This document shows positions 1 to 64,000 of a DNA stretch of 64,000 nt, in pieces. Source of the stretch: Candidatus Bathyarchaeota archaeon. Lineage in GTDB: Archaea; Thermoproteota; Bathyarchaeia; 40CM-2-53-6. The stretch is taken from NCBI GenBank assembly GCA_963833125.1, contig CAWHWX010000019.1:96001-160000 (forward strand). Reading direction: 5' to 3'. Made by a program: the position numbers and the translations under genes. The notes beneath the pieces are model-generated. The model was not told the origin of the DNA. It worked only from the letters and a program-made list of their open reading frames with translations, and did no database searches. Positions within the stretch are counted from its first letter, which is position 1, and the number at the start of each line of letters is the position of its first letter.

Positions 1-2
1 AG

Positions 3-152
3 ATACTAGGCCCCGAGAAGGCCCTTATGATCCCGAAGGAGATTGCGACTTTTAGGTTCAACCTACCGAGCGGGATCCGGGTTGATGTCGACGGAGAACG
101 GTTAGTGGCTCGACCCGAGAGCAGACTCAAGACTAGAGTTAGGCGATGGTAA
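3..152 (+). CDS. rnp1: RNase P protein Rpp29, 3' part (truncated by window start)
   Basis: Hand translation ILGPEKALMIPKEIATFRFNLPSGIRVDVDGERLVARPESRLKTRVRRW*; IPK..F.F and G..L..RPE.RLK motifs; usual position before rps17; TAA overlaps the rps17 ATG. Confidence 0.85.
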   Translation: MLGPEKALMIPKEIATFRFNLPSGIRVDVDGERLVARPESRLKTRVRRW

Positions 153-481
153 TGTCAGACCTCGGAATAGGTGCGATTGCACCAAAGAAAGCTTGCGATG
201 ATCGTAACTGCCCGTTCCATGGCGGTCTATCGGTGCGAAGAAAATTCCTCGACGGGCGAGTAGTAAGCGCAAAGATGATGAAAACGGTAACAGTGGAAAG
301 GGATTACCAACAATACGATCCGAAGTATATGCGGTATGAAAAACGTCGAAGCCGAATTTTGGCCCACAGTCCGCCGTGCCTAGAGGTGCGGGAAGGTGAC
401 AGGGTTAAGGTTGCTGAATGCAGACCGATCAGCAAAGAAGTCGCCTTTGTAGTCGTAGAGAAATTAACAGGAATTTCTTGA
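152..481 (+). CDS. rps17: 30S ribosomal protein uS17
   Basis: CDDRNCPFHG, GRVVSAKM.KTVTVER and VAECRPISK motifs; ATG at 152 overlaps the rnp1 stop. Confidence 0.97.
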   Translation: MSDLGIGAIAPKKACDDRNCPFHGGLSVRRKFLDGRVVSAKMMKTVTVERDYQQYDPKYMRYEKRRSRILAHSPPCLEVREGDRVKVAECRPISKEVAFVVVEKLTGIS

Positions 482-556
482 CGTAACGACACAATTCTAA
501 CAACATAACCTTAATTTGTTGCAGCAACGTTCAGCAGCGCCTTACGTGAAGGAAAA

Positions 557-994
557 TTGCCAGCCCCCAAGACTAGAGCTGTCAGCGCCAAGGGAATGGT
601 AGAGTATCGGCCGCGTATTGCACGGGGGCTACCAAACGGAAGCCGCATCAACTGCGCCGATAACACTGGCGCCAAGGAATTGAAAGTTATACAGGTTCTC
701 GCTCACCACACCCGCCTTAGGCGAGTTCCCTCAGCCTGCGTTGGCGACATGATCATGGTTTCGGTATCGAAGGGAACGCCGGACTTGAGAAGGCAAATGT
801 TCCCGGCAGTCGTCGTTCGCCAAGTTCGAATTTTCAGGCGCCCCGACGGAACTAGGCTCTCTTTTCATGACAATGCAGGAGTTATCATGACTCCCGAGGG
901 CGAGTTGAAGGGCACCGAAATTCGTGGACCAGTGGCGAAAGAAGCAGCAGAACGATGGCCTAGAGTAGCCAACCTCGCAAGCATAATCATCTGA
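557..994 (+). CDS. rpl14: 50S ribosomal protein uL14
   Basis: CADNTGAK, AVVVRQ, F.DNAGVI, KGTEIRGPVAKEAAERWP. Confidence 0.97.
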   Translation: MPAPKTRAVSAKGMVEYRPRIARGLPNGSRINCADNTGAKELKVIQVLAHHTRLRRVPSACVGDMIMVSVSKGTPDLRRQMFPAVVVRQVRIFRRPDGTRLSFHDNAGVIMTPEGELKGTEIRGPVAKEAAERWPRVANLASIII

Positions 995-1004
995 GGGAAC
1001 ATGG

Positions 1005-1388
1005 ATGAACGTACGCCGACCCTCAAAGCAACGAAAGAAAAACTATAACGCCCAAGGCCAAGCCCTCAGAAAGCTACTTGCCGCATCACTTTCCGAAGAA
1101 TTGCAGACGACCCAAGGAAGAAGATCCTATCCTGTTCGGAAAGGGGACACCGTGAAAATCCTACGAGGGGATTACGCGGGAGTTGAAGGAAAGGTAAATG
1201 ACATCGACACCCGCGGCCAACGATTGTTCGTCGAAGGAGTCTCGCGGGAAATGACATCAGGCACCTCAACCAACGTATCAGTTCACAGTTCGAAGGTCAT
1301 GATTACCAAACTCAACCTCGACGACAAATGGCGAACAGAATCAATCAAACTAACGCAGACAAAACCAAGCAAGGAAGGCACTGAATAA
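1005..1388 (+). CDS. rpl24: 50S ribosomal protein uL24
   Basis: PSKQRK, VRKGDTVKILRGD KOW motif, HSSKVMITKL. Confidence 0.96.
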   Translation: MNVRRPSKQRKKNYNAQGQALRKLLAASLSEELQTTQGRRSYPVRKGDTVKILRGDYAGVEGKVNDIDTRGQRLFVEGVSREMTSGTSTNVSVHSSKVMITKLNLDDKWRTESIKLTQTKPSKEGTE

Positions 1389-2131
1389 TGGCACGCAAAG
1401 GCGGACTCCGCCACCTAAAGAGACTAGCCTCCCCGGCCTTCTGGCCCATACATAGAAAGGAATCCCCATGGGTGCCGAAACCGAATCCTGGAGCGCACGG
1501 ATCCTCGCTCTGCCTCCCGCTAGAACTCATCGTCAGGGACGAACTGAAACTCGCGAAGGATCGCCGAGAAGTATCGAAGGTACTCGCTGGAGGAAAGGTA
1601 AAGGTAGATGGGAGATCGAGACTTGAGAAGAATCACCCCGCGGGCCTTATGGATGTAATCGAATTTACAGACACGAACCTAACATACCGAATGCTGCCGG
1701 TGAAGGGCAAGGGTCTTAGCCTCATTAAGATTTCAAAAGAAGAAGCCAAGTTCAAACTCTGCAAGATCCTACGAAAAAGAACAGCGCCGAAAGGGCTCAT
1801 ACAATATGGAACGCACGACGGGCGAAGTCTCAGCGTCCCACCGACGGACACGCAGGCAGCAGCGTACTCAACTAACGACACCTTGCGAATCAGTATACCC
1901 ACGCAACGAGTACTGAACCACATAAAATTTGAGAAGGGCAACTACGCTTTGGTCACAGCCGGCCGCAACCTTGGGAAGAGCGGCAAGATTGTGGAAACAC
2001 AACCCGGAACCGCTACCCGCCCTGCTATGGTGAGGATAGAAGACGACACTGGAAACAAGTTCGATACAGTACTCGCCTACACATTCGTGGTCGGCACCGA
2101 CAAACCAGCCATAAAATTGGAGGCAGCTTAG
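1388..2131 (+). CDS. rps4e: 30S ribosomal protein eS4
   Basis: HLKRLASP..WPI.RKE, GLMDVI, HDGR, VTAGRNLG. Confidence 0.97.
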   Translation: MARKGGLRHLKRLASPAFWPIHRKESPWVPKPNPGAHGSSLCLPLELIVRDELKLAKDRREVSKVLAGGKVKVDGRSRLEKNHPAGLMDVIEFTDTNLTYRMLPVKGKGLSLIKISKEEAKFKLCKILRKRTAPKGLIQYGTHDGRSLSVPPTDTQAAAYSTNDTLRISIPTQRVLNHIKFEKGNYALVTAGRNLGKSGKIVETQPGTATRPAMVRIEDDTGNKFDTVLAYTFVVGTDKPAIKLEAA

Positions 2132-2134
2132 GCC

Positions 2135-2674
2135 ATGCAAACCGTAACCGAAACGATACACGAAAATCCGATGCGAACCATCAAACTCGCGAAGGTCACA
2201 GTGCATATGGGAGTAGGGAAATCGGGCGAAATGCTCGAGAAAGCAAAGAAAATAATTACCGAGCTGACCGGTCAAAAACCCTGCACCAAACAAGCCAAGA
2301 TGACGATAAAGGAGTTTGGCATACGTGAAGGAGAACCAATCTCCTGCCTGACAACCCTGCGAGGTGAAAGGGCCGCCACATTTCTGAAACGAGCGCTCGA
2401 TGCAGTGAATAACTCAATTAAGCGATCAAGCTTCGACGAAAATGGAAACTTTGCTTTCGGCATAAAGGAACACATTGAGATTCCAGGCACTAAGTACGTG
2501 CCGGAGTTAGGCATCATCGGAATGGATGTTGTCGCAACCCTCGAACGCCCCGGTTTCCGGGTTAAGAGAAGAAGGATCAGGCCTTCCAAAATCGGCAAAT
2601 CTCAAAGAGTAACACGAGAAGACGCAATCAAATTCGTTACAGACAACTTTGGGGTACAAATTAGCGAGGCCTAG
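2135..2674 (+). CDS. rpl5: 50S ribosomal protein uL5
   Basis: [32 protein letters not shown]. Confidence 0.97.
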
Positions 2675-2679
2675 ATAGA

Positions 2680-2844
2680 ATGGCCAAGATAAAAGCGAAA
2701 AAGGTTCGAAAGTACGGAAAGGGCAGCAGGCCATGCAGACGATGCGGCCAATACGGCCCCGTCATCCGAAAGTACGACCTCTACCTCTGCCGACAATGCT
2801 TTCGGGAACTAGCGCCGGCCCTGGGCTTCAAGAAATACATGTAG
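2680..2844 (+). CDS. rps14: 30S ribosomal protein uS14 (Zn-binding), 54 aa, not in ORF track
   Basis: Hand translation [54 protein letters not shown]. Confidence 0.97.
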
Positions 2845-2855
2845 GTTGGGAAATT

Positions 2856-3407
2856 TTGGTCATCGTCGAATTAATCGAAAGGAACCTTCCGATTCCCGAA
2901 GGAGTTCAACTCAGCGTCGAGGGACGGAGAATTAAAGCCACGGGACCAAAGGGAGAGCTGGAAGAAGACTTCGCACACCTACCCGTTCAGTTTGAATTAA
3001 AGGATCAGACACTAAGAATCTTTGCGCCATGGGCAAGAAAACGTGAAGTCGCGCTCGTTGGCACAGCCCTAGCTCACGTTAGAAATATGATCCGCGGCGT
3101 GACCTCAGGCTACACCTACAAACTCAAGATTGTGTACGCGCACTTCCCGGTGACTGTAAAGGTAATCGAGAAGGAAAAGAAACTTACAATAGACAACTTC
3201 ACGGGCGAGAAGACTTCACGTGTCATTAAAATCGTTGGAAATGCCAAGGTGAAGGTCGCAGGCGACGAACTACACGTCCAAGGAATCAGCCTCAGCGATG
3301 TAAGCCAAACCGCGGCGAACATTCAAGACGGAACCAGGATACCAGACAAAGACCAGCGCGTCTTCCTAGATGGAATATACATCTTCGAGAAGAATGAGGG
3401 AATGTAA
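2856..3407 (+). CDS. rpl6: 50S ribosomal protein uL6
   Basis: IPEGV, GPKGEL, HVRNMIRGVT.GY.YKLKIVYAHFP, KDQRVFLDGIY; likely TTG start at 2856 (the track start at 2733 overlaps rps14). Confidence 0.96.
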   Translation: MVIVELIERNLPIPEGVQLSVEGRRIKATGPKGELEEDFAHLPVQFELKDQTLRIFAPWARKREVALVGTALAHVRNMIRGVTSGYTYKLKIVYAHFPVTVKVIEKEKKLTIDNFTGEKTSRVIKIVGNAKVKVAGDELHVQGISLSDVSQTAANIQDGTRIPDKDQRVFLDGIYIFEKNEGM

Positions 3408-3962
3408 ATGTCATACAAAAGACCCCACTTCGTCCGAGAGGAGAGTTGGCGCTACAAGCGAGTTAAGCCACCCTGGCGAGCCCCGCACGGCAAGACAAGC
3501 AGAGTCAGACGCAGCAAAGAAGGATGGCCACCCGTAGTAAAGATAGGTTACTCGAGACCGAAGGCAACGCGCGGCCAACACCCGTCAGGCCTCAAAGAGG
3601 TCATGGTATGGCGACCAAAAGACCTGGAGGGGATCGATTCAAAGACTCAGGCCGCAAGAATAGCTCATACGGTAGGAGAAAACAAGCGGGTACAGATTCT
3701 GGAAGATGCAAAGAAGGCTAACATCAGAGTTCTAAACCCAGGGCTGAAGAAACCGGCGGAAGTCGTGCCCGAAACAGTTACAGAACCCACAGAAGCCACC
3801 GTTGAAACCGAAGCTCCACCTGAATTGGCTGCCGAAACTAAAACCGGCGTGACTGAAGAACCCGCACCAAAATCAGAGACGAAGGAAACAGAAAAGCCCG
3901 GAAAGAAAGAGTCTAAGAAACGCCGCACCGGTAAGAGTGGCAAGAAGAAGGGTAAGAAATGA
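3408..3962 (+). CDS. rpl32e: 50S ribosomal protein eL32 with long acidic-then-basic C-terminal tail
   Basis: RPHFVREESWRYKRV..WRAPHG, HPSG, IRVLNP. Confidence 0.95.
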   Translation: MSYKRPHFVREESWRYKRVKPPWRAPHGKTSRVRRSKEGWPPVVKIGYSRPKATRGQHPSGLKEVMVWRPKDLEGIDSKTQAARIAHTVGENKRVQILEDAKKANIRVLNPGLKKPAEVVPETVTEPTEATVETEAPPELAAETKTGVTEEPAPKSETKETEKPGKKESKKRRTGKSGKKKGKK

Positions 3963-4402
3963 GCGTCGTAAGCCAGAAACGATTGGCGGCTGAAATCCTA
4001 AAGGTCGGCCGCAGCAGAGTCTGGGTCGACCCAGAGGACACCGATAGAGTGTCATCAGCGATAACTCGCGAGGAAATCCGCAAACTCATTCACGAGGGCA
4101 GCATCAAGAAAGTACCCCAAATCGGAATCAGTCGAGGAAGAAAGCGGGCACGGCGAGAGGAACTGTTGGCTGGGCGCCACAAAGGCCCAGGTAGTGTCAA
4201 GGGAAGCACTACTCATCGTAAGAGGCGATGGGTGATTCGAATAAGGTCGATTCGGAACAGACTCCGGACATTGCGTGACAAACGATTCATAACTACACAG
4301 GTTTACAGGAAGCTTACACTCATGGCCAAGGGCGGAACCTTTCGGAGTGGGGCACATTTGGACGAGTACATAGAAACGCACAAGTTGTCGAGGAGACGCT
4401 AA
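3959..4402 (+). CDS. rpl19e: 50S ribosomal protein eL19
   Basis: QKRLAAEILKVG..RVW.DP, AITREEIR, GPGS.KG, AKGG.F. Confidence 0.97.
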   Translation: MSVVSQKRLAAEILKVGRSRVWVDPEDTDRVSSAITREEIRKLIHEGSIKKVPQIGISRGRKRARREELLAGRHKGPGSVKGSTTHRKRRWVIRIRSIRNRLRTLRDKRFITTQVYRKLTLMAKGGTFRSGAHLDEYIETHKLSRRR

Positions 4403-4403
4403 A

Positions 4404-5042
4404 ATGCAAACCGCACAAACACAAAGAGCTGAGGCCGGCTGGGTTCCCAAGACCAAAGTCGGCAAAATGGTCCAGAGCGGAGAAATAGTCTCGCTCGAAG
4501 ACATCTTTACTCAAGGACTGAAGATGAAAGAACCCGAGATAGTCGACGTATTACTGCCAGGCTTAAGGCAGGAAGTTCTCGGCATTGGGTTCGTACAGAA
4601 ACAAACTGACGCAGGCGAGAAGTCACGATTCAAAGCAGTGGTTGCTGTTGGGAATGGAACCGGCTTCCTCGGTGTTGGTCAAGGTAAGGCTAGACAGGTG
4701 CGTAGTGCGATTGACAAAGCAACTCTAGCTGCTAAGCTAGGCGTCGTTCCAATACGACGCGGATGCGGAAGTTGGGAGTGTGGTTGCGGCCAAGCTCACT
4801 CGATCCCATTCAGGGTAAGAGGCAAGTGCGGCAGCGTGGCAATCGAGGTTCTACCCGGACCTAGAGGGCTCGGACTCGTTGGGGGAGAAACTCCAAAGAT
4901 CATTCTCACATTAGCTGGCATTAAGGACTGCTGGACTAGAAGCTTTGGATCGACGAGCACAGTGGGCTCAATGGCGTTCGCAGTTTACGAGGCGCTCCGG
5001 AGCACCTACGGCATCGTCGCACCGAAAGACTGGGTTGTTTAG
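4404..5042 (+). CDS. rps5: 30S ribosomal protein uS5
   Basis: WVPKTKVG, QKQTDAGE, RRGCGSWECGCG, PGPRGLGL. Confidence 0.97.
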   Translation: MQTAQTQRAEAGWVPKTKVGKMVQSGEIVSLEDIFTQGLKMKEPEIVDVLLPGLRQEVLGIGFVQKQTDAGEKSRFKAVVAVGNGTGFLGVGQGKARQVRSAIDKATLAAKLGVVPIRRGCGSWECGCGQAHSIPFRVRGKCGSVAIEVLPGPRGLGLVGGETPKIILTLAGIKDCWTRSFGSTSTVGSMAFAVYEALRSTYGIVAPKDWVV

Positions 5043-5047
5043 CCGAC

Positions 5048-6253
5048 CTAGATTACGCCCAACGCCTTACCGGTCTTCTCAAACGCTTGGAGCGCAATAT
5101 CCAAGTCAGCCTTCGAATGCCCAGCATTCATGATCGTCCGTATCCTTGCCTTATCGCGGGCGACCATAGGAAACACGATGGGTAGCGCAAAAACGTTCTC
5201 GTCGAAGAGCATCTCACTCATCTTGCGAGCCGTCGAACTCTGACCAACGATAACAGGGGTAATTGGTGTCTCGCTAGCACCTGTATCAAAGCCCAAACTG
5301 CGCAAACCAGTCTTGAAGTAACGTGTATTCTCCCAAAGCCTCTTCAAATGCTCAGGCTCGTGCTCAATGACCTCAATGCTCGCCTTACATGAAGCAACAA
5401 CACTCGCCGGGTGAGAACCACTCAGCAACCAAGTTCTCGACTTATTCAACGCATAATTTACCAAGTCTTTCGAGCCGGCAATGTAGCCACCCACGACGCC
5501 GAACGCCTTAGAGAAAGTGCCCATCTCCACGTCTACCTTTCCCTCGATGTGGAAGTGTGAAGTAATTCCTCGACCCGCATCTCCGAGAACTCCATCTCCA
5601 TGGGCGTCGTCGATGTACGTCATTGCACCATGTTGCGCTGCGAGCCTAACAATTGCGTCGGCAGGCGCGATATCGCCATCCATGCTGAAGACGCCGTCAG
5701 TAACAATCAAAATATGTTTGTAATTCTTCGTCTCAGCATCATCCAATACACGCTTAAGATCATCTGCGTCACGGTGTTTGTAGACGGTTCTCTCGGCACG
5801 GCTGAGACGAACACCATCAATTATGCTTCCATGGTTGAGTTCGTCACTGATTATCAGATCCCCTTCACTCGCGAGTTGTGGGATCAGACCTGCGTTCACT
5901 GCAAACCCCGTTGAATACGCTAGGGATGATTCAGTGCCCTTGTACTTGGCGAGGGCTTGTTCAAGCTCGATGTGTGCTTGCATTGTTCCGGCAATCGGCC
6001 GAACAGAACCAGAGCCAGCTCCGAACTTCTCTATTGCATCCAGAGCGGCTTTCTTCACTTTTGGATGGTTGGTTAGGTTAAGGTAGTTGTTCGAACACAG
6101 CATCAGAACTTTTCTGCCCGAAACGATAGTCCAAGGTCCGTTGCTGCTCGCGAGGATGCGTACTCGCCAATCAAGGTCCTCCGAAACCAACCTATCGTAT
6201 TCCTGGCGCAAAAAAGAACGCGGGTCTCTCTTGACACTTGACGGCAATGCCAT
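5048..6253 (-). CDS. kbl: Glycine C-acetyltransferase (2-amino-3-ketobutyrate CoA ligase, PLP)
   Basis: CSNNYL, DELNHGSIIDG, DDAHG, GTFSKA; divergent from tdh. Confidence 0.9.
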   Translation of the reverse strand: MALPSSVKRDPRSFLRQEYDRLVSEDLDWRVRILASSNGPWTIVSGRKVLMLCSNNYLNLTNHPKVKKAALDAIEKFGAGSGSVRPIAGTMQAHIELEQALAKYKGTESSLAYSTGFAVNAGLIPQLASEGDLIISDELNHGSIIDGVRLSRAERTVYKHRDADDLKRVLDDAETKNYKHILIVTDGVFSMDGDIAPADAIVRLAAQHGAMTYIDDAHGDGVLGDAGRGITSHFHIEGKVDVEMGTFSKAFGVVGGYIAGSKDLVNYALNKSRTWLLSGSHPASVVASCKASIEVIEHEPEHLKRLWENTRYFKTGLRSLGFDTGASETPITPVIVGQSSTARKMSEMLFDENVFALPIVFPMVARDKARIRTIMNAGHSKADLDIALQAFEKTGKALGVI

Positions 6254-6363
6254 AAGATCTCAACTATTGCCTGAGTCCAGAGATGTTGCCAAAATAGGTT
6301 TGCCCGTGGAAGCTGCAGGCAAAACATAAAGGTTGAACGCGTCGTTAGAACGACGAACCGATT

Positions 6364-7392
6364 GTGAAGGCATTCGCGAAGATTCGCCCCGAACCTGGCT
6401 TAAAGGAAATTAAGGTGGATCAACCTCAGCCGGGCTATCGTGAGGTTCTCGTCAAGGTGAATGTGACCTCAGTTTGTGGGACGGATTATCACATTTACAG
6501 CTGGGACGAGTGGGCGCAAGCGCACATAAAACCTCCACGCATCATCGGGCACGAATTCGCAGGCGAAGTCGTAGAACTGGGACCGGACGTGACCACGCGA
6601 AAAGTCGGAGATATGGTCGCCGCGGAGAGCCACATCGCATGCGGCACCTGTTACCAATGCCGAACTGGCAACGCTCACATATGTGAGCGACTTCGGATAA
6701 TAGGAGTCGATGTCGACGGATCGTTTGCGGATTACGTCAAAATTCCCGAGCAAAACGCGTGGCCAATTCCAAAGGAAGTACCGACCGAAACCGCATCAAT
6801 TCTCGAACCTCTGGGAAACGCTGTGCACGCAGCCTTTGCGGCTGACATCGCAGGAAACGACGTCACAATTTTCGGCTGCGGCCCAGTAGGCCTCTCAGCA
6901 GTTGCTCTAACGAACGTTTCGGGCGCTCTTTCAGTTACAGCTGTTGATGTTAACGAGTACAGGTTGAAGCTTGCTGCTCGAATGGGAGCCTCGAAGACCA
7001 TCAACTCCAAGGAACGAGACGCCGTGGCGGAGATTCATGCCGATACCGAAGGACGCGGCGCTGGAGTAGTTCTAGAGATGTCAGGAAACGAAGTCGCCAT
7101 TGGAAATGCATTTCGCGCAGTGCGCAACGGCGGGACCGTGATACTGTTTGGGCTTCCATCGAGAGAGGTGAAGCTGAACGTTGGCGATGATCTGATCTTC
7201 AAAGAAGCTCATGTTCGCGGCATCGTGGGGCGCGAGATCTTCAGGACTTGGTATAAGGTCGAGGCTCTCCTAAAGTCGGGAAAGGTTGACCTGCGGCCGT
7301 TGATAACTCATCGAATGTCGCTCAACCAACTCGATGAAGCAATGAAACTAGTTGGTTCAGGAGATTGTGGTAAGATCGTGCTAACCCCGTGA
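6364..7392 (+). CDS. tdh: L-threonine 3-dehydrogenase
   Basis: CGTD, GHEFAG, CGTCYQCRTGNAHIC, EPLGNAVH, GCGPVG; paired with kbl. Confidence 0.92.
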   Translation: MKAFAKIRPEPGLKEIKVDQPQPGYREVLVKVNVTSVCGTDYHIYSWDEWAQAHIKPPRIIGHEFAGEVVELGPDVTTRKVGDMVAAESHIACGTCYQCRTGNAHICERLRIIGVDVDGSFADYVKIPEQNAWPIPKEVPTETASILEPLGNAVHAAFAADIAGNDVTIFGCGPVGLSAVALTNVSGALSVTAVDVNEYRLKLAARMGASKTINSKERDAVAEIHADTEGRGAGVVLEMSGNEVAIGNAFRAVRNGGTVILFGLPSREVKLNVGDDLIFKEAHVRGIVGREIFRTWYKVEALLKSGKVDLRPLITHRMSLNQLDEAMKLVGSGDCGKIVLTP

Positions 7393-7465
7393 TGCCGGAA
7401 ACATTTATCTTAGGCACTTCTGAACCTCGCGTGATTCAATTAACGATCGAGTGAAGGTTGTCCAG

Positions 7466-7927
7466 TTGGCCACAAGGTTGAGGAAAGGGCGTCGTCTAAG
7501 GGCTTCACGTACTCACGGTTGGGGTACATCTGGCCAACACAGAGGAACCGGAATGCAGGGAGGAGCCGGCATATCTGGAAGATACAGAGGCAAGCGGTCG
7601 CGCTTGATCAGAACCGGGGAATTCGCCCATATGCACTACAAGGGGAAGAAAGGCTTCACTCCTGTTTCTGCAAGCAAGGATCCCGGGCGGACTTTGGACC
7701 TGTGGCAACTATCAAGCTTGGTTGACAAACTAGTTGCTGAGAAGAAGACCCAAACAACGGGGGAAAAGATTGTGGTGGACCTAAAGGAACTTGGGTTCAG
7801 GAAACTGCTTGGGTCAGGTTCCATCTCGAGACCTGTTCAAGTGAAGGTGGACAAGTGTTCTGAAGGTGCCGCGAAGAAGTTGAAGGAAGCCGGCGGAGAA
7901 TTGATCAGCGCTACGGCCGCCAAGTGA
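7466..7927 (+). CDS. rpl15: 50S ribosomal protein uL15
   Basis: RTHGWG..GQHRG.G..GG.G, KLLGSG, A.KKL.EAGG; likely TTG start at 7466. Confidence 0.95.
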   Translation: MATRLRKGRRLRASRTHGWGTSGQHRGTGMQGGAGISGRYRGKRSRLIRTGEFAHMHYKGKKGFTPVSASKDPGRTLDLWQLSSLVDKLVAEKKTQTTGEKIVVDLKELGFRKLLGSGSISRPVQVKVDKCSEGAAKKLKEAGGELISATAAK

Positions 7928-7933
7928 ATTTGA

Positions 7934-9355
7934 ATGGTCCGTTTCATCGAGCTCTTCAAACCGATTGCTCGTTTCTTCCCTGACATTAAAGCGCCCGACA
8001 GGAAAGTTGCCTTTAATGAAAAGATTTTCTGGACCGCTATCGCGCTCATCATCTACTTCGTAATGTCGCAAACCCCTCTCTACGGAATCGGCAACGCGGG
8101 GCTAAACGACCCTCTAGGCTCGCTTAGAGTAATCTTCGCTTCAAACCGCGGCACGCTTATGGAACTTGGAATCGGACCCATAGTCACCGCCGGCCTGATT
8201 CTCCAAGTCTTGGCAGGCTCGAAGATGGTGAACATTGATATGAGCAACCCCGAGGACCGATCGCTATTCACCAGCGCGAGCAAGATTCTTTCAGTCGTCA
8301 TGACTATTTTTGAGGCTTCAGCATACATACTCGGAGGAACCTATGGCTCCATCCCCGTCACGACGGAAATGGTAATCATGCTTCAACTCGTCGCGGCAGG
8401 ACTTATCGTACTGTTGCTTGACGAGCTCCTTCAGAAAGGCTGGGGGCTGGGAAGCGGAATCAGCCTCTTCATCGCCGCCGGAGTGGCATCCACAATTTGG
8501 TGGGATTCAGTAGCACCGATGGGACCAATGTCAGACGGCAAGTACCTAGGCGCGTTAATCGCCTTCTCCCAGGGAGTCAGCGGTGGCCTCGTCGGGGTAC
8601 GAACGGTCCTCTCGCACACGGGAGGTCTCCCAGATATGGTCGCGTTCATGACGACGCTAGGCGTCTTCGCAATCATAATCTACTTCAACGGCATGCGTGT
8701 TGAAATCCCCGTCTCATATGCAAGGTACCGTGGCTTCCGTGGAAAATTCCCATTGAAGCTATTCTATGTCTCAAACATTCCAGTAATCTTCGCAGCCGCC
8801 CTCTTTGGTAACATCTACTTCATTTCACAACTGATCTGGCAGAGGTACAACAATCTCAACGCCAACTTCTGGCTAAACCTGGTTGGCACCTTCACCGTCC
8901 AGGGAACTCAATATCAACCGTCGGGTGGACTGGTCTATTACGTCGTTCCCCCTCAGAGCCTCCAGCTCACGCTTACCGATCCGTTGAGGGCGTTGGTGTA
9001 CTTGGGTCTGTTAATCATGGGCTGCGTATTTTTTGCGGTGACATGGGTGGAGGTTGGAGGCATGGATTCCCGAACTGTTGCCAGGCAGTTGCTGGATTCG
9101 GGGATGCAGATCGAGGGGTTCAGGCGATCTGAAGTCCCAATAAGACAGATCCTAGACCGGTACATTCCAGTTGTTACAATTCTGGGTGCTATCCTCATTG
9201 GCCTAATCGCTGGAGTGGCGAACTTCCTTGGAGCATTCGGTTCTGGAACTGGCATCCTTCTAACGGTGGGCATCATAGAGCAATACTATCAAATCTTCGT
9301 GCAAGAGAGGATCACGGAACTTTACCCAGCCGCCAGAGGGTTCCTGGGTGAATAG
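7934..9355 (+). CDS. secY: Preprotein translocase SecY/Sec61-alpha
   Basis: GTLMELGIGPIVTAG, GLGSGISLFIA, KLFYVSNIP, GSGTGILLTV; multi-TM. Confidence 0.98.
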   Translation: MVRFIELFKPIARFFPDIKAPDRKVAFNEKIFWTAIALIIYFVMSQTPLYGIGNAGLNDPLGSLRVIFASNRGTLMELGIGPIVTAGLILQVLAGSKMVNIDMSNPEDRSLFTSASKILSVVMTIFEASAYILGGTYGSIPVTTEMVIMLQLVAAGLIVLLLDELLQKGWGLGSGISLFIAAGVASTIWWDSVAPMGPMSDGKYLGALIAFSQGVSGGLVGVRTVLSHTGGLPDMVAFMTTLGVFAIIIYFNGMRVEIPVSYARYRGFRGKFPLKLFYVSNIPVIFAAALFGNIYFISQLIWQRYNNLNANFWLNLVGTFTVQGTQYQPSGGLVYYVVPPQSLQLTLTDPLRALVYLGLLIMGCVFFAVTWVEVGGMDSRTVARQLLDSGMQIEGFRRSEVPIRQILDRYIPVVTILGAILIGLIAGVANFLGAFGSGTGILLTVGIIEQYYQIFVQERITELYPAARGFLGE

Positions 9356-9358
9356 GCG

Positions 9359-9949
9359 CTGTCACGGACGGTCGTGGTGACCGGTATTCCCGGCGTGGGC
9401 AAAACCACCGTTCTCAGCGAGTTGCAGGACTTAGCGAAGCAAAATCGAGTAAACTTAACAGTCTTGAACTTCGGGACAATAATGAATGAGATAATGCGTG
9501 ATCTTGGCAAGGAAATGAATAGGGACGAGATGAGAGAGCAGGGGATCGACACTCAGCGGAAGGTTCAGGAGCTGGCAGCCAACGAAATATCAAACCGAGC
9601 TGGTCAAGGGACGATTGTAGTCGACACCCACATGTTCGTTAGGACAAACGTAGGCATGTGGGCAGGCCTTCCCCAGAACGTACTTCAGACGCTTGGCCCG
9701 CGACTATTTGTGCTCATCGAGGCTGATCCTGAACAGATTGTGGGGAGACGGAAGATTGACACTGATCGGAAGCGGGAGCAGTCATTGGTTGAGGATATTG
9801 CGTTCGACTTGCAATGGTCGAGGGCTACTGCAGCAGCCTCTGCGGTTGCGACGGGTGCTCCTGTTAAGGTTATAAGAAATGATGCAGGTAAGCAGAAGCA
9901 AGCGGCACAGGAGTTGTTCGAAGCTATCCGTAAATTAGTTGTGGCTTAA
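9359..9949 (+). CDS. adkA: Adenylate kinase (archaeal type)
   Basis: VVVTGIPGVGKTT P-loop, NFG, DTH, GLP; start appears to be CTG at 9359 behind GGTGA. Confidence 0.93.
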   Translation: MSRTVVVTGIPGVGKTTVLSELQDLAKQNRVNLTVLNFGTIMNEIMRDLGKEMNRDEMREQGIDTQRKVQELAANEISNRAGQGTIVVDTHMFVRTNVGMWAGLPQNVLQTLGPRLFVLIEADPEQIVGRRKIDTDRKREQSLVEDIAFDLQWSRATAAASAVATGAPVKVIRNDAGKQKQAAQELFEAIRKLVVA

Positions 9950-9951
9950 CC

Positions 9952-10665
9952 TTGAACACTTCAACCAGACCAGGAATCATCGTTCTAGCGTTTCTCATCG
10001 CTGTAGCAGTTACATTATTTCTAATGCAGCCCTCCGCGGCTCAACAGACCTCCATTACGAATTCAGGCTCAATTCACGTTTATCAGAGCGCGACGACGAA
10101 CAGCACGACAACGACGAGCACGAACTCAAGCGCTCCATTCGGTTTAGGATTCATTACTACTCCAGTTGTTGCGTGGGTTAAAGGCGCCCTGACACCCTAT
10201 ATCGGTAACCCTCCGCAAATCCCGCTCTCCACCCTGTTTACCATCGGAGTGGCCGCTTGCATGGCCCTAATTTCGTCTACGGCAGCCAAAGTACTAGTGG
10301 ATTACGACATGGTTCGGTCAACTATGAAAGAGGTTCAGGCTTGGCAGAAAGAGTTGAACGCCGCAAAGAAAGCGAAGGACGAGCAGACAACATCAAAGCT
10401 CATGAAGAAAAGCCAAGCAATGATGAAGCAGCAGTCTCGGGCAAGCATGGAGCAAATGAAGGTTACCGCCGTGACGTTCGTTCCTTTTCTTCTGATTTGG
10501 TATTTGCTAAACGCGGTGCTCGGAGCCAATACGGTTGCATTTGCACCGTTCCCTCTCCCGATTATGGGCACTTCCCTCAGGTTCTTTTACTGGTACTTAC
10601 TCTGCTCCTTCTCGGTAAACCTTCCACTGATGAGGATCTTCGGAATCGGAATGAGTGATAGCTAG
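9952..10665 (+). CDS. DUF106 / EMC3-TMCO1 family membrane insertase with N-terminal extension
   Basis: TM, cytoplasmic coiled coil, then TMs ending WYLLCSF; conserved position between adk and rpl34e. Confidence 0.88.
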   Translation: MNTSTRPGIIVLAFLIAVAVTLFLMQPSAAQQTSITNSGSIHVYQSATTNSTTTTSTNSSAPFGLGFITTPVVAWVKGALTPYIGNPPQIPLSTLFTIGVAACMALISSTAAKVLVDYDMVRSTMKEVQAWQKELNAAKKAKDEQTTSKLMKKSQAMMKQQSRASMEQMKVTAVTFVPFLLIWYLLNAVLGANTVAFAPFPLPIMGTSLRFFYWYLLCSFSVNLPLMRIFGIGMSDS

Positions 10666-10926
10666 TTGCCAAGACGAGCCCTTCGTAACCGGAACATAAA
10701 GCGGAAGAACGTGAGACTCCCTGGTGGAAGGACTGCAATTCATTATCATAGAGTAGGCCCTGGCCGCGGCGCGTGCGCTTCATGCGGTATGCCACTACGC
10801 GGCACTGAACCAAAATCACTCAGAAGAGGAGCAAGATCCTCAAAACGACCGTCTAGGCCTTTTGGCGGTTCACTCTGCCACGCATGCGTTCGAGAAATGG
10901 TTCGACAAGCAACCAGAGTCGGGTAG
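10666..10926 (+). CDS. rpl34e: 50S ribosomal protein eL34
   Basis: RLPGGR..HY, CASCG.PL.G, KRPSRPFGG.LC..C. Confidence 0.96.
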   Translation: MPRRALRNRNIKRKNVRLPGGRTAIHYHRVGPGRGACASCGMPLRGTEPKSLRRGARSSKRPSRPFGGSLCHACVREMVRQATRVG

Positions 10927-10933
10927 AACACCA

Positions 10934-11500
10934 TTGCCGGGGCCGGTTATCACGGTGAGTGGCCCCCATGGGACGGGAAAGTCGACTTACGCGAAAGCCT
11001 TGGCTGAAGCGTTATACTTGCGTTATGTTTCTGCCGGCGAATTATTTAGGGATCTTGCGAAACAGCATAAACTCTCTCTAGAAGCCTTTAGCCACCGCGC
11101 CGCAAGTGACTCCAGCATAGATCAGATGTTAGATGAACGAACGAAGGCCGAAGCGAAGAAGGGGGGTGTTGTAATCGATGCTCAGTTGGGGGCGTGGATG
11201 GTGAGGGATCTTGCGGACGTAAAGGTACTATTGACCGCACCTGATGAAATAAGGTTCAAGAGGATCGCAGAACGCGACGGTAGCGACATGGCCAGTGCGA
11301 TGAGAGAAACTGAAAACAGAGAAACTATCCAAAAACAGCGCTACATGAAATATTACGCGATTGACGTAACCGATCTATCCATTTACGACCTTAAGATCGA
11401 CACAAGCCTATACCCCATCGAAAAAACGAAAGCGATTATCCTAGACGCCGTGCGCAATTTCCTCTTGAAAAGAGGGAAGCTGAAAGAGTCCACGCGTTAG
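10934..11500 (+). CDS. cmk: Cytidylate kinase
   Basis: ITVSGPHGTGKST, SAGELFR, D.SIYDL.IDT; likely TTG start at 10934. Confidence 0.92.
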   Translation: MPGPVITVSGPHGTGKSTYAKALAEALYLRYVSAGELFRDLAKQHKLSLEAFSHRAASDSSIDQMLDERTKAEAKKGGVVIDAQLGAWMVRDLADVKVLLTAPDEIRFKRIAERDGSDMASAMRETENRETIQKQRYMKYYAIDVTDLSIYDLKIDTSLYPIEKTKAIILDAVRNFLLKRGKLKESTR

Positions 11501-11557
11501 GGTACCCTTATTTATTCCCACGCGTCTACTTCGCTAAATCAATCCGTGTGACAATCT

Positions 11558-11854
11558 ATGCCCGGAATGGAAGTAGGAAGAGTCTGCGTCAAACTCTCAG
11601 GCCGTGAAACAGGCAAGAAATGCGTAGTCGTGGATGTTGTCGACAAGAACTTTGTGCTCGTAACAGGACCAAAATCTGTTAGCGGTGTAAGACGGAGGAG
11701 AACGAACGTCGACCATCTCGAACCAACAGCTGAACTAGTCGAACTCAAGAAAGGCGCCGCGGACGAAGATGTGGAGAAGGCGATTACGAAGGGCAAGAAA
11801 ACGAAATACATGAAGGAAGACGTCATGCCTACGAGGCCGCAGGCAGCGAGCTAA
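11558..11854 (+). CDS. rpl14e: 50S ribosomal protein eL14
   Basis: VGRVCVKLSGRETGKKCVVVDVVDKNFVLVTGP, RRRRTNVDHLEP. Confidence 0.97.
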   Translation: MPGMEVGRVCVKLSGRETGKKCVVVDVVDKNFVLVTGPKSVSGVRRRRTNVDHLEPTAELVELKKGAADEDVEKAITKGKKTKYMKEDVMPTRPQAAS

Positions 11855-11952
11855 AGACACGAAATTCATACGCCTTGTAGGCCAACGTTCGCCAAAACAA
11901 TTCTCTTCCTTAATAGCGTCAAAACGCTACCTCCTACTGTGAGGTGAATTGT

Positions 11953-12962
11953 TTGCAAGTTGTCACGCCTTGGGCCGTGAGCAGGGAGATGATTACGAAG
12001 GTTGAGGAGACGACGAATGCAACCTATGGCTGCAGGCCCGAAGACAGGCCGATACAGCTCAGGATAAAATACGGCCTCGTAAATCTGGATAAACCCCCAG
12101 GCCCTTCCAGTCATGAAGTGGTGGCTTGGATTAAGCGTATGATGAAGCTTTCACATGCCGGTCACGGCGGAACCCTAGAGACCTCATAGTCGGGGCAATC
12201 CAAAGGTAACCGGCATCCTACCAGTCGCGCTGGAGGAAGCCACGAAAGTCGTTCAAGGTTTCCTCTACTCAGGCAAGGAGTACGTATGCGTAATGCAGGT
12301 GCATGCCGACATACCGGAAAGCACTGTCCGTGATCTTCTGAATGAGTTCGTTGGGGAGATGTGGCAGAAGCCTCCGTTGAGGGCTTCGGTGAAGAGGGAA
12401 CCGCGGAAGCGTTTCATCTACCAGCTTGACGTTTTCGAGATCGATGGAAGGAAGGTTCTCTTCAAATGCTCCTGCCAAGCCGGGACATACATGCGCAAAC
12501 TATGTTCGGACATAGGCGAGGTGCTGGGGTGCGGAGCGCATATGCAGGAGCTAAGGCGAACACGTGCGGGACCCTTCACTGAAGACACATCACTTGTCAC
12601 CTTACACCAGCTTAGCGCGGCTCAAACTGACTTCGAATCGGGTGACGAGCACGCCTTGATGAAAATCATACAACCAATGGAGGTCGGCGCTCACTTCTCT
12701 TCCTAAGGTTGTTATCCGCGACTCTGCAGTCGACTCCGTCTGTCATGGGGCTGACTTGGCGTTGCCAGGTCTTTTGCAATTGGATTCCGCTATTGAACGG
12801 AACCGGCTGGTTGCCATTTTCACTTTGAAGGGTGAGGCCGTGGGCTTGGGACGAGCGCTCCTCACTTCTAGAGAGATGCTGGATCAAGAGAGAGGCGAGG
12901 CGGTAAAGATTGTACGTGTCATTATGGAGCGGGGCACTTACCCTGCTTTGTGGAAACATTAG
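11953..12962 (+). CDS. cbf5: H/ACA RNA-guided pseudouridine synthase Cbf5, intron-containing
   Basis: LDKPPGPSSHEV, GHGGTL[D]PKVTG after removing 19 nt, KEYV, QKPP, GTYMRKLC, ELRRTR, PUA domain; extra G near 12686 shifts the frame (probable error). Confidence 0.95.
12179..12197 (+). other. Pre-mRNA intron with bulge-helix-bulge motif in the cbf5 catalytic Asp codon
   Basis: AGACCTCATAGTCGGGGCA; removal restores G|AT (Asp) and the reading frame; CCCT/GGGG central helix, AG|A and CA|A bulges, GAC/GTC intron stem. Confidence 0.9.
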
Positions 12963-13046
12963 GTCGGGAATCGACCTGCGGGGCTTGGTTTTCTATGGCT
13001 CGTTCGTGCATGCTTAAATTTGGCTTGGGGTTTTCAAACGGAAGGA

Positions 13047-13163
13047 GCCGGGGTTCCCTAGCCTGGTAAGGGGCAGATTCATGACGCCTAGGCCTGGAAT
13101 CATGGAACCGTAAGCCTGTGGTCCTTTGGGGCCTCGAGGGTTCAAATCCCTCTCCCGGCGCCA
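13047..13163 (+). tRNA. tRNA-Ser(GGA) with two introns (29/30 and 37/38), encoded CCA
   Basis: GCCGGGG/TCCCGGC acceptor, discriminator G, long variable arm, GAGGG-TTCAAAT-CCCTC T arm; removing 13077-13091 and 13100-13112 gives CAGGC-CT-GGA-AA-GCCTG. Confidence 0.85.
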
Positions 13164-13326
13164 TACCTGTCAATACTTTGGATGCTTCTGAAGAGGGACG
13201 AGCTGGGAAATGGCGGAGAACTCGGGGTCTCTGTTAAGTGGATCATTGCTCTCGGCACTGTCGTTGGCGTGGTAGAGTTTCTCTATTTGACCGGCGGAGA
13301 ATTCTGGCTCATGCCCGTTGCTGGGG

Positions 13327-13720
13327 CTACTTCGTTTGCTGGGTTTGGAAAAATTGAAACAGTTCTATGAGGTTTCCGGATGGATCCTGGAGAAGAATCT
13401 GCTTGCCGCCGATGCCCGTAACAGTCTCATTGCGAAACCTGCAACCACCTTTCTTTAGCTTCTCAACGGTTGAGTCAAGATCGTCAACTGAGATTGAGAT
13501 TCGGTTCCAGCCTCCCGGAGATTGTGGTGTCCCGTCGAGCATTGATTGACCGCCGCCACCTCGTGCACTAGGTTTTGTGAGGAATAGCCGAAAATCGCCT
13601 CGTGACAAGATAGCAAACTCGGCTGCTGGGTATCTCCATCTCGAAATCTAGCATCCTCGTGTAGAACTCAATAGCTGCATCTACATCATTCACAATGTAC
13701 CTGACGCTCACCGATCCCAT
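13327..13720 (-). CDS. VOC/glyoxalase family protein (frameshift near 13635)
   Basis: MGSVSVRYIVNDVDAAIEFY ... RISISVDDL ... DPSGNLIELF. Confidence 0.85.
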
Positions 13721-13792
13721 ATTGCAAACCAAGCCCTTTGCATGCCGAACTTAATTCAGTACATATTTCACAGTCACGATGGCAAGCTCGTT

Positions 13793-14618
13793 TCAGTATT
13801 GAATTACTCCTTGCTCCGCCTTTATCGTTATGTTGGAAGTTAGGCCGCCGTCAATAACCAAGACCTGTCCAGTGACATAATCTGCCAGTGGTGAGGCCAG
13901 GAAAAGGGCGCCTCCTGCTATTTCTTCGGGTTTAGCCATGTACCCCAAAGGTATTCGGCTTCTTGAGTTCCTTCATCAACTCTTCGTTGAGATACGGTAC
14001 GGTCATGTCGGTTTCGACCCAACCTGGAGCGATCGAGTTAACGGTTATTTTGTGACTCGCTAGTTCTACGGCCATGCATTTAGTCATCATGATCAGTGAG
14101 GCTTTGCTCGAAGAGTAAGCAACGACGCCCTCCTCCGCCTCCATTCCGTCAACCGATGAGATTACGATGATTCTCCCACCAGAACCCTGTTTGATCATTT
14201 GTTTCGCAATCAGCTGGCTGCAGCTGAAGCAGCCCTTTATGTTTACATCAAAATGTTCCTGAAGATTCGCTTCGTCCATATCCATCAACGAACCCCCCTT
14301 CATTATCGCCGCGTTATTCACGAGCACATCAACCCTTCCGAACTTCTGGAGCGTCGTCTCAAGCATCTTCTCCACTTGAGTTCGGTCACTGACATCCAGC
14401 TGCAGGACGATAGCGTGACCGCCAGCCTTTGTGATCTCATCGGCAAGAGCTTCACACCTCTTGCGACCGTCAGGTCGCCTCATCCTGTCTGCTATGACCA
14501 CGTTACATCCGGAGTGTCCAAAAGCCCTGGCGATCGCTTCTCCGATACCACGAGCTGCGCCCGTTACAATCACTACTTTGCCCTCAAGCCCCAGACCAAA
14601 TTGAGAATTCGAACTCAT
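13793..14618 (-). CDS. SDR family NAD(P)-dependent oxidoreductase (frameshift near 13958)
   Basis: TGAARGIG, NNA, YSSSK, NSIAPG; shifted tail RIPLGYMAKPEEIA...YVTGQVLVIDGG. Confidence 0.92.
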
Positions 14619-14794
14619 TCAAACCAACTTCCTGCCTATCCTCAAGACCTCTGGAAATAAGATTTCTTAGGAGTAGCGTTACCCAGAATTGGCGGATCCG
14701 ATTTCTTTGTGAGCATAGATCAGGAACGTTTTGCCGGGGCTCGCAACGCTTAGTCTTAAATACATCTAGAAGGCCACCTGAGCTCTCACACAGG

Positions 14795-16627
14795 TTGAGA
14801 CTGATGGGTTCTAGATTCCGACTCTTGATTGTGGCTGTTATCGTAAATTCGATCTTGCTGTCAGCAACTTTCATGCCTGCCTACGCGCAGATGATTCAGC
14901 ACGGCGGGACGCTTCACCTCGCGCTGCCGAACACGATTGATAATTTCTCCCAGTTTCTAACCTCTTCCTACCAAGCTTGGTACTTCAATCAGATGGATTA
15001 CCCGGACCCTGGCGTGCCAGTGAGTACGGGACTTATGCATGTTGCAGTGTCGAATTATTGGTCGAATACCCAGGCTACCACTTGGTATTTCATGGTCCGA
15101 CCTGGCATGACATGGTCCGATGGGATACCAGTCAATGCCACAGACTTGGCCTACTCACTCAAGCTTATGTTTTCGACCTTCACTTGGGGTGCTGGCAGCT
15201 TATCACTTTACGCAAGCTATCTGGCGGGCACGGTTGATAGTTCAATTAGACCGGTGAATGCGACCGTCGTCGAGGTTGATCTGAATCAACCATTCGGTAC
15301 ACTCGGCGACATCGTTGGATCTGAGAACACGCCTAATCTTGTGCCCTACCACGTTTGGAAGAACTACATCATGAACGGCACAGCGCCAGGCCCGAACTTC
15401 GGAACGCTTGTCAGCGCAGGCGCATATTATGTCTCGAATTACACGCAGGGTGATTCCCAGATAGTTCTTCTTCCCAACCCATACGGATCTCCGTTCGGTG
15501 GCGACGAGAAAGGCATCCCGTACTTGGACAAAGTGATCGTTCTGCTTGTCCCGACTACGGCGGACTTATCGTTGATGTTGAAGGGCGGCCAGATTGATGC
15601 GGCCCCCGTATCGCCATCTGACGTTGCAGGCCTTACCTCCAATCCCAATTTCAAAGCCACATACGGCCCGACTCCGGACACATGGAACCTCGAATACCCC
15701 GTCTGGAATTATCCGTACAACATGAGCGACTTCCGGAAGGCCATGGCCTATTCGATCAATAAGACTGACCTAGTGCAGACCGCCTTAGCGGGTTACGGCT
15801 CGCCCGGTAACTCAGGATACATTCCGTGGGAGAATGCACCTGAATTCAACTCAAGCGTACCTCAGTACAATTACAACCCTCAAATGGCGCAGCAACTTCT
15901 AGGATCACTACCCGGTTGGACTAAGGGCAGTGACGGATACTGGAAGTTGCCAGATGGAACAACCTTCACACCAACGATTTACGCTCCCGCGGAAGCCCAG
16001 CCAATCGTCACAGCCGGTAACAGGATTGTTCAGTACTTCAGAGCAGTAGGAATTGATGCCCAGGTTCAGTCGATTGCGACCACCTCCATGTCGACGATTT
16101 GGGCTAAAGGGACGAACATGTACTTCCACGAACAGAACTACGGCTACCCGAACTCGGAATTACTCTTCGACTACTCTTTCGACGGTTTCGGCACAGGGCC
16201 CCCTCTGACGCAGCCAGTATTTTGGCCCACTAGCGTCGGAACCGAATACAACAACACATTGAAGCAACTGATCTCTGAAGGAACTGCGACTGGAAGGGCG
16301 CAGCTTATGCAAAACCTACAGGGCATCGTCGCCGAGAACCTACCATCATTAACCCTCTTCTACGTTGACTCAGTCTGGGTGTACAACACCGCGAACTTCG
16401 GCGGATGGCCATCACCCCCGAGCACGATGGATTGGCCGGGCGGAATGTTCAACATGACAGCACTTGCGAGCATATACAGCCTAAGCGCTCAGTCAACAAC
16501 CATGAGCTCCACGTCAAGCACCACCCCATCGGGAGGCGCTGATATGACTCCCTACATCGCCGGCGGGGTAATCGTTGTGATCGCGCTGATCGCTGTTGGG
16601 CTGTATGCGCGAAGAAAACGCGCCTAA
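14795..16627 (+). CDS. Family-5 (Opp/Dpp-type) ABC substrate-binding protein with C-terminal S/T linker and membrane anchor
   Basis: Signal peptide, WSDG.PV.A.D, FRKAMAYSINK, C-terminal TM plus RRKRA. Confidence 0.9.
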   Translation: MRLMGSRFRLLIVAVIVNSILLSATFMPAYAQMIQHGGTLHLALPNTIDNFSQFLTSSYQAWYFNQMDYPDPGVPVSTGLMHVAVSNYWSNTQATTWYFMVRPGMTWSDGIPVNATDLAYSLKLMFSTFTWGAGSLSLYASYLAGTVDSSIRPVNATVVEVDLNQPFGTLGDIVGSENTPNLVPYHVWKNYIMNGTAPGPNFGTLVSAGAYYVSNYTQGDSQIVLLPNPYGSPFGGDEKGIPYLDKVIVLLVPTTADLSLMLKGGQIDAAPVSPSDVAGLTSNPNFKATYGPTPDTWNLEYPVWNYPYNMSDFRKAMAYSINKTDLVQTALAGYGSPGNSGYIPWENAPEFNSSVPQYNYNPQMAQQLLGSLPGWTKGSDGYWKLPDGTTFTPTIYAPAEAQPIVTAGNRIVQYFRAVGIDAQVQSIATTSMSTIWAKGTNMYFHEQNYGYPNSELLFDYSFDGFGTGPPLTQPVFWPTSVGTEYNNTLKQLISEGTATGRAQLMQNLQGIVAENLPSLTLFYVDSVWVYNTANFGGWPSPPSTMDWPGGMFNMTALASIYSLSAQSTTMSSTSSTTPSGGADMTPYIAGGVIVVIALIAVGLYARRKRA

Positions 16628-16637
16628 GCGAACCTAG

Positions 16638-17631
16638 TTGCGAGTCAGCGGCCAGTACGTGTTACGGCGTACGATCTACGCCGCACTCACACTTTTCGCT
16701 GTAGTCTGCATCAACTTTCTAATTCCTCGCATGATGCCTGGCAGTCCGCTAATCTACTTCGCCAATCCACACATAATTTCATCGCCACAGGCCATGGCGG
16801 CCCTGACCCGAAGGTTCGGGCTGGATCGCCCAGTCTGGGTTCAATTCACATTATATGTCGCAAATACTCTCTCATGGCCGCCGAACTTTGGAATCTCCTA
16901 TCTCTTCTACCCAACTCCAGTTTTCACAACGATAATGCAATACCTTCCGTGGACGCTTTTCCTAGTAGGAGTTTCCACAATAATCACTGCCATCATCGGC
17001 ATCTTACTGGGAGTATGGAGCGGCTCTCGTCCCGGAAGCAAGTTTGACACCGCCACGATGTCAGTCTCCATGTTACTATGGACTATGCCATTTTTCTGGT
17101 TAGGAATAATCCTCTTGTGGATCTTCGCAATTACACTTCACTGGTTTCCCGTCGCCGGAGCGGCTTCAGCGGGCATAACTGCCAGCAACCCCCTCGATTT
17201 CGCGGATTCGGGCGACATCCTGTGGCACGCATTCTTGCCCATGATGACTTTGATTATCGCGTCATATGCGGGGTACTCGCTGATTATGCGAAACACAATG
17301 GTTGGCGAGCTATCGCAGGATTACATCTTAATGGCTCGAGCAAAGGGTCTGCGTGAAAGAGCGATTCTGTTTGGGCACGCGGCTGAAAAACGCGATGCTG
17401 CCCATGATAACCCTGATTGGATTAAATCTGGGGTACGTCGTCAGCGGTGCATTGTTGGTTGAAATAGTCTTCTCCTATCCCGGAGTAGGCTACCTAACCT
17501 ATAGAGCCGTCTTGGCTCACGACTATCCATTGCTTCAAGGCCTCTTCTTTATTCTGTCTCTCACGGTTGTCGCCGCTAACTATCTGGCTGACCTTTTCTA
17601 CGCTTTCCTGGATCCGCGGATAAAGTATTAG
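16638..17631 (+). CDS. Opp/Dpp ABC permease B (frameshift near 17381)
   Basis: FLIPRMMPG, FGLDRP..VQF, YILMARAKGL, HA-LKNAMLP, DYPLLQG, LDPRI. Confidence 0.9.
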
Positions 17632-17645
17632 CGTGAGGTCTGGCC

Positions 17646-18533
17646 ATGCAGCAAGACACGATACAGCAACGACTCCGAGGTCTAACTTCACATTGGCCGT
17701 CGATGCTTTCCGAGGTATTACGTCATCGACGAGCCCAAGTTGGGTTTGGAATAATTGTTTTCTTCACAATCTTGGCTTTAGCCGCGCCCGTCATAGCACC
17801 TTATTCTCCTTACGCCTTCCCGGCCCCCGGTCAGCCTTACGCTCCTCCCAGTCAGCATTTTCTCCTAGGCACAGACTACGTAGGGGAGGATATATTGAGC
17901 GAAATCATTTACGGAGGGAGAGTATCTATCGCGGTGGGTCTGGTCGTAGCCGCCCTTTCTTCGCTGGTCGGGACCGTTGTTGGTGTGATAGCGGGCTATT
18001 ACAAGCAGACGATCGACGAAGTCCTAATGAGAGGAACAGATATCGTTCTCATCCTGCCCTCGTTGCCCCTCATGATCATACTTGCCGCTTATCTGGGTCC
18101 TAGTCTTCAGACCGTCATCATAGTTTTGACCGTTACTTCGTGGCCTGCAGTGGCGAGAGTGGTCCGCTCCCAGACATTATCTCTTCGCGAGCGACCCTTC
18201 ACGGACTCGGCAAGAGTAGTTGGTGCAAGTGACTTCAGAATAATCACAAAACTCATGCTCCCGAACCTAGCAAGCATCATAGCGGCCAACGCAGTTCTCA
18301 TGGTAACCACCGCGATAGTAGGCGAGGCCGCGCTTGACTTCATAGGGTTAGGCGACATTACGGTAGTAAGTTGGGGAACAATGCTTTACTGGGCACAGGC
18401 TTACGCTCTCTTCAATGGCGCTTGGTGGTGGGTTATCGCGCCAGGTCTATGCATAATCTTAGTAGGACTTGCGTTCGTCCTCATCAGCGTTTCAATTGAA
18501 GATGTTTTCAACCCGAAGTTGAGAAGCCTTTGA
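17646..18533 (+). CDS. Opp/Dpp ABC permease C
   Basis: H.LLGTD..G.DI, ARVVRSQTLSLRERPF, SWG.ML, WWW...PG, FNPK. Confidence 0.93.
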   Translation: MQQDTIQQRLRGLTSHWPSMLSEVLRHRRAQVGFGIIVFFTILALAAPVIAPYSPYAFPAPGQPYAPPSQHFLLGTDYVGEDILSEIIYGGRVSIAVGLVVAALSSLVGTVVGVIAGYYKQTIDEVLMRGTDIVLILPSLPLMIILAAYLGPSLQTVIIVLTVTSWPAVARVVRSQTLSLRERPFTDSARVVGASDFRIITKLMLPNLASIIAANAVLMVTTAIVGEAALDFIGLGDITVVSWGTMLYWAQAYALFNGAWWWVIAPGLCIILVGLAFVLISVSIEDVFNPKLRSL

Positions 18534-19531
18534 CGCCTCAAGCAGTCCTCAACCATGAAACTGCACCTACCGAAGGTGCATTAATTGAAGTGAAGAATCT
18601 CTCTGTAACGTACCAAACCCGCGCTGGCTACACGAAAGCCGTCGACGATATCTCCTTCACCATAAACAAAGGCGAGGTTCTAGGGCTAGCCGGAGAATCA
18701 GCGTGCGGAAAAACCACAACAGCTCTTTCACTAATTCGCCTTCTAGGCTCAAACGCCAAGACCGAGGGCGAGGTTCTCATAAATGGTCAGAACATCTTGA
18801 CGATGAGTCAAGAAGAGCTCCGGAATCTAAGATGGAAGCAAGTGTCTTTGATCCCTCAAGGGTCAATGAATTCGCTTGATCCCGTGATACCTATTGGCAA
18901 ACAAATAGTCGAAGCGATTTCTGCACATACGCGAGTTCCGAGAAGGCAAGCGTGGGAAATGGCAACCCAACTACTGTCATCAGTAGCCATCCACCCCTCA
19001 AGGGCAAGAAACTACCCCCACGAATTCAGCGGAGGAATGAAGCAGCGAACCGTGATCGCTATGGCTCTCGCGCTTAATCCGTTGCTCGTTATCGCAGACG
19101 AACCCACCACAGCGTTAGATGTCGTTGTTCAGAAGCAACTCCTCAACCTTTTGAAGGGGCTGCAGGCAAAACTCGGGGTCTCCTTTCTCTTCGTCACCCA
19201 TGACCTCTCGGTGATCGCCGAAATCGCAGATAGAATCGCAATAATGTATGCTGGCAGAATCGTTGAGATCGGCAAGAAAGACGATGTCTTGAAACATCCA
19301 TCGCATCCGTACACGGAAGCTCTTGTAAACTCAGTTCCGAAAGTCTTCGGTGATCGGCAGACTCTCAATTCGATTCCCGGAAATCCACCCACTGGAGTGT
19401 GGCCTACCGGCTGCAGATTCCATCCTCGATGCAAGTATGCCTGGGACCTGTGCAAGGAAAAAGAACCACAATTAATGAAATCAAAGACAGGATCCCAAGC
19501 CGCTTGCCATCTCATCTCGGCAAACGCTTAA
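18530..19531 (+). CDS. Opp/Dpp ABC ATPase D
   Basis: GESACGKT, YPHEFSGGMKQR, ADEPTT, GCRFHPRC. Confidence 0.94.
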   Translation: MTPQAVLNHETAPTEGALIEVKNLSVTYQTRAGYTKAVDDISFTINKGEVLGLAGESACGKTTTALSLIRLLGSNAKTEGEVLINGQNILTMSQEELRNLRWKQVSLIPQGSMNSLDPVIPIGKQIVEAISAHTRVPRRQAWEMATQLLSSVAIHPSRARNYPHEFSGGMKQRTVIAMALALNPLLVIADEPTTALDVVVQKQLLNLLKGLQAKLGVSFLFVTHDLSVIAEIADRIAIMYAGRIVEIGKKDDVLKHPSHPYTEALVNSVPKVFGDRQTLNSIPGNPPTGVWPTGCRFHPRCKYAWDLCKEKEPQLMKSKTGSQAACHLISANA

Positions 19532-19584
19532 TGCGAGCCTGCACGCACGCTAAGGAACGCTAGCTGCCACCGAGTCAGAGCCAC

Positions 19585-20601
19585 TTGTCTAACGAACCAC
19601 ATCAAGAAACGGTAAGCAGAACCGAGACGCCTCCGATTCTAGAAGTTCGCGGTCTCAAGGTGTACTTTCAAAAGAGACAAGGCATTATTGGAAGAAGGAC
19701 AACAATCCATGCCGTTGACGACGTCACCTTAACTATCGCTCCAGGCGAAATCCTTTCACTTGTCGGCGAAAGCGGAAGCGGCAAATCAACCCTAGCCCGA
19801 ACAATAGTCAAATTGAACCAACCGACAAGCGGACAAATCCTCTACCACGGGCAAGACGTCTTCAAACAAACAAGAAAAGAAACTAAACAATTGCGAAGAC
19901 GAGTTCAAATGATATTTCAAGACCCATACGAGTCTCTCAATCCACATTCAACCGTATTCGACGCTATCGTTGAACCGAGTGTGATCCACGGCCTGGTATC
20001 ACGAAACAAGCGAGACCGTGGCGTTATCGTGGAGAGAATGCTCAAGCTAGTGGGACTAGACGCCGCAACAAAGATGGACCGATACCCACACCAACTAAGT
20101 GGAGGCGAGAGGCAGAGGGTCGCAATTGCCCGCGCCCTATCTCTCGAACCCGACCTGTTGATTGCTGACGAACCTGTTTCGATGTTGGATGTTTCGATAA
20201 GACTCGGCATTCTGCATCTATTGCAAACCCTCAAGAAAGAACTGAACCTGACCTACCTATTCATTACGCATGATCTTGGAGTGGCAAGATACATCAGTGC
20301 CAGAATCGCGGTAATGTATTTCGGTAAAATCGTTGAGGTGGCTGAGACAGACGAGCTCATCAACCATCCCCTCCATCACTACACAAATCTTCTCCTAGCC
20401 TCCGTTCCGGGTTCAGACAATTCTGTGGTAGACGCGAAGCTTGATGTTGAGTACGCCTCGAATTTGGCGGATCCACCGTCAGGTTGCAGATTTCATCCTC
20501 GCTGCCCTTATGCGAAAGAGAAATGCGCTGTCGAGGAGCCTAAGCTTGTTGAACTAAGGAATGGACATTATGCTGCTTGCCATTATCCACTGCAAGAATA
20601 G
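19585..20601 (+). CDS. Opp/Dpp ABC ATPase F
   Basis: GESGSGKS, YPHQLSGGERQR, ADEPVS, GCRFHPRC. Confidence 0.94.
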   Translation: MSNEPHQETVSRTETPPILEVRGLKVYFQKRQGIIGRRTTIHAVDDVTLTIAPGEILSLVGESGSGKSTLARTIVKLNQPTSGQILYHGQDVFKQTRKETKQLRRRVQMIFQDPYESLNPHSTVFDAIVEPSVIHGLVSRNKRDRGVIVERMLKLVGLDAATKMDRYPHQLSGGERQRVAIARALSLEPDLLIADEPVSMLDVSIRLGILHLLQTLKKELNLTYLFITHDLGVARYISARIAVMYFGKIVEVAETDELINHPLHHYTNLLLASVPGSDNSVVDAKLDVEYASNLADPPSGCRFHPRCPYAKEKCAVEEPKLVELRNGHYAACHYPLQE

Positions 20602-20633
20602 TGACGATAAATGGTCCGTGTGAGTACTAGACC

Positions 20634-21612
20634 ATGAACCGTGAGACGGTGGTTGTAAACGAAGACTGGAGTTACAGGGGCATTCGGTCCGTTGTGCTCG
20701 AAAACGAATTTGTTCGTTTGCTCGTTTTTCCTGAACTAGGCGCCAAGATATACGACCTGATCTACAAACCCTTTCAAAAGAACGTGCTGTGGCATAACCC
20801 TCGAATCAACCCAGCCAAAGTTCCATTGGGAACGGCGTTCGATGATGTCTGGTGTGGGGGATGGGATGAGATCTTTCCGAATGATGCTCCATGCAATGTC
20901 AATGGAGAACGATACCCTGACATGGGTGAGGCATGGTCAACAACTTGGAGTTACTCGATAATCAGGCCAGAGGGCCATCCTGAAACAGCCACCTTGATAA
21001 CCTCCGCAACGACACCAATTACGCCGTGCAGACTCACACGCTTTCTAACAATCCGTGCAGGCGAACCCAAAATACACCTACGATACTTGCTGGAGAACGT
21101 TGGCCAAGATGCCCTGAAATTCTTATGGAAGATTCATCCCTGCGTTTCAAATCAATGAAACCTGCAGTATCGAGATATTCTGCGAAGACAGGAATCGTTG
21201 ACCCACGTTACATCATCTGTACGCAAAGTCCAGCCACAGATATTCATGGCCCAATGCCGAAAGCAAGGAAGGACAGCGAATTGATTTGAGCAAGGTGCCG
21301 TCTCCGACCGCGCATACCTGTAGCCTTCACTACGTGACCGACCTCGAAGACGGGGCAGTCAAGCTGATGAATCCGAAGGATAATGTGGACGTGAAAATCA
21401 GTTTCCCTAAACAGGTTCTGAATAACATTTGGCTATTCCTAGCCTACGGAGGGTACAGATCATTGTACACTGCAGTAATCGAACCCAGCACAAGCTACCC
21501 TTACGACTTAGCGCAGGCGATAAGTGAAGGACGCACGTCACATCTCGACCCCGGCAAGAGCATGAATTGCGACATAGACGTCGAATTGTCACCACATTCA
21601 AAACCGATCTAA
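20634..21612 (+). CDS. Galactose-mutarotase-like (aldose epimerase / DUF5107-like) protein, frameshifted
   Basis: LENE.VRL.VFPELGAKI, GGWDE.FP, HP, IEP.T; split across three track ORFs. Confidence 0.7.
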
Positions 21613-21628
21613 CTAGAGCCGGAGTAGA

Positions 21629-23032
21629 CTAGTTAGCCGAAGCGGGTGCGGGCGCCTTACCCGAACTTGCCACCGCTAATACCTGCTCGAGACTCTCGCT
21701 AAATCTGGTCATCATAGTATCGATTTCATTGTTCTCGATGATTAGAGGTGGCGCGAAAGCAATCCAGTTGGGATCGTGCCTCAGAATCACCCCGTTCTTC
21801 AGGGCCGTCCTCCCTACTCGAGTACCGAAACGGAAGCTTTCGTCAAATTGGGCTTTGGTTTTCCGATCTTGCACGAACTCAGCGCCGATCATGAGCCCCT
21901 TTCCGTGAATATCACCGATAACGCCTAGTCCATCCAATTCTTGTAATCGCTTGATGACTCTCGTGCCGCTCTCCCGGGCTTTGTGTGGGAGGTCTCTTTC
22001 CTTGATTTCGTTAATGCTCGCAATTGCAGCTGCGCATGACACTGGATTGCCGCCGAATGTGTGCCCGTGGTTGAATTGAACCTGTTCCTCTTCGCTTCCA
22101 AGGAAGGAGTCAGCAATTTTATCGCTGAAGGCTATCCCACCGATTGGAGCGTAGCCGCTGGCCATTCCCTTGCCCATGCAGATAATGTCAGGAGTTGTTC
22201 CGAAGGTTTGTGCGGCAAACATTTCTCCTGTCCTGCCAAAGCCTGTGATTACCTCATCAAAGATTAGGAGAATGCCGAACTTGTCACATATCTCCCGCAA
22301 AATTCTGAAATACGAATCCGGCGGTGTTACGATTCCACCTGTATTGCTGATCGGTTCTATGATGAAGGCGGAGACCGTGGAAGGATCTTCTTTCTTCACT
22401 ATTTGCTCGACGATTGTGGCGCATAAAACGTCACAGTCGGGGTAGTTCAATCCATACGGGCACCGGTAGCAGGTCGGTGGAAAGACGTGAATGTACCCGG
22501 GGCCAATTGGCTCAAACGCTGTCTTCCTCCGGGTTACGCCGGATGCACCGAGCGCGCCCATAGTGGCTCCATGGTACCCGTCATAGAGGGAGATCACTTT
22601 GTACTTGCCGGGATTTCCGGTCTGTTCGTGATATTGTCTTGCAAGCTTCATCGCGCCCTCAGTTGCTTCCGAACCTCCGCTGAAGAACTTGACCGTGCGT
22701 AGATCTCCTGGGGTTAGAGTGGCGATTAATTCTGCCAGTTGAAGTGCTCTTAGATTTGTTGATTGGAGTGGGGGATTGAATGCAAGTTGATCGAGCTGTT
22801 CCTTCATGGCGTGGATTATTCGCGAATTGCCGTGGCCAGCGTTCACGACGAAAATTCCTGATATGCCGTCCAAGTACTTATTCCCGTTCACATCCTCATA
22901 CCAGACTCCTTTGGCGCTCTTCATAATGAGAGGATGTTTCGAGAATTCCTTCATCTGCATGAAATCGAGGAAAAGATGTTCGTACGTTGAGTTGCCGAAA
23001 GTTTCTTTTTGAGGCGAGGCCATCTCAGGCAT
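21629..23032 (-). CDS. Class III (omega-amine) PLP aminotransferase
   Basis: YLDG, SGGSEA, YHG.T, DEVITGFGRTG, GKGM, HGHTFGGNP; likely ATG at 23032. Confidence 0.93.
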   Translation of the reverse strand: MPEMASPQKETFGNSTYEHLFLDFMQMKEFSKHPLIMKSAKGVWYEDVNGNKYLDGISGIFVVNAGHGNSRIIHAMKEQLDQLAFNPPLQSTNLRALQLAELIATLTPGDLRTVKFFSGGSEATEGAMKLARQYHEQTGNPGKYKVISLYDGYHGATMGALGASGVTRRKTAFEPIGPGYIHVFPPTCYRCPYGLNYPDCDVLCATIVEQIVKKEDPSTVSAFIIEPISNTGGIVTPPDSYFRILREICDKFGILLIFDEVITGFGRTGEMFAAQTFGTTPDIICMGKGMASGYAPIGGIAFSDKIADSFLGSEEEQVQFNHGHTFGGNPVSCAAAIASINEIKERDLPHKARESGTRVIKRLQELDGLGVIGDIHGKGLMIGAEFVQDRKTKAQFDESFRFGTRVGRTALKNGVILRHDPNWIAFAPPLIIENNEIDTMMTRFSESLEQVLAVASSGKAPAPASAN

Positions 23033-23160
23033 ATCCCAAGTTGTTCTGCGTAAGGACGGATTTATTTCTGCTTGCTGAAAACTCCAAGACGACGGAGCTG
23101 TACCGGAATCGGGAAATGTTTCACTTTCGAAGTCTGATTGCACGAGAAACCGCTTAATAT

Positions 23161-23785
23161 GTGACGAACCAATCGCCACGAGCGGTTAACATGGACGAAA
23201 CCAAGCTGAGAGAAGATCTTCTAACGGTAACGAAAAAAGTCGCAGAGCGCGGCTGGGCGCCCGGCAGCAGCGGAAACACCAGCGTAAGAATACCCGACAC
23301 CAATAGTTTTCTGATAAAAGCCTCTGGAGAGGCCATGACGTGGACTACTTCAGAGGCGCTTCTCAAGATTGATCCTGCTGGCAAGATTCTTACAGGCGAG
23401 GGTCGACCCTCGAAAGAGGTAGGTTTCCATCTGGGTATCTACTCCAAACGACCTGATGTCGGGGGTATAGTGCACGCACATCCCCCATACGCCACATCTT
23501 GGGCGATAGCCGGCACAGTCTTTCCACTTGTAACCGCTCCCTCCAAGGTTTGGTTGAAGAGAATTCCTATGGTCGAACGGGCGCCATCGGGCTCTGCCGA
23601 ATTGGCTGGGATGGTTACCGAGGCGTTTCAGGATGAATCGGTGCGAGTGGTCCTGATGAAAGGGCATGGGGTTGTAGCCGCAGGCAAAACGATCTTCGAA
23701 GCCTTCAATTTTGTTGACTGGGCGGAGGACTGTGGCGAGGGCCGCAGTGTTCACCGGTCTCATCGCTAACCTGCCGAAGAGCTAG
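23161..23785 (+). CDS. Class II aldolase/adducin family (FucA/AraD-like), frameshift near 23734
   Basis: GN.SVR, PSKE..FH..IY..RPD, VHAHPPY, KGHG. Confidence 0.9.
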
Positions 23786-23787
23786 CT

Positions 23788-25309
23788 ATGCCTGCAGATC
23801 TCCTGCTGGGGGTCGATGTCGGTTCAACCCGAATGAAAGCAGCCCTATTCGATACGGAAGGGCGGCAAGTTGCATTAACTTACGATGAATACCCCATCCT
23901 ACATAACGAACCGTTAGCCGGGGAACACGGCGCGGCGAATTGGTTATCATCATTCAAGAGTGTAGTTCGTAGAGTAATTCGCAAAGGACTGCGTTCCTGC
24001 GAAGCAAATCGTGGCGGTGTCAGTCGACTGCCTATGCCCGTCCCTGATCCCAGTAAACCGGAATGGCAACCCACTCATGAATTCGATTTTCTTCATGGAC
24101 CGCAGAAGCATAGCTCAAGCAAACTGGATGGAGAGAGAAATCGGAAGTCAGAAGTTCTTCGGGACCACAGGAAACAGGATTTCTCACTCAGCCTACTCCG
24201 CGCCAATAATGCTGTGGATAAAAAGAACCCGTCCACGGGTCTATGCGAAGACGTTCAAGTTCCTGCACGGAAACGGATTCCTGGAGGCGTATCTGACGAA
24301 TGAATTCACAATGGATTGGTCGAACGCCTCCTTTACTCTCCTTTTCGAAACGAGAGATCGGAAGCGATGGTCGTCCAAACTTTGCGAAGAAGTCGGCATT
24401 CCTCTCGATAAGCTACCCGATCTGAAGGCGCCGTGGGATGTGATAGGAGAAGTAACTCAGACTGCAGCCCGGGAAACAGGTCTAGCAAGAGGCACGCCGG
24501 TAATTGCGGGCGGTGCAGATACCGCTTGTGCAGCCCTAGGGGTCGGAGCGGTCGACGGCGGCGATGCGATGGAGGATGGTGGAACAGCTACAAAACTCGC
24601 GGTTTGTTTGAGCAAACCAAACTTTCCAACGGGAACACTAAACAGATGTCATGTTACCCCGGACCGTTGGTTGGCCGTTGCCGCATCGAGCACTACGGGC
24701 GGGTTGCTCAGGTGGGTTAAGGATTTGCTGGGAGGATACCGTGCATCGGCCCGTGGTAACGTTTACGCGTTAATGGACGCAGATGCGGAGAAGTCACCGC
24801 CAGGGGCCAATGGTCTGATCGTATTACCGTATTTTGCTCCTGGAGGAGAACGCTCTCCGATATGGGACCCATACGCGCATGGCGTTATCTTTGGGCTGAA
24901 TCTCTCCCATCAGAGGCGAGATCTTGTGCGAGCGGTTCTTGAAGCTTCAGCCTACGCGACGAGACATAACCTCGAGATGATAGAGCGACAAGGAATCAAG
25001 GTGCGCAAAATCCGACTCTCAGGCGGCCAAGCGAGAAGCGAACTTTGGAGAAGAATCAAGGCAGATGTGACAAGGAAAACGGTGGAGCTCACCTCACACG
25101 TCGAAGCTACCGTCTTCGGCACAGCACTGTTAGCAGGATACGGTTCCGGCGTATTCTCTAACCTTCCTGGCACGACCAAAGGCCTTGTACGCATAAGAGA
25201 TACGAAGCGGCCTGATCCTAGAACCGCTCAAGTCTATGGAAACGCTTTCTCGACATACAAGAACGTATACGATAGACTCAGACCCGAGTTCGAAAGAGCC
25301 TATTCGTAA
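23788..25309 (+). CDS. FGGY carbohydrate kinase (xylulokinase-like), frameshift near 24000
   Basis: LGVDVGST..KA, D.R, GGAD, GERSP.WD, RAVLEA, GGQARS. Confidence 0.9.
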
Positions 25310-25331
25310 CCTAGATTGAAGCATCTCTAAA

Positions 25332-25853
25332 TTGGGGAATAGCGAAGTAGACCCCATGGCAAGTAATGATAGTGTTGTTTTTCGACCTGTAGGCATCGTT
25401 CGAACCAGTGGTTCCGACGACGATGTGAGGTTTCGAAGCAAGGAAACTGAGTCAACAATCGAGATATTCCCCGAATTTCGGGACGCGATAGATGGTTTGC
25501 AGGGATTCTCACATATTTTCGTCCTGAGTTACTTGAACAAATTAAGACCTGATCAGACGGGGGTCTTGAAGGTTAAACCCAGAAGGTTACTAGCGAAAGG
25601 CTTCAAGCTTGAAGAATTGCCGCTGGTGGGCGTATTCGCTATTGATTCCCCCACTCGTCCTAACCCAATCGGGCTGACACTAGCTAAGCTCGTGAAGATT
25701 GATGGAGGGAAGCTAGTGGTCCGTGGCTTGGATTTCTTTGACGGAACACCTGTACTGGATATCAAACCGTACCGAGGGGACTACAGGGCTGAAGATTACA
25801 AACTGGCGGATTGGTACAGCAAGCTACGGGCGAAAGCAGGAGAAGACGTCTAA
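25332..25853 (+). CDS. tsaA: TsaA/TrmO-like SAM-binding tRNA methyltransferase domain protein
   Basis: L.GFSH, GVFA..SP.RPNPIG, GLD..DGTPVLDIKPY. Confidence 0.88.
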   Translation: MGNSEVDPMASNDSVVFRPVGIVRTSGSDDDVRFRSKETESTIEIFPEFRDAIDGLQGFSHIFVLSYLNKLRPDQTGVLKVKPRRLLAKGFKLEELPLVGVFAIDSPTRPNPIGLTLAKLVKIDGGKLVVRGLDFFDGTPVLDIKPYRGDYRAEDYKLADWYSKLRAKAGEDV

Positions 25854-26124
25854 CCTTCTGCCACTAAGCGAATCTAACACTCCCTTGATCGATCGAGTTT
25901 GAACCGTGAGAACCCGGACAGGTTGATGCGTGGGCTCGTTGCCACAGAGCCTGGCTTCGGTAGGAAATGGGGTTCAACGGATGTTAAAGGATGTCTTGTC
26001 AATTTACTGACTGACCCTCCACTCTGAATCATCGAACCTGGCAATGATTGATAGGTCTGGATGATTCGTACGCAATTTCTTTTATCAAGAAAATACACGT
26101 TGCGCGTTGAAGGTGAAGAAAAAA

Positions 26125-26268
26125 ATGCCTGCTATAATTGGCCTACTCTTTGTGGGCTTAGTGATTAGAGCAATCCTAGGTGCGGCCATTGTTGTGGCAG
26201 TGGTGTTGCTCGCGTGGAAGCTCGGGAAATTGGCCGACGCCTATACACACAAACTGACAACCAAATAA
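26125..26268 (+). CDS. 47-aa membrane microprotein, not in ORF track
   Basis: MPAIIGLLFVGLVIRAILGAAIVVAVVLLAWKLGKLADAYTHKLTTK*; AGGTGA SD at 26111; AT-rich TATA-like element near 26080. Confidence 0.65.
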   Translation: MPAIIGLLFVGLVIRAILGAAIVVAVVLLAWKLGKLADAYTHKLTTK

Positions 26269-26435
26269 TCACACAAACCAGAACTTGGAAAACTGCTCTC
26301 AAAAGCCCCAGTTTTTTTGGGCAAGAATTTTCGTATATGCTTACGTACTATCATTCGGAAATTGAGAGGCGGGATTTCATCATGAATCCAAAGGAATTAG
26401 CGTAAAATATGCCTCTTTTCCGGTAATTACATTAC

Positions 26436-26549
26436 ATCATATGCCGGCATATGATTTCATGTAACTCGGCAATGATGCTTCTGGGTTTCGACTGTTCATT
26501 TAATAAAGCACTAGCTCGCCCTAGCGATTTTTTGCGTAACAATTACGCA
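26436..26549 (+). promoter_or_regulatory. Promoter of the large surface protein, flanked by two palindromes
   Basis: ATCATATGCCGGCATATGAT (26436-26455), TTTAATAAA (26499-26507), TGCGTAA-CAA-TTACGCA (26533-26549). Confidence 0.6.
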
Positions 26550-26577
26550 TAAATGAGAATAAAGGAGATATGAAAAT

Positions 26578-29500
26578 TTGCGTAAGAAATTAGTTGCAAC
26601 GCTAACAATCGCTATTTTCCTAATTAGCACATTAGCGGTGATTGTTCCAACTCAAGCGCATTTCACGTTGGGTAATCTGTCGGGAACTTCCCCGTACGAC
26701 ATTAACAACTTTGATCCGCACGTCGCTGGGCCTATTGGTTATGTTTGGCCTGGCAGCGGTCAATGTGCGTATCAGGGTATCCCGAACCAGGCAAACAGTA
26801 ACTGTTCGCCTGGTTATCAGTCACCTTACCCGAACGGTAATCCTCCGGGTGCACCGAGCAATTCTTGGTATCAGCTTCAAGGGGACACGTATGCCCCATT
26901 CGGAGCGGTACTAACGAGCTCGACGGGTGACCTGATCTTCGCAATAAACGCTACCTGCACACCGTCACAATGGAAGTCCGGATGCAATGGTAATACTAAG
27001 ACTGAAATTCAGTCAACGCTAAAAGACAATTACGGTTGGGACACGTTAAGCATAATGATCCCACCGGAATTCACGGTCAAGGATGCATCCCAAATCGTAT
27101 CCACCCTGACGAACAATTACGCCAACGTATGGGTGGGCAGGCTCTCACCAGACGATAGATATGCGCCAGGCTGGACCCTAGTCCTGATACAAGCAGACGC
27201 TATCATAAACCCCGGATACAACCATCAATTCCTGAACTTTACAAGCGCTGGTGAATGGTACTACGTAAGAATCAACGGAGTAACAGCACCAGCAACAGCT
27301 GGAAGATACTTCTTCAAAATGTTCCTTTACTCAAACCTAGCTTCAGGTTCTAACCAGTACGGTGTCGGCCCAACCCTAGCAGCATCTGGCGGAGCCAGTG
27401 GCGGAGAGAATCCAGACGTTTGGGTACCGCCCCAAAACTGGCCAGTCATGCTGGTCAAGGGTGAGACCGACCCAGCCATTGTAACCGGAACTATCCGGTA
27501 TGCTGGCTACAACTCAACCCTATACGGGCAACCGATCGCTGAGGCTGGAACGGTTTGGGCGAACATGACTATGCGAATCGACCCATACACCGGCCAAAAC
27601 CGACCCGACCTACCAACCATTAACGCACAAGCATTCATCAACAACACCTCGAACGGCCACTATGAACTAGAAGGCATGGCACCAGGCGTTTACGATATCT
27701 ACGCTTCCGCAGCTGGATACCCACAAGCGCTTTGCGAGAGTGGAATAACGGTCCTGAAGGGACAGTCCCTTCACTTCGACTGTTACCTCCAACCAGGGCC
27801 AGTGATTCACGGCAACGTGTTCACGAAGCACCAATTCGGTGACGAACCGTGGCCATCATCGACGGATTCTGGAGTCGGTGTCAGCTCCGCGACTGTGGGT
27901 CAATACATCAAGATTGAACTCTACTCAGCCGCGACTCTAAGCAACCTAGTTGACCCAAGCGCCGGCAGCCCAGTCTCATGGTCCCCGCTACCATGCACCG
28001 GCGGGAGGCCAAGAGAAGTACTATGGCCGCCGCGCAGCAGGACTCTGCGGCGACCCGCGCCTTGGAAGTTTAATTGCGTTTCCATGGCATGAGTATGCCC
28101 CGAACAGCCTCGGCCCAGCATACAACGACGTACCAAACCCATTCACCGGAACAACGAACGGCTACACACGCGACGTTTCGTGGAGCAACAAGTGTGCACC
28201 AGGCAGTAACCCTGGAAACCTCGGAAATGCCGCTACCTGCACCTTCCTAACCTCAGACCCTGAAGGTGTCGGTCCACCACAACAATGGTATGTGGCTGGC
28301 GGTACTACGACTCCGTTCCACTTTGAGTTTGGTTTGAAGGGTGAGTACGGTGCTCCCCAAGGCCTGTCCGGCGAGGTGCCGCAGGTTTACGCTACTTGGA
28401 TCAACGGTCTCACAGCAGGCAGGTACTATGTACGTGCTTGGGTCTTCCGTTACGTTCAGACAGCCCTGGACGGTTCTACCTTCCAGGAGTACTACTTTGA
28501 CGTAACACCTAACGAGTGGGCGGGTGACGTTACATTGCCTCTTGACCTACGCTTAAGCAGCTGGGTTAACAAGACAGTGTACTTCCACGACACACCAAAC
28601 ACGATCACAACCAGTCCAATCCACAGTGGCGCAGGTTACCTTTGGGGTAACTTGATAGGCGCTGACGGGCACGTATACGCTCACAATGTAACCAACCTAG
28701 GATACAACGACAAATACTACCAAAACTGCGCCTACGATGTTAACTCCAACGGGAGACAATCCGATAACCTGGGAACTTTCGTGAGCTACAATGGGTTCCT
28801 CGGCTCCGGCGAAACAGGCGCACCGACGCAAGCCTGTCCAGGCGCAACTGACCAACTCGACAGAGCTCACCTCAACAAAGATGCCATTGCGACCGGTAGA
28901 GCTGTTATACAATTCTGGGGCCTCAACGATACATGGGGTGGCGAGAACTACGGCATCCCATCTGGGACATACACTCCGAACGTGGCCACAAATGGCTACT
29001 ACAGCCCAACGCCGTTAGAACAGGTATCGGTAACGCTAAGCGGTAACCCAACACTCGTCAGCGACCACCTCTTCCTAGCGCCAGGCTTCAACGTATCAGT
29101 ATACAGCATTGACTGGGAACGACCCGGGTCAGCAGGAACTGGGTATGGTCCGGATGCCAAGACGGAATGGCGTTCGGCCTCGCAACTGGTAAGGGCAACA
29201 TCGGCAGCGGCAACGCCGGCAAAGATAACGGCTGTCTAGGGTCAGAGATCGACCTAGGCTTCTACCCGGTAGTGAACGGCACTGCGGGCAAGGTCTGGGA
29301 CACGGCCGGTGACGTCTCTAGTGTCTTCTACCTACCACCAAGCATCTTCACCACACATCTGTACCAAGGTCCAGAAGGAATAGACTGCTTTAACCCATCA
29401 CAGACCGACGGCTTCAAGGATCCTCTGGGACCACAGCCCTACTCCTTCAATTGCAGTGAAATGGATGGCGGTGGACGCAACGTACTACAAGGATTCAGTA

Positions 29501-30978
29501 ACTCCCATGATGTCTTCTACGGTGAATCAGCACGCTACGCATTCGTCGGCGGATACACCGCTGGCAAGAATGGATTCACTACACAGGCGAAACTCTTGGT
29601 GGACCTTATGTTCACTCAAAATAGAGTCGTCTGGCCACTTCACTTCAATGAAGGTCCATACAACCTCGCAGCCTACACGTACGGCTACATACAAGACAAA
29701 GACTTCACAGCCTACGCACAGAACGGCCAAGTGGCCGACATGAAAGTCAACCTAATCATCGGCGTGAACATAACACTTGATATTCTCTTCAAGAAAGAGA
29801 GCATCATAACACCAACCGCCGAGAACATGTCTGCACGAGTTCGCTTCTTCAATGACCAAAGCCAGTTGGTAGCTGAATGGATGTCCAGTGAAGGCGTCTA
29901 CGTAAACACTCCTGGCCACGCCATAGCAGCCAACGGTGCAACGGTAGCAAGTGGGTTCGTGAACCCAACTTCTCCACAATACCCATTCAGCGACCAGGCG
30001 GGTCTACAGAAGCCCGCATCTGGCCTACAAGCATACAACTTCCTACCTGCAGGAACAACGCTACTTCACATGCTTACCGCAGGCTTACCACAGCAGCCGC
30101 CAGCAGGATTCCTCCTAACCAACCCGTCATACTTCAGCGATCCGCTGCAGGGCGGTGGCGGTGCCTTCGGTGACTGCGACTTCAATCTCTGGTGCTTCCC
30201 AGCCCCGTATGCTCAGTACCCGTTCCCCTACACGGGAATAGCGGGTGCTCCAGACTACACGGGTGGGTGGACAGCTGAAGCCGACTTCGTCCCATGGTAC
30301 TCCGCCAACGCGGCCTCGATGGAAGCTGCAAGCGGTGGACTACAAACAGCATCCGCACCAGGCTCATTCGCGCAGTACTATCCGCCAGTCAACGGTCTGC
30401 TGATGGGTGAATCGTATCACATCATCCCAGGCACGACCGCACTCTCAGGCATCAGCCTAACCGAAGACACAGCATTGAACGAGTACGTATCGCCACCAGG
30501 CAGCGCTTTCGTCGGCCATACGATGGCGGCGAATCACTTAGGTCCGTACTCGCAAGAAGGAGTCTGGCAAATCGCAGGAACTCACAACAGTGGTGAAGCT
30601 AGTGCGATCTTTGAAGTTGATCTGAACGGGTTCGTCTCAGGCAACGTTCTCGCCTTCACGTGGAGCAACGAGTTCCGCACACTCAGCTGGGGTACAGTCA
30701 GCGTGACTGGCGCTTGCGGAGCAACGTGGAACTTCTACACGTACGATGGCGTTTACCAAGCCTTCCTGCCCACAGGCAACTACAAGTTCACCCTAAGCCA
30801 ACCAGGATATGCGCCTCAAACCTGGTCCGTCTCGGTCTCACCAGGCCAATCCGGATCCGGACAGAACGTATACCTGGAGCAAAGCAACATCCCTGTCCCA
30901 GAGTTCAGTGCAGTAGCGGTTGTCGCCTTTTCAGCGTTAGCAGCATCTCTATACCTACTCAGACGAAGACGCAACTAA
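26578..30978 (+). CDS. Large (~1466 aa) secreted PEF-CTERM surface protein, two compensating frameshifts (~28000, ~29125)
   Basis: Signal peptide ending TQA|H, G/N/T/Y/P-rich beta-type sequence, carboxypeptidase-regulatory-like segments, C-terminal VPEF + TM + RRRRN. Confidence 0.85.
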
Positions 30979-30986
30979 GCGTCCGA

Positions 30987-31024
30987 GCGCCCCTCAAAGG
31001 CGCCCGTATCCCTTTTCCTTTTTT
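30987..31024 (+). terminator. Hairpin plus oligo-T terminator
   Basis: GCGCC-N7-GGCGC followed by CCTTTTCCTTTTTT just after the PEF-CTERM stop. Confidence 0.6.
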
Positions 31025-31173
31025 CCGATAATATACTAGAATACTAATCAGAGGAGAGTTTTCCGATTTATCATAGGTAAAGAAGAAACGATATTCGTGT
31101 CTCGGGCTAAGCGTGCGCCGGAAAGGCGAGCGCCAGCTGCATCGAGAGGTCTTCCCTTTTTGTCGCGGGCAGG

Positions 31174-31588
31174 CTAAATCGTTGGGTTGTTTTCGTGGTA
31201 GCGGAAGGTTGGGTTCTCAAGTTGCTTCGAGGCTAGCTTCCAATCGACCTTCCCATTGGCTGCATTCCATTCGACGAAGGCTGCGCCCTCACCCGCCCAT
31301 GCCGGAAACTTCGATACCGTCGGTGTGTGGGTGCATTTTCAAGAAATTCTGCATCGCATCTCTATCTCGCCACACAGACATCGTCCAAAACCGTTTGTGC
31401 GGTAAATCGGTTTTCAGACCATATCTGATCAAACCTTTCGACTGTTCCAGCTGCTTCTGCACCTTTCCACTCATCAAAAAGAATGGAATGATGTGCCTCC
31501 AACTTCGGATGGGTAGTACGGTTGCGACGCAGAGGAATTCACTGGAACCCCGATCCCCTTCCACCTCAACCGTTCTTTGCGGCGACAT
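31174..31588 (-). CDS. DUF3291/ABM-like dimeric alpha-beta barrel protein (frameshift near 31315)
   Basis: Q..QSKGLI.Y, FWTMSVW....AMQNF....PH; shifted tail AAFVEW. Confidence 0.6.
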
Positions 31589-31792
31589 GGCAAATCAAAC
31601 GCTTCTGGGAGCTGATCCTACTTAACAAATTTCGGAAAGAGGCGTTGGTTGCAGGTTCTTCATTTGCCTATATAACGGAATAGCAGCAATTCACATAGAG
31701 ATATGCGAAGAAGTTTCTGGCTTACGAACTTTTGATAAGGCAAGACGTCACGCATATTGATTCCCCTTTAAGGTGCAACGGAGGTTCAAAGT

Positions 31793-33303
31793 ATGCCCAA
31801 GCTTGCCGCAATCGATGTTGGTTCCAACGCTATGCGGCTCGCTATTGCATCAGCTGACGACGATGGCAGAATCCACATAATCCACACAGACCGCGAGGCC
31901 GTGCGCTTAGGAGAGGACGTATTCGCGACTGGCGAAATATCTGACGCTCGCCTTGTTGAAGCAATGAATGCATTCCTCAAGTTTCGGAAATTGATTAATC
32001 AACATAAGGTCAAGTCGGTGAGAGCTGTTGGGACTAGCGCTCTAAGGGAAGCTAGGAACCGAGAGTACTGCATAGGGCAAATTTCCAAGGCCACGGAGAT
32101 AATGGTAGACGTAATCAGCCCAGAAGAAGAAGCTCGCCTAGTCTACGTAGCTGTATCAAGAACTCTTAGGCTTGAAGGAAAAGTTGCGCTCCTCGTTGAT
32201 GTTGGCGGCGGCAGCGTGGAGATTAGCCTCGCAACGGAACGTGAGATAATTGCCACTGAGAGCTTCGGAATCGGTACCGTAAGGCTGCTACAAATGCTCG
32301 ACCATCGGAAAAGAGGAGACAGGGTTTTCCGGCAACTCGCCCGTGAATACATCAACGTTTCCGGAACCCGGCTTAGAAAGGAAATCGGTGAACACGCAAT
32401 AGACCTCTGCATTGCGACGGGAGGCAATGTTGAATCACTCGGAGACTTCGAGTTCAATTGTGTGACGCCAACAATGACACGTCTATCTCACTGGATGAGC
32501 TCGACTCTATTCTCAAACAACTCCAATCAAGGTCGTACGAAGAAAGGGTCAAAGATTTCGGGCTTCGACCGGACAGAGCTGACGTCATTATCCCCGCCAT
32601 AATTGTGCTCCAAATTGTGGCGAAGGAGGCGAGGATTCAAGAAATCGAAATTCCTCGGGTTGGAGTCAGAGAAGGACTACTCATTGACATGGCACGGGGT
32701 TTGGGCCGCGGTTCGGGTCCACCCGACCGAACTCAACTCATCACTTCAGCGAGGCTTCTGGGAAGAAAATATGATTATGAGGCCGAACACGCACAAACTG
32801 TTGCAAGATTTGCAGTCGCTCTATTTGACGCGACCAAGAAACTCCACAAACTTGATACAACCGAACGAACTTTGCTTGAAGTGGCCGCACTCCTTCACGA
32901 CATTGGATATTACATTGGGACATACAATCACCACAAGAACTCCTGGTATCTGATCAACGCGTCGCCCCTGATCGGCGTGGATGACTCCGATAAGAGCGTC
33001 ATTGCCCTTGTAACTCGTTACCACAGTCGTTCTTTCCCTAAGTCGAGTCACAAGGAGTTCATGGATATCTCGCCGAAACGACGGAGGACTGTGGTAAAAT
33101 TGGCCAGTATTCTTCGATTAGCTGAAGCGCTTGACCGCGAACACTCCGGGCGAGTTGAAAGCGTGAAAGTTACTGTGAGAAAGAAGAAGTTAATCTTGCT
33201 CCTTAAAGGCAAGGGTAACCTCTTACTTGAGAGGTGGGCGCTAAATTCCGGGTCGAGGTTGTTCGAGAAAACCTACAAGAAGAAGATAGTGATCGCGCCA
33301 TGA
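31793..33303 (+). CDS. ppx: Exopolyphosphatase Ppx/GppA with HD domain (frameshift near 32447)
   Basis: AIDVGSN, GTSALREA.N, EEEA.L, DVGGGSVE, DRADVI, GVREG, AALLHDIG. Confidence 0.93.
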
Positions 33304-34878
33304 GTTCGTCAGAACAGAAGCCGCTACCCGGGAAGCTGATCGCCGTAGAAGGAATTGATGGTTCGGGAAAATCCACTCAAATCTATCTGCTCCGCAGATG
33401 GCTTGAGTTAGAACGGTACAAGGTAATTTTCACGGAATGGAATTCATCTTCTCTGGTGAAAAAGGCAACACGGAAGGGAAAAAAGAAACGCCTATTGACG
33501 CCAACGACATTTTCTCTGATCCATTGCACCGACTTCGCCGATAGATATGAGAGACAAATTCTTCCGTTACTGCGAGCCGGCTACCTAGTACTTGCCGACC
33601 GCTACGTATACACAGCTTTCGTTCGTGATATGGTTCGGGGATGCGACCCGGAATGGGTGAGGAATCTCTACAGTTTCGCACGACACCCAGACGTCACATT
33701 CTTCTTTGACGTCCCATTAGAGACGGCACTCTCACGGATTCTAGAAGGCCGTCCGGAGTTGAAGTATCATGAGGCCGGCATGGACCTCGATCTCTCCCCC
33801 GATCCCTATGAAAGCTTCCGAAGATTCCAAGGTATGCTGAACAACGAATACCACAACATCGCCCCCAAGTACAACTTCATAGTAATAGATGCAAGCCGCC
33901 CCCCCGACGACCAGCAACAATCAGTCCGATTTCGTCAACCAGCGAATAGATCTATCAAAACATAAGGCGAAGGGACCACTGCCGTTTCCACCTGGACTCC
34001 TCGCGGCTCGCTTCCCGGAGCAGAAATTTAAGAGTGCTCTGGGAGAGGCGCCACAAGGGAAACCGCTGCAAACCGTGGATCCCGCTAATGATGTGCTGAC
34101 ATTAGCGGATGCTGGAGACGTGACATTTCCGTTCCAGATTAATGGCTCTGAAAAGCATTTCTTTGGCAAAGGCCTTCCTAAGGTCAACCTCGCACAACTC
34201 AAGGGAAAACTGCTCGTCGTCGAAGGGTCAGATGGATCAGGAAGATCTACACAAATCGACCTATTGCACAAGCACCTAGAAGTCCTCGGCTATCCGACAA
34301 TAGACGTCGGTCTAAAACGGTCACGTCTGTATCCGGAATTGCAGGAAGCTCTTCTGGGGAATACGCTAAGCCCTGTCACAATGACCCTCTTTTACGCGAC
34401 CGACTTTGCAGATCAGCTCGAGAACAACATCCTTCCCGCCCTGAGGGCTGGTTTCGTAGTGCTTGCCGACCGTTACATCTACACGCTCATGGCCCGTGAA
34501 GTCGTCCGGGGGATGAGTAGGGAATGGGTGCAGAAAATGTACAGTATTGCCTTGGTTCCCGATGCCGTGTTCTACCTCGCTGTCAGCCCTCGCATTCTCG
34601 CAGAACGCAACCTCATGAAGAGCGGATTGCTCGACTTCTGGGAATCGGGAATGGACATTCGCCGTTCGGGGGACATGTACCAATGCTTCGTCGATTATCA
34701 ACGAAAAATGCGCGCAGAATTCCAACGCATGGCTTTGGATTACAAATTCGAAACCATTAACGGAAACAGATCCCCCCTTGCTATACATCGAGAATTGAGA
34801 TCCAAGGTCGAAAAAGTTCTATCGAGATTACCACCAATTGAGACTCATCACGATAAGGAGCCTGCACCCAGCAATTGA
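33300..34878 (+). CDS. Tandem thymidylate-kinase-like domains, probably one fused protein; candidate family-3 polyphosphate kinase
   Basis: Domain 1 EGIDGSGKSTQ...ADRY; domain 2 EGSDGSGRSTQ...ADRY; frames join near 33930; ATGA overlap with ppx; CHAD and SixA downstream. Confidence 0.75.
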
Positions 34879-35114
34879 GAAAAAGAAAAAGTTCGGTAAG
34901 AAAGAAACAGGTCCCGCAAACGCGCAGAGCCCCGGCGCGGCGCAGATTGAGCCGTTCAAGAACAATATTGCAAGATAAACGGCTGGCGATAGGTAAATCG
35001 AGGAGAAAGCAAACCAAACCCGAACACGTTCCACAAAAGCCCTCCAAAAAACCAAAACCGAAACCAAACCAAGACCGAGACCAAAAACAACACAGAAACC
35101 GAAGCCGGCAGTGA
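34875..35114 (+). CDS. Highly basic K/R/P/Q-rich 79-aa ORF, or frameshifted N-terminus of CHAD-SixA
   Basis: TTGA and GTGA 4-nt overlaps at both ends; low-complexity basic sequence. Confidence 0.5.
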   Translation: MRKRKSSVRKKQVPQTRRAPARRRLSRSRTILQDKRLAIGKSRRKQTKPEHVPQKPSKKPKPKPNQDRDQKQHRNRSRQ

Positions 35115-36568
35115 AATCTGTAAGGTCTGTCGCTCTCAAGAAAGTCCCCAAACGTAGAGTAGCTGTGAAGGCGGCCCTTCGACGAACATCCGGCGGGAGG
35201 GACGTCCTGAATTTCATTATTCTAGCCCTAGACAAGCGATGGAACGATTACCTAACAAGTTTGAAGCGCTATCAGCAGCTAGCTTCGGTTAAGAATGTCC
35301 ACGATCTCCGCGTTAGCATTAGACGCCTCACTACAACCATAGATTTGATCGATAGATTCAATCCGGATAACGTAGTCCGGCAGGCTCACGTCAAACTCAA
35401 GGACCAACTCCAAGAGCTAAGTGTTCTTCGAGACGTTCACATCGAAATGGTAAGGATGCGAGGTTTTCTGAAAGAACTACCCGAGACGAAGGAGTTCTAC
35501 GACGAGCTACGTGACAAGGAAACCAAGTATCTAAAGTCCGCCAATAAGATCCCCTGGAAATCGGATAGAAGATTTATTGAAAACGCCGTCAACAGAGCTA
35601 GGATTAGGCTAAACGCCCGGCGCGCCACTACTACGTCAGAGAATTCTCGCAGAATAGTCGACGCCGCGTTAGACGTTTCTTTTGATAACTTGAGCAAGAA
35701 ACTTGAAGATGTTACGCCCGCGGATTATGCCTCGATTCATCGAGTGCGGCTTGCCTTCAAGCCGCTGCGGTATACAATTGAGATGCTGCAGCCAGTGGTG
35801 GGACTGGATAGTCGGCAGCTTAGAACCGCCACGCTTCTCGCACGACTAATGGGACAGATTCAGGATCTCGAGGTTCTCATGAAAGATCTAGTTGAGTTCA
35901 GATGGAAGAAAGGAAATGTACCTGGTGCGGTAGTAGAGATATGGTTGGACCTTGAACGACGGAAAATGGAAGCAACCCAACGCTTTCTTAGGTCTATTCC
36001 GAAATTCGGTAACATCTGGAAGCCAGTTATTCATGAACAAACAGGCGTAGCATCCTCAGCTTCCAAGACGTTATTCATTCTTCGGCACGGGATAGCTGTT
36101 ACTCGTGGCGATGCAGCTTACCCTTTAGATTCCGATCGACCTCTAACGATGAAAGGTGTGAAGAGGCTTCGTCGGATCGCCAAGGGCTTGCGTCACTTGA
36201 ATGTTCAGTTTGACTTGATCCTGACGAGTCCGTATAGGCGAGCTTTGGAGACAGCGTTCGTCGTTGGGCGCGAGTACGGGGTGGGACAGATAATTCAAAC
36301 TTCCCAGGCGCTTAGACCCGATGTACTTCCGGAGGAAGCCATCAGAGCCGTGCAAGAGAAGTACTCGCCATGCCGGCGCTTGCTCTTGGTGGGACACGAA
36401 CCTCAGTTGAGTGCGTTGATTTCCACCTTGACAACGGGAAGCGCAAGCGCGAGACCGGTGCTTAAGAAAGGAAGCGTTTGCAAGCTTCAAGTAGAAAAAT
36501 TACTAATGGGCAAGTGCGCAACACTGATCTGGCTGCTTACCCCAAGGCAACTGATCAACATCGCCTAA
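35111..36568 (+). CDS. CHAD polyphosphate-binding domain fused to SixA-type phosphohistidine phosphatase
   Basis: VHDLRVSIRRL, LRD.H, IHRVRLAFK.LRY, MG.IQD; then LRHG, DSDRPLT..G, TSPYRRA.ETA, VGHEP. Confidence 0.9.
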   Translation: MKSVRSVALKKVPKRRVAVKAALRRTSGGRDVLNFIILALDKRWNDYLTSLKRYQQLASVKNVHDLRVSIRRLTTTIDLIDRFNPDNVVRQAHVKLKDQLQELSVLRDVHIEMVRMRGFLKELPETKEFYDELRDKETKYLKSANKIPWKSDRRFIENAVNRARIRLNARRATTTSENSRRIVDAALDVSFDNLSKKLEDVTPADYASIHRVRLAFKPLRYTIEMLQPVVGLDSRQLRTATLLARLMGQIQDLEVLMKDLVEFRWKKGNVPGAVVEIWLDLERRKMEATQRFLRSIPKFGNIWKPVIHEQTGVASSASKTLFILRHGIAVTRGDAAYPLDSDRPLTMKGVKRLRRIAKGLRHLNVQFDLILTSPYRRALETAFVVGREYGVGQIIQTSQALRPDVLPEEAIRAVQEKYSPCRRLLLVGHEPQLSALISTLTTGSASARPVLKKGSVCKLQVEKLLMGKCATLIWLLTPRQLINIA

Positions 36569-36674
36569 AATTCAACTCTCCCACAAATGAATGAGCGAAA
36601 CGTCTGTTGACTCACGGAGAACAAATTTTTAGTCTTCAGGCGCATTTTGTTACCGACGAGAGTTGGGGATCAAG

Positions 36675-37517
36675 TCAGATAGGTACTGTAGGTTTCAACC
36701 TCAAGCCGGTCCGAACTATTATGTTCAGCCCCAAGACTATCATCAGTAGTATGAAGGCTGCCCCCCAAGCGAAGGCGTGCGAGTTGGGATACGGGGAAGT
36801 TCCAAAGTCAAAAATAAGCACGGTCATGGTGGCTGTAGGATCGAAAACAGTGTTCATCATGAATTGGCCGCCGAGAGCCGTGAAGAGTAGGGGAGCGGTT
36901 TCCCCCACGGATCGAGCAACAGCCAGGCAATGCCCGTAATGATTCCGCTCTTAGCGGTCGACACAAGGATGTAGAGGAGAGTCTTTGACACTCCTCCGAG
37001 GGCCAAGCCACCTTCCCTGATATAAGAGGGCACAAGTCTCAGGGATTCGTGTGTCGATATCGCCACAATAGGCATCATCATGAAACTCAGCGCGATCCCG
37101 CCGGCGACGGCTGAAAATCTGTGTAAGGTGGCCACAACCAAAACATACACGACAATGCCCGTCACGATGGACGGAACCCCTGTGAGAACCTCCGCGATCA
37201 GTCTAACGTAGTTTGCGACTCTACCGGGGTATTCGGATAGATAAGCCCCCGGCTAAGAGTCCTATGGGTACACCGATTATGGACGCTATTCCGACCACCA
37301 CTAAGTTACCCTCTAACGCATTCAATATGCCTCCGCCGCTTCCGCCGATTGGAGGGGTGATGTGCGTGAAAAAGTCTGGATTCAGCACGCTATATCCTAG
37401 GGTGGCGGTTTCGTAGAGGATTGAAGCTAATGGGATTATGGGAATTAGGAAGGCAAGTGTGGCTGAAACCGTAAACAGTCTATTGCTGAACCGTCGTCCA
37501 CTCAGGGATCTAAACAT
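36675..37517 (-). CDS. pstA: Phosphate ABC permease PstA (two frameshifts)
   Basis: GGGILNAL.G, G.PIG, GVPSIV.G, LRLVP..IREG.LALG, GETAPLLFT. Confidence 0.9.
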
Positions 37518-38483
37518 CCGTTGACCCCCGGGGATGGAAACTTAGTCTCGAAATTAGTACTCGACCTGCCAGGTTCATCAGAAAAGCGATCGCAAGAGAA
37601 TCAGACCGAGCTCGAATAGAGCGGCGAGGTAAATGTTGTTTCCTGCGACTTCTGTGAACTCATTAGCGATCACGCTTGGGATAGTTTCTGCAGGAAGGAA
37701 AAGTGAAGGGGTGATTCGTGCGACGTTCCCGATGACCATTATGACGGCCATGGTCTCTCCGATGGCCCTGCCCATCGCTAGAACGATGGCCGCGATTATG
37801 CCTGTGCTGGCATACGGAACGACTGCCATTCGGATTGTCTCTAACCGTGTTCCACCCAATGCGATGCAAGCCTCTCGCTGACTACGCGGGACCACCACAA
37901 CAACTTCCCGCATAACTGCGGACGCATACGGGGTGATCATGATCGCCAAAATGAGACCGGCGGTGAGCATTCCGAGTCCGTTTGTTTCACCCGCGAAGAT
38001 TGGAATGAATCCGAGTGAGCCTATAAGTCCGGGATCTATGTAATCTCTCATGAAGGGGACGAGAAAGAATAATCCCCAGAGTCCATAGACTACGCTAGGT
38101 ACGGCAGCAAGTAATTCAACTAGAAAGATCGAGGGCAGTCGCAATTTCCTAGGAGCCAACTCTGATTGAAATAGGGCAACACCCAAGCTTATTGGAACCG
38201 CAAATAATAGCGCAATTAACGTTGTCACTATGGATCCGTACATTGCGGGGAGTGCTCCCAAGATTGGAGGTCCACCGTTGGGCGGATTCGGAATCCATAG
38301 GGTACCTGTCAAAAAGCTGAGCCCTAGGGCTTGAATAGAGTCCAAGCTTCCAGTGTAAAGCGAATACACGGTAAGAGCCGCGATGATTGGAATCGCAACC
38401 GCTGCAATAATTAAGACGAAGTGCAAAAAATCATGGTGCCGTGTCCTTTGACGAACACGGTTTTTCTCGAGTTGCTTTTGCAT
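37510..38483 (-). CDS. pstC: Phosphate ABC permease PstC (frameshift near 37594)
   Basis: ELLAAVPSVVYGLWG, AIMITP, GRAIGETMAV. Confidence 0.93.
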
Positions 38484-38499
38484 TGTGCGCCGCTAGCTT

Positions 38500-39772
38500 C
38501 TATCCGGTCAGGAGGACTGTACCTTGGTAGTTGAGCGTCATCAGTAGTTGTTCGTCAGCTGCAACAACGTTTGCTGGGAGTGGTACGTAATCCAATGGCA
38601 TTGAATACTGCTGTCCATCATGGATTGCCCACCAAAGGAAGTGTACTAGGGCTTGTGCCTTAGCGAGAGTTGTGCTAGGGTTTGCAGACAAGTCTCTGTA
38701 GACGAGGATGTAGGTGTAGGTTGAGATCGGATAGGATTGTGCTCCGGCGGCTTCTACTAGGTGTATTCTAAGATCGTTAGGGTTAGGGGCCTTGCGTTCT
38801 GAGCGGCGTAAAGGATCGTTTGTAGAGTTGGTACGATGAAATTGCCTGCTGGGTTCTTGACCGCGCCTACCCCGAGGTTATTTTGGACTGCGTAGATAAG
38901 ATCAACATAGCCTAATGCTCCGTTGGTGTTCGCCACCGTACCTGCAACTCCGGAATTACCCTTTGAGCCAACGCCATAAGCCCCAAGCTTCGTGTCAACA
39001 GGCCAGGTCACCGAGGTACTGTATCCCACTTGTGCTGCCCAGTTTGGGACGGCAACTGACAAGAAGTTCGTGAAGGCATATGTCGTTCCGCTGCCGTCTG
39101 ATCTGTGTACGGCGGTGATGAAGCCGTTCGGTAAGGCGACACCAGGATTAAGCGCCACTAGAGCTGGATCATTCCATTTGACTATGTTTCCCATGTAGAT
39201 GTTAGCTATGACCTCTGGTGTGAAGTTCAGTGTGACATTATTGCTTACGCCCCATGCTTGCAAATTGTAAGTAATGGCCACCCCACCGAGTGTCTCAGGG
39301 AAAAGAGTGAGACCTGGCGGGCCGCCAACTGTTGGTTGTTTAGTGGAGCGTCGGAGGCACCAAAGTCGACTGTCTTTGCTGATATCTGTTGGATTCCGCC
39401 GCCGCTACCAATGGGATTGTAGCTTATGGTAACTGCAGGGTATAGCTGGTTGTAAGTGACCGTCCATTTCTGAAGTAATGGGGCGGGAAACGTGGCCCCC
39501 GCTCCAAGAAGCGAGACGGGCGTCGTTGGTTGGTATCCTGCTACAGAAGATGTTGCTGACACCATGGAGGTTTCGGTCATGGTCGCTGAAGTCATCACCG
39601 ATGACGCTGACGACATCATCGACGATTCAGAAGACATAACTGATGCTGTTGACATGCTTTGAGCTGTGCTACTGTTCATTGTCGTGAAGTAGTATCCTCC
39701 TGCAACTGCCGCCAATATGACGACAACAAGAGCAACTATTCCGACATTACGCTTGTTATTCTTGCTCGACAT
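38500..39772 (-). CDS. pstS: Phosphate-binding protein PstS with N-terminal TM and M/S/T-rich linker (two frameshifts)
   Basis: GAGATFP, GSGGGI, DFGASDAP, HRSDGSGTT, YPISTYTY, YVPLP. Confidence 0.92.
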
Positions 39773-39826
39773 GCGAATCATCGCGAGCGCACGTAGCCTC
39801 CCATTCTTATTTAGCCAAAACGCATT

Positions 39827-39876
39827 GTGAACATGCGTACATATGTGTGTTCACCATCATCTATATGATTCATATA
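39827..39876. promoter_or_regulatory. Two inverted repeats in the divergent pstS/pstB intergenic region
   Basis: GTGAACA-N14-TGTTCAC (39827-39854) and TATATGA-T-TCATATA (39862-39876). Confidence 0.5.
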
Positions 39877-39929
39877 ACTCGCATTCAATTACTCAATGAT
39901 CACAGTAACCGAATGGTCGGTAGCGAAGC

Positions 39930-40758
39930 ATGACTTCAGAACTCTTAACGGAGTTGCGCAGTACTCCAGAAACCGACAAGAGAGCTCTAGATTTGTCCAC
40001 CCTAAAGGAAAAAATGCAGGTAACCAGCCTAAGCGCAGGATTCGGTCGAAAAAAAGTTTTGGATGACATATCAATCTCGTTTAAGGAAAATACCGTTACC
40101 GCTATAATCGGCCCTTCAGGATGCGGGAAGTCCACATTCATCCGTTGCCTCAACAGAATGCATGAGGTCAACCCAGATGCATGGACTACCGGTCACATAA
40201 TACTCGACGGCGAAGACATTCTTGCCCCCTCGATGGATCCTGTAGTCGTCCGTCGAAGGATAGGGATGGTATTCCAAAAACCGAACCCATTCCCGACAAT
40301 GTCAATTTACGATAACGTCGGCAGGCCTTCGGTTGAATGGCGTTCACGATCGCAAGGTTATCGCTGAAAAGGTTGAAGAGAATCTTAGGAAATCTTTCCT
40401 TTGGGACGAGATCGGCGACAGGATAAAGGAATCGGGGACCAGCATTTCAGGTGGACAACAACAGCGGTTGTGCATCGCACGCACCTTAGCCGTGGAACCT
40501 GAAGTAATTCTCATGGACGAGCCGTGCTCAGCACTCGATCCCATAGCAACCGCAAAGATCGAAGAACTCATAACCAAACTGAAGTCCACCTACACCGTAA
40601 TCGTCGTAACGCACAACATGCAACAGGCAGCTCGCATCTCCGACCTAACCGGATTCCTATACCTTGGCAGGCTCATCGAGTATGGGCCGACGACAGAAAT
40701 ATTCCAGAACCCACACAATGAGCTCACAGAGCGCTACATTAGCGGAAAATTCGGGTGA
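39930..40758 (+). CDS. pstB: Phosphate ABC ATPase PstB (frameshift near 40320)
   Basis: [45 protein letters not shown]. Confidence 0.95.
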
Positions 40759-40764
40759 AGCTCG

Positions 40765-41391
40765 ATGCCGCGGCTCATGGACATGGGAGAAGAAAGGCTC
40801 TCCAGCGCAATCGTGGACATGTCAAACCTGGCCCAAGACTCAGTAGTGAAAGCCATCGAGGCCTATGAGAAAGGGCAGAAAGCAACTGACCTCGCGCGCA
40901 AGAGAGCAGCTCAACTAGCGCAGTTAAGCGCGGAGGTTGAGGAACTTGGCGTCGACCTCTTGGCACGTTATCAACCCGTAGCAACTGATCTACGTTTCAT
41001 CAAATCTTGTCTTGAAATTGCATATGGTTTTTCTCGATTCGGCAGATACGCCTTCGACATCGCACTGGTTTTAGAGACGTATGGCGACTTATCGCTTTGT
41101 GACAAATCGGTCGTTCACGAGTTAAGCGAGAAAGTTAACGGCATGATCGAAAGAAGCATCCAATCTTTCAAGACTCGCGACACGGAACTCGCTCGGTCAT
41201 TACGAAAGGACGACGATGAGGTTGACAAAGTGTACTACAAGTACACCGCCGCGATGGCCACCGATAAGTCCGTCACGGTTCGATGCGCCCTCGCATCTAC
41301 TTTGGTGTTAAGATATTTGGAAAGAATTGCTGATCATGCCTGTTACATCGGAGATTCCGTTGTCTACATTGTAACTGGATCGAAGGCCTGA
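40765..41391 (+). CDS. phoU: Phosphate signalling protein PhoU
   Basis: ARYQPVATDLR, DDEVD, LERIADHA. Confidence 0.92.
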   Translation: MPRLMDMGEERLSSAIVDMSNLAQDSVVKAIEAYEKGQKATDLARKRAAQLAQLSAEVEELGVDLLARYQPVATDLRFIKSCLEIAYGFSRFGRYAFDIALVLETYGDLSLCDKSVVHELSEKVNGMIERSIQSFKTRDTELARSLRKDDDEVDKVYYKYTAAMATDKSVTVRCALASTLVLRYLERIADHACYIGDSVVYIVTGSKA

Positions 41392-41393
41392 CC

Positions 41394-42511
41394 ATGAAAG
41401 GGGATACGCAGAATCCGAAGAAGGAGACAGACGAAGAGCAATCTGCGCCTGAGGATCGGTATGTTCGCCGTGTACAGGTCACTGGCCCGGATCCTACATA
41501 GTATCGTTGCCTAAGCCTTGGGTTCAGGAGGCGGGCCTGAGAAAGGGAGGTAGAGTTGAATTTAGTAAGCAGGAAAATTGGGGACTCACTCTTACGCCGT
41601 TCGGGAGCACTAAGTACGATGACGAACGCACCCGATGTATCTTGTCACTTAATTCCAATATCGACCCCGATGCTTTAACCCGAATGATAATCTCGCTTTA
41701 TGTTGCTGGATATTCGACGATTGAGATCAGATCAAAGTCAGGAAATCTCTCTTCTAAGATTCGAGACACGATTCGTGATGTTGCGAGGGGTAAGCTTGTG
41801 GGCACGGAGTTGGTTACTGAATCTGCCCAGAGCGCAACCCTGCAGGTGCTCTTAAGCTACCCTCAATTGCTCGTACCGGACGCTCTGAGAAGAATGCTGT
41901 CAATTCTAAACGCAATGCAACAGGATTCCATGCAAGCCCTCTCCAGATTGGATAAAGATTTGGCAAATCAGGTTGTCAAGATTGACGATGAGATCGACAG
42001 GTTCAGCCTGTACGTGATTAGGCAACTAAAGTGGGCCGTAAAACACCCCACCCTACTTTCGAGAATCGGTTTAGCCTCGCCCGTGGAATGCCTTGGGTAT
42101 AGGATCATCAGCAAGAGCGTTGAGCGTTCTGCAGATCATGCTGCAAGGATCGGAGTGAACGTCCTTCTTCTGCAGCAGGCGCCTGGAGCATCCTTATTCA
42201 AGGACGCCAACGCGCTGAGCCAGCAATCGTCAAGAATGATGGAGACCTCGCTTCGAGCTTTGTTCGCCAGCGATTACAAACTTGCGGAGAGCGTGCTTTT
42301 TGAAGGTGCGAAGGTTACTGATCTCGAGTCGAGGCTAGTTGAGAGATTACTGAAGGAGAAGCTTCCAGCGGGCGACCTCTCCGCGATGCGCTTGATTTCA
42401 GAAAGCCTAAGACGAATCGGAGAATACGCAACCGACGTTGCGGAAGTCGTCCTCAATTCAACTATTCAAAAAATGTTGGACCAATCCGACGGTATCGAGG
42501 CCGAGCCATAG
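41394..42511 (+). CDS. AbrB-domain / PhoU-domain phosphate uptake regulator (frameshift near 41487)
   Basis: RRVQVTG-GSYIVSLPKPW AbrB motif across the frameshift; DDEIDR, ERSADHA, RIGEY. Confidence 0.88.
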
Positions 42512-42526
42512 AGTGCGCAGTTGGCG

Positions 42527-42715
42527 CTAATCGGAAACCGAGACGACGTGGATTCTAGGTCGAAAGACAGCCCTTGCGGTGATATTGACCGCATAGCCCC
42601 CATGCAGGCCACAAAACTCTTCGCAGGATTCGGCGACCTCAACATCCGTATACCCAAAGCCGCAAAGTTCACACACGTAGATCATTCCATATCTGCTCTG
42701 TCTTCGTTCAACCAA
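42527..42715 (-). CDS. Small zinc-finger protein (62 aa)
   Basis: YVCELCGFGY......A.SCEEFC..H; upstream GGTGA SD on the minus strand. Confidence 0.65.
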   Translation of the reverse strand: MVERRQSRYGMIYVCELCGFGYTDVEVAESCEEFCGLHGGYAVNITARAVFRPRIHVVSVSD

Positions 42716-42732
42716 TATCTTTCACCAGGCTG

Positions 42733-42891
42733 TCATACCGCGGCTAGCGGGACGAGATCCTCCCTCATGTAGAATCCCTTGAAACCGCAATTGTCGCACT
42801 TCGCCCCTATGGGTGAATCGCCGTCGTCATAGTATAGGTTGAGGCTTAGGAGTCCACACTTCGGGCACTCGGAGCCGATCTCTTTCTCCAT
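42733..42891 (-). CDS. Small Zn-ribbon protein (52 aa), not in ORF track
   Basis: MEKEIGSECPKCGLLSLNLYYDDGDSPIGAKCDNCGFKGFYMREDLVPLAAV*; CPxCG plus CxxCG. Confidence 0.72.
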   Translation of the reverse strand: MEKEIGSECPKCGLLSLNLYYDDGDSPIGAKCDNCGFKGFYMREDLVPLAAV

Positions 42892-43250
42892 CGACCAACC
42901 ATCCGATTGTCGTTTACTGCTTACTCCGCGAACCAGGCGTCGCCCTCAGAAGGCGCAACTTCGGATTCGAGGTTCACATGTTTTTTCCTTGTCCGTGTCA
43001 TTTTTCGTCGCAATAAATTGGCCTTCTCAGGGATTTAGCAGGTTTTCTCGTAATTCATAGCAGTAACGTGATTTCCCATAATTCATGTCACCGAGGTGTG
43101 ATTCGGAGGAAAAGGGATTGGCTAACCAGCTGGAACGCCAAGAGATATTCGAATCAGGCGCTGGGTTTCCGGGGTCTCTTCAGATGGGGACTCCGGCAAG
43201 GTTTAATATCGTTCTGCCTGTTCGCTAATGTAAATTTCGGTGAGCGAGTC

Positions 43251-43751
43251 ATGTCTAAGGATTTTAGGCTTGTCCTACGTGTCGCAGGCGCAAACATAGA
43301 CGGCACCAAGAAGGTTGCCTACGGCATATCCCACATCAGGGGTGTGGGCCCAAGCTACGCCGCTGCCATAGTGAAGGCCACCGAAATCAAGCCTGAGCTT
43401 AGAATGGGCGACTTATCTGAAGCTGACGTGCAGAAGCTGGAAGACGCGATGCGTGACCCCGCAAAGTATGGCTTGCCCCCACGCCTTTTCAACCGCCGCA
43501 AAGGTCCTGATTCAGGTCGGGATATGCATTTGATAGGCGCCGACCTCACGCTAAGCACGAAGACTGACGTCGATTTCATGACCGATATTCGAAGTTGGAA
43601 AGGAGTCAGGCATTCTCTGGGCCTGAAAGTTCGAGGGCAACGGACGCGCACGACGGGCCGAAAAGGTAGAGCAGTTGGGGTTGCCAAGAAAGTTGTAATG
43701 GAAGCCGCTCGAGCTGCAGCTCTAGCCGGCGAGAAGGAAGAGAAGAAGTAG
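43251..43751 (+). CDS. rps13: 30S ribosomal protein uS13
   Basis: IDGTKKV, GVG, NRRK, SWKGVRHSLGLKVRGQRTRTTGR; ATG 43251 with GGTGA SD and TTTAATAT at 43202. Confidence 0.97.
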   Translation: MSKDFRLVLRVAGANIDGTKKVAYGISHIRGVGPSYAAAIVKATEIKPELRMGDLSEADVQKLEDAMRDPAKYGLPPRLFNRRKGPDSGRDMHLIGADLTLSTKTDVDFMTDIRSWKGVRHSLGLKVRGQRTRTTGRKGRAVGVAKKVVMEAARAAALAGEKEEKK

Positions 43752-43761
43752 GTGATGCGCT

Positions 43762-44313
43762 ACGGGCGATCCAAAGAGAACTAGAAAGAGCTACGAGACC
43801 CCCAGACATCCTTGGCGCAGAGACCAACTAGAAGTCGAACTTCATCTGATGAGCGACTTCGGGCTTCGCAACAAGAGGGAACTCTGGCGTTACAAGACAA
43901 TGCTCTCAGAGGTAAGAGGTATCGCGCGGTCGATGCTCGGTTCAACCGGAGAGCAACGTGCACGCCTGGACGAGGAATACCTCTCTAAACTGCGCAGGAT
44001 AGGCGTGCTATCTGAATCCGCTACAATCGACGATGTTCTCGACCTAGACATTAGAGACCTGCTCGAACGCCGATTACAAACTATGGTCTTCAGAAAGGGC
44101 CTGGCTAAAACGCTTTTTCAAGCGAGACAATTTGTTTCGCACGGACACATATCAGTCGCCGGTAATGTAATCTCCGTCCCAGGCTACATCGTTAAACGAG
44201 ACGAAGAAGGGAAACTCAAGTACTTCTCCCAAAGCCCGATATCAAAGGCAGATCACTCAACAAGGAAAGTTATCACGGCAACTGCAGCCGGCCAAGCCGT
44301 AGCTGAGTCCTAG
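43762..44313 (+). CDS. rps4: 30S ribosomal protein uS4, apparent ACG start
   Basis: (M)GDPKRTRKSYETPRHPW, GLRNKRELW, LERRLQT, ARQFVSHGHI. Confidence 0.96.
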   Translation, partial: TGDPKRTRKSYETPRHPWRRDQLEVELHLMSDFGLRNKRELWRYKTMLSEVRGIARSMLGSTGEQRARLDEEYLSKLRRIGVLSESATIDDVLDLDIRDLLERRLQTMVFRKGLAKTLFQARQFVSHGHISVAGNVISVPGYIVKRDEEGKLKYFSQSPISKADHSTRKVITATAAGQAVAES

Positions 44314-44329
44314 TCACAAAACTCGTCTT

Positions 44330-44735
44330 CTAAAGAGAAGAAAGAAGACTAGTCGCCGCTACCGTTACGCCCACTGACAGTGCGATTAGCGGTAAGGAAT
44401 AGGGGCCCGTCCCAAGAATTATCGGAATAGGGCCTATCAGGATCACAGCACCCGCGCTGCTAGTGCCTAAATTCGTGATCGAACCCAAAGTAACTAGCAA
44501 CATCCCAACGAAGATGGCTGCGAAGGCTATGAGAAACAATATGCTTGCCAAAGAAAACTGAAATTGCTGCTGAGGGTAGCCTTCCCAGCCACGGGTCGGT
44601 AACAGCTCTACTGCTGCAGGCGTTACAAGTCCAGCTGGCCGAATCAAAGCAATCGCCACATGTTGGCTTACCACAATTTTGACAAACGTAAGTCGCCGGG
44701 ATTCTCCCACAAATTGCGCAAGGAGTAGGTGGCAT
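44330..44735 (-). CDS. B-box-like zinc finger apparently fused to a DUF131 membrane domain (frameshift near 44596)
   Basis: CAIC..CQNC...CGDC......CNAC then TM and GAVILIGPIPIILGT. Confidence 0.65.
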
Positions 44736-44740
44736 GACGT

Positions 44741-45004
44741 TTACCTCCCGAACAGATATGGGAGAAACATGATGGCGAAAACGACCAGTATCAGCACGAT
44801 CGCTAGAATCATCAGTCCCTTCACCGAGTCCTTGTCCGTGCCGAATATTATTGGGATCGGGCCAATAAGTAGAACTCCGGCAGCTCGAGTCTTACCTGAG
44901 CTGCGAGTTGAGCGAAATGCAAGGAGAATCATTGCGGCGAAGGCCAGGACGAATCCGAAGATGATCAGTATGAATCCGACTTCTGTAACGGAGGGCGCGT
45001 CCAA
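44741..45004 (-). CDS. DUF131 (TIGR00304-like) membrane protein
   Basis: GF.LI..GF, GVLLIGPIPIIFGTD. Confidence 0.82.
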   Translation of the reverse strand: MDAPSVTEVGFILIIFGFVLAFAAMILLAFRSTRSSGKTRAAGVLLIGPIPIIFGTDKDSVKGLMILAIVLILVVFAIMFLPYLFGR

Positions 45005-45097
45005 GAGGATTCACTTGCTCAAAGTAACTCGGGATGAGTCGTGAACTTTAACTCTTCCAGATTTTTTCTCCGTGAAACCTGTTGTGGGTCGTAATAG

Positions 45098-45247
45098 TTT
45101 ATAAGCACCAGAGCCTACCTCCAAAATCTCTTTACGTAGAAGTGAAATGTCGTGGACTTCGGACCCGAAAATCAGGATTCAGGCCGAATACTTGCCGTAA
45201 TCGGCCCACGAGAGTCGCTGTTGTTCCCGCGGGGTCCGTAGGTCTTG
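45098..45247 (+). promoter_or_regulatory. rpoD promoter and long structured 5' leader with a 17-codon uORF
   Basis: TTTATAAG at 45098; hairpin 45154-45245; uORF 45147-45200. Confidence 0.5.
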
Positions 45248-46072
45248 GAAATTAAGATTCTTGAAGAGAAAGATAACTCGCTCCGGTTCCTATTGAAAGG
45301 AACCAGCCACGCCCACGCCAACGCCTTGCGGCGCGCAATGATGGCGGAGGTTCCGGCGATGGCAATCGAGGATGTGATCATAATCGAGAACACTTCAGTT
45401 CTATACGACGAGGTTATCGCGCACAGACTAGGGCTGATCCCCCTGAAGACGGATTTAGACACTTTTGTCCTTCCTGAAGAGTGCGACTGCAAGAGCGAAT
45501 TGGGTTGTAGCAAGTGCCGTGCATCCTTCACTCTTGAGGTTGAATGCATAGATGAGCCAGTGATGGTTTACTCGTCTGATTTGAAGGGCGACAGCGATGT
45601 TACCCCAGTAAGCGGTGGCATTCCCATCGTTAAACTTGGCCCATCGCAGAAGTTGAAACTTGAATTGTACGCAAAGCTTGGGCGAGGCTTGGAACATGCC
45701 AAGTGGCAGCCAACCACGGCTTGCGCTTACAAATACCTCCCAAAGGTAACCCTGAACCCCGACAACTTAGCCAACCCCGCAGAGGTAATTCGAATCTGTC
45801 CAACGAAGGTCTTCGTGAGCGATCCTGAGAGCAAGATTGCTGTACGGGATGAGCTTGCATGTACCCTTTGCATGGACTGTGTCGAGAAAGCAGTTCCAAT
45901 CGATTCCAAAAAATCGTTTCCGGTCAAGGTTGAAGAGGACGATACCGCTTTCGTATTCTACGTTGAATCAACTGGCGCTCTTCCACCCAAGAGGATTGTA
46001 AGCGAAGCCTCAAAGATTCTGGACAAGAAAGCAAGCAATCTGACTGACCTTGTAAAGAAAGGGCTTGAGTAA
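45245..46072 (+). CDS. rpoD: DNA-directed RNA polymerase subunit D (Rpo3) with ferredoxin-like domain
   Basis: ANALRR, NTSVLYDEVIAHRLGLIP, HAKWQP, CTLCMDC, VESTGAL. Confidence 0.97.
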   Translation: MEIKILEEKDNSLRFLLKGTSHAHANALRRAMMAEVPAMAIEDVIIIENTSVLYDEVIAHRLGLIPLKTDLDTFVLPEECDCKSELGCSKCRASFTLEVECIDEPVMVYSSDLKGDSDVTPVSGGIPIVKLGPSQKLKLELYAKLGRGLEHAKWQPTTACAYKYLPKVTLNPDNLANPAEVIRICPTKVFVSDPESKIAVRDELACTLCMDCVEKAVPIDSKKSFPVKVEEDDTAFVFYVESTGALPPKRIVSEASKILDKKASNLTDLVKKGLE

Positions 46073-46460
46073 AGGAGAACTAGCATTGCGTCGCGAAATC
46101 ACAAACCCCGAACTACTCGAAACAATTCGTTTTCTAAAAGTAAAGGCCCGGGAAAACAAGGCGAACATCTGGACCGTCGCGGCCGAAAATCTATCCAAGC
46201 CAAGAAGAGGCCGAGCAGAACTCGACTTGAATCATATCTCCCGCGTCTCAAAACCAGATTCGCTCCTTCTCGTGCCCGGTAAGGTACTGGCTTCAGGCCA
46301 CATCAAACATGCCGTCACGGTTGGCGCTTTCCAATTCACACCCGACGCTAAGTTGAAGATCGAACAGGCGGGCGGGAAGTGTGTCGGCATAAAGGACTTC
46401 GTTGGAAAGCATCCTAAAGGAGCGAACGTGCAACTTCTAGGTGATGGAAATAATGTCTGA
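46065..46460 (+). CDS. rpl18e: 50S ribosomal protein eL18
   Basis: TNP, IW..AE.L.KPRR, VPGKVL, A..KIE.AGG. Confidence 0.95.
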   Translation: MSKGELALRREITNPELLETIRFLKVKARENKANIWTVAAENLSKPRRGRAELDLNHISRVSKPDSLLLVPGKVLASGHIKHAVTVGAFQFTPDAKLKIEQAGGKCVGIKDFVGKHPKGANVQLLGDGNNV

Positions 46461-46887
46461 TGAACCAATTCTCTTAGACGCTACAGATCAGGTCATGGGC
46501 CGATTGGCCAGTTATGCAGCGAAGAGTGCGCTGGGCGGAAACAGGATAGTAGTTCTAAACGCGGAGAAAGCAGTCATTTCGGGAAGGAAGAGCAACATTG
46601 TCGAAGAGGCTATGCGCCGTCTAAAGACTAGAACACTCGCCAACCAGACAACGGCACCAGTCCATCAACGCCGACCCGACTTATACTTCAGACGCGTTGT
46701 CCGTGGCATGTTACCTTGGAAAAAGGCGAAAGGCAAAGCTGCATTTCACCGGGTCTACGTTTTCATGGGCGTACCTGAAGAATATTCAAAGAAGAAAGCC
46801 GCGAAAGTCCCAGGGGCGAATGCTTCTAAACTCAGGACATCGTACATGACGCTCGAAGACTTAGCCAAAGAGATATGGAGGCCTTGA
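46453..46887 (+). CDS. rpl13: 50S ribosomal protein uL13
   Basis: DA....GRLAS, NAEKAVISG, RRVVRGMLP. Confidence 0.96.
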   Translation: MSDEPILLDATDQVMGRLASYAAKSALGGNRIVVLNAEKAVISGRKSNIVEEAMRRLKTRTLANQTTAPVHQRRPDLYFRRVVRGMLPWKKAKGKAAFHRVYVFMGVPEEYSKKKAAKVPGANASKLRTSYMTLEDLAKEIWRP

Positions 46888-47357
46888 AGCAGGTGAGCGA
46901 AACACTCGAAAAACTGGAGAAGCCGGAAAAGGCCCAGAAGACAGAGAAAGTCGAAAGAAGGCGGCTAATTCTTGTCACAGGAAAAAGAAAGACCGCGATC
47001 GCACGAGCGATAATCAAGAATGGCTCTGGCAATGTGTTCATCAACGGAATCCCACTAACAATGTTTACCCCAGAAATCGCCAGAATGAAGATTACCGAGG
47101 CGTTAGTTCTTTCAGGAGAACGGTCAAAAACCGTCGACATAAATGTCAAAGTCGCCGGAGGCGGGTTCATGGGGCAAGCTGAAGCGTCGCGCATGGCTGT
47201 TGCAAAGGGGTTGGTACAGTGGACGCGCAGTTCTGAGCTTAGAAAGTCGATGACAAATTACGACCGAACTATGCTCGCAGGGGACCCGCGAAGAAAGGAA
47301 CCCAAGAAATTCGGCGGACCCGGAGCAAGAAGACGCGAACAGAAATCATACAGGTAG
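46875..47357 (+). CDS. rps9: 30S ribosomal protein uS9
   Basis: GKRKTAIARA, GGGFMGQAEA, DPRRKEPKKFGGPGARRREQKSYR; exact start uncertain. Confidence 0.97.
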   Translation: MEALKQVSETLEKLEKPEKAQKTEKVERRRLILVTGKRKTAIARAIIKNGSGNVFINGIPLTMFTPEIARMKITEALVLSGERSKTVDINVKVAGGGFMGQAEASRMAVAKGLVQWTRSSELRKSMTNYDRTMLAGDPRRKEPKKFGGPGARRREQKSYR

Positions 47358-47363
47358 AATGAA

Positions 47364-47588
47364 ATGATAATCCCGGTCCGTTGCTTCACCTGTGGAAAAC
47401 TCGTCGCCGACCACTGGGAAGAGTTCGCGAGACGAGTTAAAGCGGGCGAGAGGCCGAAGAAGGTTCTAGATGACATGGGAATGACTCGTTACTGCTGCCG
47501 GCGCATGTTCATAACACAGGCAGACGTGATTGATGACTTGTTACGTTACACGCAGGTAACAGCGAAGCGACGGGCACAATTCGAATAG
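47364..47588 (+). CDS. rpoN: RNA polymerase subunit N (Rpo10)
   Basis: [18 protein letters not shown]. Confidence 0.98.
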
Positions 47589-47600
47589 GAATCGAGCACA

Positions 47601-48266
47601 ATGTCAGAAGTTGAAGAAAAAGAGGGGATGCCGAAATCAGAGGACCTACTGATCCCCTTAGAAGATCTTCTCGCGGCAGGCCTCCACATCGGAACAAGAA
47701 TCAAAACCGGTGACATGGAACCGTACATTTACCGAGTTAGACCCGACGGACTCTTCATACTAAATATTGGAAAGACGGATGAAAAGATACGTACTGCTTC
47801 CCGGTTCATAGCCAGGTTCGAAGCAGAACGAACCCTCATAATCTCGTCGAGGCTCTACGGGAAAACCCCCGTTGAGAAGTTCTGCGAGATCACGAGAACG
47901 GTTCCAGTGGTCGGCCGTTTCATGCCCGGCCTAATATCAAACCCACTTCAACCCAATCACGCAGACCCTCAGGTCATTATGGTAACCGATCCTAGAGCCG
48001 ACTGGCAATCAATCAAGGAATCGTCAACAGCGGGGGTCCCAGTTATCGCGCTCTGTGACACTGACAACGTCTTCAGTGGGGTCGACCTCGCCATACCAGT
48101 GAACAACAAAGGCCGCCGCGCATTAGCTATGCTGTACTGGCTATTGGCTAGACAAGTTCTGCGTGACAGAGGAGAACTACCAGCGGATGGAACCATAACT
48201 GCAACAGTGGACGACTTCGAAACAAAGCTGGCCGCTATCGCCCCTAGATCGGGCGGTGAGCTTTGA
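47601..48266 (+). CDS. rps2: 30S ribosomal protein uS2
   Basis: AGLHIGT, YIYRVRPDG, GRFMPG, DP, IPVNNKGR. Confidence 0.97.
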   Translation: MSEVEEKEGMPKSEDLLIPLEDLLAAGLHIGTRIKTGDMEPYIYRVRPDGLFILNIGKTDEKIRTASRFIARFEAERTLIISSRLYGKTPVEKFCEITRTVPVVGRFMPGLISNPLQPNHADPQVIMVTDPRADWQSIKESSTAGVPVIALCDTDNVFSGVDLAIPVNNKGRRALAMLYWLLARQVLRDRGELPADGTITATVDDFETKLAAIAPRSGGEL

Positions 48267-49114
48267 AAATTCGGAAACCATATGTCGCAAACGCATTCTA
48301 CGCCGGAACCAAAACTGCACTCACCAAACAGATAACCGACTGCTTCACCCACCCCTTTGGGCCGGGTCAGGTTCCGAAACCAAACCCGCAAGGCCAACGA
48401 AAGATCTTGGGGTTAGTCTGTCCACACGCGGGATACATGTACTCAGGGCCGGTGGCGGCGAATGGGTACGGTAAGCTCGCAACCGACGGACAACCAGACG
48501 TGGCCATTATTCTCGGGCCTAACCATACCGGACTGGGAAGCGGCCTCTCGATTCAGACCGAAGGAGCGTGGGAGACGCCCATCGGCATAACCCGAGTCAA
48601 TTCTGACCTAGCTAGGAAGATCCAAAAGTCAAGCAGTATAATCGACGTCGACGATACGGCACACGCTAGTGAACACTCCATAGAGGTTCAACTACCATTC
48701 CTCCAGTTCCTATTCAAAGACGCCATAGAATTCGTCCCCATATGCATGATGATGCAAGATCTAACAACGTCCATAGACGTTGCGAAAACCATCATTGAAA
48801 CCACGAAAGGTAAGAATGTTGCAATAATCGCATCGAGCGACTTTACCCACTATGAACCGCAGGCGGCCGCAAATAGGAAGGACAGGGAAGCGATCGACGC
48901 GATACTCAAACTCGATGATAAACAACTAAATGAGCTGGGAGGCAGCAACCGCGTGACAATGTGCGGGTACGGCCCAATAACCACCTTGATCGCCGCAGCG
49001 AAAATGCTCGGTGACGTGAAACCCGATTTGTTGGCGTACAAGACCAGCGGGGATATCACGGGAGATAAATCAGCGGTGGTCGGGTATTCGTCGTTGACTT
49101 TTACTCGTAACTAG
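48263..49114 (+). CDS. MEMO1/AmmeMemoRadiSam protein B family
   Basis: PHAGYMYSG, GPNHTG, EHSIEVQLPFLQ, SSDFTHY, MCGYGP. Confidence 0.93.
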   Translation: MKIRKPYVANAFYAGTKTALTKQITDCFTHPFGPGQVPKPNPQGQRKILGLVCPHAGYMYSGPVAANGYGKLATDGQPDVAIILGPNHTGLGSGLSIQTEGAWETPIGITRVNSDLARKIQKSSSIIDVDDTAHASEHSIEVQLPFLQFLFKDAIEFVPICMMMQDLTTSIDVAKTIIETTKGKNVAIIASSDFTHYEPQAAANRKDREAIDAILKLDDKQLNELGGSNRVTMCGYGPITTLIAAAKMLGDVKPDLLAYKTSGDITGDKSAVVGYSSLTFTRN

Positions 49115-49120
49115 TGACAC

Positions 49121-50110
49121 ATGGAGCCGTTTAATTTTTCTAGAAGACACGCGAAACTAGTGAAAGGCGAAACTTCTTTGGGCCAAGCTGCAGGGTTCGG
49201 TAAAGTAATTCTCTTCAACGAACACTTCGTCGTGTACGGAATTCCTGCAATCGCTTCAGCTATCGGGGCCAAGACAATTGCATCAGTCGAGCGAAGTGCC
49301 GGATCTGGGGTAGAACTCAAGGATGAACGCCCTGAGACTCCAGGATACAAGGCTGAGAAGCTAGAGCAGCAAAAGGAGTCTTTGGATATCATGCTCAAAT
49401 TCATGAAAATTGACACACAACATGACCACTACACGATCACCTTGGGCGGAGATTTGATCGCTGCCAGCGGTGTAGGAGCAAGCGCGGCTTCCTGCGCTGC
49501 AATCGCCCGCGCATACTCACAAGAACTCAACCTCAACTTTTCAGACGAGAGAGTAAATGAGGTGGCCTACGAGGGAGAAAAGGGATACCATGGAACGCCG
49601 TCAGGCATCGATAACACGGCGGCAACATACGGCGGCCTGATCTGGTACAGACGCGAGGGATCGGCGCAATTGATGGAACGTATGCGACTTCGTAAGCCCG
49701 TGGAGATAGTGATGGGAAATACGGGGAAAGTCGCAGACACCAAGATCGTAGTAGCGGGAGTCAAGGAACGAAAAGAAAAGGAACCTGAAAAGTACGGGCG
49801 CTTCTTTCAAGACGCGGATCAACTGGCTCGGAATGCGAGGAAGCAACTTGAAGATTTCAACCTCGAGAAAGTGGGCGCCTACATGAACGAAAACCACAAA
49901 CTGCTCCAGGAAATAGGCGTGTCCTCTCCAGAGCTGGATGCCCTAGTGAAACTGGCCCGCGACACGGGTGCTCTAGGAGCGAAACTTACGGGAGGGGGAA
50001 GGGGAGGCTACATGGTTGCACTTACCCCGGGGCGAGAACTTCAGGATCGGGTGGCGAACGAAATCGAACGGCATGGTTCCCAGACGCTTCGTACCATGAT
50101 CGGCATTTAG
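49121..50110 (+). CDS. mvk: Mevalonate kinase
   Basis: GKVILFNEHFVVYG.PA, G.GASAA, HGTPSGID, GAKLTGGGRGG. Confidence 0.93.
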   Translation: MEPFNFSRRHAKLVKGETSLGQAAGFGKVILFNEHFVVYGIPAIASAIGAKTIASVERSAGSGVELKDERPETPGYKAEKLEQQKESLDIMLKFMKIDTQHDHYTITLGGDLIAASGVGASAASCAAIARAYSQELNLNFSDERVNEVAYEGEKGYHGTPSGIDNTAATYGGLIWYRREGSAQLMERMRLRKPVEIVMGNTGKVADTKIVVAGVKERKEKEPEKYGRFFQDADQLARNARKQLEDFNLEKVGAYMNENHKLLQEIGVSSPELDALVKLARDTGALGAKLTGGGRGGYMVALTPGRELQDRVANEIERHGSQTLRTMIGI

Positions 50111-50133
50111 ACTATCGCCGATCAACATTTCTC

Positions 50134-51267
50134 TCATAACAGTTGCAACGGAAGGTGCCTCAGGACCAACTCGTATTCATTCGCCTTAGCAATAATCGCA
50201 TTGATACTGCCCTCATGGAATCTATCCCTGTCTATTATGAATGCCAGCCCATCCCAGCCACCTGCCCCTGGACATCGTCCAGCGACGATGCCATGAATTT
50301 TTTCTGCAAACTCTATCAGCTTCGTAAGAGGTTCAGGTTCTATTGGATCCAGGTCAGCATAGGATTTTGCGACCAGGCCTTGCAATCTTCTGTGGATTTC
50401 CCTTGCCGAGTGCGTGCAACGCCTCAAGCCATCGTTGTCGCCCTTAAGCACTCTGCCAATTGCATCCGTTTCACTCGAATTCTGCTTTTCCATGAGCTCA
50501 CGGTATTCGGATGGGTGTTGGCTCTTCCATTCACTCACTGTCCGTACATTACTGACCGTTGATGTTTTTCCGCCCTCGATATTGAAGAAGAGCAAGCCGT
50601 ACTTCGATGGCATTGAGACTAGTTGGGTCTGTAGATCTGGCCAGGGCTTTTCAATCGAAGACAGAATCTTCGATGTCGTTTCTGTTGCATTCTTGAAGTC
50701 TAGAGGTAGAATGATCGAGCTGGGATTGAATCGCTTGTATATTATGGTGTGGCCGGCTGCGCAAGTGGCAATGTCAAATCCAGACCCGATCTTGTTTGTG
50801 AAAGCAGCGCCACAGTACTGTGATAGTTTATGAATAATCTCACTATGTTCGGCGTTGTCCATGCAGTAGGCGTGAAAGAGAGATTTGACGACAGCAACAG
50901 TGGCGGCTGCGGAGCTTCCGAGCCCCGATTTATGTTCGATTCCAAAGATCGGACTGTTCGTAAGGGACACGGTATGACTCGTGGAATGCCCTTTTGATTT
51001 TAGGTATAATCTAGTTAAGAAAAACGTTGAGACGGCGATATTCTTTCGTATTAATTCGGGAGAATCGATCATTTGTTCGATGCCAAATTGTCTGGCGATC
51101 AGAGCATCCGAGTCGGCATCTTCGACTGTAGCAGTGACCCCGTTCCCCGTATGGTCAACGACAGCCAAAGAGAGTGAGATGTGTCCAAGTTCTAGGACAG
51201 AGTATCCTCCGAAGAAGAGGACCTTCCCAGGGACGTTCAGAGTCTTTTTCTTGAGCTGAGTAAGCAA
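50134..51267 (-). CDS. Phosphomevalonate kinase, ERG8-like
   Basis: PGKVLFFGGYSVL, KSGLGSSAA, KIGSGFDIA, PGAGGWD. Confidence 0.85.
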   Translation of the reverse strand: MLTQLKKKTLNVPGKVLFFGGYSVLELGHISLSLAVVDHTGNGVTATVEDADSDALIARQFGIEQMIDSPELIRKNIAVSTFFLTRLYLKSKGHSTSHTVSLTNSPIFGIEHKSGLGSSAAATVAVVKSLFHAYCMDNAEHSEIIHKLSQYCGAAFTNKIGSGFDIATCAAGHTIIYKRFNPSSIILPLDFKNATETTSKILSSIEKPWPDLQTQLVSMPSKYGLLFFNIEGGKTSTVSNVRTVSEWKSQHPSEYRELMEKQNSSETDAIGRVLKGDNDGLRRCTHSAREIHRRLQGLVAKSYADLDPIEPEPLTKLIEFAEKIHGIVAGRCPGAGGWDGLAFIIDRDRFHEGSINAIIAKANEYELVLRHLPLQLL

Positions 51268-52305
51268 TTAGCGGTCAGCGTCCTTGGGTCCCCCGCCAAC
51301 TTCCGTCCTGTAGGTATTTTCCTTCCCGACGATCGCCTTCAAACGCTCCTCTACTTCTTCTGCGTTCTTCTTCAGCGCAAAAATGACCACGTTGGGACCG
51401 GCATCAAAAGTGTAGGCCCCATAAGCCAATGGTTGGATAGTGTTTATGATTTCGGTGCTCTTGTCGTTTAGGTAGATGATCGGGGGGTCAGTTCTCCAAC
51501 ACACTGCGTGAAAGTTGTTCGAGGCCTGCTTCGTCAATTTGAACATTTGAAGCCAATTCCTTTCTTTAACGGCGTTGAGTATCGCTGGGAGCAGAGTTTT
51601 TTCCTCGTAATCCACCCATTGCCAATAGTCGTATACACTTCGAACGCTTTCCTTCATGCCCGCCCGGCTTTTTGTTTTCTTCTCTTGTTCTGATTCCACT
51701 TTAGCGTAGATGATGGAGAGGTCGCTGAAGTATGCTGGTTCGTAAAGTGTTTCTGCGTATGAGAGGTCTGAGGCTTCAGCTTCAGAAGTAGCATTGTCAA
51801 ACCCTCGGTGCCAGATAACGAATCCGCCTCGTGAAGGGACGGAACGGGCTGCTGAGCCGGATCCTAATCTCGCTAGTACTGAGAGCTGCCTTTCATTCAA
51901 CTGGGGTAAGCGATCTAGCTTGCTCATCGCTTTTGCGAATGCGAGTGCTAACGCAGAGAATCCCGCTGCAGAGGAAGCAAACCCCGATGCCGTTGGAAAA
52001 TCATTTTGGGATGATATTTCGTACCGATAATCCTTGGTGAATTTGTAGGTTCGGGTAATCTTGTCAAAGAAGTCTTTAACGTAATCGAATTCGCTTTGTG
52101 TTTCCTTTATCTTCTTACCGTTCAGTTGAAATGCGATTTCTCCCTTACCGCTCTCAACCCTAAGGAGGGTCTTTGCGTGGAGCCCTTGGATTGTGAAAGA
52201 GACGGAACTCTTGGTTGGTATGAGCAAATGTTCGTATTTCGGATACTTGCCCCAATACTTCACGAGCGCAATGTTGGTTGGGCTCTCAACGCCAACTACT
52301 AGCAC
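51268..52305 (-). CDS. mvaD: Diphosphomevalonate decarboxylase
   Basis: NIALVKYWGK, NDFPTASGFASSAAG, ARLGSGSAARS, YTFDAGPN. Confidence 0.87.
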   Translation of the reverse strand: MLVVGVESPTNIALVKYWGKYPKYEHLLIPTKSSVSFTIQGLHAKTLLRVESGKGEIAFQLNGKKIKETQSEFDYVKDFFDKITRTYKFTKDYRYEISSQNDFPTASGFASSAAGFSALALAFAKAMSKLDRLPQLNERQLSVLARLGSGSAARSVPSRGGFVIWHRGFDNATSEAEASDLSYAETLYEPAYFSDLSIIYAKVESEQEKKTKSRAGMKESVRSVYDYWQWVDYEEKTLLPAILNAVKERNWLQMFKLTKQASNNFHAVCWRTDPPIIYLNDKSTEIINTIQPLAYGAYTFDAGPNVVIFALKKNAEEVEERLKAIVGKENTYRTEVGGGPKDADR

Positions 52306-52413
52306 ATGGTTCGAGCGAACTAATCGCGTTATAAGAGTTACCCACTGTTAGGAATATTTTTCACCTGTAAATCCCAAGTTCTAAAGGTAAGTAGGTACTT
52401 CGGGTTCAGATGA

Positions 52414-53688
52414 TTGCCGATGGCCAAAAGTTCTGAACTTTCCGGATTCTATAAGCTCACCGTTGCTGACCGGGTAAAAGCGGTTAAGGATTTTGCTGGG
52501 CTCAATGATGAAGAAGCGGCTTTACTTCAGAAGCCAGGGGCGCTGGGATTTGATGTTGCCAATCGCATGGTTGAGAACGTCATCGGCGTAATGCCGGTCC
52601 CGATGGGCGTCGCAATGAATTTTCTCATCAATGGGAGAGAGGTTATTGTTCCTATGGCGATTGAAGAACCATCGGTAATCGCGGCTGCTAGTAATGCGGC
52701 TAAGATGACTCGGGCAAAAGGCGGTTTCCAAGCCACAACCACCGACCCTATCATGATTGGGCAAATTCAGGTCGTGGGAGTTCAGGACGCATACAGAGCA
52801 AGATTTGAAATTCTCGCACAAAAAACGGAGCTCTTGAAGCATGCTAACGCGCAGGACCCTGTCTTAGTCTCTCTGGGGGGCGGTGCTCGAGACTTAGAGG
52901 CTCGGATCATCGACACTTTTCAAGGAAAAATGATCATAGCTGAATTATTGGTCGACTGCCGCGATGCGATGGGAGCAAACGCTGTGAATACGATGACCGA
53001 AGCAATTGCTCCACTTATTGAGAAGATCTCAGGAGGACGGGTCTATCTGCGGATCATATCCAACTTAGCCGTGAAACGATTAGCCCGTGCCAAAGCAACT
53101 TTCCCGAAGGAAGCGCTTGGTGGAGAGGAAGTTGTAAACGGAATTGTGAACGCATACGCCTTTGCGTCAGCGGACCCTTACCGATGTGCAACGCACAACA
53201 AGGGTATCATGAATGGTGTGACTGCTGTCGTCCTTGCAACCGGCAATGATACCCGAGCCATCGAGGCCGGTGCGCACGCATACGCTGCTAGGTCAGGTCA
53301 CTACACATCTCTGACATCATGGGAGAAGGACGCTAATGGCGACCTAGTGGGGACTTTGGAGATGCCGATGGCTGTGGGAATAGTTGGCGGAGCAACTGCA
53401 TCGAATCCAATTGCGAAAATCGCTGTGAAGATTCTTGGGATAAAGACTGCCAGGGACTTGGCAGAAGTGATTGTTTCGGTTGGTCTGGCCCAAAATCTAG
53501 CCGCGCTGCGTGCTCTGGCGTCCGAGGGTATTCAACGTGGGCACATGGGCCTGCATGCGCGGAACGTAGCGATAAGTGTCGGCGCGACAGGAGATCTGAT
53601 CGATAAGATTTCAGCACGTATGGTGGCTGAAAGAAAAGTAAGGGTGGATCGTGCGAAGGAGTTGCTGGAGGAGTTTTCTAGGCGTTAG
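52414..53688 (+). CDS. Class II HMG-CoA reductase
   Basis: ENVIG, EEPSVIAA, DAMGAN, THNKGIMNG, GNDTRA.EA, EGIQRGHM. Confidence 0.94.
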   Translation: MPMAKSSELSGFYKLTVADRVKAVKDFAGLNDEEAALLQKPGALGFDVANRMVENVIGVMPVPMGVAMNFLINGREVIVPMAIEEPSVIAAASNAAKMTRAKGGFQATTTDPIMIGQIQVVGVQDAYRARFEILAQKTELLKHANAQDPVLVSLGGGARDLEARIIDTFQGKMIIAELLVDCRDAMGANAVNTMTEAIAPLIEKISGGRVYLRIISNLAVKRLARAKATFPKEALGGEEVVNGIVNAYAFASADPYRCATHNKGIMNGVTAVVLATGNDTRAIEAGAHAYAARSGHYTSLTSWEKDANGDLVGTLEMPMAVGIVGGATASNPIAKIAVKILGIKTARDLAEVIVSVGLAQNLAALRALASEGIQRGHMGLHARNVAISVGATGDLIDKISARMVAERKVRVDRAKELLEEFSRR

Positions 53689-54049
53689 GTGGTGATGGCG
53701 GAGTTTCAACTTCTACTAGCATTTCGATGCGGCGAATCTTCGGAATCGCATCCTTCTCCATCCACTCGGAGATGGTATCGTACATCTTTCTGTAGTACTT
53801 CTTGGTTGCGTGCTTTACTATTCCGAGGCGTTCCATTCGGCGAATATAGCGCCACTTCATGCTTCGAGAAATTTTGTCTCCCATTAAGCGGTCGATGTCG
53901 ACTTTCTTGAAGACCTTGGGTAGGTGGGCAAATGTTCCAACAATTTCTTTTGGAAAGGCGGTTAAGGATTCCTTCGAAAGTTTTCGTTTGCCGCGAGATT
54001 CAATCCCGCGCATCCTGGTGTCATTTGCTTTCAAAATATACCCTTCCAT
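53678..54049 (-). CDS. Hypothetical basic protein, possible winged-helix
   Basis: WRYIRRMERLGIVK....YRK pattern; 123 aa ORF downstream of the DGGGP synthase gene. Confidence 0.5.
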   Translation of the reverse strand: MEGYILKANDTRMRGIESRGKRKLSKESLTAFPKEIVGTFAHLPKVFKKVDIDRLMGDKISRSMKWRYIRRMERLGIVKHATKKYYRKMYDTISEWMEKDAIPKIRRIEMLVEVETPPSPPNA

Positions 54050-54121
54050 TCGCCCTTACGGTTTCGATCTCATAAAAGCCTTGTGAACCATGCTTTTCGG
54101 TGTCATTCAATGGCCGGTCCA

Positions 54122-54961
54122 TCACAAGGAGCCGAACACGAAGGCGAGTAGGCCGAACGTCATCCAGAGAAGTACGTACTTCTTGCTGCGCTTTGCATTC
54201 CGGGGGCTTGGATTACTCAAAATGGAGTACGCGGTCAATACAAAGCCAAAGTCGCATATTGCGACCAGTGGTATATAGAGGGAGGTAACCAAACCGAATA
54301 GTAACGGTAGCGAGCTTAGGGCAACGGCGGCTAGGAAGAGCGCGGCGCCATACTTCCCAGCGACCACATTCCCTTTTGTTACGGCGATAGATCTAACTCC
54401 TCGCGATTGATCGCCGGGAACATCAACGATGCCCTTCACAATTTCCCGCCCTACGCTTGAGAGGAAAGCCAGCAGAGCGAAAATGGTGAGTGACCAATTC
54501 AGACTAGCTACAGCAAATCCACCATAGAGGAACGGTATCGCTACGTTCGTGCTAACCAATATATTGCCGAGCAGACCCGTTTTCTTCAGCTTCGCATTGT
54601 AAGAAATCATAATCACCAGGCTAAGCAGCGCTATCACGAGAGTTGGAATCCCAGTGTTAGAGGCTGATAGAAGCCCAAGAGATGCTAAGATCGCAGCAAA
54701 GGAGAGCGCTTCTCTCGCACTAACCACGCCCGAAGGTAGAGGCCGCGTAGGCTCGTTGATCGAATCGATCTCACGGTCAAAATAATCATTTACTACCATT
54801 GAAGCGGCCAACAGAAAGAAACCTGCAGCGAAACCGTAAAGCAGAGCCCTGGCGGTAACCGTTGAAGAAGATATGATTTCACCCACGATGACTGCGAAGC
54901 CTATCATTACGCAATTAGGCAAGCGCATGATAGTTAGGAGTCCAACGATTTTCTGGACCAT
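54122..54961 (-). CDS. Digeranylgeranylglyceryl phosphate synthase (UbiA family)
   Basis: R.PN, NDYFDREID.INEP.RPLPSG, REIVKGIVDVPGD; likely ATG at 54961. Confidence 0.9.
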   Translation of the reverse strand: MVQKIVGLLTIMRLPNCVMIGFAVIVGEIISSSTVTARALLYGFAAGFFLLAASMVVNDYFDREIDSINEPTRPLPSGVVSAREALSFAAILASLGLLSASNTGIPTLVIALLSLVIMISYNAKLKKTGLLGNILVSTNVAIPFLYGGFAVASLNWSLTIFALLAFLSSVGREIVKGIVDVPGDQSRGVRSIAVTKGNVVAGKYGAALFLAAVALSSLPLLFGLVTSLYIPLVAICDFGFVLTAYSILSNPSPRNAKRSKKYVLLWMTFGLLAFVFGSL

Positions 54962-55104
54962 GGAATAGTTAGAGTTGGACTGCAATTCTTTCGGGCCCAC
55001 TTGATGCGCGAACAACTCTTTAACCCACCATTTTAATAGTGTCACGCCCGTTTGAACAACAGTCAATCTCTCTCAACACTCCGAGATGGTGGGTGACTCA
55101 TCCC

Positions 55105-55854
55105 TTGTCCGAAATCAAAATCGGCCCCGTAGAAAATCATCTACTGACAGTGATTAAGGAAAGAGGAGTTGCTCACCTAACCCTCTTCGACCCAGAAAAA
55201 CTGACGCCGTTTGCCGCCAAGAAATTGGCGGCCGAGGTTAAGAAGGCTGGTACGGCTGCGGCCATGGTTGGAGGTTCCACGTCGACCTCAGTCTATGAGC
55301 TCGATGCAATTGTTAAAGCGATCAAGCCTTCCGGGCTCAAGGTGATCCTTTTTCCGAACGATGTTGCGGGGTTGAGCCGGGATGCCGATGCTGTCTTCTT
55401 CATGTCTCTGTTGAATTCGATAAATCCATACTACCTCTCGGGAGCCCAAGCGCTTGGAGCTCCACTAGTGAAGAAGTACCGTATCGAACCGATTCCGCTG
55501 GCGTACTTGATTATAGGAGAACACGCTGGCGCAGCAGGTTTTGTGGGCAACGCGAACCCCATCCCATACGACAAGCCCGAACTAGCAGCAATCTACGCCC
55601 TAGCCGCAGAATATCTCGGGATGAGATTCGTCTACCTTGAAGCCGGCTCAGGAGCGAAACATATAGTCTCTTCAGAAATGGTTTCGGCGGTGCGCAAGAC
55701 TTGCCGAATGCATATCATAGCGGGCGGCGGCATTAGATCCCCACCACAGGCCGTAAAACTTGTGAAGGCAGGCGTCGATCTAATCGTTACGGGTACAATT
55801 GCGGAAAAAGCATCTGTGAGGAAACTGCGCGAAATAATCCAAGCCATACAGTAA
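55105..55854 (+). CDS. Geranylgeranylglyceryl phosphate synthase
   Basis: H.TLFDP, VGGST, ILFP, FMSLLNS, YLEAGSGA, GGGIR, VTGT; TTG start behind GGTGA. Confidence 0.93.
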   Translation: MSEIKIGPVENHLLTVIKERGVAHLTLFDPEKLTPFAAKKLAAEVKKAGTAAAMVGGSTSTSVYELDAIVKAIKPSGLKVILFPNDVAGLSRDADAVFFMSLLNSINPYYLSGAQALGAPLVKKYRIEPIPLAYLIIGEHAGAAGFVGNANPIPYDKPELAAIYALAAEYLGMRFVYLEAGSGAKHIVSSEMVSAVRKTCRMHIIAGGGIRSPPQAVKLVKAGVDLIVTGTIAEKASVRKLREIIQAIQ

Positions 55855-55857
55855 CAG

Positions 55858-57684
55858 TTGGCTAGCCGCTTGGCGCATTCGTTCTCGAGACGCATCACTG
55901 GTACCACGCCCTACTACAACATGATTAGGCGGATAGCATTTCCATCGACAAGGACGATCATTGTCAACTCGATTCTCTTCACAACATTCGGAATCGGATT
56001 GTCCTTCCTAATATCAGAAGGTACACCCGGATCCTTCCTGGTCGGCATGGTATGGGGAGTAGCCACCCTCGCCATTCCTGCTCTCGCGTCAGACATCGTT
56101 CTCTACTTCACGATAATGAAGAAGGACCCCCTCTTCTACTTGAGACGGTGTCTTGGTCTCTCACTGTTCACAACGATCACGATGGTTATTGTGTTTCTAC
56201 TCAGTGCAATCATCGCCGTCCTCGATCCAAGGTTCATCTTTCCTGACTTCGCTATCATAGTAGGATTATTTGCCGTTATTCCGCCGAGGGCTCTGGCGGT
56301 TTTTTCAATGTCGAGGACCAGCTTCGCAAGGAGATTGCTGTTCGCGCTCCTTGAACCATGCTTGATAGTGATAACTGTGGTACTTCTGTTCGGCCTTCCG
56401 GCGGGACGCATGTTTACGGGTCTGCTGCTCGCCTCAACTGTTGGTGTGGCGTTTGCTTTTGCGTTGATTTCCACGATTGAATCCAATGGCCGCAAAGCAA
56501 TAGGGTTCTCACCCATCCGAATGTTTCGTGCTTTCCTGACTGATTGGTTAGAAGGCCAGAATGATGAGCTCGAGTCATACCTCTACGAGTTAGGTGTGGA
56601 AACCGAGGTAGATACGGCCGCATTTGCGTTTCGCAAGAAAGGAAGTCAGAACATTAAGGGCATGATTCTAGTCTCCACCCTACATCCTGGTCCATTCCTA
56701 AACGTCGGTAGCAGCGTTTTCCCATATCTGTTCGAATCCGCTGTCCAGAGAACGTTCAATGCGGTGGCGTTGGTCCCTCACGGTGCATCCGGCCACGAAC
56801 TGAACCTAGTGTCCCAAGAGCAGAATGAAAGAATCCTCAACTGGGTGTTCACGAACCTCGAAAAGGCAGAATATTACGGAGGCGCCACTCCCGTTGAAAG
56901 AAGTGCCAACGAGATGGCCACTGCGACTTCGCAAATCTTCGACGGGTGCGCTCTAGTTACGATGACTACTTCGCCGCTGGACATGGAGGATATCCCGTCT
57001 GAATTAGGGAGAAACCTGTTTGGACTCACGCACGGCAAATTTCGGAGCTTAGCGTTAGTCGACGCTCACAATTGTCTCACTGGCCCCACAACCATGACTC
57101 CTCAGAAGGTAGGTGCGCTCCAGGAGGCAGCGTTGGCTGCGTTACAGATTTCCTCAGAGCAACAGTCAAAGAACTTCAAGGTTGGAGTTGCCCACAAGAC
57201 GCCGGAAGGATTTACGTTGAAGGATGGGTTCGGGCCGGGGGGAATCTCTGTAATTGCCCTCGAAGTCGAGGGCCAGCGGTTCGCATACATAACTATCGAT
57301 GGGAACAACATGATTAGTGGGCTGAGGGAAGAGATTCTCAAGAGTGTCAAAAGCATAGGCTTTGATGATGCAGAGGTCATGACAACCGACACACACATGG
57401 TCAATGGAATAGTATCCGCACGTCTAGGGTACCACCCCATAGGCGAAGTCGTTCCAAGAAGACCAATAGTCCAAGAAATCACAGCGGAATGCCGAGAGGC
57501 TCTGAGCAACTTAGAGGAGGGTGAGGTCGGTGTGATCTCCGGTCAGATCCCAGTTACAACGCTCGGCCAGAAATCACTAAGGCGCGTTATGGGCATGGTT
57601 TACAGAGTCTCGAAATTGACCGCCCTCACGCTTTTCCCAATGGTAGTAGTAATCACGGTCCTATCCCTACTCTTTCTGGTGTGA
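55858..57684 (+). CDS. DUF2070 family membrane protein
   Basis: N-terminal TMs, HPGPF..VGSS, HG.SGHE.N, DAHN, DGNNM, TTDTH. Confidence 0.85.
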   Translation: MASRLAHSFSRRITGTTPYYNMIRRIAFPSTRTIIVNSILFTTFGIGLSFLISEGTPGSFLVGMVWGVATLAIPALASDIVLYFTIMKKDPLFYLRRCLGLSLFTTITMVIVFLLSAIIAVLDPRFIFPDFAIIVGLFAVIPPRALAVFSMSRTSFARRLLFALLEPCLIVITVVLLFGLPAGRMFTGLLLASTVGVAFAFALISTIESNGRKAIGFSPIRMFRAFLTDWLEGQNDELESYLYELGVETEVDTAAFAFRKKGSQNIKGMILVSTLHPGPFLNVGSSVFPYLFESAVQRTFNAVALVPHGASGHELNLVSQEQNERILNWVFTNLEKAEYYGGATPVERSANEMATATSQIFDGCALVTMTTSPLDMEDIPSELGRNLFGLTHGKFRSLALVDAHNCLTGPTTMTPQKVGALQEAALAALQISSEQQSKNFKVGVAHKTPEGFTLKDGFGPGGISVIALEVEGQRFAYITIDGNNMISGLREEILKSVKSIGFDDAEVMTTDTHMVNGIVSARLGYHPIGEVVPRRPIVQEITAECREALSNLEEGEVGVISGQIPVTTLGQKSLRRVMGMVYRVSKLTALTLFPMVVVITVLSLLFLV

Positions 57685-58759
57685 CAATGATCCCAAGCGT
57701 ACCTCGTGATTCACATTACATGCAGCTTCCACGGGAGGTTTTGATTGGCAACAACGTTGCGCCTTTGGTGGGCGAGACACTGATCAGACTCGGCTTTCAC
57801 GGCCCGACACTGATGGTTACTGGTGAGAAGGTAATCTCGATTGCAGGCGACACCGTCCTTGAATCACTGAAACTGCGTGGTTTCAAAACGGAAACGATGA
57901 CCGTAAAGAGTTCCACAACTGAGGAAGTGGGTAAGGTTGAGAACAAGATCCGTGAGATGAAACCCGACGTGGTCGTTGGTGTTGGCGGTGGTAAGGATAT
58001 CGACGTAGCCAAGCTGAGCAGCATGAGAGCGGGCACTCGATTCCTAAGTGTACCGACGGCCGCATCACATGATGGCATCGCCAGCCCGCTTGTTTCGATG
58101 AAGGGCATGGATCGCCCCTATTCCTACGTTGCTCATTCCCCAATCGCCATCGTCGCAGACACCGCCATAATCGCCAAGTCACCATACCGACTAATCGCAA
58201 GTGGCTGTGGGGACGTAGTTGCAAAGTATACGGCTGTGCGGGACTGGAAGTTGGCGCATCGAATAAAGAACGAATACTACGGAGACTACGCAGCCGAACT
58301 TGCTCTAATGAGTTCACGTGTTGTCATTAAGAACGCCAGTCCAGCATTCGGGCGATGTCCGATTCAGGAGTGAGGACCTTGGTGGAGGCGTTGATCAGTT
58401 GCGGAGTGGCGATGAGCATAGCAGGCACAAGCCGCCCTTGCAGCGGAGCGGAGCACCTCTTCAGCCACTCGCTTGCCATGATCGCCCCGAAACCAGCCTT
58501 GCATGGTGAACAGTGTGGCGTTGGCACGATCATGTGTGCATATTTGCATGGAGCGAATTGGCAGTTGATCAAGGACTTCCTTCACAAGATTGACGCTCCC
58601 ACAACGGCAAAGGAATTGCAGATTGAGTCAGAGTACATACTGAAAGCGCTAACCATGGCGCATAGTATACGGCCCGAACGTTACACAATTCTAGGAGAAA
58701 GTGGTTTAACTCAAGATGCGGCTCGTAAGGTTGCGACGATCACCGGCGTGATCGAATAG
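57681..58759 (+). CDS. egsA: sn-glycerol-1-phosphate dehydrogenase (frameshift near 58340)
   Basis: [48 protein letters not shown]. Confidence 0.94.
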
Positions 58760-58789
58760 GGCACAGAAATCCACCGAGAGCAAAGCCGA

Positions 58790-60527
58790 ATGTCCACCCT
58801 TGATATCGAGGAGAAAATCAGGAAAGCCGCGGTTCTAAACGCGATCAAACACAACGGAAACGCAGATCCCGGCGCTGTTCTAGGTAATCTTCTCGGGGAA
58901 AACAACGACCTAAAACCAAAAGCAAAAGAACTCATGACAGCGGTCCGTCGAGTCGTTCAAGAAGTTAACTCAACAAAGCTGGAGGAGCTGAACCGAGAAG
59001 CGTCCGAGAAATGGCCGGAGGAATTAGTGAAGGAGAAGCCGGAAGAGGAGAGAAAGCTCCCTCCGCTGCCAAATGCTGATAAATATTCAAGAATTGTGAC
59101 TCGTGTAGCTCCTAATCCCGACTTTGTACTTCATATTGGTAATGCGCAGGCTGCGATCCTCAGCCACGATTATGCTAGAATGTACAACGGTAAGTTCATT
59201 GTTAGATTCGAAGACACCGATCCCCGCCTTAAGAAAGCTCAGCTACGATACTACGACATTATTCGAGAGGACCTGAAATGGTTAAGCTGTGATTGGGATG
59301 AGGAATACATCCAGAGTGATCGTATTCTAAACTACTACGAAGTCGGGCAAGCTCTTCTTTCGAAGGACGCAGCCTACGTGTGCGAATGCCAACCTGAACG
59401 ATGGCGCGAACTTGTCAACACCAGAGCAGCATGCCCACACAGGGATCTAGGTGTCGGGAACCAAATCGAAAGATGGGAGAAGATGCTGAATGGAGGCTAC
59501 GGTGAAGGACAAGCCGTCTACAGAGTGAAAACGGATCTGAATGATCCGAATCCCGCCGTTCGGGACTGGCCCGGATTCCGAATTGTTGACACGATCAAGA
59601 ACCCTCACCCACGTGTAGGTTCGAAGTTTAGAGTCTGGCCGCTGTATAACATGGCGTCCGGGGTTGACGACCACGAGCTTGGAATAACCCACGTGATTAG
59701 GGGAAAGGAGCATTTGACCAACATGGCTCGCCAACTGTTCATGTATCGGCACCTGGGTTGGACTTACCCAACCGCTGTTCATTTCGGCAGGTTGAAGGTC
59801 GAAGGAATGAACCTGAGCAAATCGAAGATGATGAGAGCTCTTGACGAGGGAGAATACGACGGAGTTGACGATCCAAGGCTCGGGACACTGGCAGCACTTC
59901 GAAGGCGGGGATACCGCGCCGAGACGATTAGGCAGCTAATTTGGGATGTAGGACCGAAACCTGTAGATGTAACGATCAGCTGGGATAACATCAACGCCAT
60001 CAACCGCAAACTCATCGATCCAACCTCACACCGATACTACTTCGTCCCAGACCCAATTACAACGATCGTGAGTGGTGTAGAAGAGAGCAAGGAAGTACAC
60101 GCCCCCCTCCATCCACAATATCCAGAGATGGGCACTAGGACTCTGAAAGTACACGCCCACAATGGCATCGTTAAGCTACTCCTGGCAGGGACCGACAGGG
60201 CGCTTTTAGTCTCTGGCAAAATGGTAAGGTTGATGGGGCTCTTCAGGATGCGACCAGATGGCTTCTCGCATGGCGAACTGAAGGGAGTATACTTGGGCGA
60301 TTCGGCAGGGAAAGCTGAGGATGTCCCGATCCTGCAATGGGTGCCGAGCGAAGAAATCGTCCCTGTAACCGTGGTGATGCCAGACGCTACCAATTGTAAG
60401 GGGTTTCGCTGAGAAAGGATTAGTTGCAGAACCTGTTGGATCCGTGATTCAGTTTGTTAGGTTCGGGTTTGGAAGAGTCGACCAAGTTACGGAAAATGGG
60501 TTAACAGTGTATTTCGCACACCAATGA
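58790..60527 (+). CDS. gltX: Glutamate--tRNA ligase (frameshift near 60404)
   Basis: APNP..LHIGN, FEDTDP, THVIRGKEH, LSKS, shifted tail IQFVRFGFGRVD. Confidence 0.96.
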
Positions 60528-60551
60528 TCGAATGTGCCATAGGGGAATAGA

Positions 60552-60797
60552 ATGTCAAACGCTCCAAACGCGATTGAGAATGAAGAGTTGTGGAAGGCCC
60601 TTGTTGACACGGCACATGCCCTTCTGATGTACAAGAGCCATAAGCGGTATGTTCAGGAGGTAATGCTCAAGGAGAACCCTGACATCTCTCCAGACGAACT
60701 AGCCGTACGACTCAACATACCGAAAGGAGAATCCCTCGTCCTTCTCGCTGAAACTGCGCGGAGAGACGGAGAAATCGAAGGGCGCTGGAGAAGGTAG
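60552..60797 (+). CDS. Small hypothetical protein, possible HTH
   Basis: 81 aa with ENPDISPDELAVRLNIP; purine-rich SD upstream. Confidence 0.6.
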   Translation: MSNAPNAIENEELWKALVDTAHALLMYKSHKRYVQEVMLKENPDISPDELAVRLNIPKGESLVLLAETARRDGEIEGRWRR

Positions 60798-61228
60798 AAG
60801 GCAAGAGTGATGATCGAAGCCTACTTGACTTCACGAGGTAGGGTTTCGAAAGATGATTAGGCCGTCGGGTGTCCATTGACTCAGCTGGGTATTCGTCCAT
60901 TTATGTAAACTCGATATTGGAATAAGTCGATTATCGACCATTCTTCTTTTCGATGTATGTCGATTTTTGAGTTGACCTTTATATGTGTCTGGGTGTACTA
61001 CACGAATTCTGTGGTACATTACTGTGCTATCCATGGGACTCTCGAATATCGGCAAATACCTCCCTCTGGGGATCGCCGTGTTTTACGTCATTGCAGGCGA
61101 TTACACGTCATTCTTCCGGTACCTTCAGGTCATCCTGTAACTTAGGGAAGTCGAACCAGTCCTAACTCAATGAAACTGGCCTCTTCAAGGCTTGCAAGAG
61201 GGTCTTCGGTATAGAACCTAAATTTGCA

Positions 61229-61345
61229 GGGTGTAATCACCCAATCATTGGGTGTATTCACCCACTTTCAGAACCTTAGCCGCCTAACGAAAGAATGCAT
61301 TACCCGAGCTAGGGTGGATCCACCCCTCAAGGGGTGGCGCCAAAC
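61229..61345. repeat. Phased array of GGGTG-N4-CACCC palindromes
   Basis: Perfect units at 61229, 61250 and 61312; degenerate unit at 61332. Confidence 0.7.
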
Positions 61346-61529
61346 GGTGCCAAACGAAGACAACCACCGCCCCACTCTACGCCCCAATCCCCCATACGAA
61401 GCGGTTTGCAGCAACAACCGACAAGTTGACGTTACCTCTTGTTGGCGCCTTGCTCGATGTTATATCTACTGCACTCTAAGGCTCAATTACTTGGGGGTGA
61501 GTTGGAAATGGAAGTTGAAAGTTCGAAAG

Positions 61530-61739
61530 ATGCCTGGTTGGGTGTGGGCTCTAGCCATTGTAGTAGGGTTAGTGACTCTTGTTGCGGGATTTCTCGTTTT
61601 GGTGTACCCTGCACTAGGGCTTCTTGTTGTCGTGTACATTCTAGCCTTTGCTCTGATACTCCTCGGTATAGAGAGGCTTGGAATGGGAATTACGGGACAC
61701 GCCTACGTCGCTAAGAAACCAGAGCCAGCAAAAACCTGA
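61530..61739 (+). CDS. Small two-TM DUF308/HdeD-like membrane protein or fragment
   Basis: W..IVVGLVTLVAG.LVLVYP.LG......AFALILLGIERL. Confidence 0.55.
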   Translation: MPGWVWALAIVVGLVTLVAGFLVLVYPALGLLVVVYILAFALILLGIERLGMGITGHAYVAKKPEPAKT

Positions 61740-61984
61740 TCCACTTAACGGGAGTCAAGAGCACTTGCGCTCCCTCGCTCCTCATTTTCTTTTAAGGTCT
61801 CAACTAAACGCATTGGATGATGAAGTAGAGCGATTCCGTATTGAAACTGCTTTGCCTGTCGGGGCGCATATTCCACTGAGTAGAAATTAGGCATAATTAC
61901 TCTTTACGACTTGCTCTCCAAGCCACGTTAAATACCCTAACGGCACACAGCAGGTTCCCAGAGGATAAATGGAGGTGTTTGAGA

Positions 61985-62065
61985 TTGGCGCCGAAACGCA
62001 AAGTTAGGATGAAATTAGGTACTGAACACGACAAAAACATAAAACAAGAGGAACAAGTAGCTTAA
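61985..62065 (+). CDS. 26-aa microprotein with its own promoter, SD and terminator
   Basis: TTAAATA 61928, GGAGGTG 61971, TTG start, MAPKRKVRMKLGTEHDKNIKQEEQVA*. Confidence 0.55.
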   Translation: MAPKRKVRMKLGTEHDKNIKQEEQVA

Positions 62066-62069
62066 CCCT

Positions 62070-62108
62070 ATCACGGGCGGCTAAGTGTTTCCGCCCTGAT
62101 TTTCTTTA
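62070..62108 (+). terminator. Hairpin plus T-tract terminator
   Basis: ATCA-C-GGGCGG-N10-CCGCCC-TGAT then TTTCTTT. Confidence 0.6.
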
Positions 62109-62206
62109 TTCCTTGCCTTTGGTTTTTCCTGGGTGTCATCTGAGAGTGAGGCTCACGAAGTCAACTATTGGCCACGATCCAAGGCGTGCTCTGAATTGAA
62201 GATCAG

Positions 62207-62440
62207 CTAAGGAGTGCTCCGTTTAGTTGGTTCAATTCCCCATCGTATCTTATTCCAAATTCGTTCATGCACGAAGTACGCAACCGTCGTGTACAGATTG
62301 CTAATTACCATAAACCCCAGTGCGACATCGACTTGTCGTGTGAGGATGTAAATTACGGAGAAGTCTAGTACGATAATCACGGCTCTGTAGGTGAGAGCCT
62401 TAACTACAGACCGCTTGGTTGTTCTGCCGAGGTCCATCAT
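62207..62440 (-). CDS. DUF2061 family small membrane protein
   Basis: RSVVKALTYR, YFVHERIWNKIRWG. Confidence 0.85.
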   Translation of the reverse strand: MMDLGRTTKRSVVKALTYRAVIIVLDFSVIYILTRQVDVALGFMVISNLYTTVAYFVHERIWNKIRWGIEPTKRSTP

Positions 62441-62714
62441 TCCTTACCAGTGAAGACGTTCTGCAGCCGCGCATTTTGAATTATCGTTGGCAGCAACAAT
62501 AAGGAATCCCCGCCAATACGTGAATACCATTGCGTGTTACTCGCAATCCGCACCTTAATCGCGTACGGGCTAGCTGGAAGAAAAACACGAAACTGAACCG
62601 TGTCATGTTGGGGACTTGTATCAGTCCAAATCAATTCCGCAGAAGGTAACAGAACCCGTCAGTAAGCCTGGATATGAGTAACAGGCTTGGGGTCATCGTC
62701 GTAGCAGAAAAATT

Positions 62715-62897
62715 CTAAGCTGCTCTATTATGCTTCTTGTAGTTGACTGATTTCTTAACTTGATCGCCTATGTTCTTGCTTTGTTTAGTGAGCATCTTAC
62801 GATTCTTAGGGCTTGAAGCCCAAAGACTTACAATTGCTCCAACAGTTGCTGCAACAAGAGCGATGGCGACTCCTTTAGATTTTCCGTTCATTCTCAT
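62715..62897 (-). CDS. Small YtxH-like single-TM protein
   Basis: A..GAIVSLWASSPKNRK.L; GGAGG SD upstream. Confidence 0.5.
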   Translation of the reverse strand: MRMNGKSKGVAIALVAATVGAIVSLWASSPKNRKMLTKQSKNIGDQVKKSVNYKKHNRAA

Positions 62898-63059
62898 TTC
62901 CCTCCTACCAAACAATCTACACCAACACACTTAAGGTGCTAAGTCGGAAATCGACCAACGCCATTTGCCGAGTTTCTAGTAAAAGACCTGAACCCGACTT
63001 TTGCGCGCGGACTGAGGCTGAGGTCTATTGCGAGAAGAAACAACTTGCTTTAGCTGCAT

Positions 63060-63368
63060 GAGCGTAACATTCGATTTGGTGGAGAGATTCACAACAATAA
63101 GATGGAACGGATGAACGGAGAAATCCGTGACCGAGAAAAGGTGGTTAGAGGGCTAAAGCGTGAAGATAGTCCACTGATTGAGGGAATGAGAATCTACCAT
63201 AACTACGTTCGGCCACACATGGGCTTAGACGGAAAAACCCCTATCAACTTAGCAGGGATTCAAGTCGAGGGTAACGATAAGTGGTTGACTCTGATTCAGA
63301 ACGCAAAGCAAGAGCAAGACCTCTGCGAAGGTTTAAACCTGTACGTGCCGCTCACTGTTAGGGTTTAA
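63060..63368 (+). mobile_element. C-terminal remnant of an archaeal DDE transposase (IS6/integrase-core-like)
   Basis: HNNKMERMNGEIRDREK..RGLK, YHNYVRPHMGLDGKTP; N-terminal part absent. Confidence 0.8.
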
Positions 63369-63487
63369 TTGGGTTGTCGAAGCGAGCCGCGTTAATAGAA
63401 AGAAAAAAAAGAAAAAAAAAGACCGTTAGCGAAACGGACCGCAAAGTACATTAATTCTTACGGCTTGGACGGGTTGGGGTGTAGCTG

Positions 63488-64000
63488 CTGCGTCGAAGCG
63501 GAGTGTGTTTACTCAGTCTAACTCTACTCTTACTGTTCGGGTCGTTTGCAGTGGTCCAAACTGTAAACGCGTCCGGGACACTTGACCAACAGCAAACAAA
63601 CGAATCTGTGGAAATCAATGTATTACACGGCGGCCTATCTTTAGCGCAGACATTCACCGCTGGGTTAACTGGCACGTTGACGGAAGTTGACCTTGCCATC
63701 TCTTGTTTCAACGTCTCTGACTGTCCAACTTCGAGTTTGACGGTTCAAATATTCTCAGGTACACCTCCCGGAACTGGACCATTGGGTTCACAGACTATAA
63801 GCGGTTCAACAATACCTCTTGTTAATAGTCCTCCATTTACCGTCATCACCTTCAGCATCCCTATTGTGGCTGGAAACATCTACTCAATTATCCTTACATC
63901 GAGCCCCAGTGGGAATACTGCGTTTCAAGTGTGGGGTAGCAAATCAAACCCCTATGCTGCTGGAGATTCATACCATAACAACGGCGGAGGTTGGGCTCTC
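63488..64000 (+). CDS. Secreted beta-sandwich surface protein, runs off window end; not in ORF track
   Basis: 171 open codons (M)RRSGVCLLSLTLLLLFGSFAVVQTVNA|SGTLDQQQ...AQTFTAGLTGTL...NPYAAG; CTG start behind GGGGTG. Confidence 0.75.
   Translation, partial: MRRSGVCLLSLTLLLLFGSFAVVQTVNASGTLDQQQTNESVEINVLHGGLSLAQTFTAGLTGTLTEVDLAISCFNVSDCPTSSLTVQIFSGTPPGTGPLGSQTISGSTIPLVNSPPFTVITFSIPIVAGNIYSIILTSSPSGNTAFQVWGSKSNPYAAGDSYHNNGGGWAL

Follow-up and report, generated by a model that had tools for sequence, protein, structure and literature searches.

A conserved, most likely spliced bulge-helix-bulge-type intron in the catalytic codon of cbf5 from a Bathyarchaeia archaeon

In the genome of a Bathyarchaeia archaeon, the gene for the pseudouridine synthase Cbf5 carries 19 extra bases (12179-12197) inside the codon for its catalytic Asp, which is split as G/AT at 12178/12198. 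Is this insert an intron that is removed from the message, and if so, how widely do archaea carry it and how old is it? We examined the locus in its window, the whole stretch of 64,000 nucleotides that was analysed, and compared it with cbf5 loci from many other genomes. The catalytic role of this Asp is taken from PMC2738675.

The gene closes a ribosomal-protein cluster (adk, L34e, cmk, L14e), and no other cbf5 was found in the genome (completeness 87.8%). Its features are, in window coordinates:

11953, + strand: start codon TTG, inferred from a GAGGTGA motif at 11941-11947
11953..12178, + strand: cbf5 exon 1; its last base, G, is the first of the Asp codon; NCBIfam CBF5 positions 6-70, PRK04270 positions 2-67
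12179..12197, + strand: putative intron of 19 nt; excision gives GTLDPKVTG; 252 of 335 unique loci have an insert here
12187..12189, + strand: in-frame TAG within the intron; terminates translation of unspliced mRNA
12198..12962, + strand: cbf5 exon 2 including the end of the PUA domain; opens with AT, the rest of the Asp codon; NCBIfam CBF5 positions 70-234 and 238-322
12686..12687, + strand: extra G; shifts the cbf5 frame ahead of the PUA domain and is separate from the intron

Three pieces, with the NCBIfam CBF5 positions given above, cover the Cbf5 models. Left in place, the insert makes the frame read GHGGTLETS and then run into the TAG. An earlier note on this DNA had described this stop, placed the 19-nt split in the Asp codon and proposed that its removal restores GTLDPKVTG; coordinates, stop and restored frame all proved correct. 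The restored motif also occurs in solved Pyrococcus-type Cbf5 chains. When excisions of 10-39 nt were scanned over starts 12165-12199, GTLDP in an open frame came only from 12179-12197 and 12180-12198. These two give an identical product because both ends are A, and we chose the former because of its bulge geometry. In other genera of the same family, the Lys of DPKVTG is replaced by Met or Ile (L024, L029, L046, L048-L056).

The 19 nt might have been introduced by the assembly, as were the 1-2 nt errors found elsewhere in the window. Such errors do exist in this assembly, and one of them is in cbf5 itself: the spliced frame is broken again at 12686-12687 by a G that is missing in the five close relatives compared, probably an assembly error, so that one gene combines an intron with a 1-nt error of the ordinary sort. 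Of 21 matched same-genus relatives, 19 have open frames of 257-260 aa. The insert, however, is identical as a 19-mer in another genome (L003), has 19-nt variants in all 21 matched same-genus relatives and is also present in independent metagenome contigs. We give an artefact almost no credence, and the earlier distinction between the insert and the small indels stands, with the addition that this gene contains one of those as well.

Group I and group II self-splicing introns have a catalytic RNA core of hundreds of bases. The insert has only 19 nt, and the only Rfam match in the window is to a tRNA. The minimum-energy fold of the junction pairs CCCU (12173-76) with GGGG (12192-95) and has a bulge, AGA, at 12177-79 and the stems GAC/GUC and GGA/UCC. 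Its elements are:

12155..12216, + strand: distal exon-exon stem (12155-62 with 12209-16), which lengthens the hairpin; predicted fold
12169..12201, + strand: exon-side stem, GGA (12169-71) with UCC (12199-12201), which closes the motif
12173..12176, + strand: 5' strand of the central 4-bp helix, CCCU, in exon 1; pairs with 12192-12195; fully paired in 218 of 230 junctions
12177..12179, + strand: 5' bulge of 3 nt, AG/A; predicted cut at 12178/12179, after the fold and cut rule of PMC2738675
12180..12191, + strand: intron-side stem GAC/GUC with a 6-nt loop; first two pairs retained in 144 of 155 junctions
12192..12195, + strand: 3' strand of the central helix, GGGG, in the intron; C-G replaced by U-A in a compensatory manner at three positions among relatives
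12196..12198, + strand: 3' bulge, CA/A, within a 3x1 loop with A12172; predicted cut at 12197/12198

The fold is of the bulge-helix-bulge (BHB) kind and the borders fall between bulge residues 2 and 3, which is how PMC2738675 defines this class of intron. The helix, the 3-nt bulges and both stems had been described before and are retained here, whereas two points had been missed: A12172 is unpaired, so the 3' bulge CAA sits in a 3x1 internal loop, and the motif is relaxed on the exon side. In the strict register, the exon-side helix has one A-U pair followed by an A-C mismatch, and a slip of 1 nt gives it three pairs. The strict canonical hBHBh' motif has at least two Watson-Crick pairs in each outer helix (PMC7714728); the intron side of the cbf5 junction has them, but the exon side does not. 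As modelled, the junction is a relaxed bulge-helix-bulge and not a textbook one, and most crenarchaeal cbf5 introns are likewise relaxed (PMC2738675). Within the exon-side stem, two G-C pairs are invariant in all 37 distinct 19-nt junctions.

Local folding energy is weak evidence for an intron. The z score was 0.02 in the window 12160-12215 (56 nt) and -2.53 in the window 12155-12217 (63 nt), the latter chosen post hoc with the fold already seen. Pair probabilities for the central helix were 0.88-0.98 in windows of 76-141 nt versus 0.46-0.48 in the 56-nt window. A genome-wide scan for BHB-like motifs was too unspecific to serve as an intron finder, returning 91,372 matches, of which 5,928 were frame-joining look-alikes; the cbf5 site ranked 12th. 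A chance fold is ruled out because the insert recurs at the same base in other genomes, including 36 of 36 genomes of the family.

This recurrence comes from a survey of cbf5 in related genomes, which the earlier note had proposed. We fetched 370 cbf5 loci from genomes, of which 363 were parsed (L092, L187, L253, L299, L302, L303 and L366 were unparsed and excluded) and 335 were unique. With the site defined as lying between the base after the Leu codon and the two bases before Pro, 252 of the 335 unique loci had an insert of 11-76 nt. Removing it restored Asp (G+AY) in 252 of 252, and the site reads Asp in all 335, although the parser did not require Asp. The longest inserts are of 76 nt (L148, in G154), 75 nt (L413, in G170) and 67 nt (L338, in G360); the shortest is of 11 nt (L138), and a group of 13-14 nt inserts is nearly without an intron-side stem. 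At a different place in the gene, exon 2 of one cbf5 (G364:C7:246-2321, - strand) is split by about 1.6 kb within a 784-aa open frame, which may be an intein.

All four pairs of the central helix form in 218 of 230 distinct junctions, versus a mean of 179 and a maximum of 189 in 5,000 partner shuffles, a comparison uncorrected for kinship. Compensatory C-G to U-A changes affect the second pair in 39 of the 230 and the third in 8, and registers slid by 1-2 bases are found in 0-6 of 155 junctions. The helix-forming Thr codon is ACC or ACT in 167 of 167 insert loci, whereas 16 of 26 intron-less loci use ACA or ACG there; the exon codons are constrained solely where the insert is present. The distal stem averages -11.4 kcal/mol with the insert (n=177) versus -5.6 in intron-less loci (n=68), and -13.0 (n=106) versus -5.6 (n=13) within Bathyarchaeia, a difference that was not significant in a tree-paired test (median p 0.25).

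These features bear on whether the ribosome might bypass the insert by a frameshift, hop or readthrough, with the RNA left uncut. Others have treated such genes as frameshift cases, according to PMC2738675. Yet the insert lengths occupy all three frames (57, 62 and 48 of 167), so that no one fixed shift or stop suppression accounts for them, and Asp is restored by excision only. What is conserved is the helix pairs and the 3-nt bulges, which match EndA substrates, and spliced cDNA has been reported for the crenarchaeal cases (PMC2738675). Bypass strikes us as very improbable, and we proceed with the reading that the insert is cut out of the RNA.

In a gapped scan of metagenome contigs, among 80 matches listed of at least 120, 63 had the insert and 17 did not; we counted L475 as intron-less by eye, setting aside the parser's reading of a 27-nt insert. 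Family f1 was the best match of none of the 17 listed intron-less loci. Nine divergent loci among the 63 were placed, and none fell outside the clusters of the phylum Thermoproteota. A degenerate motif for intron-like codons in an uninterrupted junction matched no metagenome contig and none of 414 loci, in a collection not known to contain transcripts.

Does the host have the enzymes for such splicing? The nearest named relatives share 76-78% identity; four of them are labelled Bathyarchaeia or Bathyarchaeota and the fifth is labelled as a bacterium. The 80 relatives' cbf5 loci are nearly all labelled Bathyarchaeia, bearing out an earlier guess of a bathyarchaeal-like host. The genome has two EndA genes (alpha and beta subunits). 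The alpha subunit best matches the crenarchaeal catalytic subunits 3p1z, 3ajv, 2cv8 and 2zyz and aligns to 2cv8 with no gap over S34-S44, the region of the crenarchaeal EndA extra loop (PMC2724299); in the second subunit, the GIDH motif is missing its His. By its gene content, the genome thus appears to encode a two-subunit, hetero-oligomeric EndA of crenarchaeal type. Genes for RtcB, Nop10 and Gar1 were also found.

Many tRNA genes of this genome are interrupted, including one shortly downstream of cbf5:

13047..13160, + strand: tRNA gene; Rfam tRNA match; two-excision scan with ARAGORN

This gene is best read as tRNA-Ser(GGA) with two introns of about 15 and 13 nt, Thr readings tying on score. 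The 15-nt intron lies in the anticodon stem and the 13-nt intron after the anticodon, and ARAGORN missed the unspliced gene. The tRNA is a further substrate of the enzyme that would act on the cbf5 intron. Contig G000:C28 of this genome has three uninterrupted tRNA genes, unlike most, and may be contamination (6.99% reported). A tRNA-Val(CAC) region occurs three times, on contigs C2, C3 and C16, possibly as duplicated strain sequence.

EndA might also cut the cbf5 message mainly for destruction, leaving the gene effectively off or decaying. In yeast, TSEN cleavage sends mRNAs to decay, with no ligation (PMC10485636), and this assembly does have a second frameshift in cbf5. Against this, the gene is the sole cbf5 copy, its partners Nop10 and Gar1 are retained, the protein encoded by exon 2 shares 74-89% identity with same-genus relatives, most of which have open frames, and Asp is restored at every junction. 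There is little to recommend destruction as the main fate, and splicing to a functional message remains our reading.

These data lead us to regard 12179-12197, with high confidence, as a real and conserved BHB-type intron of cbf5 that EndA and RtcB most likely splice. The pre-mRNA would form a hairpin with the relaxed bulge-helix-bulge, an alpha2-beta2 EndA would cleave at AG/A and CA/A, and RtcB would ligate the exons and rebuild the GAU codon. Ribosomes on unspliced message would halt in the intron, and the released fragment, of about 78 aa, would have no catalytic Asp. The single gene copy and the in-frame stop suggest that Cbf5 output depends on splicing.

An insert whose length is a multiple of three would not by itself shift the frame, and such inserts follow a rule. 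All 48 distinct inserts of this kind contain an in-frame stop, compared with 89 among the 182 inserts of other lengths (Fisher p 3e-13, relatives being non-independent). A further 14 distinct inserts of such length from metagenome contigs all have one, giving 62 of 62. For the first 45, shuffles of the intron interior gave a stop in 16 on average and in 23 at most. In an even draw across the phylum, among 143 full-span single matches listed, with 213 weaker ones outside the listing, 121 were without extra length and stop, and the other 22 had extra length, with a stop in 22 of 22. The multiple-of-three state changes about 30 times on the tree, and a tree-paired test of the stops was not significant (median p 0.06) because many inserts of other lengths also have stops.

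We found no description of this pattern in the literature searched. A similar stop bias is known for eukaryotic introns. The rule may reflect selection against a full-length enzyme without an active site, which could sequester guide RNAs and partners; selection would then retain a stop in every intron with a length divisible by three, and no full-length dead Cbf5 would be made. If the rule survives a proper phylogenetic test, the unspliced message does get translated, and the old proposal of regulation by splicing becomes testable.

The same genome has a second insert of this kind in an mRNA gene. In glyA (G000:C1:374650-374680, - strand; L209), a 31-nt BHB-like insert with an in-frame stop lies at NRYAE/GW. 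Among 29 SHMT-family loci of relatives, 13 have inserts of 25-34 nt (L235-L247 among the carriers), 7 have none and 9 were unparsed. The central helix of glyA in this genome has three of four pairs, which is why the genome-wide scan missed it. A later frameshift lies near C1:373905. The pcm gene of this genome, examined for an insert, is an intact open frame of 242 aa.

How far does the cbf5 insert extend? It is present in 190 of 265 genomes and in 48 of 64 families, and 9 of the 10 class-level groups of Thermoproteota include carriers. Class membership came from eight class draws, and part of the loci were hand-picked, so the class tallies are not frequencies:

Bathyarchaeia: insert in 62 of 67 genomes (own family, 36 of 36)
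class of G063: 31 of 36
class of G227: 10 of 28
class of G067: 19 of 32
class of G069: 26 of 29
class of G066: 23 of 23
class of G068: 17 of 17
G064: 1 of 1
G065: 1 of 1
class of G061: 0 of 31

G065 is counted apart because its family is absent from all class draws, and a small Bathyarchaeia-like contig inside G090 (L205/L360) was excluded from the tallies. Families were labelled by eye, from how their translations compare with the named sequences aligned in supplement S3 of PMC2738675. On this basis, the class of G063 includes Sulfolobaceae-, Desulfurococcaceae-, Pyrodictiaceae-, Ignicoccus- and Ignisphaera-like families, that of G227 includes Pyrobaculum-, Caldivirga/Vulcanisaeta- and Thermofilum-like families, and that of G061 includes a Nitrosopumilus-like family. 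These labels provided positive controls. The insert is present in the Sulfolobaceae-, Desulfurococcaceae- and Ignisphaera-like families and absent from the Pyrobaculum-, Thermofilum-, Pyrodictiaceae-, Ignicoccus- and Nitrosopumilus-like ones, in agreement with Table 1 of PMC2738675 in both directions. Of five genomes tested in the class of G067, two have mcrA. As a marker of ammonia oxidisers, TIGR03080 proved unsuitable.

Within Bathyarchaeia, intron-less cbf5 genes are nested among intron-bearing ones in an unrooted Cbf5 tree. At least 12 state changes are needed on the tree of 192 rows (L057 was too short for this large tree and omitted) and at least 14 on that of 54 rows, and a single clade of intron-bearing cbf5 was rejected (p-AU 4.6e-55; single-gene tree). 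These results imply many gains or many losses. L485, from a metagenome contig, is a Bathyarchaeia-like cbf5 without the intron that retains the distal stem and the motif's complete exon half, and may be a recent loss.

The same splicing could have arisen by repeated gain at one permissive site, or spread sideways, instead of descending from an ancestor. The number of changes and the rejected single clade speak for this. In addition, pairing with the exon imposes the 3' GGGG, which is no proof of homology, and repeated gain at shared positions has been argued for Asgard tRNA introns (bioRxiv 10.64898/2026.10.13.758758). A clade of Bathyarchaeia with Sulfolobales/Desulfurococcales-like sequences was absent from the best tree but unrejected (p-AU 0.18; single-gene, no outgroup root), which also counts in favour of such a history. 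On the other side are the breadth of the range, in nine of ten class-level groups and 48 of 64 families, and the Cbf5 clusters, which mostly track class groups. Intron-less cbf5 genes, including those nested in Bathyarchaeia, also mostly lack the exon half of the motif, which a new gain needs. We consider repeated gain or spread a possible history but clearly the less probable one. Provided that the rest of the explanation holds, the intron was probably present in the ancestor of the phylum and then lost many times. A single ancient gain with many losses is suggested by the distribution together with exon-motif decay in intron-less genes, the trees being unrooted. The whole account, namely a phylum-ancestral Thermoproteota intron carried by nine of ten classes, lost a dozen times and equipped with a fail-safe stop, with EndA-dependent mRNA splicing normal in Bathyarchaeia (glyA included), seems to us more likely than not.

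If this account is true, mRNA splicing by EndA in Bathyarchaeia is no curiosity of hot-spring crenarchaea. The phylum-wide range would make the cbf5 intron a very old mRNA intron, and its many losses could be used to study intron loss in archaea. For annotation, cbf5 would appear as two broken frames in these genomes unless the intron is known.

The closest known system is the crenarchaeal cbf5 pre-mRNA intron, published in Sulfolobales and Desulfurococcales only (Yokobori et al. 2009, PMC2738675, which also cites Watanabe 2002 and Yoshinari 2006). That intron separates the first letter of the same Asp codon from the second, and the match in position and BHB-type fold agrees with what had been claimed earlier. 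The two are alike in gene, site, relaxed motif and two-subunit EndA host, and the 19 nt here fall within the published 16-44 nt, too small for a nuclease gene. The Bathyarchaeia host, in contrast, is outside the published range, and the insert lengths in our survey, 11-76 nt, exceed the published ones. Splicing has been demonstrated in the crenarchaeal cases, whereas here it is predicted from DNA sequence. The available text of PMC2738675 mentions frame-keeping introns but not their stops, and it infers that the ancestor of the two orders gained the intron; in our survey, the insert occurs in nine of ten groups, including families classed with Thermoproteales-like genomes. It shares its site with the intron of the two orders, with a continuous distribution, on trees that are unrooted and single-gene. 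The literature searched, most subscription journals being outside its coverage, contained no report of a cbf5 intron from Bathyarchaeia or from the phylum as a whole. The earlier note had inferred that a bathyarchaeal host would extend the range, and the extension is larger than supposed. This appears to be a known kind of intron in new hosts, well beyond the two heat-loving orders of the published cases.

Two other systems are comparable. The 5'-UTR intron of HVO_1309 in Haloferax volcanii is also an mRNA substrate of EndA through a BHB motif (PMC7714728). It lies in an untranslated leader, whereas that of cbf5 lies in coding sequence, and Haloferax EndA is alpha2 (PMC10485636), unlike the two-subunit enzyme here. 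The non-canonical BHB introns of archaeal tRNA genes share motif and enzymes with the cbf5 intron, and the tRNA genes of this genome are interrupted likewise. Being in an mRNA and not a tRNA, the cbf5 intron is additionally constrained by the reading frame.

Follow-up and report, generated by a model that had tools for sequence, protein, structure and literature searches.

A probable PPK3-type polyphosphate-turnover operon adjoining a phosphate importer in a Bathyarchaeia genome

The locus described here lies in a 64,000-nucleotide stretch of Bathyarchaeia DNA analysed as a whole (the window) and probably represents a polyphosphate (polyP)-turnover operon of the published PPK3 type, adjoining a high-affinity phosphate importer and its regulators (Table 1). 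As read from the sequence, the intact plus-strand operon comprises three apparently translationally coupled genes: ppx, a fused PPK3, and a gene encoding a basic tail, a CHAD domain and a SixA-type phosphatase. In relatives with intact genes, PPK3 comprises 526 aa and two thymidylate-kinase-like domains, and the basic-tail-CHAD-SixA protein has 563–592 aa. The preliminary description of this DNA had placed the ppx, thymidylate-kinase-like, CHAD-SixA, Pst and PhoU genes correctly in position and strand, with pstSCA convergent on the operon and pstB-phoU-AbrB/PhoU divergent, and Pfam agrees, returning Ppx-GppA, two Thymidylate_kin domains, CHAD with His_Phos_1, fragments of PstS/PstC type, one ABC ATPase, and PhoU in two separate proteins. 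The reported ATGA (33300–33303) and TTGA (34875–34878) overlaps are likewise present, the latter setting the TTG start of the third gene over the PPK3 stop codon and recurring in relatives G022 and G016. PPX, SixA, CHAD and Pst genes, the neighbourhood that marks PPK3 operons, all lie inside 10.7 kb.

Table 1. Features of the locus, in window coordinates
Feature	Coordinates	Strand	Evidence and remarks
Locus	31793..42511		plus operon ppx–PPK3–CHAD-SixA; minus pstSCA; plus pstB–phoU–AbrB-PhoU; Pfam, tblastn
ppx (Ppx/GppA exopolyphosphatase), ~502 aa when intact	31793..33303	+	PF02541 + PF21447 on two pieces
PPK3 N-domain, cPPK3-like (predicted catalytic)	33300..33926	+	Walker A GIDGSGKST, DRY; ATG overlaps ppx stop (ATGA)
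PPK3 linker + C-domain, rPPK3-like	33928..34878	+	linker ~75 aa, predicted disordered; C-domain from ~34180; Walker A GSDGSGRST, DRY
basic-tail-CHAD-SixA gene	34875..36568	+	tail 34875–~35200; CHAD ~35285–35881; SixA ~36071–36568; Pfam CHAD + His_Phos_1
pstA (permease)	36678..37517	-	tblastn with G016 PstA; three ORF pieces, indels near 36926 and 37250
pstC (permease)	37513..38483	-	C-terminal 26 codons shifted, 1-base deficit at 37593
pstS (phosphate-binding protein, Ser/Thr/Met-rich N-terminal region)	38503..39781	-	frame breaks near 38789, 39319
divergent pstS/pstB intergenic region	39782..39929	.	TATA-like boxes; imperfect palindrome GTGAACA-N14-TGTTCAC
pstB (ATPase)	39930..40758	+	split 39930–40367 / 40333–40758, 2-base deficit near 40318–40320
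phoU, intact, two PhoU repeats	40765..41391	+	Pfam; TIGR02135 116.6 bits, under cut-off 130.25
AbrB/MazE-type DNA-binding domain + PhoU repeats	41394..42511	+	first 31 codons in other frame; indels near 41389–41392, 41487

The kinase forms the centre of the operon. Although it appears in the window as two overlapping ORFs (33234–33965 and 33889–34878), it is a single 526–527-aa ORF in G019 and G022, so that the double thymidylate-kinase-like gene first reported does contain two such domains and is nevertheless one gene. The fused form recurs in 17 protein clusters of 526–532 aa, at no less than 65% identity and 97% coverage. In phmmer searches its N-domain matches the Sulfolobus tokodaii cPPK3 homologue (STK_15430, PDB 2plr/5h70) with an E-value of 4.9e-63, against only ~1e-14 for canonical dTMP kinases, and the two are ~52–57% identical. 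The C-domain matches 2plr at 2.3e-37 and shares 41–42% identity with the N-domain. The Walker A and DRX motifs of the N-domain, GIDGSGKST and LADRY, are present in the window ORF and invariant in 29 fused homologues. For the G022 orthologue, AlphaFold predicts two confident domains joined by a disordered linker (residues 227–283, pLDDT <50; whole model pLDDT 80.9, pTM 0.77), and the top Foldseek match of this model is 5h70_B, with a TM(target) of 0.95, an rmsd of 1.4 Å and 52% identity. Moreover, PPK3 is under purifying selection, with dN/dS against G019 of 0.025 for the N-domain and 0.12 for the linker and C-domain at a dS of ~0.5. The earlier proposal that the thymidylate-kinase-like genes beside ppx, CHAD and SixA encode a polyP kinase holds by homology to cPPK3, as does the assignment of the locus kinase to PPK3.

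The closest described system is the SaPPK3 operon of Sulfolobus acidocaldarius, in which saci_2017 encodes SixA, 2018 PPX, 2019 cPPK3, 2020 rPPK3 and 2021 CHAD (Hofmann et al., J Biol Chem 2026, PMC12995831; preprint bioRxiv 2024, 10.1101/2024.08.28.610084). Both loci encode PPX, CHAD and SixA modules together with a catalytic and a regulatory part of thymidylate-kinase fold, and in both genomes a canonical dTMP kinase is encoded elsewhere. Whereas the Sulfolobus operon has five genes, the present one has three through two fusions, one joining cPPK3 to rPPK3 and the other joining CHAD to SixA with a basic tail; in its regulatory part the DRX arginine is retained while Walker A carries a Lys→Arg change, a PPK2 co-occurs in the genome, and the operon adjoins pstSCAB-phoU. 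PPX, CHAD and SixA are named as partners in PPK3 operons in sections 4 and 8 of that paper, and with PstC and PstS also appearing there as neighbours of PPK3, the locus is not the little-described system it had been taken for. The Data S1 table of PMC12995831 scores Bathyarchaeota 0/0/0, with 24 Bathyarchaeota rows among those listed. Measured against this published type, what is new is modest: a Bathyarchaeia host, the fusion of the catalytic and regulatory parts, the fusion of CHAD and SixA, a clade nested among bacterial two-gene PPK3s, a relic alone in sister genomes, and, beyond the Sulfolobus-like family, a regulatory part with the DRY arginine but a Walker-A Lys→Arg change.

The regulatory half merits separate consideration. 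A second dTMPK-fold paralogue is encoded together with cPPK3, here, in G019 and G022, as the C-domain within one ORF. According to section 7 of PMC12995831, the hallmark of rPPK3 is replacement of the DRX arginine; this replacement was not seen in the window or in any aligned fused form, where D392, R393 and Y394 are invariant. By simple patterns run on tblastn segments, DRY is kept in 76/76 bacterial partner proteins and 14/14 of families f38/f82, in contrast to the Sulfolobus-like family f53, in which D-R-Y occurs in 0/14 partners and A-D-G-Y in 5/14. On these sequences, only f53 partners appear to be without DRY, the altered residue elsewhere being the Walker-A lysine, replaced by arginine in 74/76 bacterial partners and all 14 f38/f82 loci by the same pattern searches, and by arginine or histidine in the aligned fused forms. 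The C-domain might accordingly be read as a second working site, for nucleotide or polyP binding or another phosphotransfer step, rather than a dead regulatory module, and most PPK3s would then work unlike the Sulfolobus enzyme. The retained DRY, a sole Walker-A change that is conservative and widely conserved, the divergence of the f53 partners and the constraint on the linker and C half speak for this reading, which we nonetheless regard as unlikely: a Walker-A Lys→Arg change usually abolishes phosphotransfer in P-loop kinases, and the motif counts come from simple patterns. In PMC12995831, moreover, Saci_2020 proved inactive.

Bacterial two-gene PPK3 pairs, from Verrucomicrobiota, Bdellovibrionota, Chloroflexota, Geobacteraceae and other MAGs, are close relatives, their N-type proteins being 63–74% identical to the window N-domain. 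As in the fused protein, the Walker-A K/R dichotomy is seen and each partner carries DRY, and the N-type Walker A lysine and DRX arginine are kept in 76/76 bacterial N-type proteins; they differ in organisation, since all 76 complete loci (of 80 fetched) hold two adjacent genes and none a fusion. In the tree, the window clade falls inside the bacterial pairs, with SH-aLRT values of 88 for the mixed clade and 96 for the fused clade. A survey of neighbourhoods, suggested in the preliminary description, finds ppx beside the kinase pair in 14/14 f53 loci and 36/80 bacterial loci. Across the 80 bacterial loci, tblastn with archaeal queries shows that partners vary, with ppx at 36 or more loci, SixA at 11 or more, CHAD at 7 or more and individual Pst genes at 1–11, all of these counts being underestimates. 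A further parallel is provided by class II PPK2, in which a catalytic P-loop kinase domain and a paralogous domain that looks inactive likewise share one chain; it belongs, however, to a P-loop family other than the dTMPK superfamily, and its inactive domain is N-terminal, whereas the altered domain is C-terminal here. In the two-domain enzymes of this class (e.g. P. aeruginosa PA3455), the inactive domain is thought to serve oligomerisation (PMC12995831).

The flanking operon genes encode the remaining modules. The ppx product scores over the cut-offs of PF02541 and PF21447, corresponding to the Ppx-GppA N-terminal domains and the HD-like domain III, while its 215.6 bits against the NCBIfam exopolyphosphatase model TIGR03706 fall under the cut-off of 307, so that either PPX or GppA specificity is conceivable. 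Intact orthologues have 502 aa in G022 and 503 aa in G016. In these two relatives a single ORF, of 563 and 592 aa respectively, spans the basic stretch, CHAD and SixA. The CHAD domain (PF05235, cut-off 25.6) scores 72.1 bits in the window and 63.8 and 73.0 in relatives, and the SixA equivalog TIGR00249 reaches 78.8 bits on the G022 orthologue against a cut-off of 74.5, with the catalytic RHG motif visible in the window ORF as LRHGIAV. The tail is rich in Lys, Arg and Pro (median K+R 0.285 and D+E 0.035 in 40 homologues with an annotated tail), a composition that would suit polyanion binding. CHAD-domain proteins and histone-H1-like basic proteins such as AlgP are known from polyP granules; the combination of CHAD with a low-complexity Lys/Arg/Pro-rich tail is common to these and the present protein, which differs in its fusion to a SixA-type phosphatase. 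Both domains co-occur in ~98 protein clusters, among which the sole taxon labels are Bathyarchaeia. A basic ORF at 34875–35114 was considered as a gene of its own and rejected, the tail being severed by five surplus bases near 35059–35069; the earlier gene count, with a separate basic ORF, was therefore too high, and the GTGA overlap at 35111, formerly taken to couple two genes, is an artefact of the same surplus.

In the turnover scheme suggested by these modules, PPX would hydrolyse polyP to phosphate, and the N-domain of PPK3 would act as the catalytic cPPK3 in reversible phosphotransfer between ATP and polyP, an activity expected by homology to the Sulfolobus enzyme. The C-domain would be the counterpart of the rPPK3 partner, tethered by a flexible linker of ~60–75 aa. 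The basic-tail-CHAD-SixA protein may bind the polyP granule by means of its CHAD domain and polycationic tail, and would thereby bring the histidine-phosphatase domain to the granule. PstSCAB would import phosphate, probably under regulation by PhoU and AbrB-PhoU. Characterised PPK3 is biased towards ADP + polyP → ATP (PMC12995831), and the polyP synthesis once attributed to the locus is uncertain.

Nor is the cycle self-contained, as had been proposed. The window is indeed free of PPK1 and PPK2, as first noted, but the recommended genome-wide check gave a divided result: a PPK2 (PF03976) is encoded on contig C16 of the same genome (G000:C16:411693-412370, 240 bits), the only match genome-wide, while PPK1 (PF02503, PF13090) had no match in a whole-genome search of this 87.8% complete genome. 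PPK2 occurs in 12/23 genomes of the genus and in 4/5 of those with PPK3, and could carry most of the polyP metabolism. In this respect the genome departs from the majority of PPK3 genomes, which have neither PPK1 nor PPK2 according to PMC12995831, where this is stated of a majority and not as a strict definition.

Compared with intact orthologues, frame-breaking indels interrupt ppx, PPK3, CHAD-SixA, pstS (twice), pstC, pstA (twice), pstB and AbrB-PhoU (twice) in the window. Specifically, ppx is split into ORFs 31793–32602 and 32458–33303 by a one-base deficit near 32445–32449, and PPK3 is two bases short at 33926/33927, where independent metagenome contigs (runs X1 and X2) carry the missing GT behind 33927. 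The preliminary description mentions none of these interruptions. Because indels occur window-wide, with 14 frame changes in the ~53 kb outside the locus by tblastn against G016, the likelier cause is error in a noisy assembly of mixed strains, with no biological meaning. The same bin (87.8% complete, 7% contamination) holds two more copies of the locus, on C37 and C25 (90–93% nucleotide identity), with different breaks; 56/58 and 27/28 of their indels relative to the window, respectively, are not multiples of three. A run search did not find the source reads, only two runs holding 5–7% of the sampled words.

PPK3 is lost from the sister genomes G013, G014 and G017, which retain a degenerate relic of its N-terminus between ppx and CHAD-SixA, so that real decay in this population is conceivable: the frameshifts would be mutations, PPK3 and the Pst genes pseudogenes, and PPK2 and other transporters would have taken over. 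Consistent with decay, breaks are denser in the locus than in the rest of the window (5 in 10.7 kb by the same tblastn measure, ~11–12 by DNA alignment), a PPK2 is available, and PPK3 is broken in four of six genus copies (window, C37, C25 and the otherwise clean G016, with one PPK3 frame break) and intact in G019 and G022. We consider it quite unlikely, however, since the dN/dS values indicate that PPK3 was strongly constrained up to the very recent past, breaks also affect neighbouring genes throughout the window, and the three bin copies carry different breaks, mostly one- or two-base deficits. Furthermore, independent frameshifts in pstS, pstC, pstA and pstB would hardly leave the 83–97% protein identity to G016 that these frame-broken copies retain.

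That both thymidylate-kinase-like domains are ordinary dTMP/NMP kinases lying beside ppx by chance is scarcely credible: NCBIfam does label the fused protein a dTMP kinase (TIGR00041, 164 bits, over cut-off), as source databases label its relatives, but a better-scoring canonical dTMP kinase is encoded elsewhere in the genome (G000:C4:114712-115236; 118.9 bits with PF02223, where the locus domains reach 79.7 and 63.3), the N-domain is far nearer the cPPK3 homologue than any true dTMP kinase, the pair has ppx, SixA or CHAD as neighbours in bacteria and across archaeal families, and Saci_2019 has PPK activity while the dTMPK function is assigned to a third paralogue, Saci_0893 (PMC12995831, section 4).

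The importer adjoining the PPK3-type operon is well defined in the relative G016, whose orthologues pass the equivalogs for PstS (TIGR00975), PstC (TIGR02138), PstA (TIGR00974) and PstB (TIGR00972), and whose AbrB-PhoU orthologue has 372 aa with PF04014 and PF01895. Between pstS and pstB, the imperfect palindrome is kept in close relatives only, its right arm being altered in G016.

The N-terminal kinase domain of the locus aligns with the Sulfolobus tokodaii homologue of cPPK3, the catalytic subunit of the thymidylate-kinase-fold polyphosphate (polyP) kinase PPK3, at an E-value of 4.9e-63 (PDB entries 2plr and 5h70), compared with about 1e-14 for true dTMP kinases, while the C-terminal domain matches 2plr at 2.3e-37. 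An AlphaFold model of the orthologue from G022, a genome of the same genus, built on a 29-row alignment (pLDDT 80.9, pTM 0.77), displays two confident dTMPK-fold domains connected by a disordered linker (residues 227–283), and its best PDB match is 5h70_B (TM 0.95, rmsd 1.4 Å). The canonical dTMP kinase of the window's genome resides on a different contig, C4; annotation pipelines still call the fused kinase 'dTMP kinase'. The cPPK3-specific match and the separate dTMP kinase argue, at the level of sequence comparison, for the polyP kinase activity that the preliminary description had proposed.

According to Hofmann et al. [quoted passage not shown] PPK3 neighbourhoods in that source include PPX, SixA, CHAD, PstC and PstS. 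Because this operon is published, the locus does not qualify as the little-described system it was first taken for; it is a predicted PPK3-type polyP operon of an already published kind, distinguished by a compact fused architecture and a new host class.

Locus content was read from the ORF list and a Pfam scan of 31793–42511, and indels in the window were located by protein-guided and DNA alignments to relatives. The plus-strand genes converge on minus-strand pieces of pstA, pstC and pstS; divergent from pstS lie pstB in two pieces, phoU and a further PhoU protein, in that order. The preliminary description had gene content, order and orientation right, although it did not mention that ppx, pstS, pstA and pstB are split.

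Features of the phosphate locus and frame-disrupting indels of the window relative to related genomes
Feature	Position	Strand	Detail	Basis
Ppx/GppA phosphatase, two pieces	31793–32602 and 32458–33303	+		ORF list, Pfam
Two Thymidylate_kin ORFs	33234/33300–33965 and 33889–34878	+	77-base overlap	ORF list, Pfam
Very basic ORF	34875–35114	+	79 aa	ORF list
CHAD + His_Phos_1 ORF	35111–36568	+		Pfam
Overlap	33300–33303		ATGA	sequence
Overlap	34875–34878		TTGA	sequence
Overlap	35111–35114		GTGA	sequence
Indel, ppx	~32446		window lacks 1 base	alignments
Indel, PPK3 domain junction	33926/33927		window lacks 2 bases	alignments
Indel, CHAD-SixA repetitive tail	~35059–35069		window has 5 surplus bases	alignments
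Indels, pstA	36926 / 37250		window lacks 1 base / has 1 surplus base	alignments
Indel, pstC	37593		window lacks 1 base	alignments
Indels, pstS	38789 / 39319		window lacks 4 bases / lacks 1 base	alignments
Indel, pstB	~40319		window lacks 2 bases	alignments
Indels, AbrB-PhoU	~41390 / 41487		window lacks 2 bases / lacks 1 base	alignments

The same locus is conserved in three genomes of the genus, G019, G022 and G016. In G022, ppx encodes 502 aa, both kinase domains occupy one 526-aa ORF, and the basic tail, CHAD and SixA form one 563-aa ORF whose TTG start overlaps the kinase stop. The fused kinase of G019 comprises 527 aa, and the tail-CHAD-SixA protein of G016 comprises 592 aa; G016 additionally carries intact pstS, pstC, pstA, pstB and phoU together with a 372-aa AbrB(MazE)-PhoU protein. 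Given these single ORFs and the window indels, the separate basic ORF and the GTGA junction are artefacts, and the 'double TMPK-like gene' is one fused gene with two kinase domains. All three 4-nt overlaps reported earlier are literally present in the window; when intact, the coupled unit consists of three genes. A free-standing basic polyP-binding protein is ruled out by the continuous ORF of the relatives.

Two further features flank or punctuate the locus. A pyruvate-kinase-barrel protein of 513–617 aa, absent from the window, lies between a large 1391-aa surface-type ORF and ppx in G016 (locus L023, 13652–15505) and in C25, another contig of the window's bin. The divergent pstS/pstB promoter region contains an imperfect palindrome, GTGAACA-N14-TGTTCAC (window 39826–39853), which is kept in contig C37 of the bin, is 10 bases shorter in C25 and has a changed right arm in G016. 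A search for a shared operator motif found no 8-mer that recurs both upstream of ppx and between pstS and pstB.

The frame breaks probably reflect a noisy, strain-mixed assembly. The bin to which the window belongs, as contig C19, spans 3.07 Mb in 39 contigs, with 87.8% completeness and 7% contamination. When G016 ORFs serve as queries, about 53 kb outside the locus show 14 frame changes relative to the syntenic G016 genes, at window 5051–6384, 11738–14618, 16638–17628, 20523–21609, 23734–25306, 26794–31588 and 54873–61091, and the locus itself shows 5 by the same measure; DNA alignment counts about 11–12 breaks inside. Two further versions of the locus are present in the bin, on C37 (12.5 kb, 92.8% nucleotide identity) and C25 (90–92%), which break at different places from each other and from the window, and nearly all of their indels relative to the window have lengths not divisible by three (56 of 58 for C37, 27 of 28 for C25). 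Purifying selection acts on the coding sequences: compared with G019, the window's N-domain gives a dN/dS of 0.025 and its linker plus C-domain 0.12 (dS about 0.5), and against G016 the value is 0.03–0.05 for phoU and the CHAD-SixA core. In two runs of an independent sediment metagenome, contigs include the 'GT' following 33927 and carry corrections at several other sites. Reads of the source population were not found: two DNA runs of one study contain 5–7% of the sampled words, no RNA run does, and contigs from those two runs represent relatives rather than the source population, which leaves them neutral between assembly error and mutation.

The alternative is that the mutations are real and the locus is decaying. 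It is favoured by a higher break density inside the locus than outside and by the finding that 4 of 6 examined PPK3 copies are broken, including one break in G016, where only about 3 frame changes occur in 72 kb. In addition, ppx directly precedes CHAD-SixA in G013, G014 and G017, three same-genus genomes without the kinase, with a degenerate PPK3 N-terminus relic in between. These relics, covering the first ~35 PPK3 codons including a decayed P-loop, lie at about 10651–10749 of L147 (G017), 11215–11330 of L146 (G014) and 10250–10370 of L148 (G013). PPK3 was thus deleted in these genomes, not absent from the start, and its loss is a real process in the genus. For the window itself, assembly error remains the preferred explanation, and its gene splits serve as a warning on assembly quality rather than biology; split genes elsewhere in the bin are not to be taken as pseudogenes without reads.

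The three locus versions (window 30974–43475, the whole of C37 and the 23-kb C25), at 90–93% nucleotide identity, indicate that the bin mixes related populations. C25 differs in its upstream gene, which is pyruvate-kinase-like as in G016, and in its downstream DNA. The window lacks a 3.3-kb insertion that C25 carries between CHAD-SixA and pstA (L178, 8513–11256). This insertion contains an arsenic-resistance set (an LMW phosphatase/ArsC-like gene, an ArsR-type HTH, a SAM methyltransferase and an SBF/ACR3-type permease) and sits immediately next to the phosphate importer.

The preliminary description also regarded the locus as self-contained and called for a genome check for PPK1 and PPK2. A PPK2 (PF03976, 240 bits) is encoded on contig C16, and PPK1 domains were not found in this 87.8% complete bin. 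PPK2 occurs in 12 of 23 genus genomes, including 4 of the 5 with PPK3, and lies 5–6 kb from ppx/CHAD-SixA in G013 and G014; it therefore belongs to the lineage rather than to contamination, and the PPK3 locus is not self-contained. Taken as a whole, the original observation is confirmed in part and its interpretation supported in part.

Host assignment draws on several labels. Within the 90% cluster of the G019-type protein, one member bears the label 'Candidatus Bathyarchaeia archaeon', which two CHAD-SixA homologues share. An initial assignment to Nitrososphaeraceae, suggested by GC content and PMC12995831, was dropped in favour of this label. The G022 fused kinase (P0001) has an identical protein labelled 'Candidatus Acidoferrales bacterium' at NCBI, yet its genome groups in the window's genus; for this reason, and because the sister protein is labelled Bathyarchaeia, the G022 bin is probably mislabelled. 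The 24 Bathyarchaeota rows in part 1 of 400 of Data S1 of PMC12995831 all read 0/0/0, a literature search turned up no publication on PPKs in Bathyarchaeia, and the accessible text of the preprint and journal versions of PMC12995831 contains no mention of a fused PPK3.

At a presence threshold of E<=1e-35, an N-type protein occurs in 7 of 401 genomes of the class sample, all of one family (five from the window's genus, including the window, and two from a second genus), and in 29 of 401 genomes of the phylum sample: 12 of 56 in family f38, 14 of 15 in f53 and 2 in f82. Family f53 appears to be Sulfolobaceae-like, and f38 and f82 are presumably ammonia-oxidiser families. Fused and split states were scored by reading through to the stop codon. 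Among the best 80 of 592 confirmed relatives, all bacterial, the two parts are adjacent genes in all 76 loci that have both; the other 4 are truncated. The protein collection holds 17 close clusters of fused proteins, and more distant ones include one labelled Alicyclobacillus tolerans. In a quick ML tree (77 N-type sequences, single outgroup, long-branch warnings), the window groups with G019, G016, G022 and one database protein (SH-aLRT 96), and this clade nests within a mainly bacterial group (SH-aLRT 88), separate from the split PPK3s of the same family (G009, G333), from f38/f82 and from f53. The fused state requires at least 4–5 changes on this tree.

The second domain departs from the Sulfolobus subunit. 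PMC12995831 explains rPPK3 inactivity by loss of the DRX arginine; Sulfolobus rPPK3 lacks this arginine, whereas the window C-domain keeps D-R-Y and instead has the Walker-A sequence GSGRST. By simple patterns on tblastn segments or ORFs, bacterial partners show Walker-A Lys->Arg in 74 of 76 and D-R-Y in 76 of 76, and f38/f82 loci combine both in 14 of 14; D-R-Y is missing only in f53 (0 of 14), where A-D-G-Y occurs in 5 of 14.

In Sulfolobus CHAD and SixA are separate genes, while here they are joined in a single polypeptide that begins with a basic tail. About 98 clusters contain both CHAD and SixA-type Pfam domains, all at least 45% identical, and the full-length fusion occurs in 11 of 59 family genomes. 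An annotated tail of at least 10 aa is present in 40 of 100 homologues, with medians of 66 aa, K+R 0.285, D+E 0.035 and Pro 0.115. The SixA equivalog model scores 78.8 bits against a cut-off of 74.5, and Pst equivalogs match as well.

Following PMC12995831 and general knowledge, the fused enzyme would transfer phosphate between polyP and ATP/ADP, its main role probably being to regenerate ATP when energy charge is low, while PPX would free phosphate from polyP. The SixA domain may be held on polyP by CHAD and the polycationic tail. PstSCAB would supply phosphate, with PhoU and the DNA-binding AbrB-PhoU protein controlling it, and nucleotide/polyP chemistry may be shared with the PPK2 elsewhere in the genome. 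A broader reading, which we consider rather improbable, denies that the 'regulatory' partner is a dead, arginine-less subunit in most PPK3 systems (bacterial, Bathyarchaeia, f38, f82): there it would be a conserved module whose DRY clamp is intact and whose Walker-A motif carries a Lys->Arg switch. The single-chain Bathyarchaeia enzyme would then, coupled with a CHAD-SixA phosphatase that is tethered to the granule and bears a polycationic tail, form a compact three-gene polyP 'battery', in which the enzyme's second domain would sense or bind nucleotide or polyP and SixA would act at the surface of the granule on a phospho-protein or on polyP ends.

PPK3 was described only in 2024–2026, with biochemistry from one organism. 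The fused form would test the role of the second domain, as it retains the arginine whose loss is used to explain Sulfolobus inactivity, and a natural single chain with catalytic and regulatory parts fixed at 1:1 would suit structural work and polyP-driven ATP regeneration. Bathyarchaeia, abundant sediment and soil archaea, join the groups that have PPK3, in their case alongside PPK2, which bears on how phosphorus is stored in sediments. A different fusion is represented by the 417-aa metagenomic protein P0246, in which a PPK3-like kinase domain (Thymidylate_kin, PF02223) is joined to a SixA-type phosphatase (His_Phos_1, PF00300).
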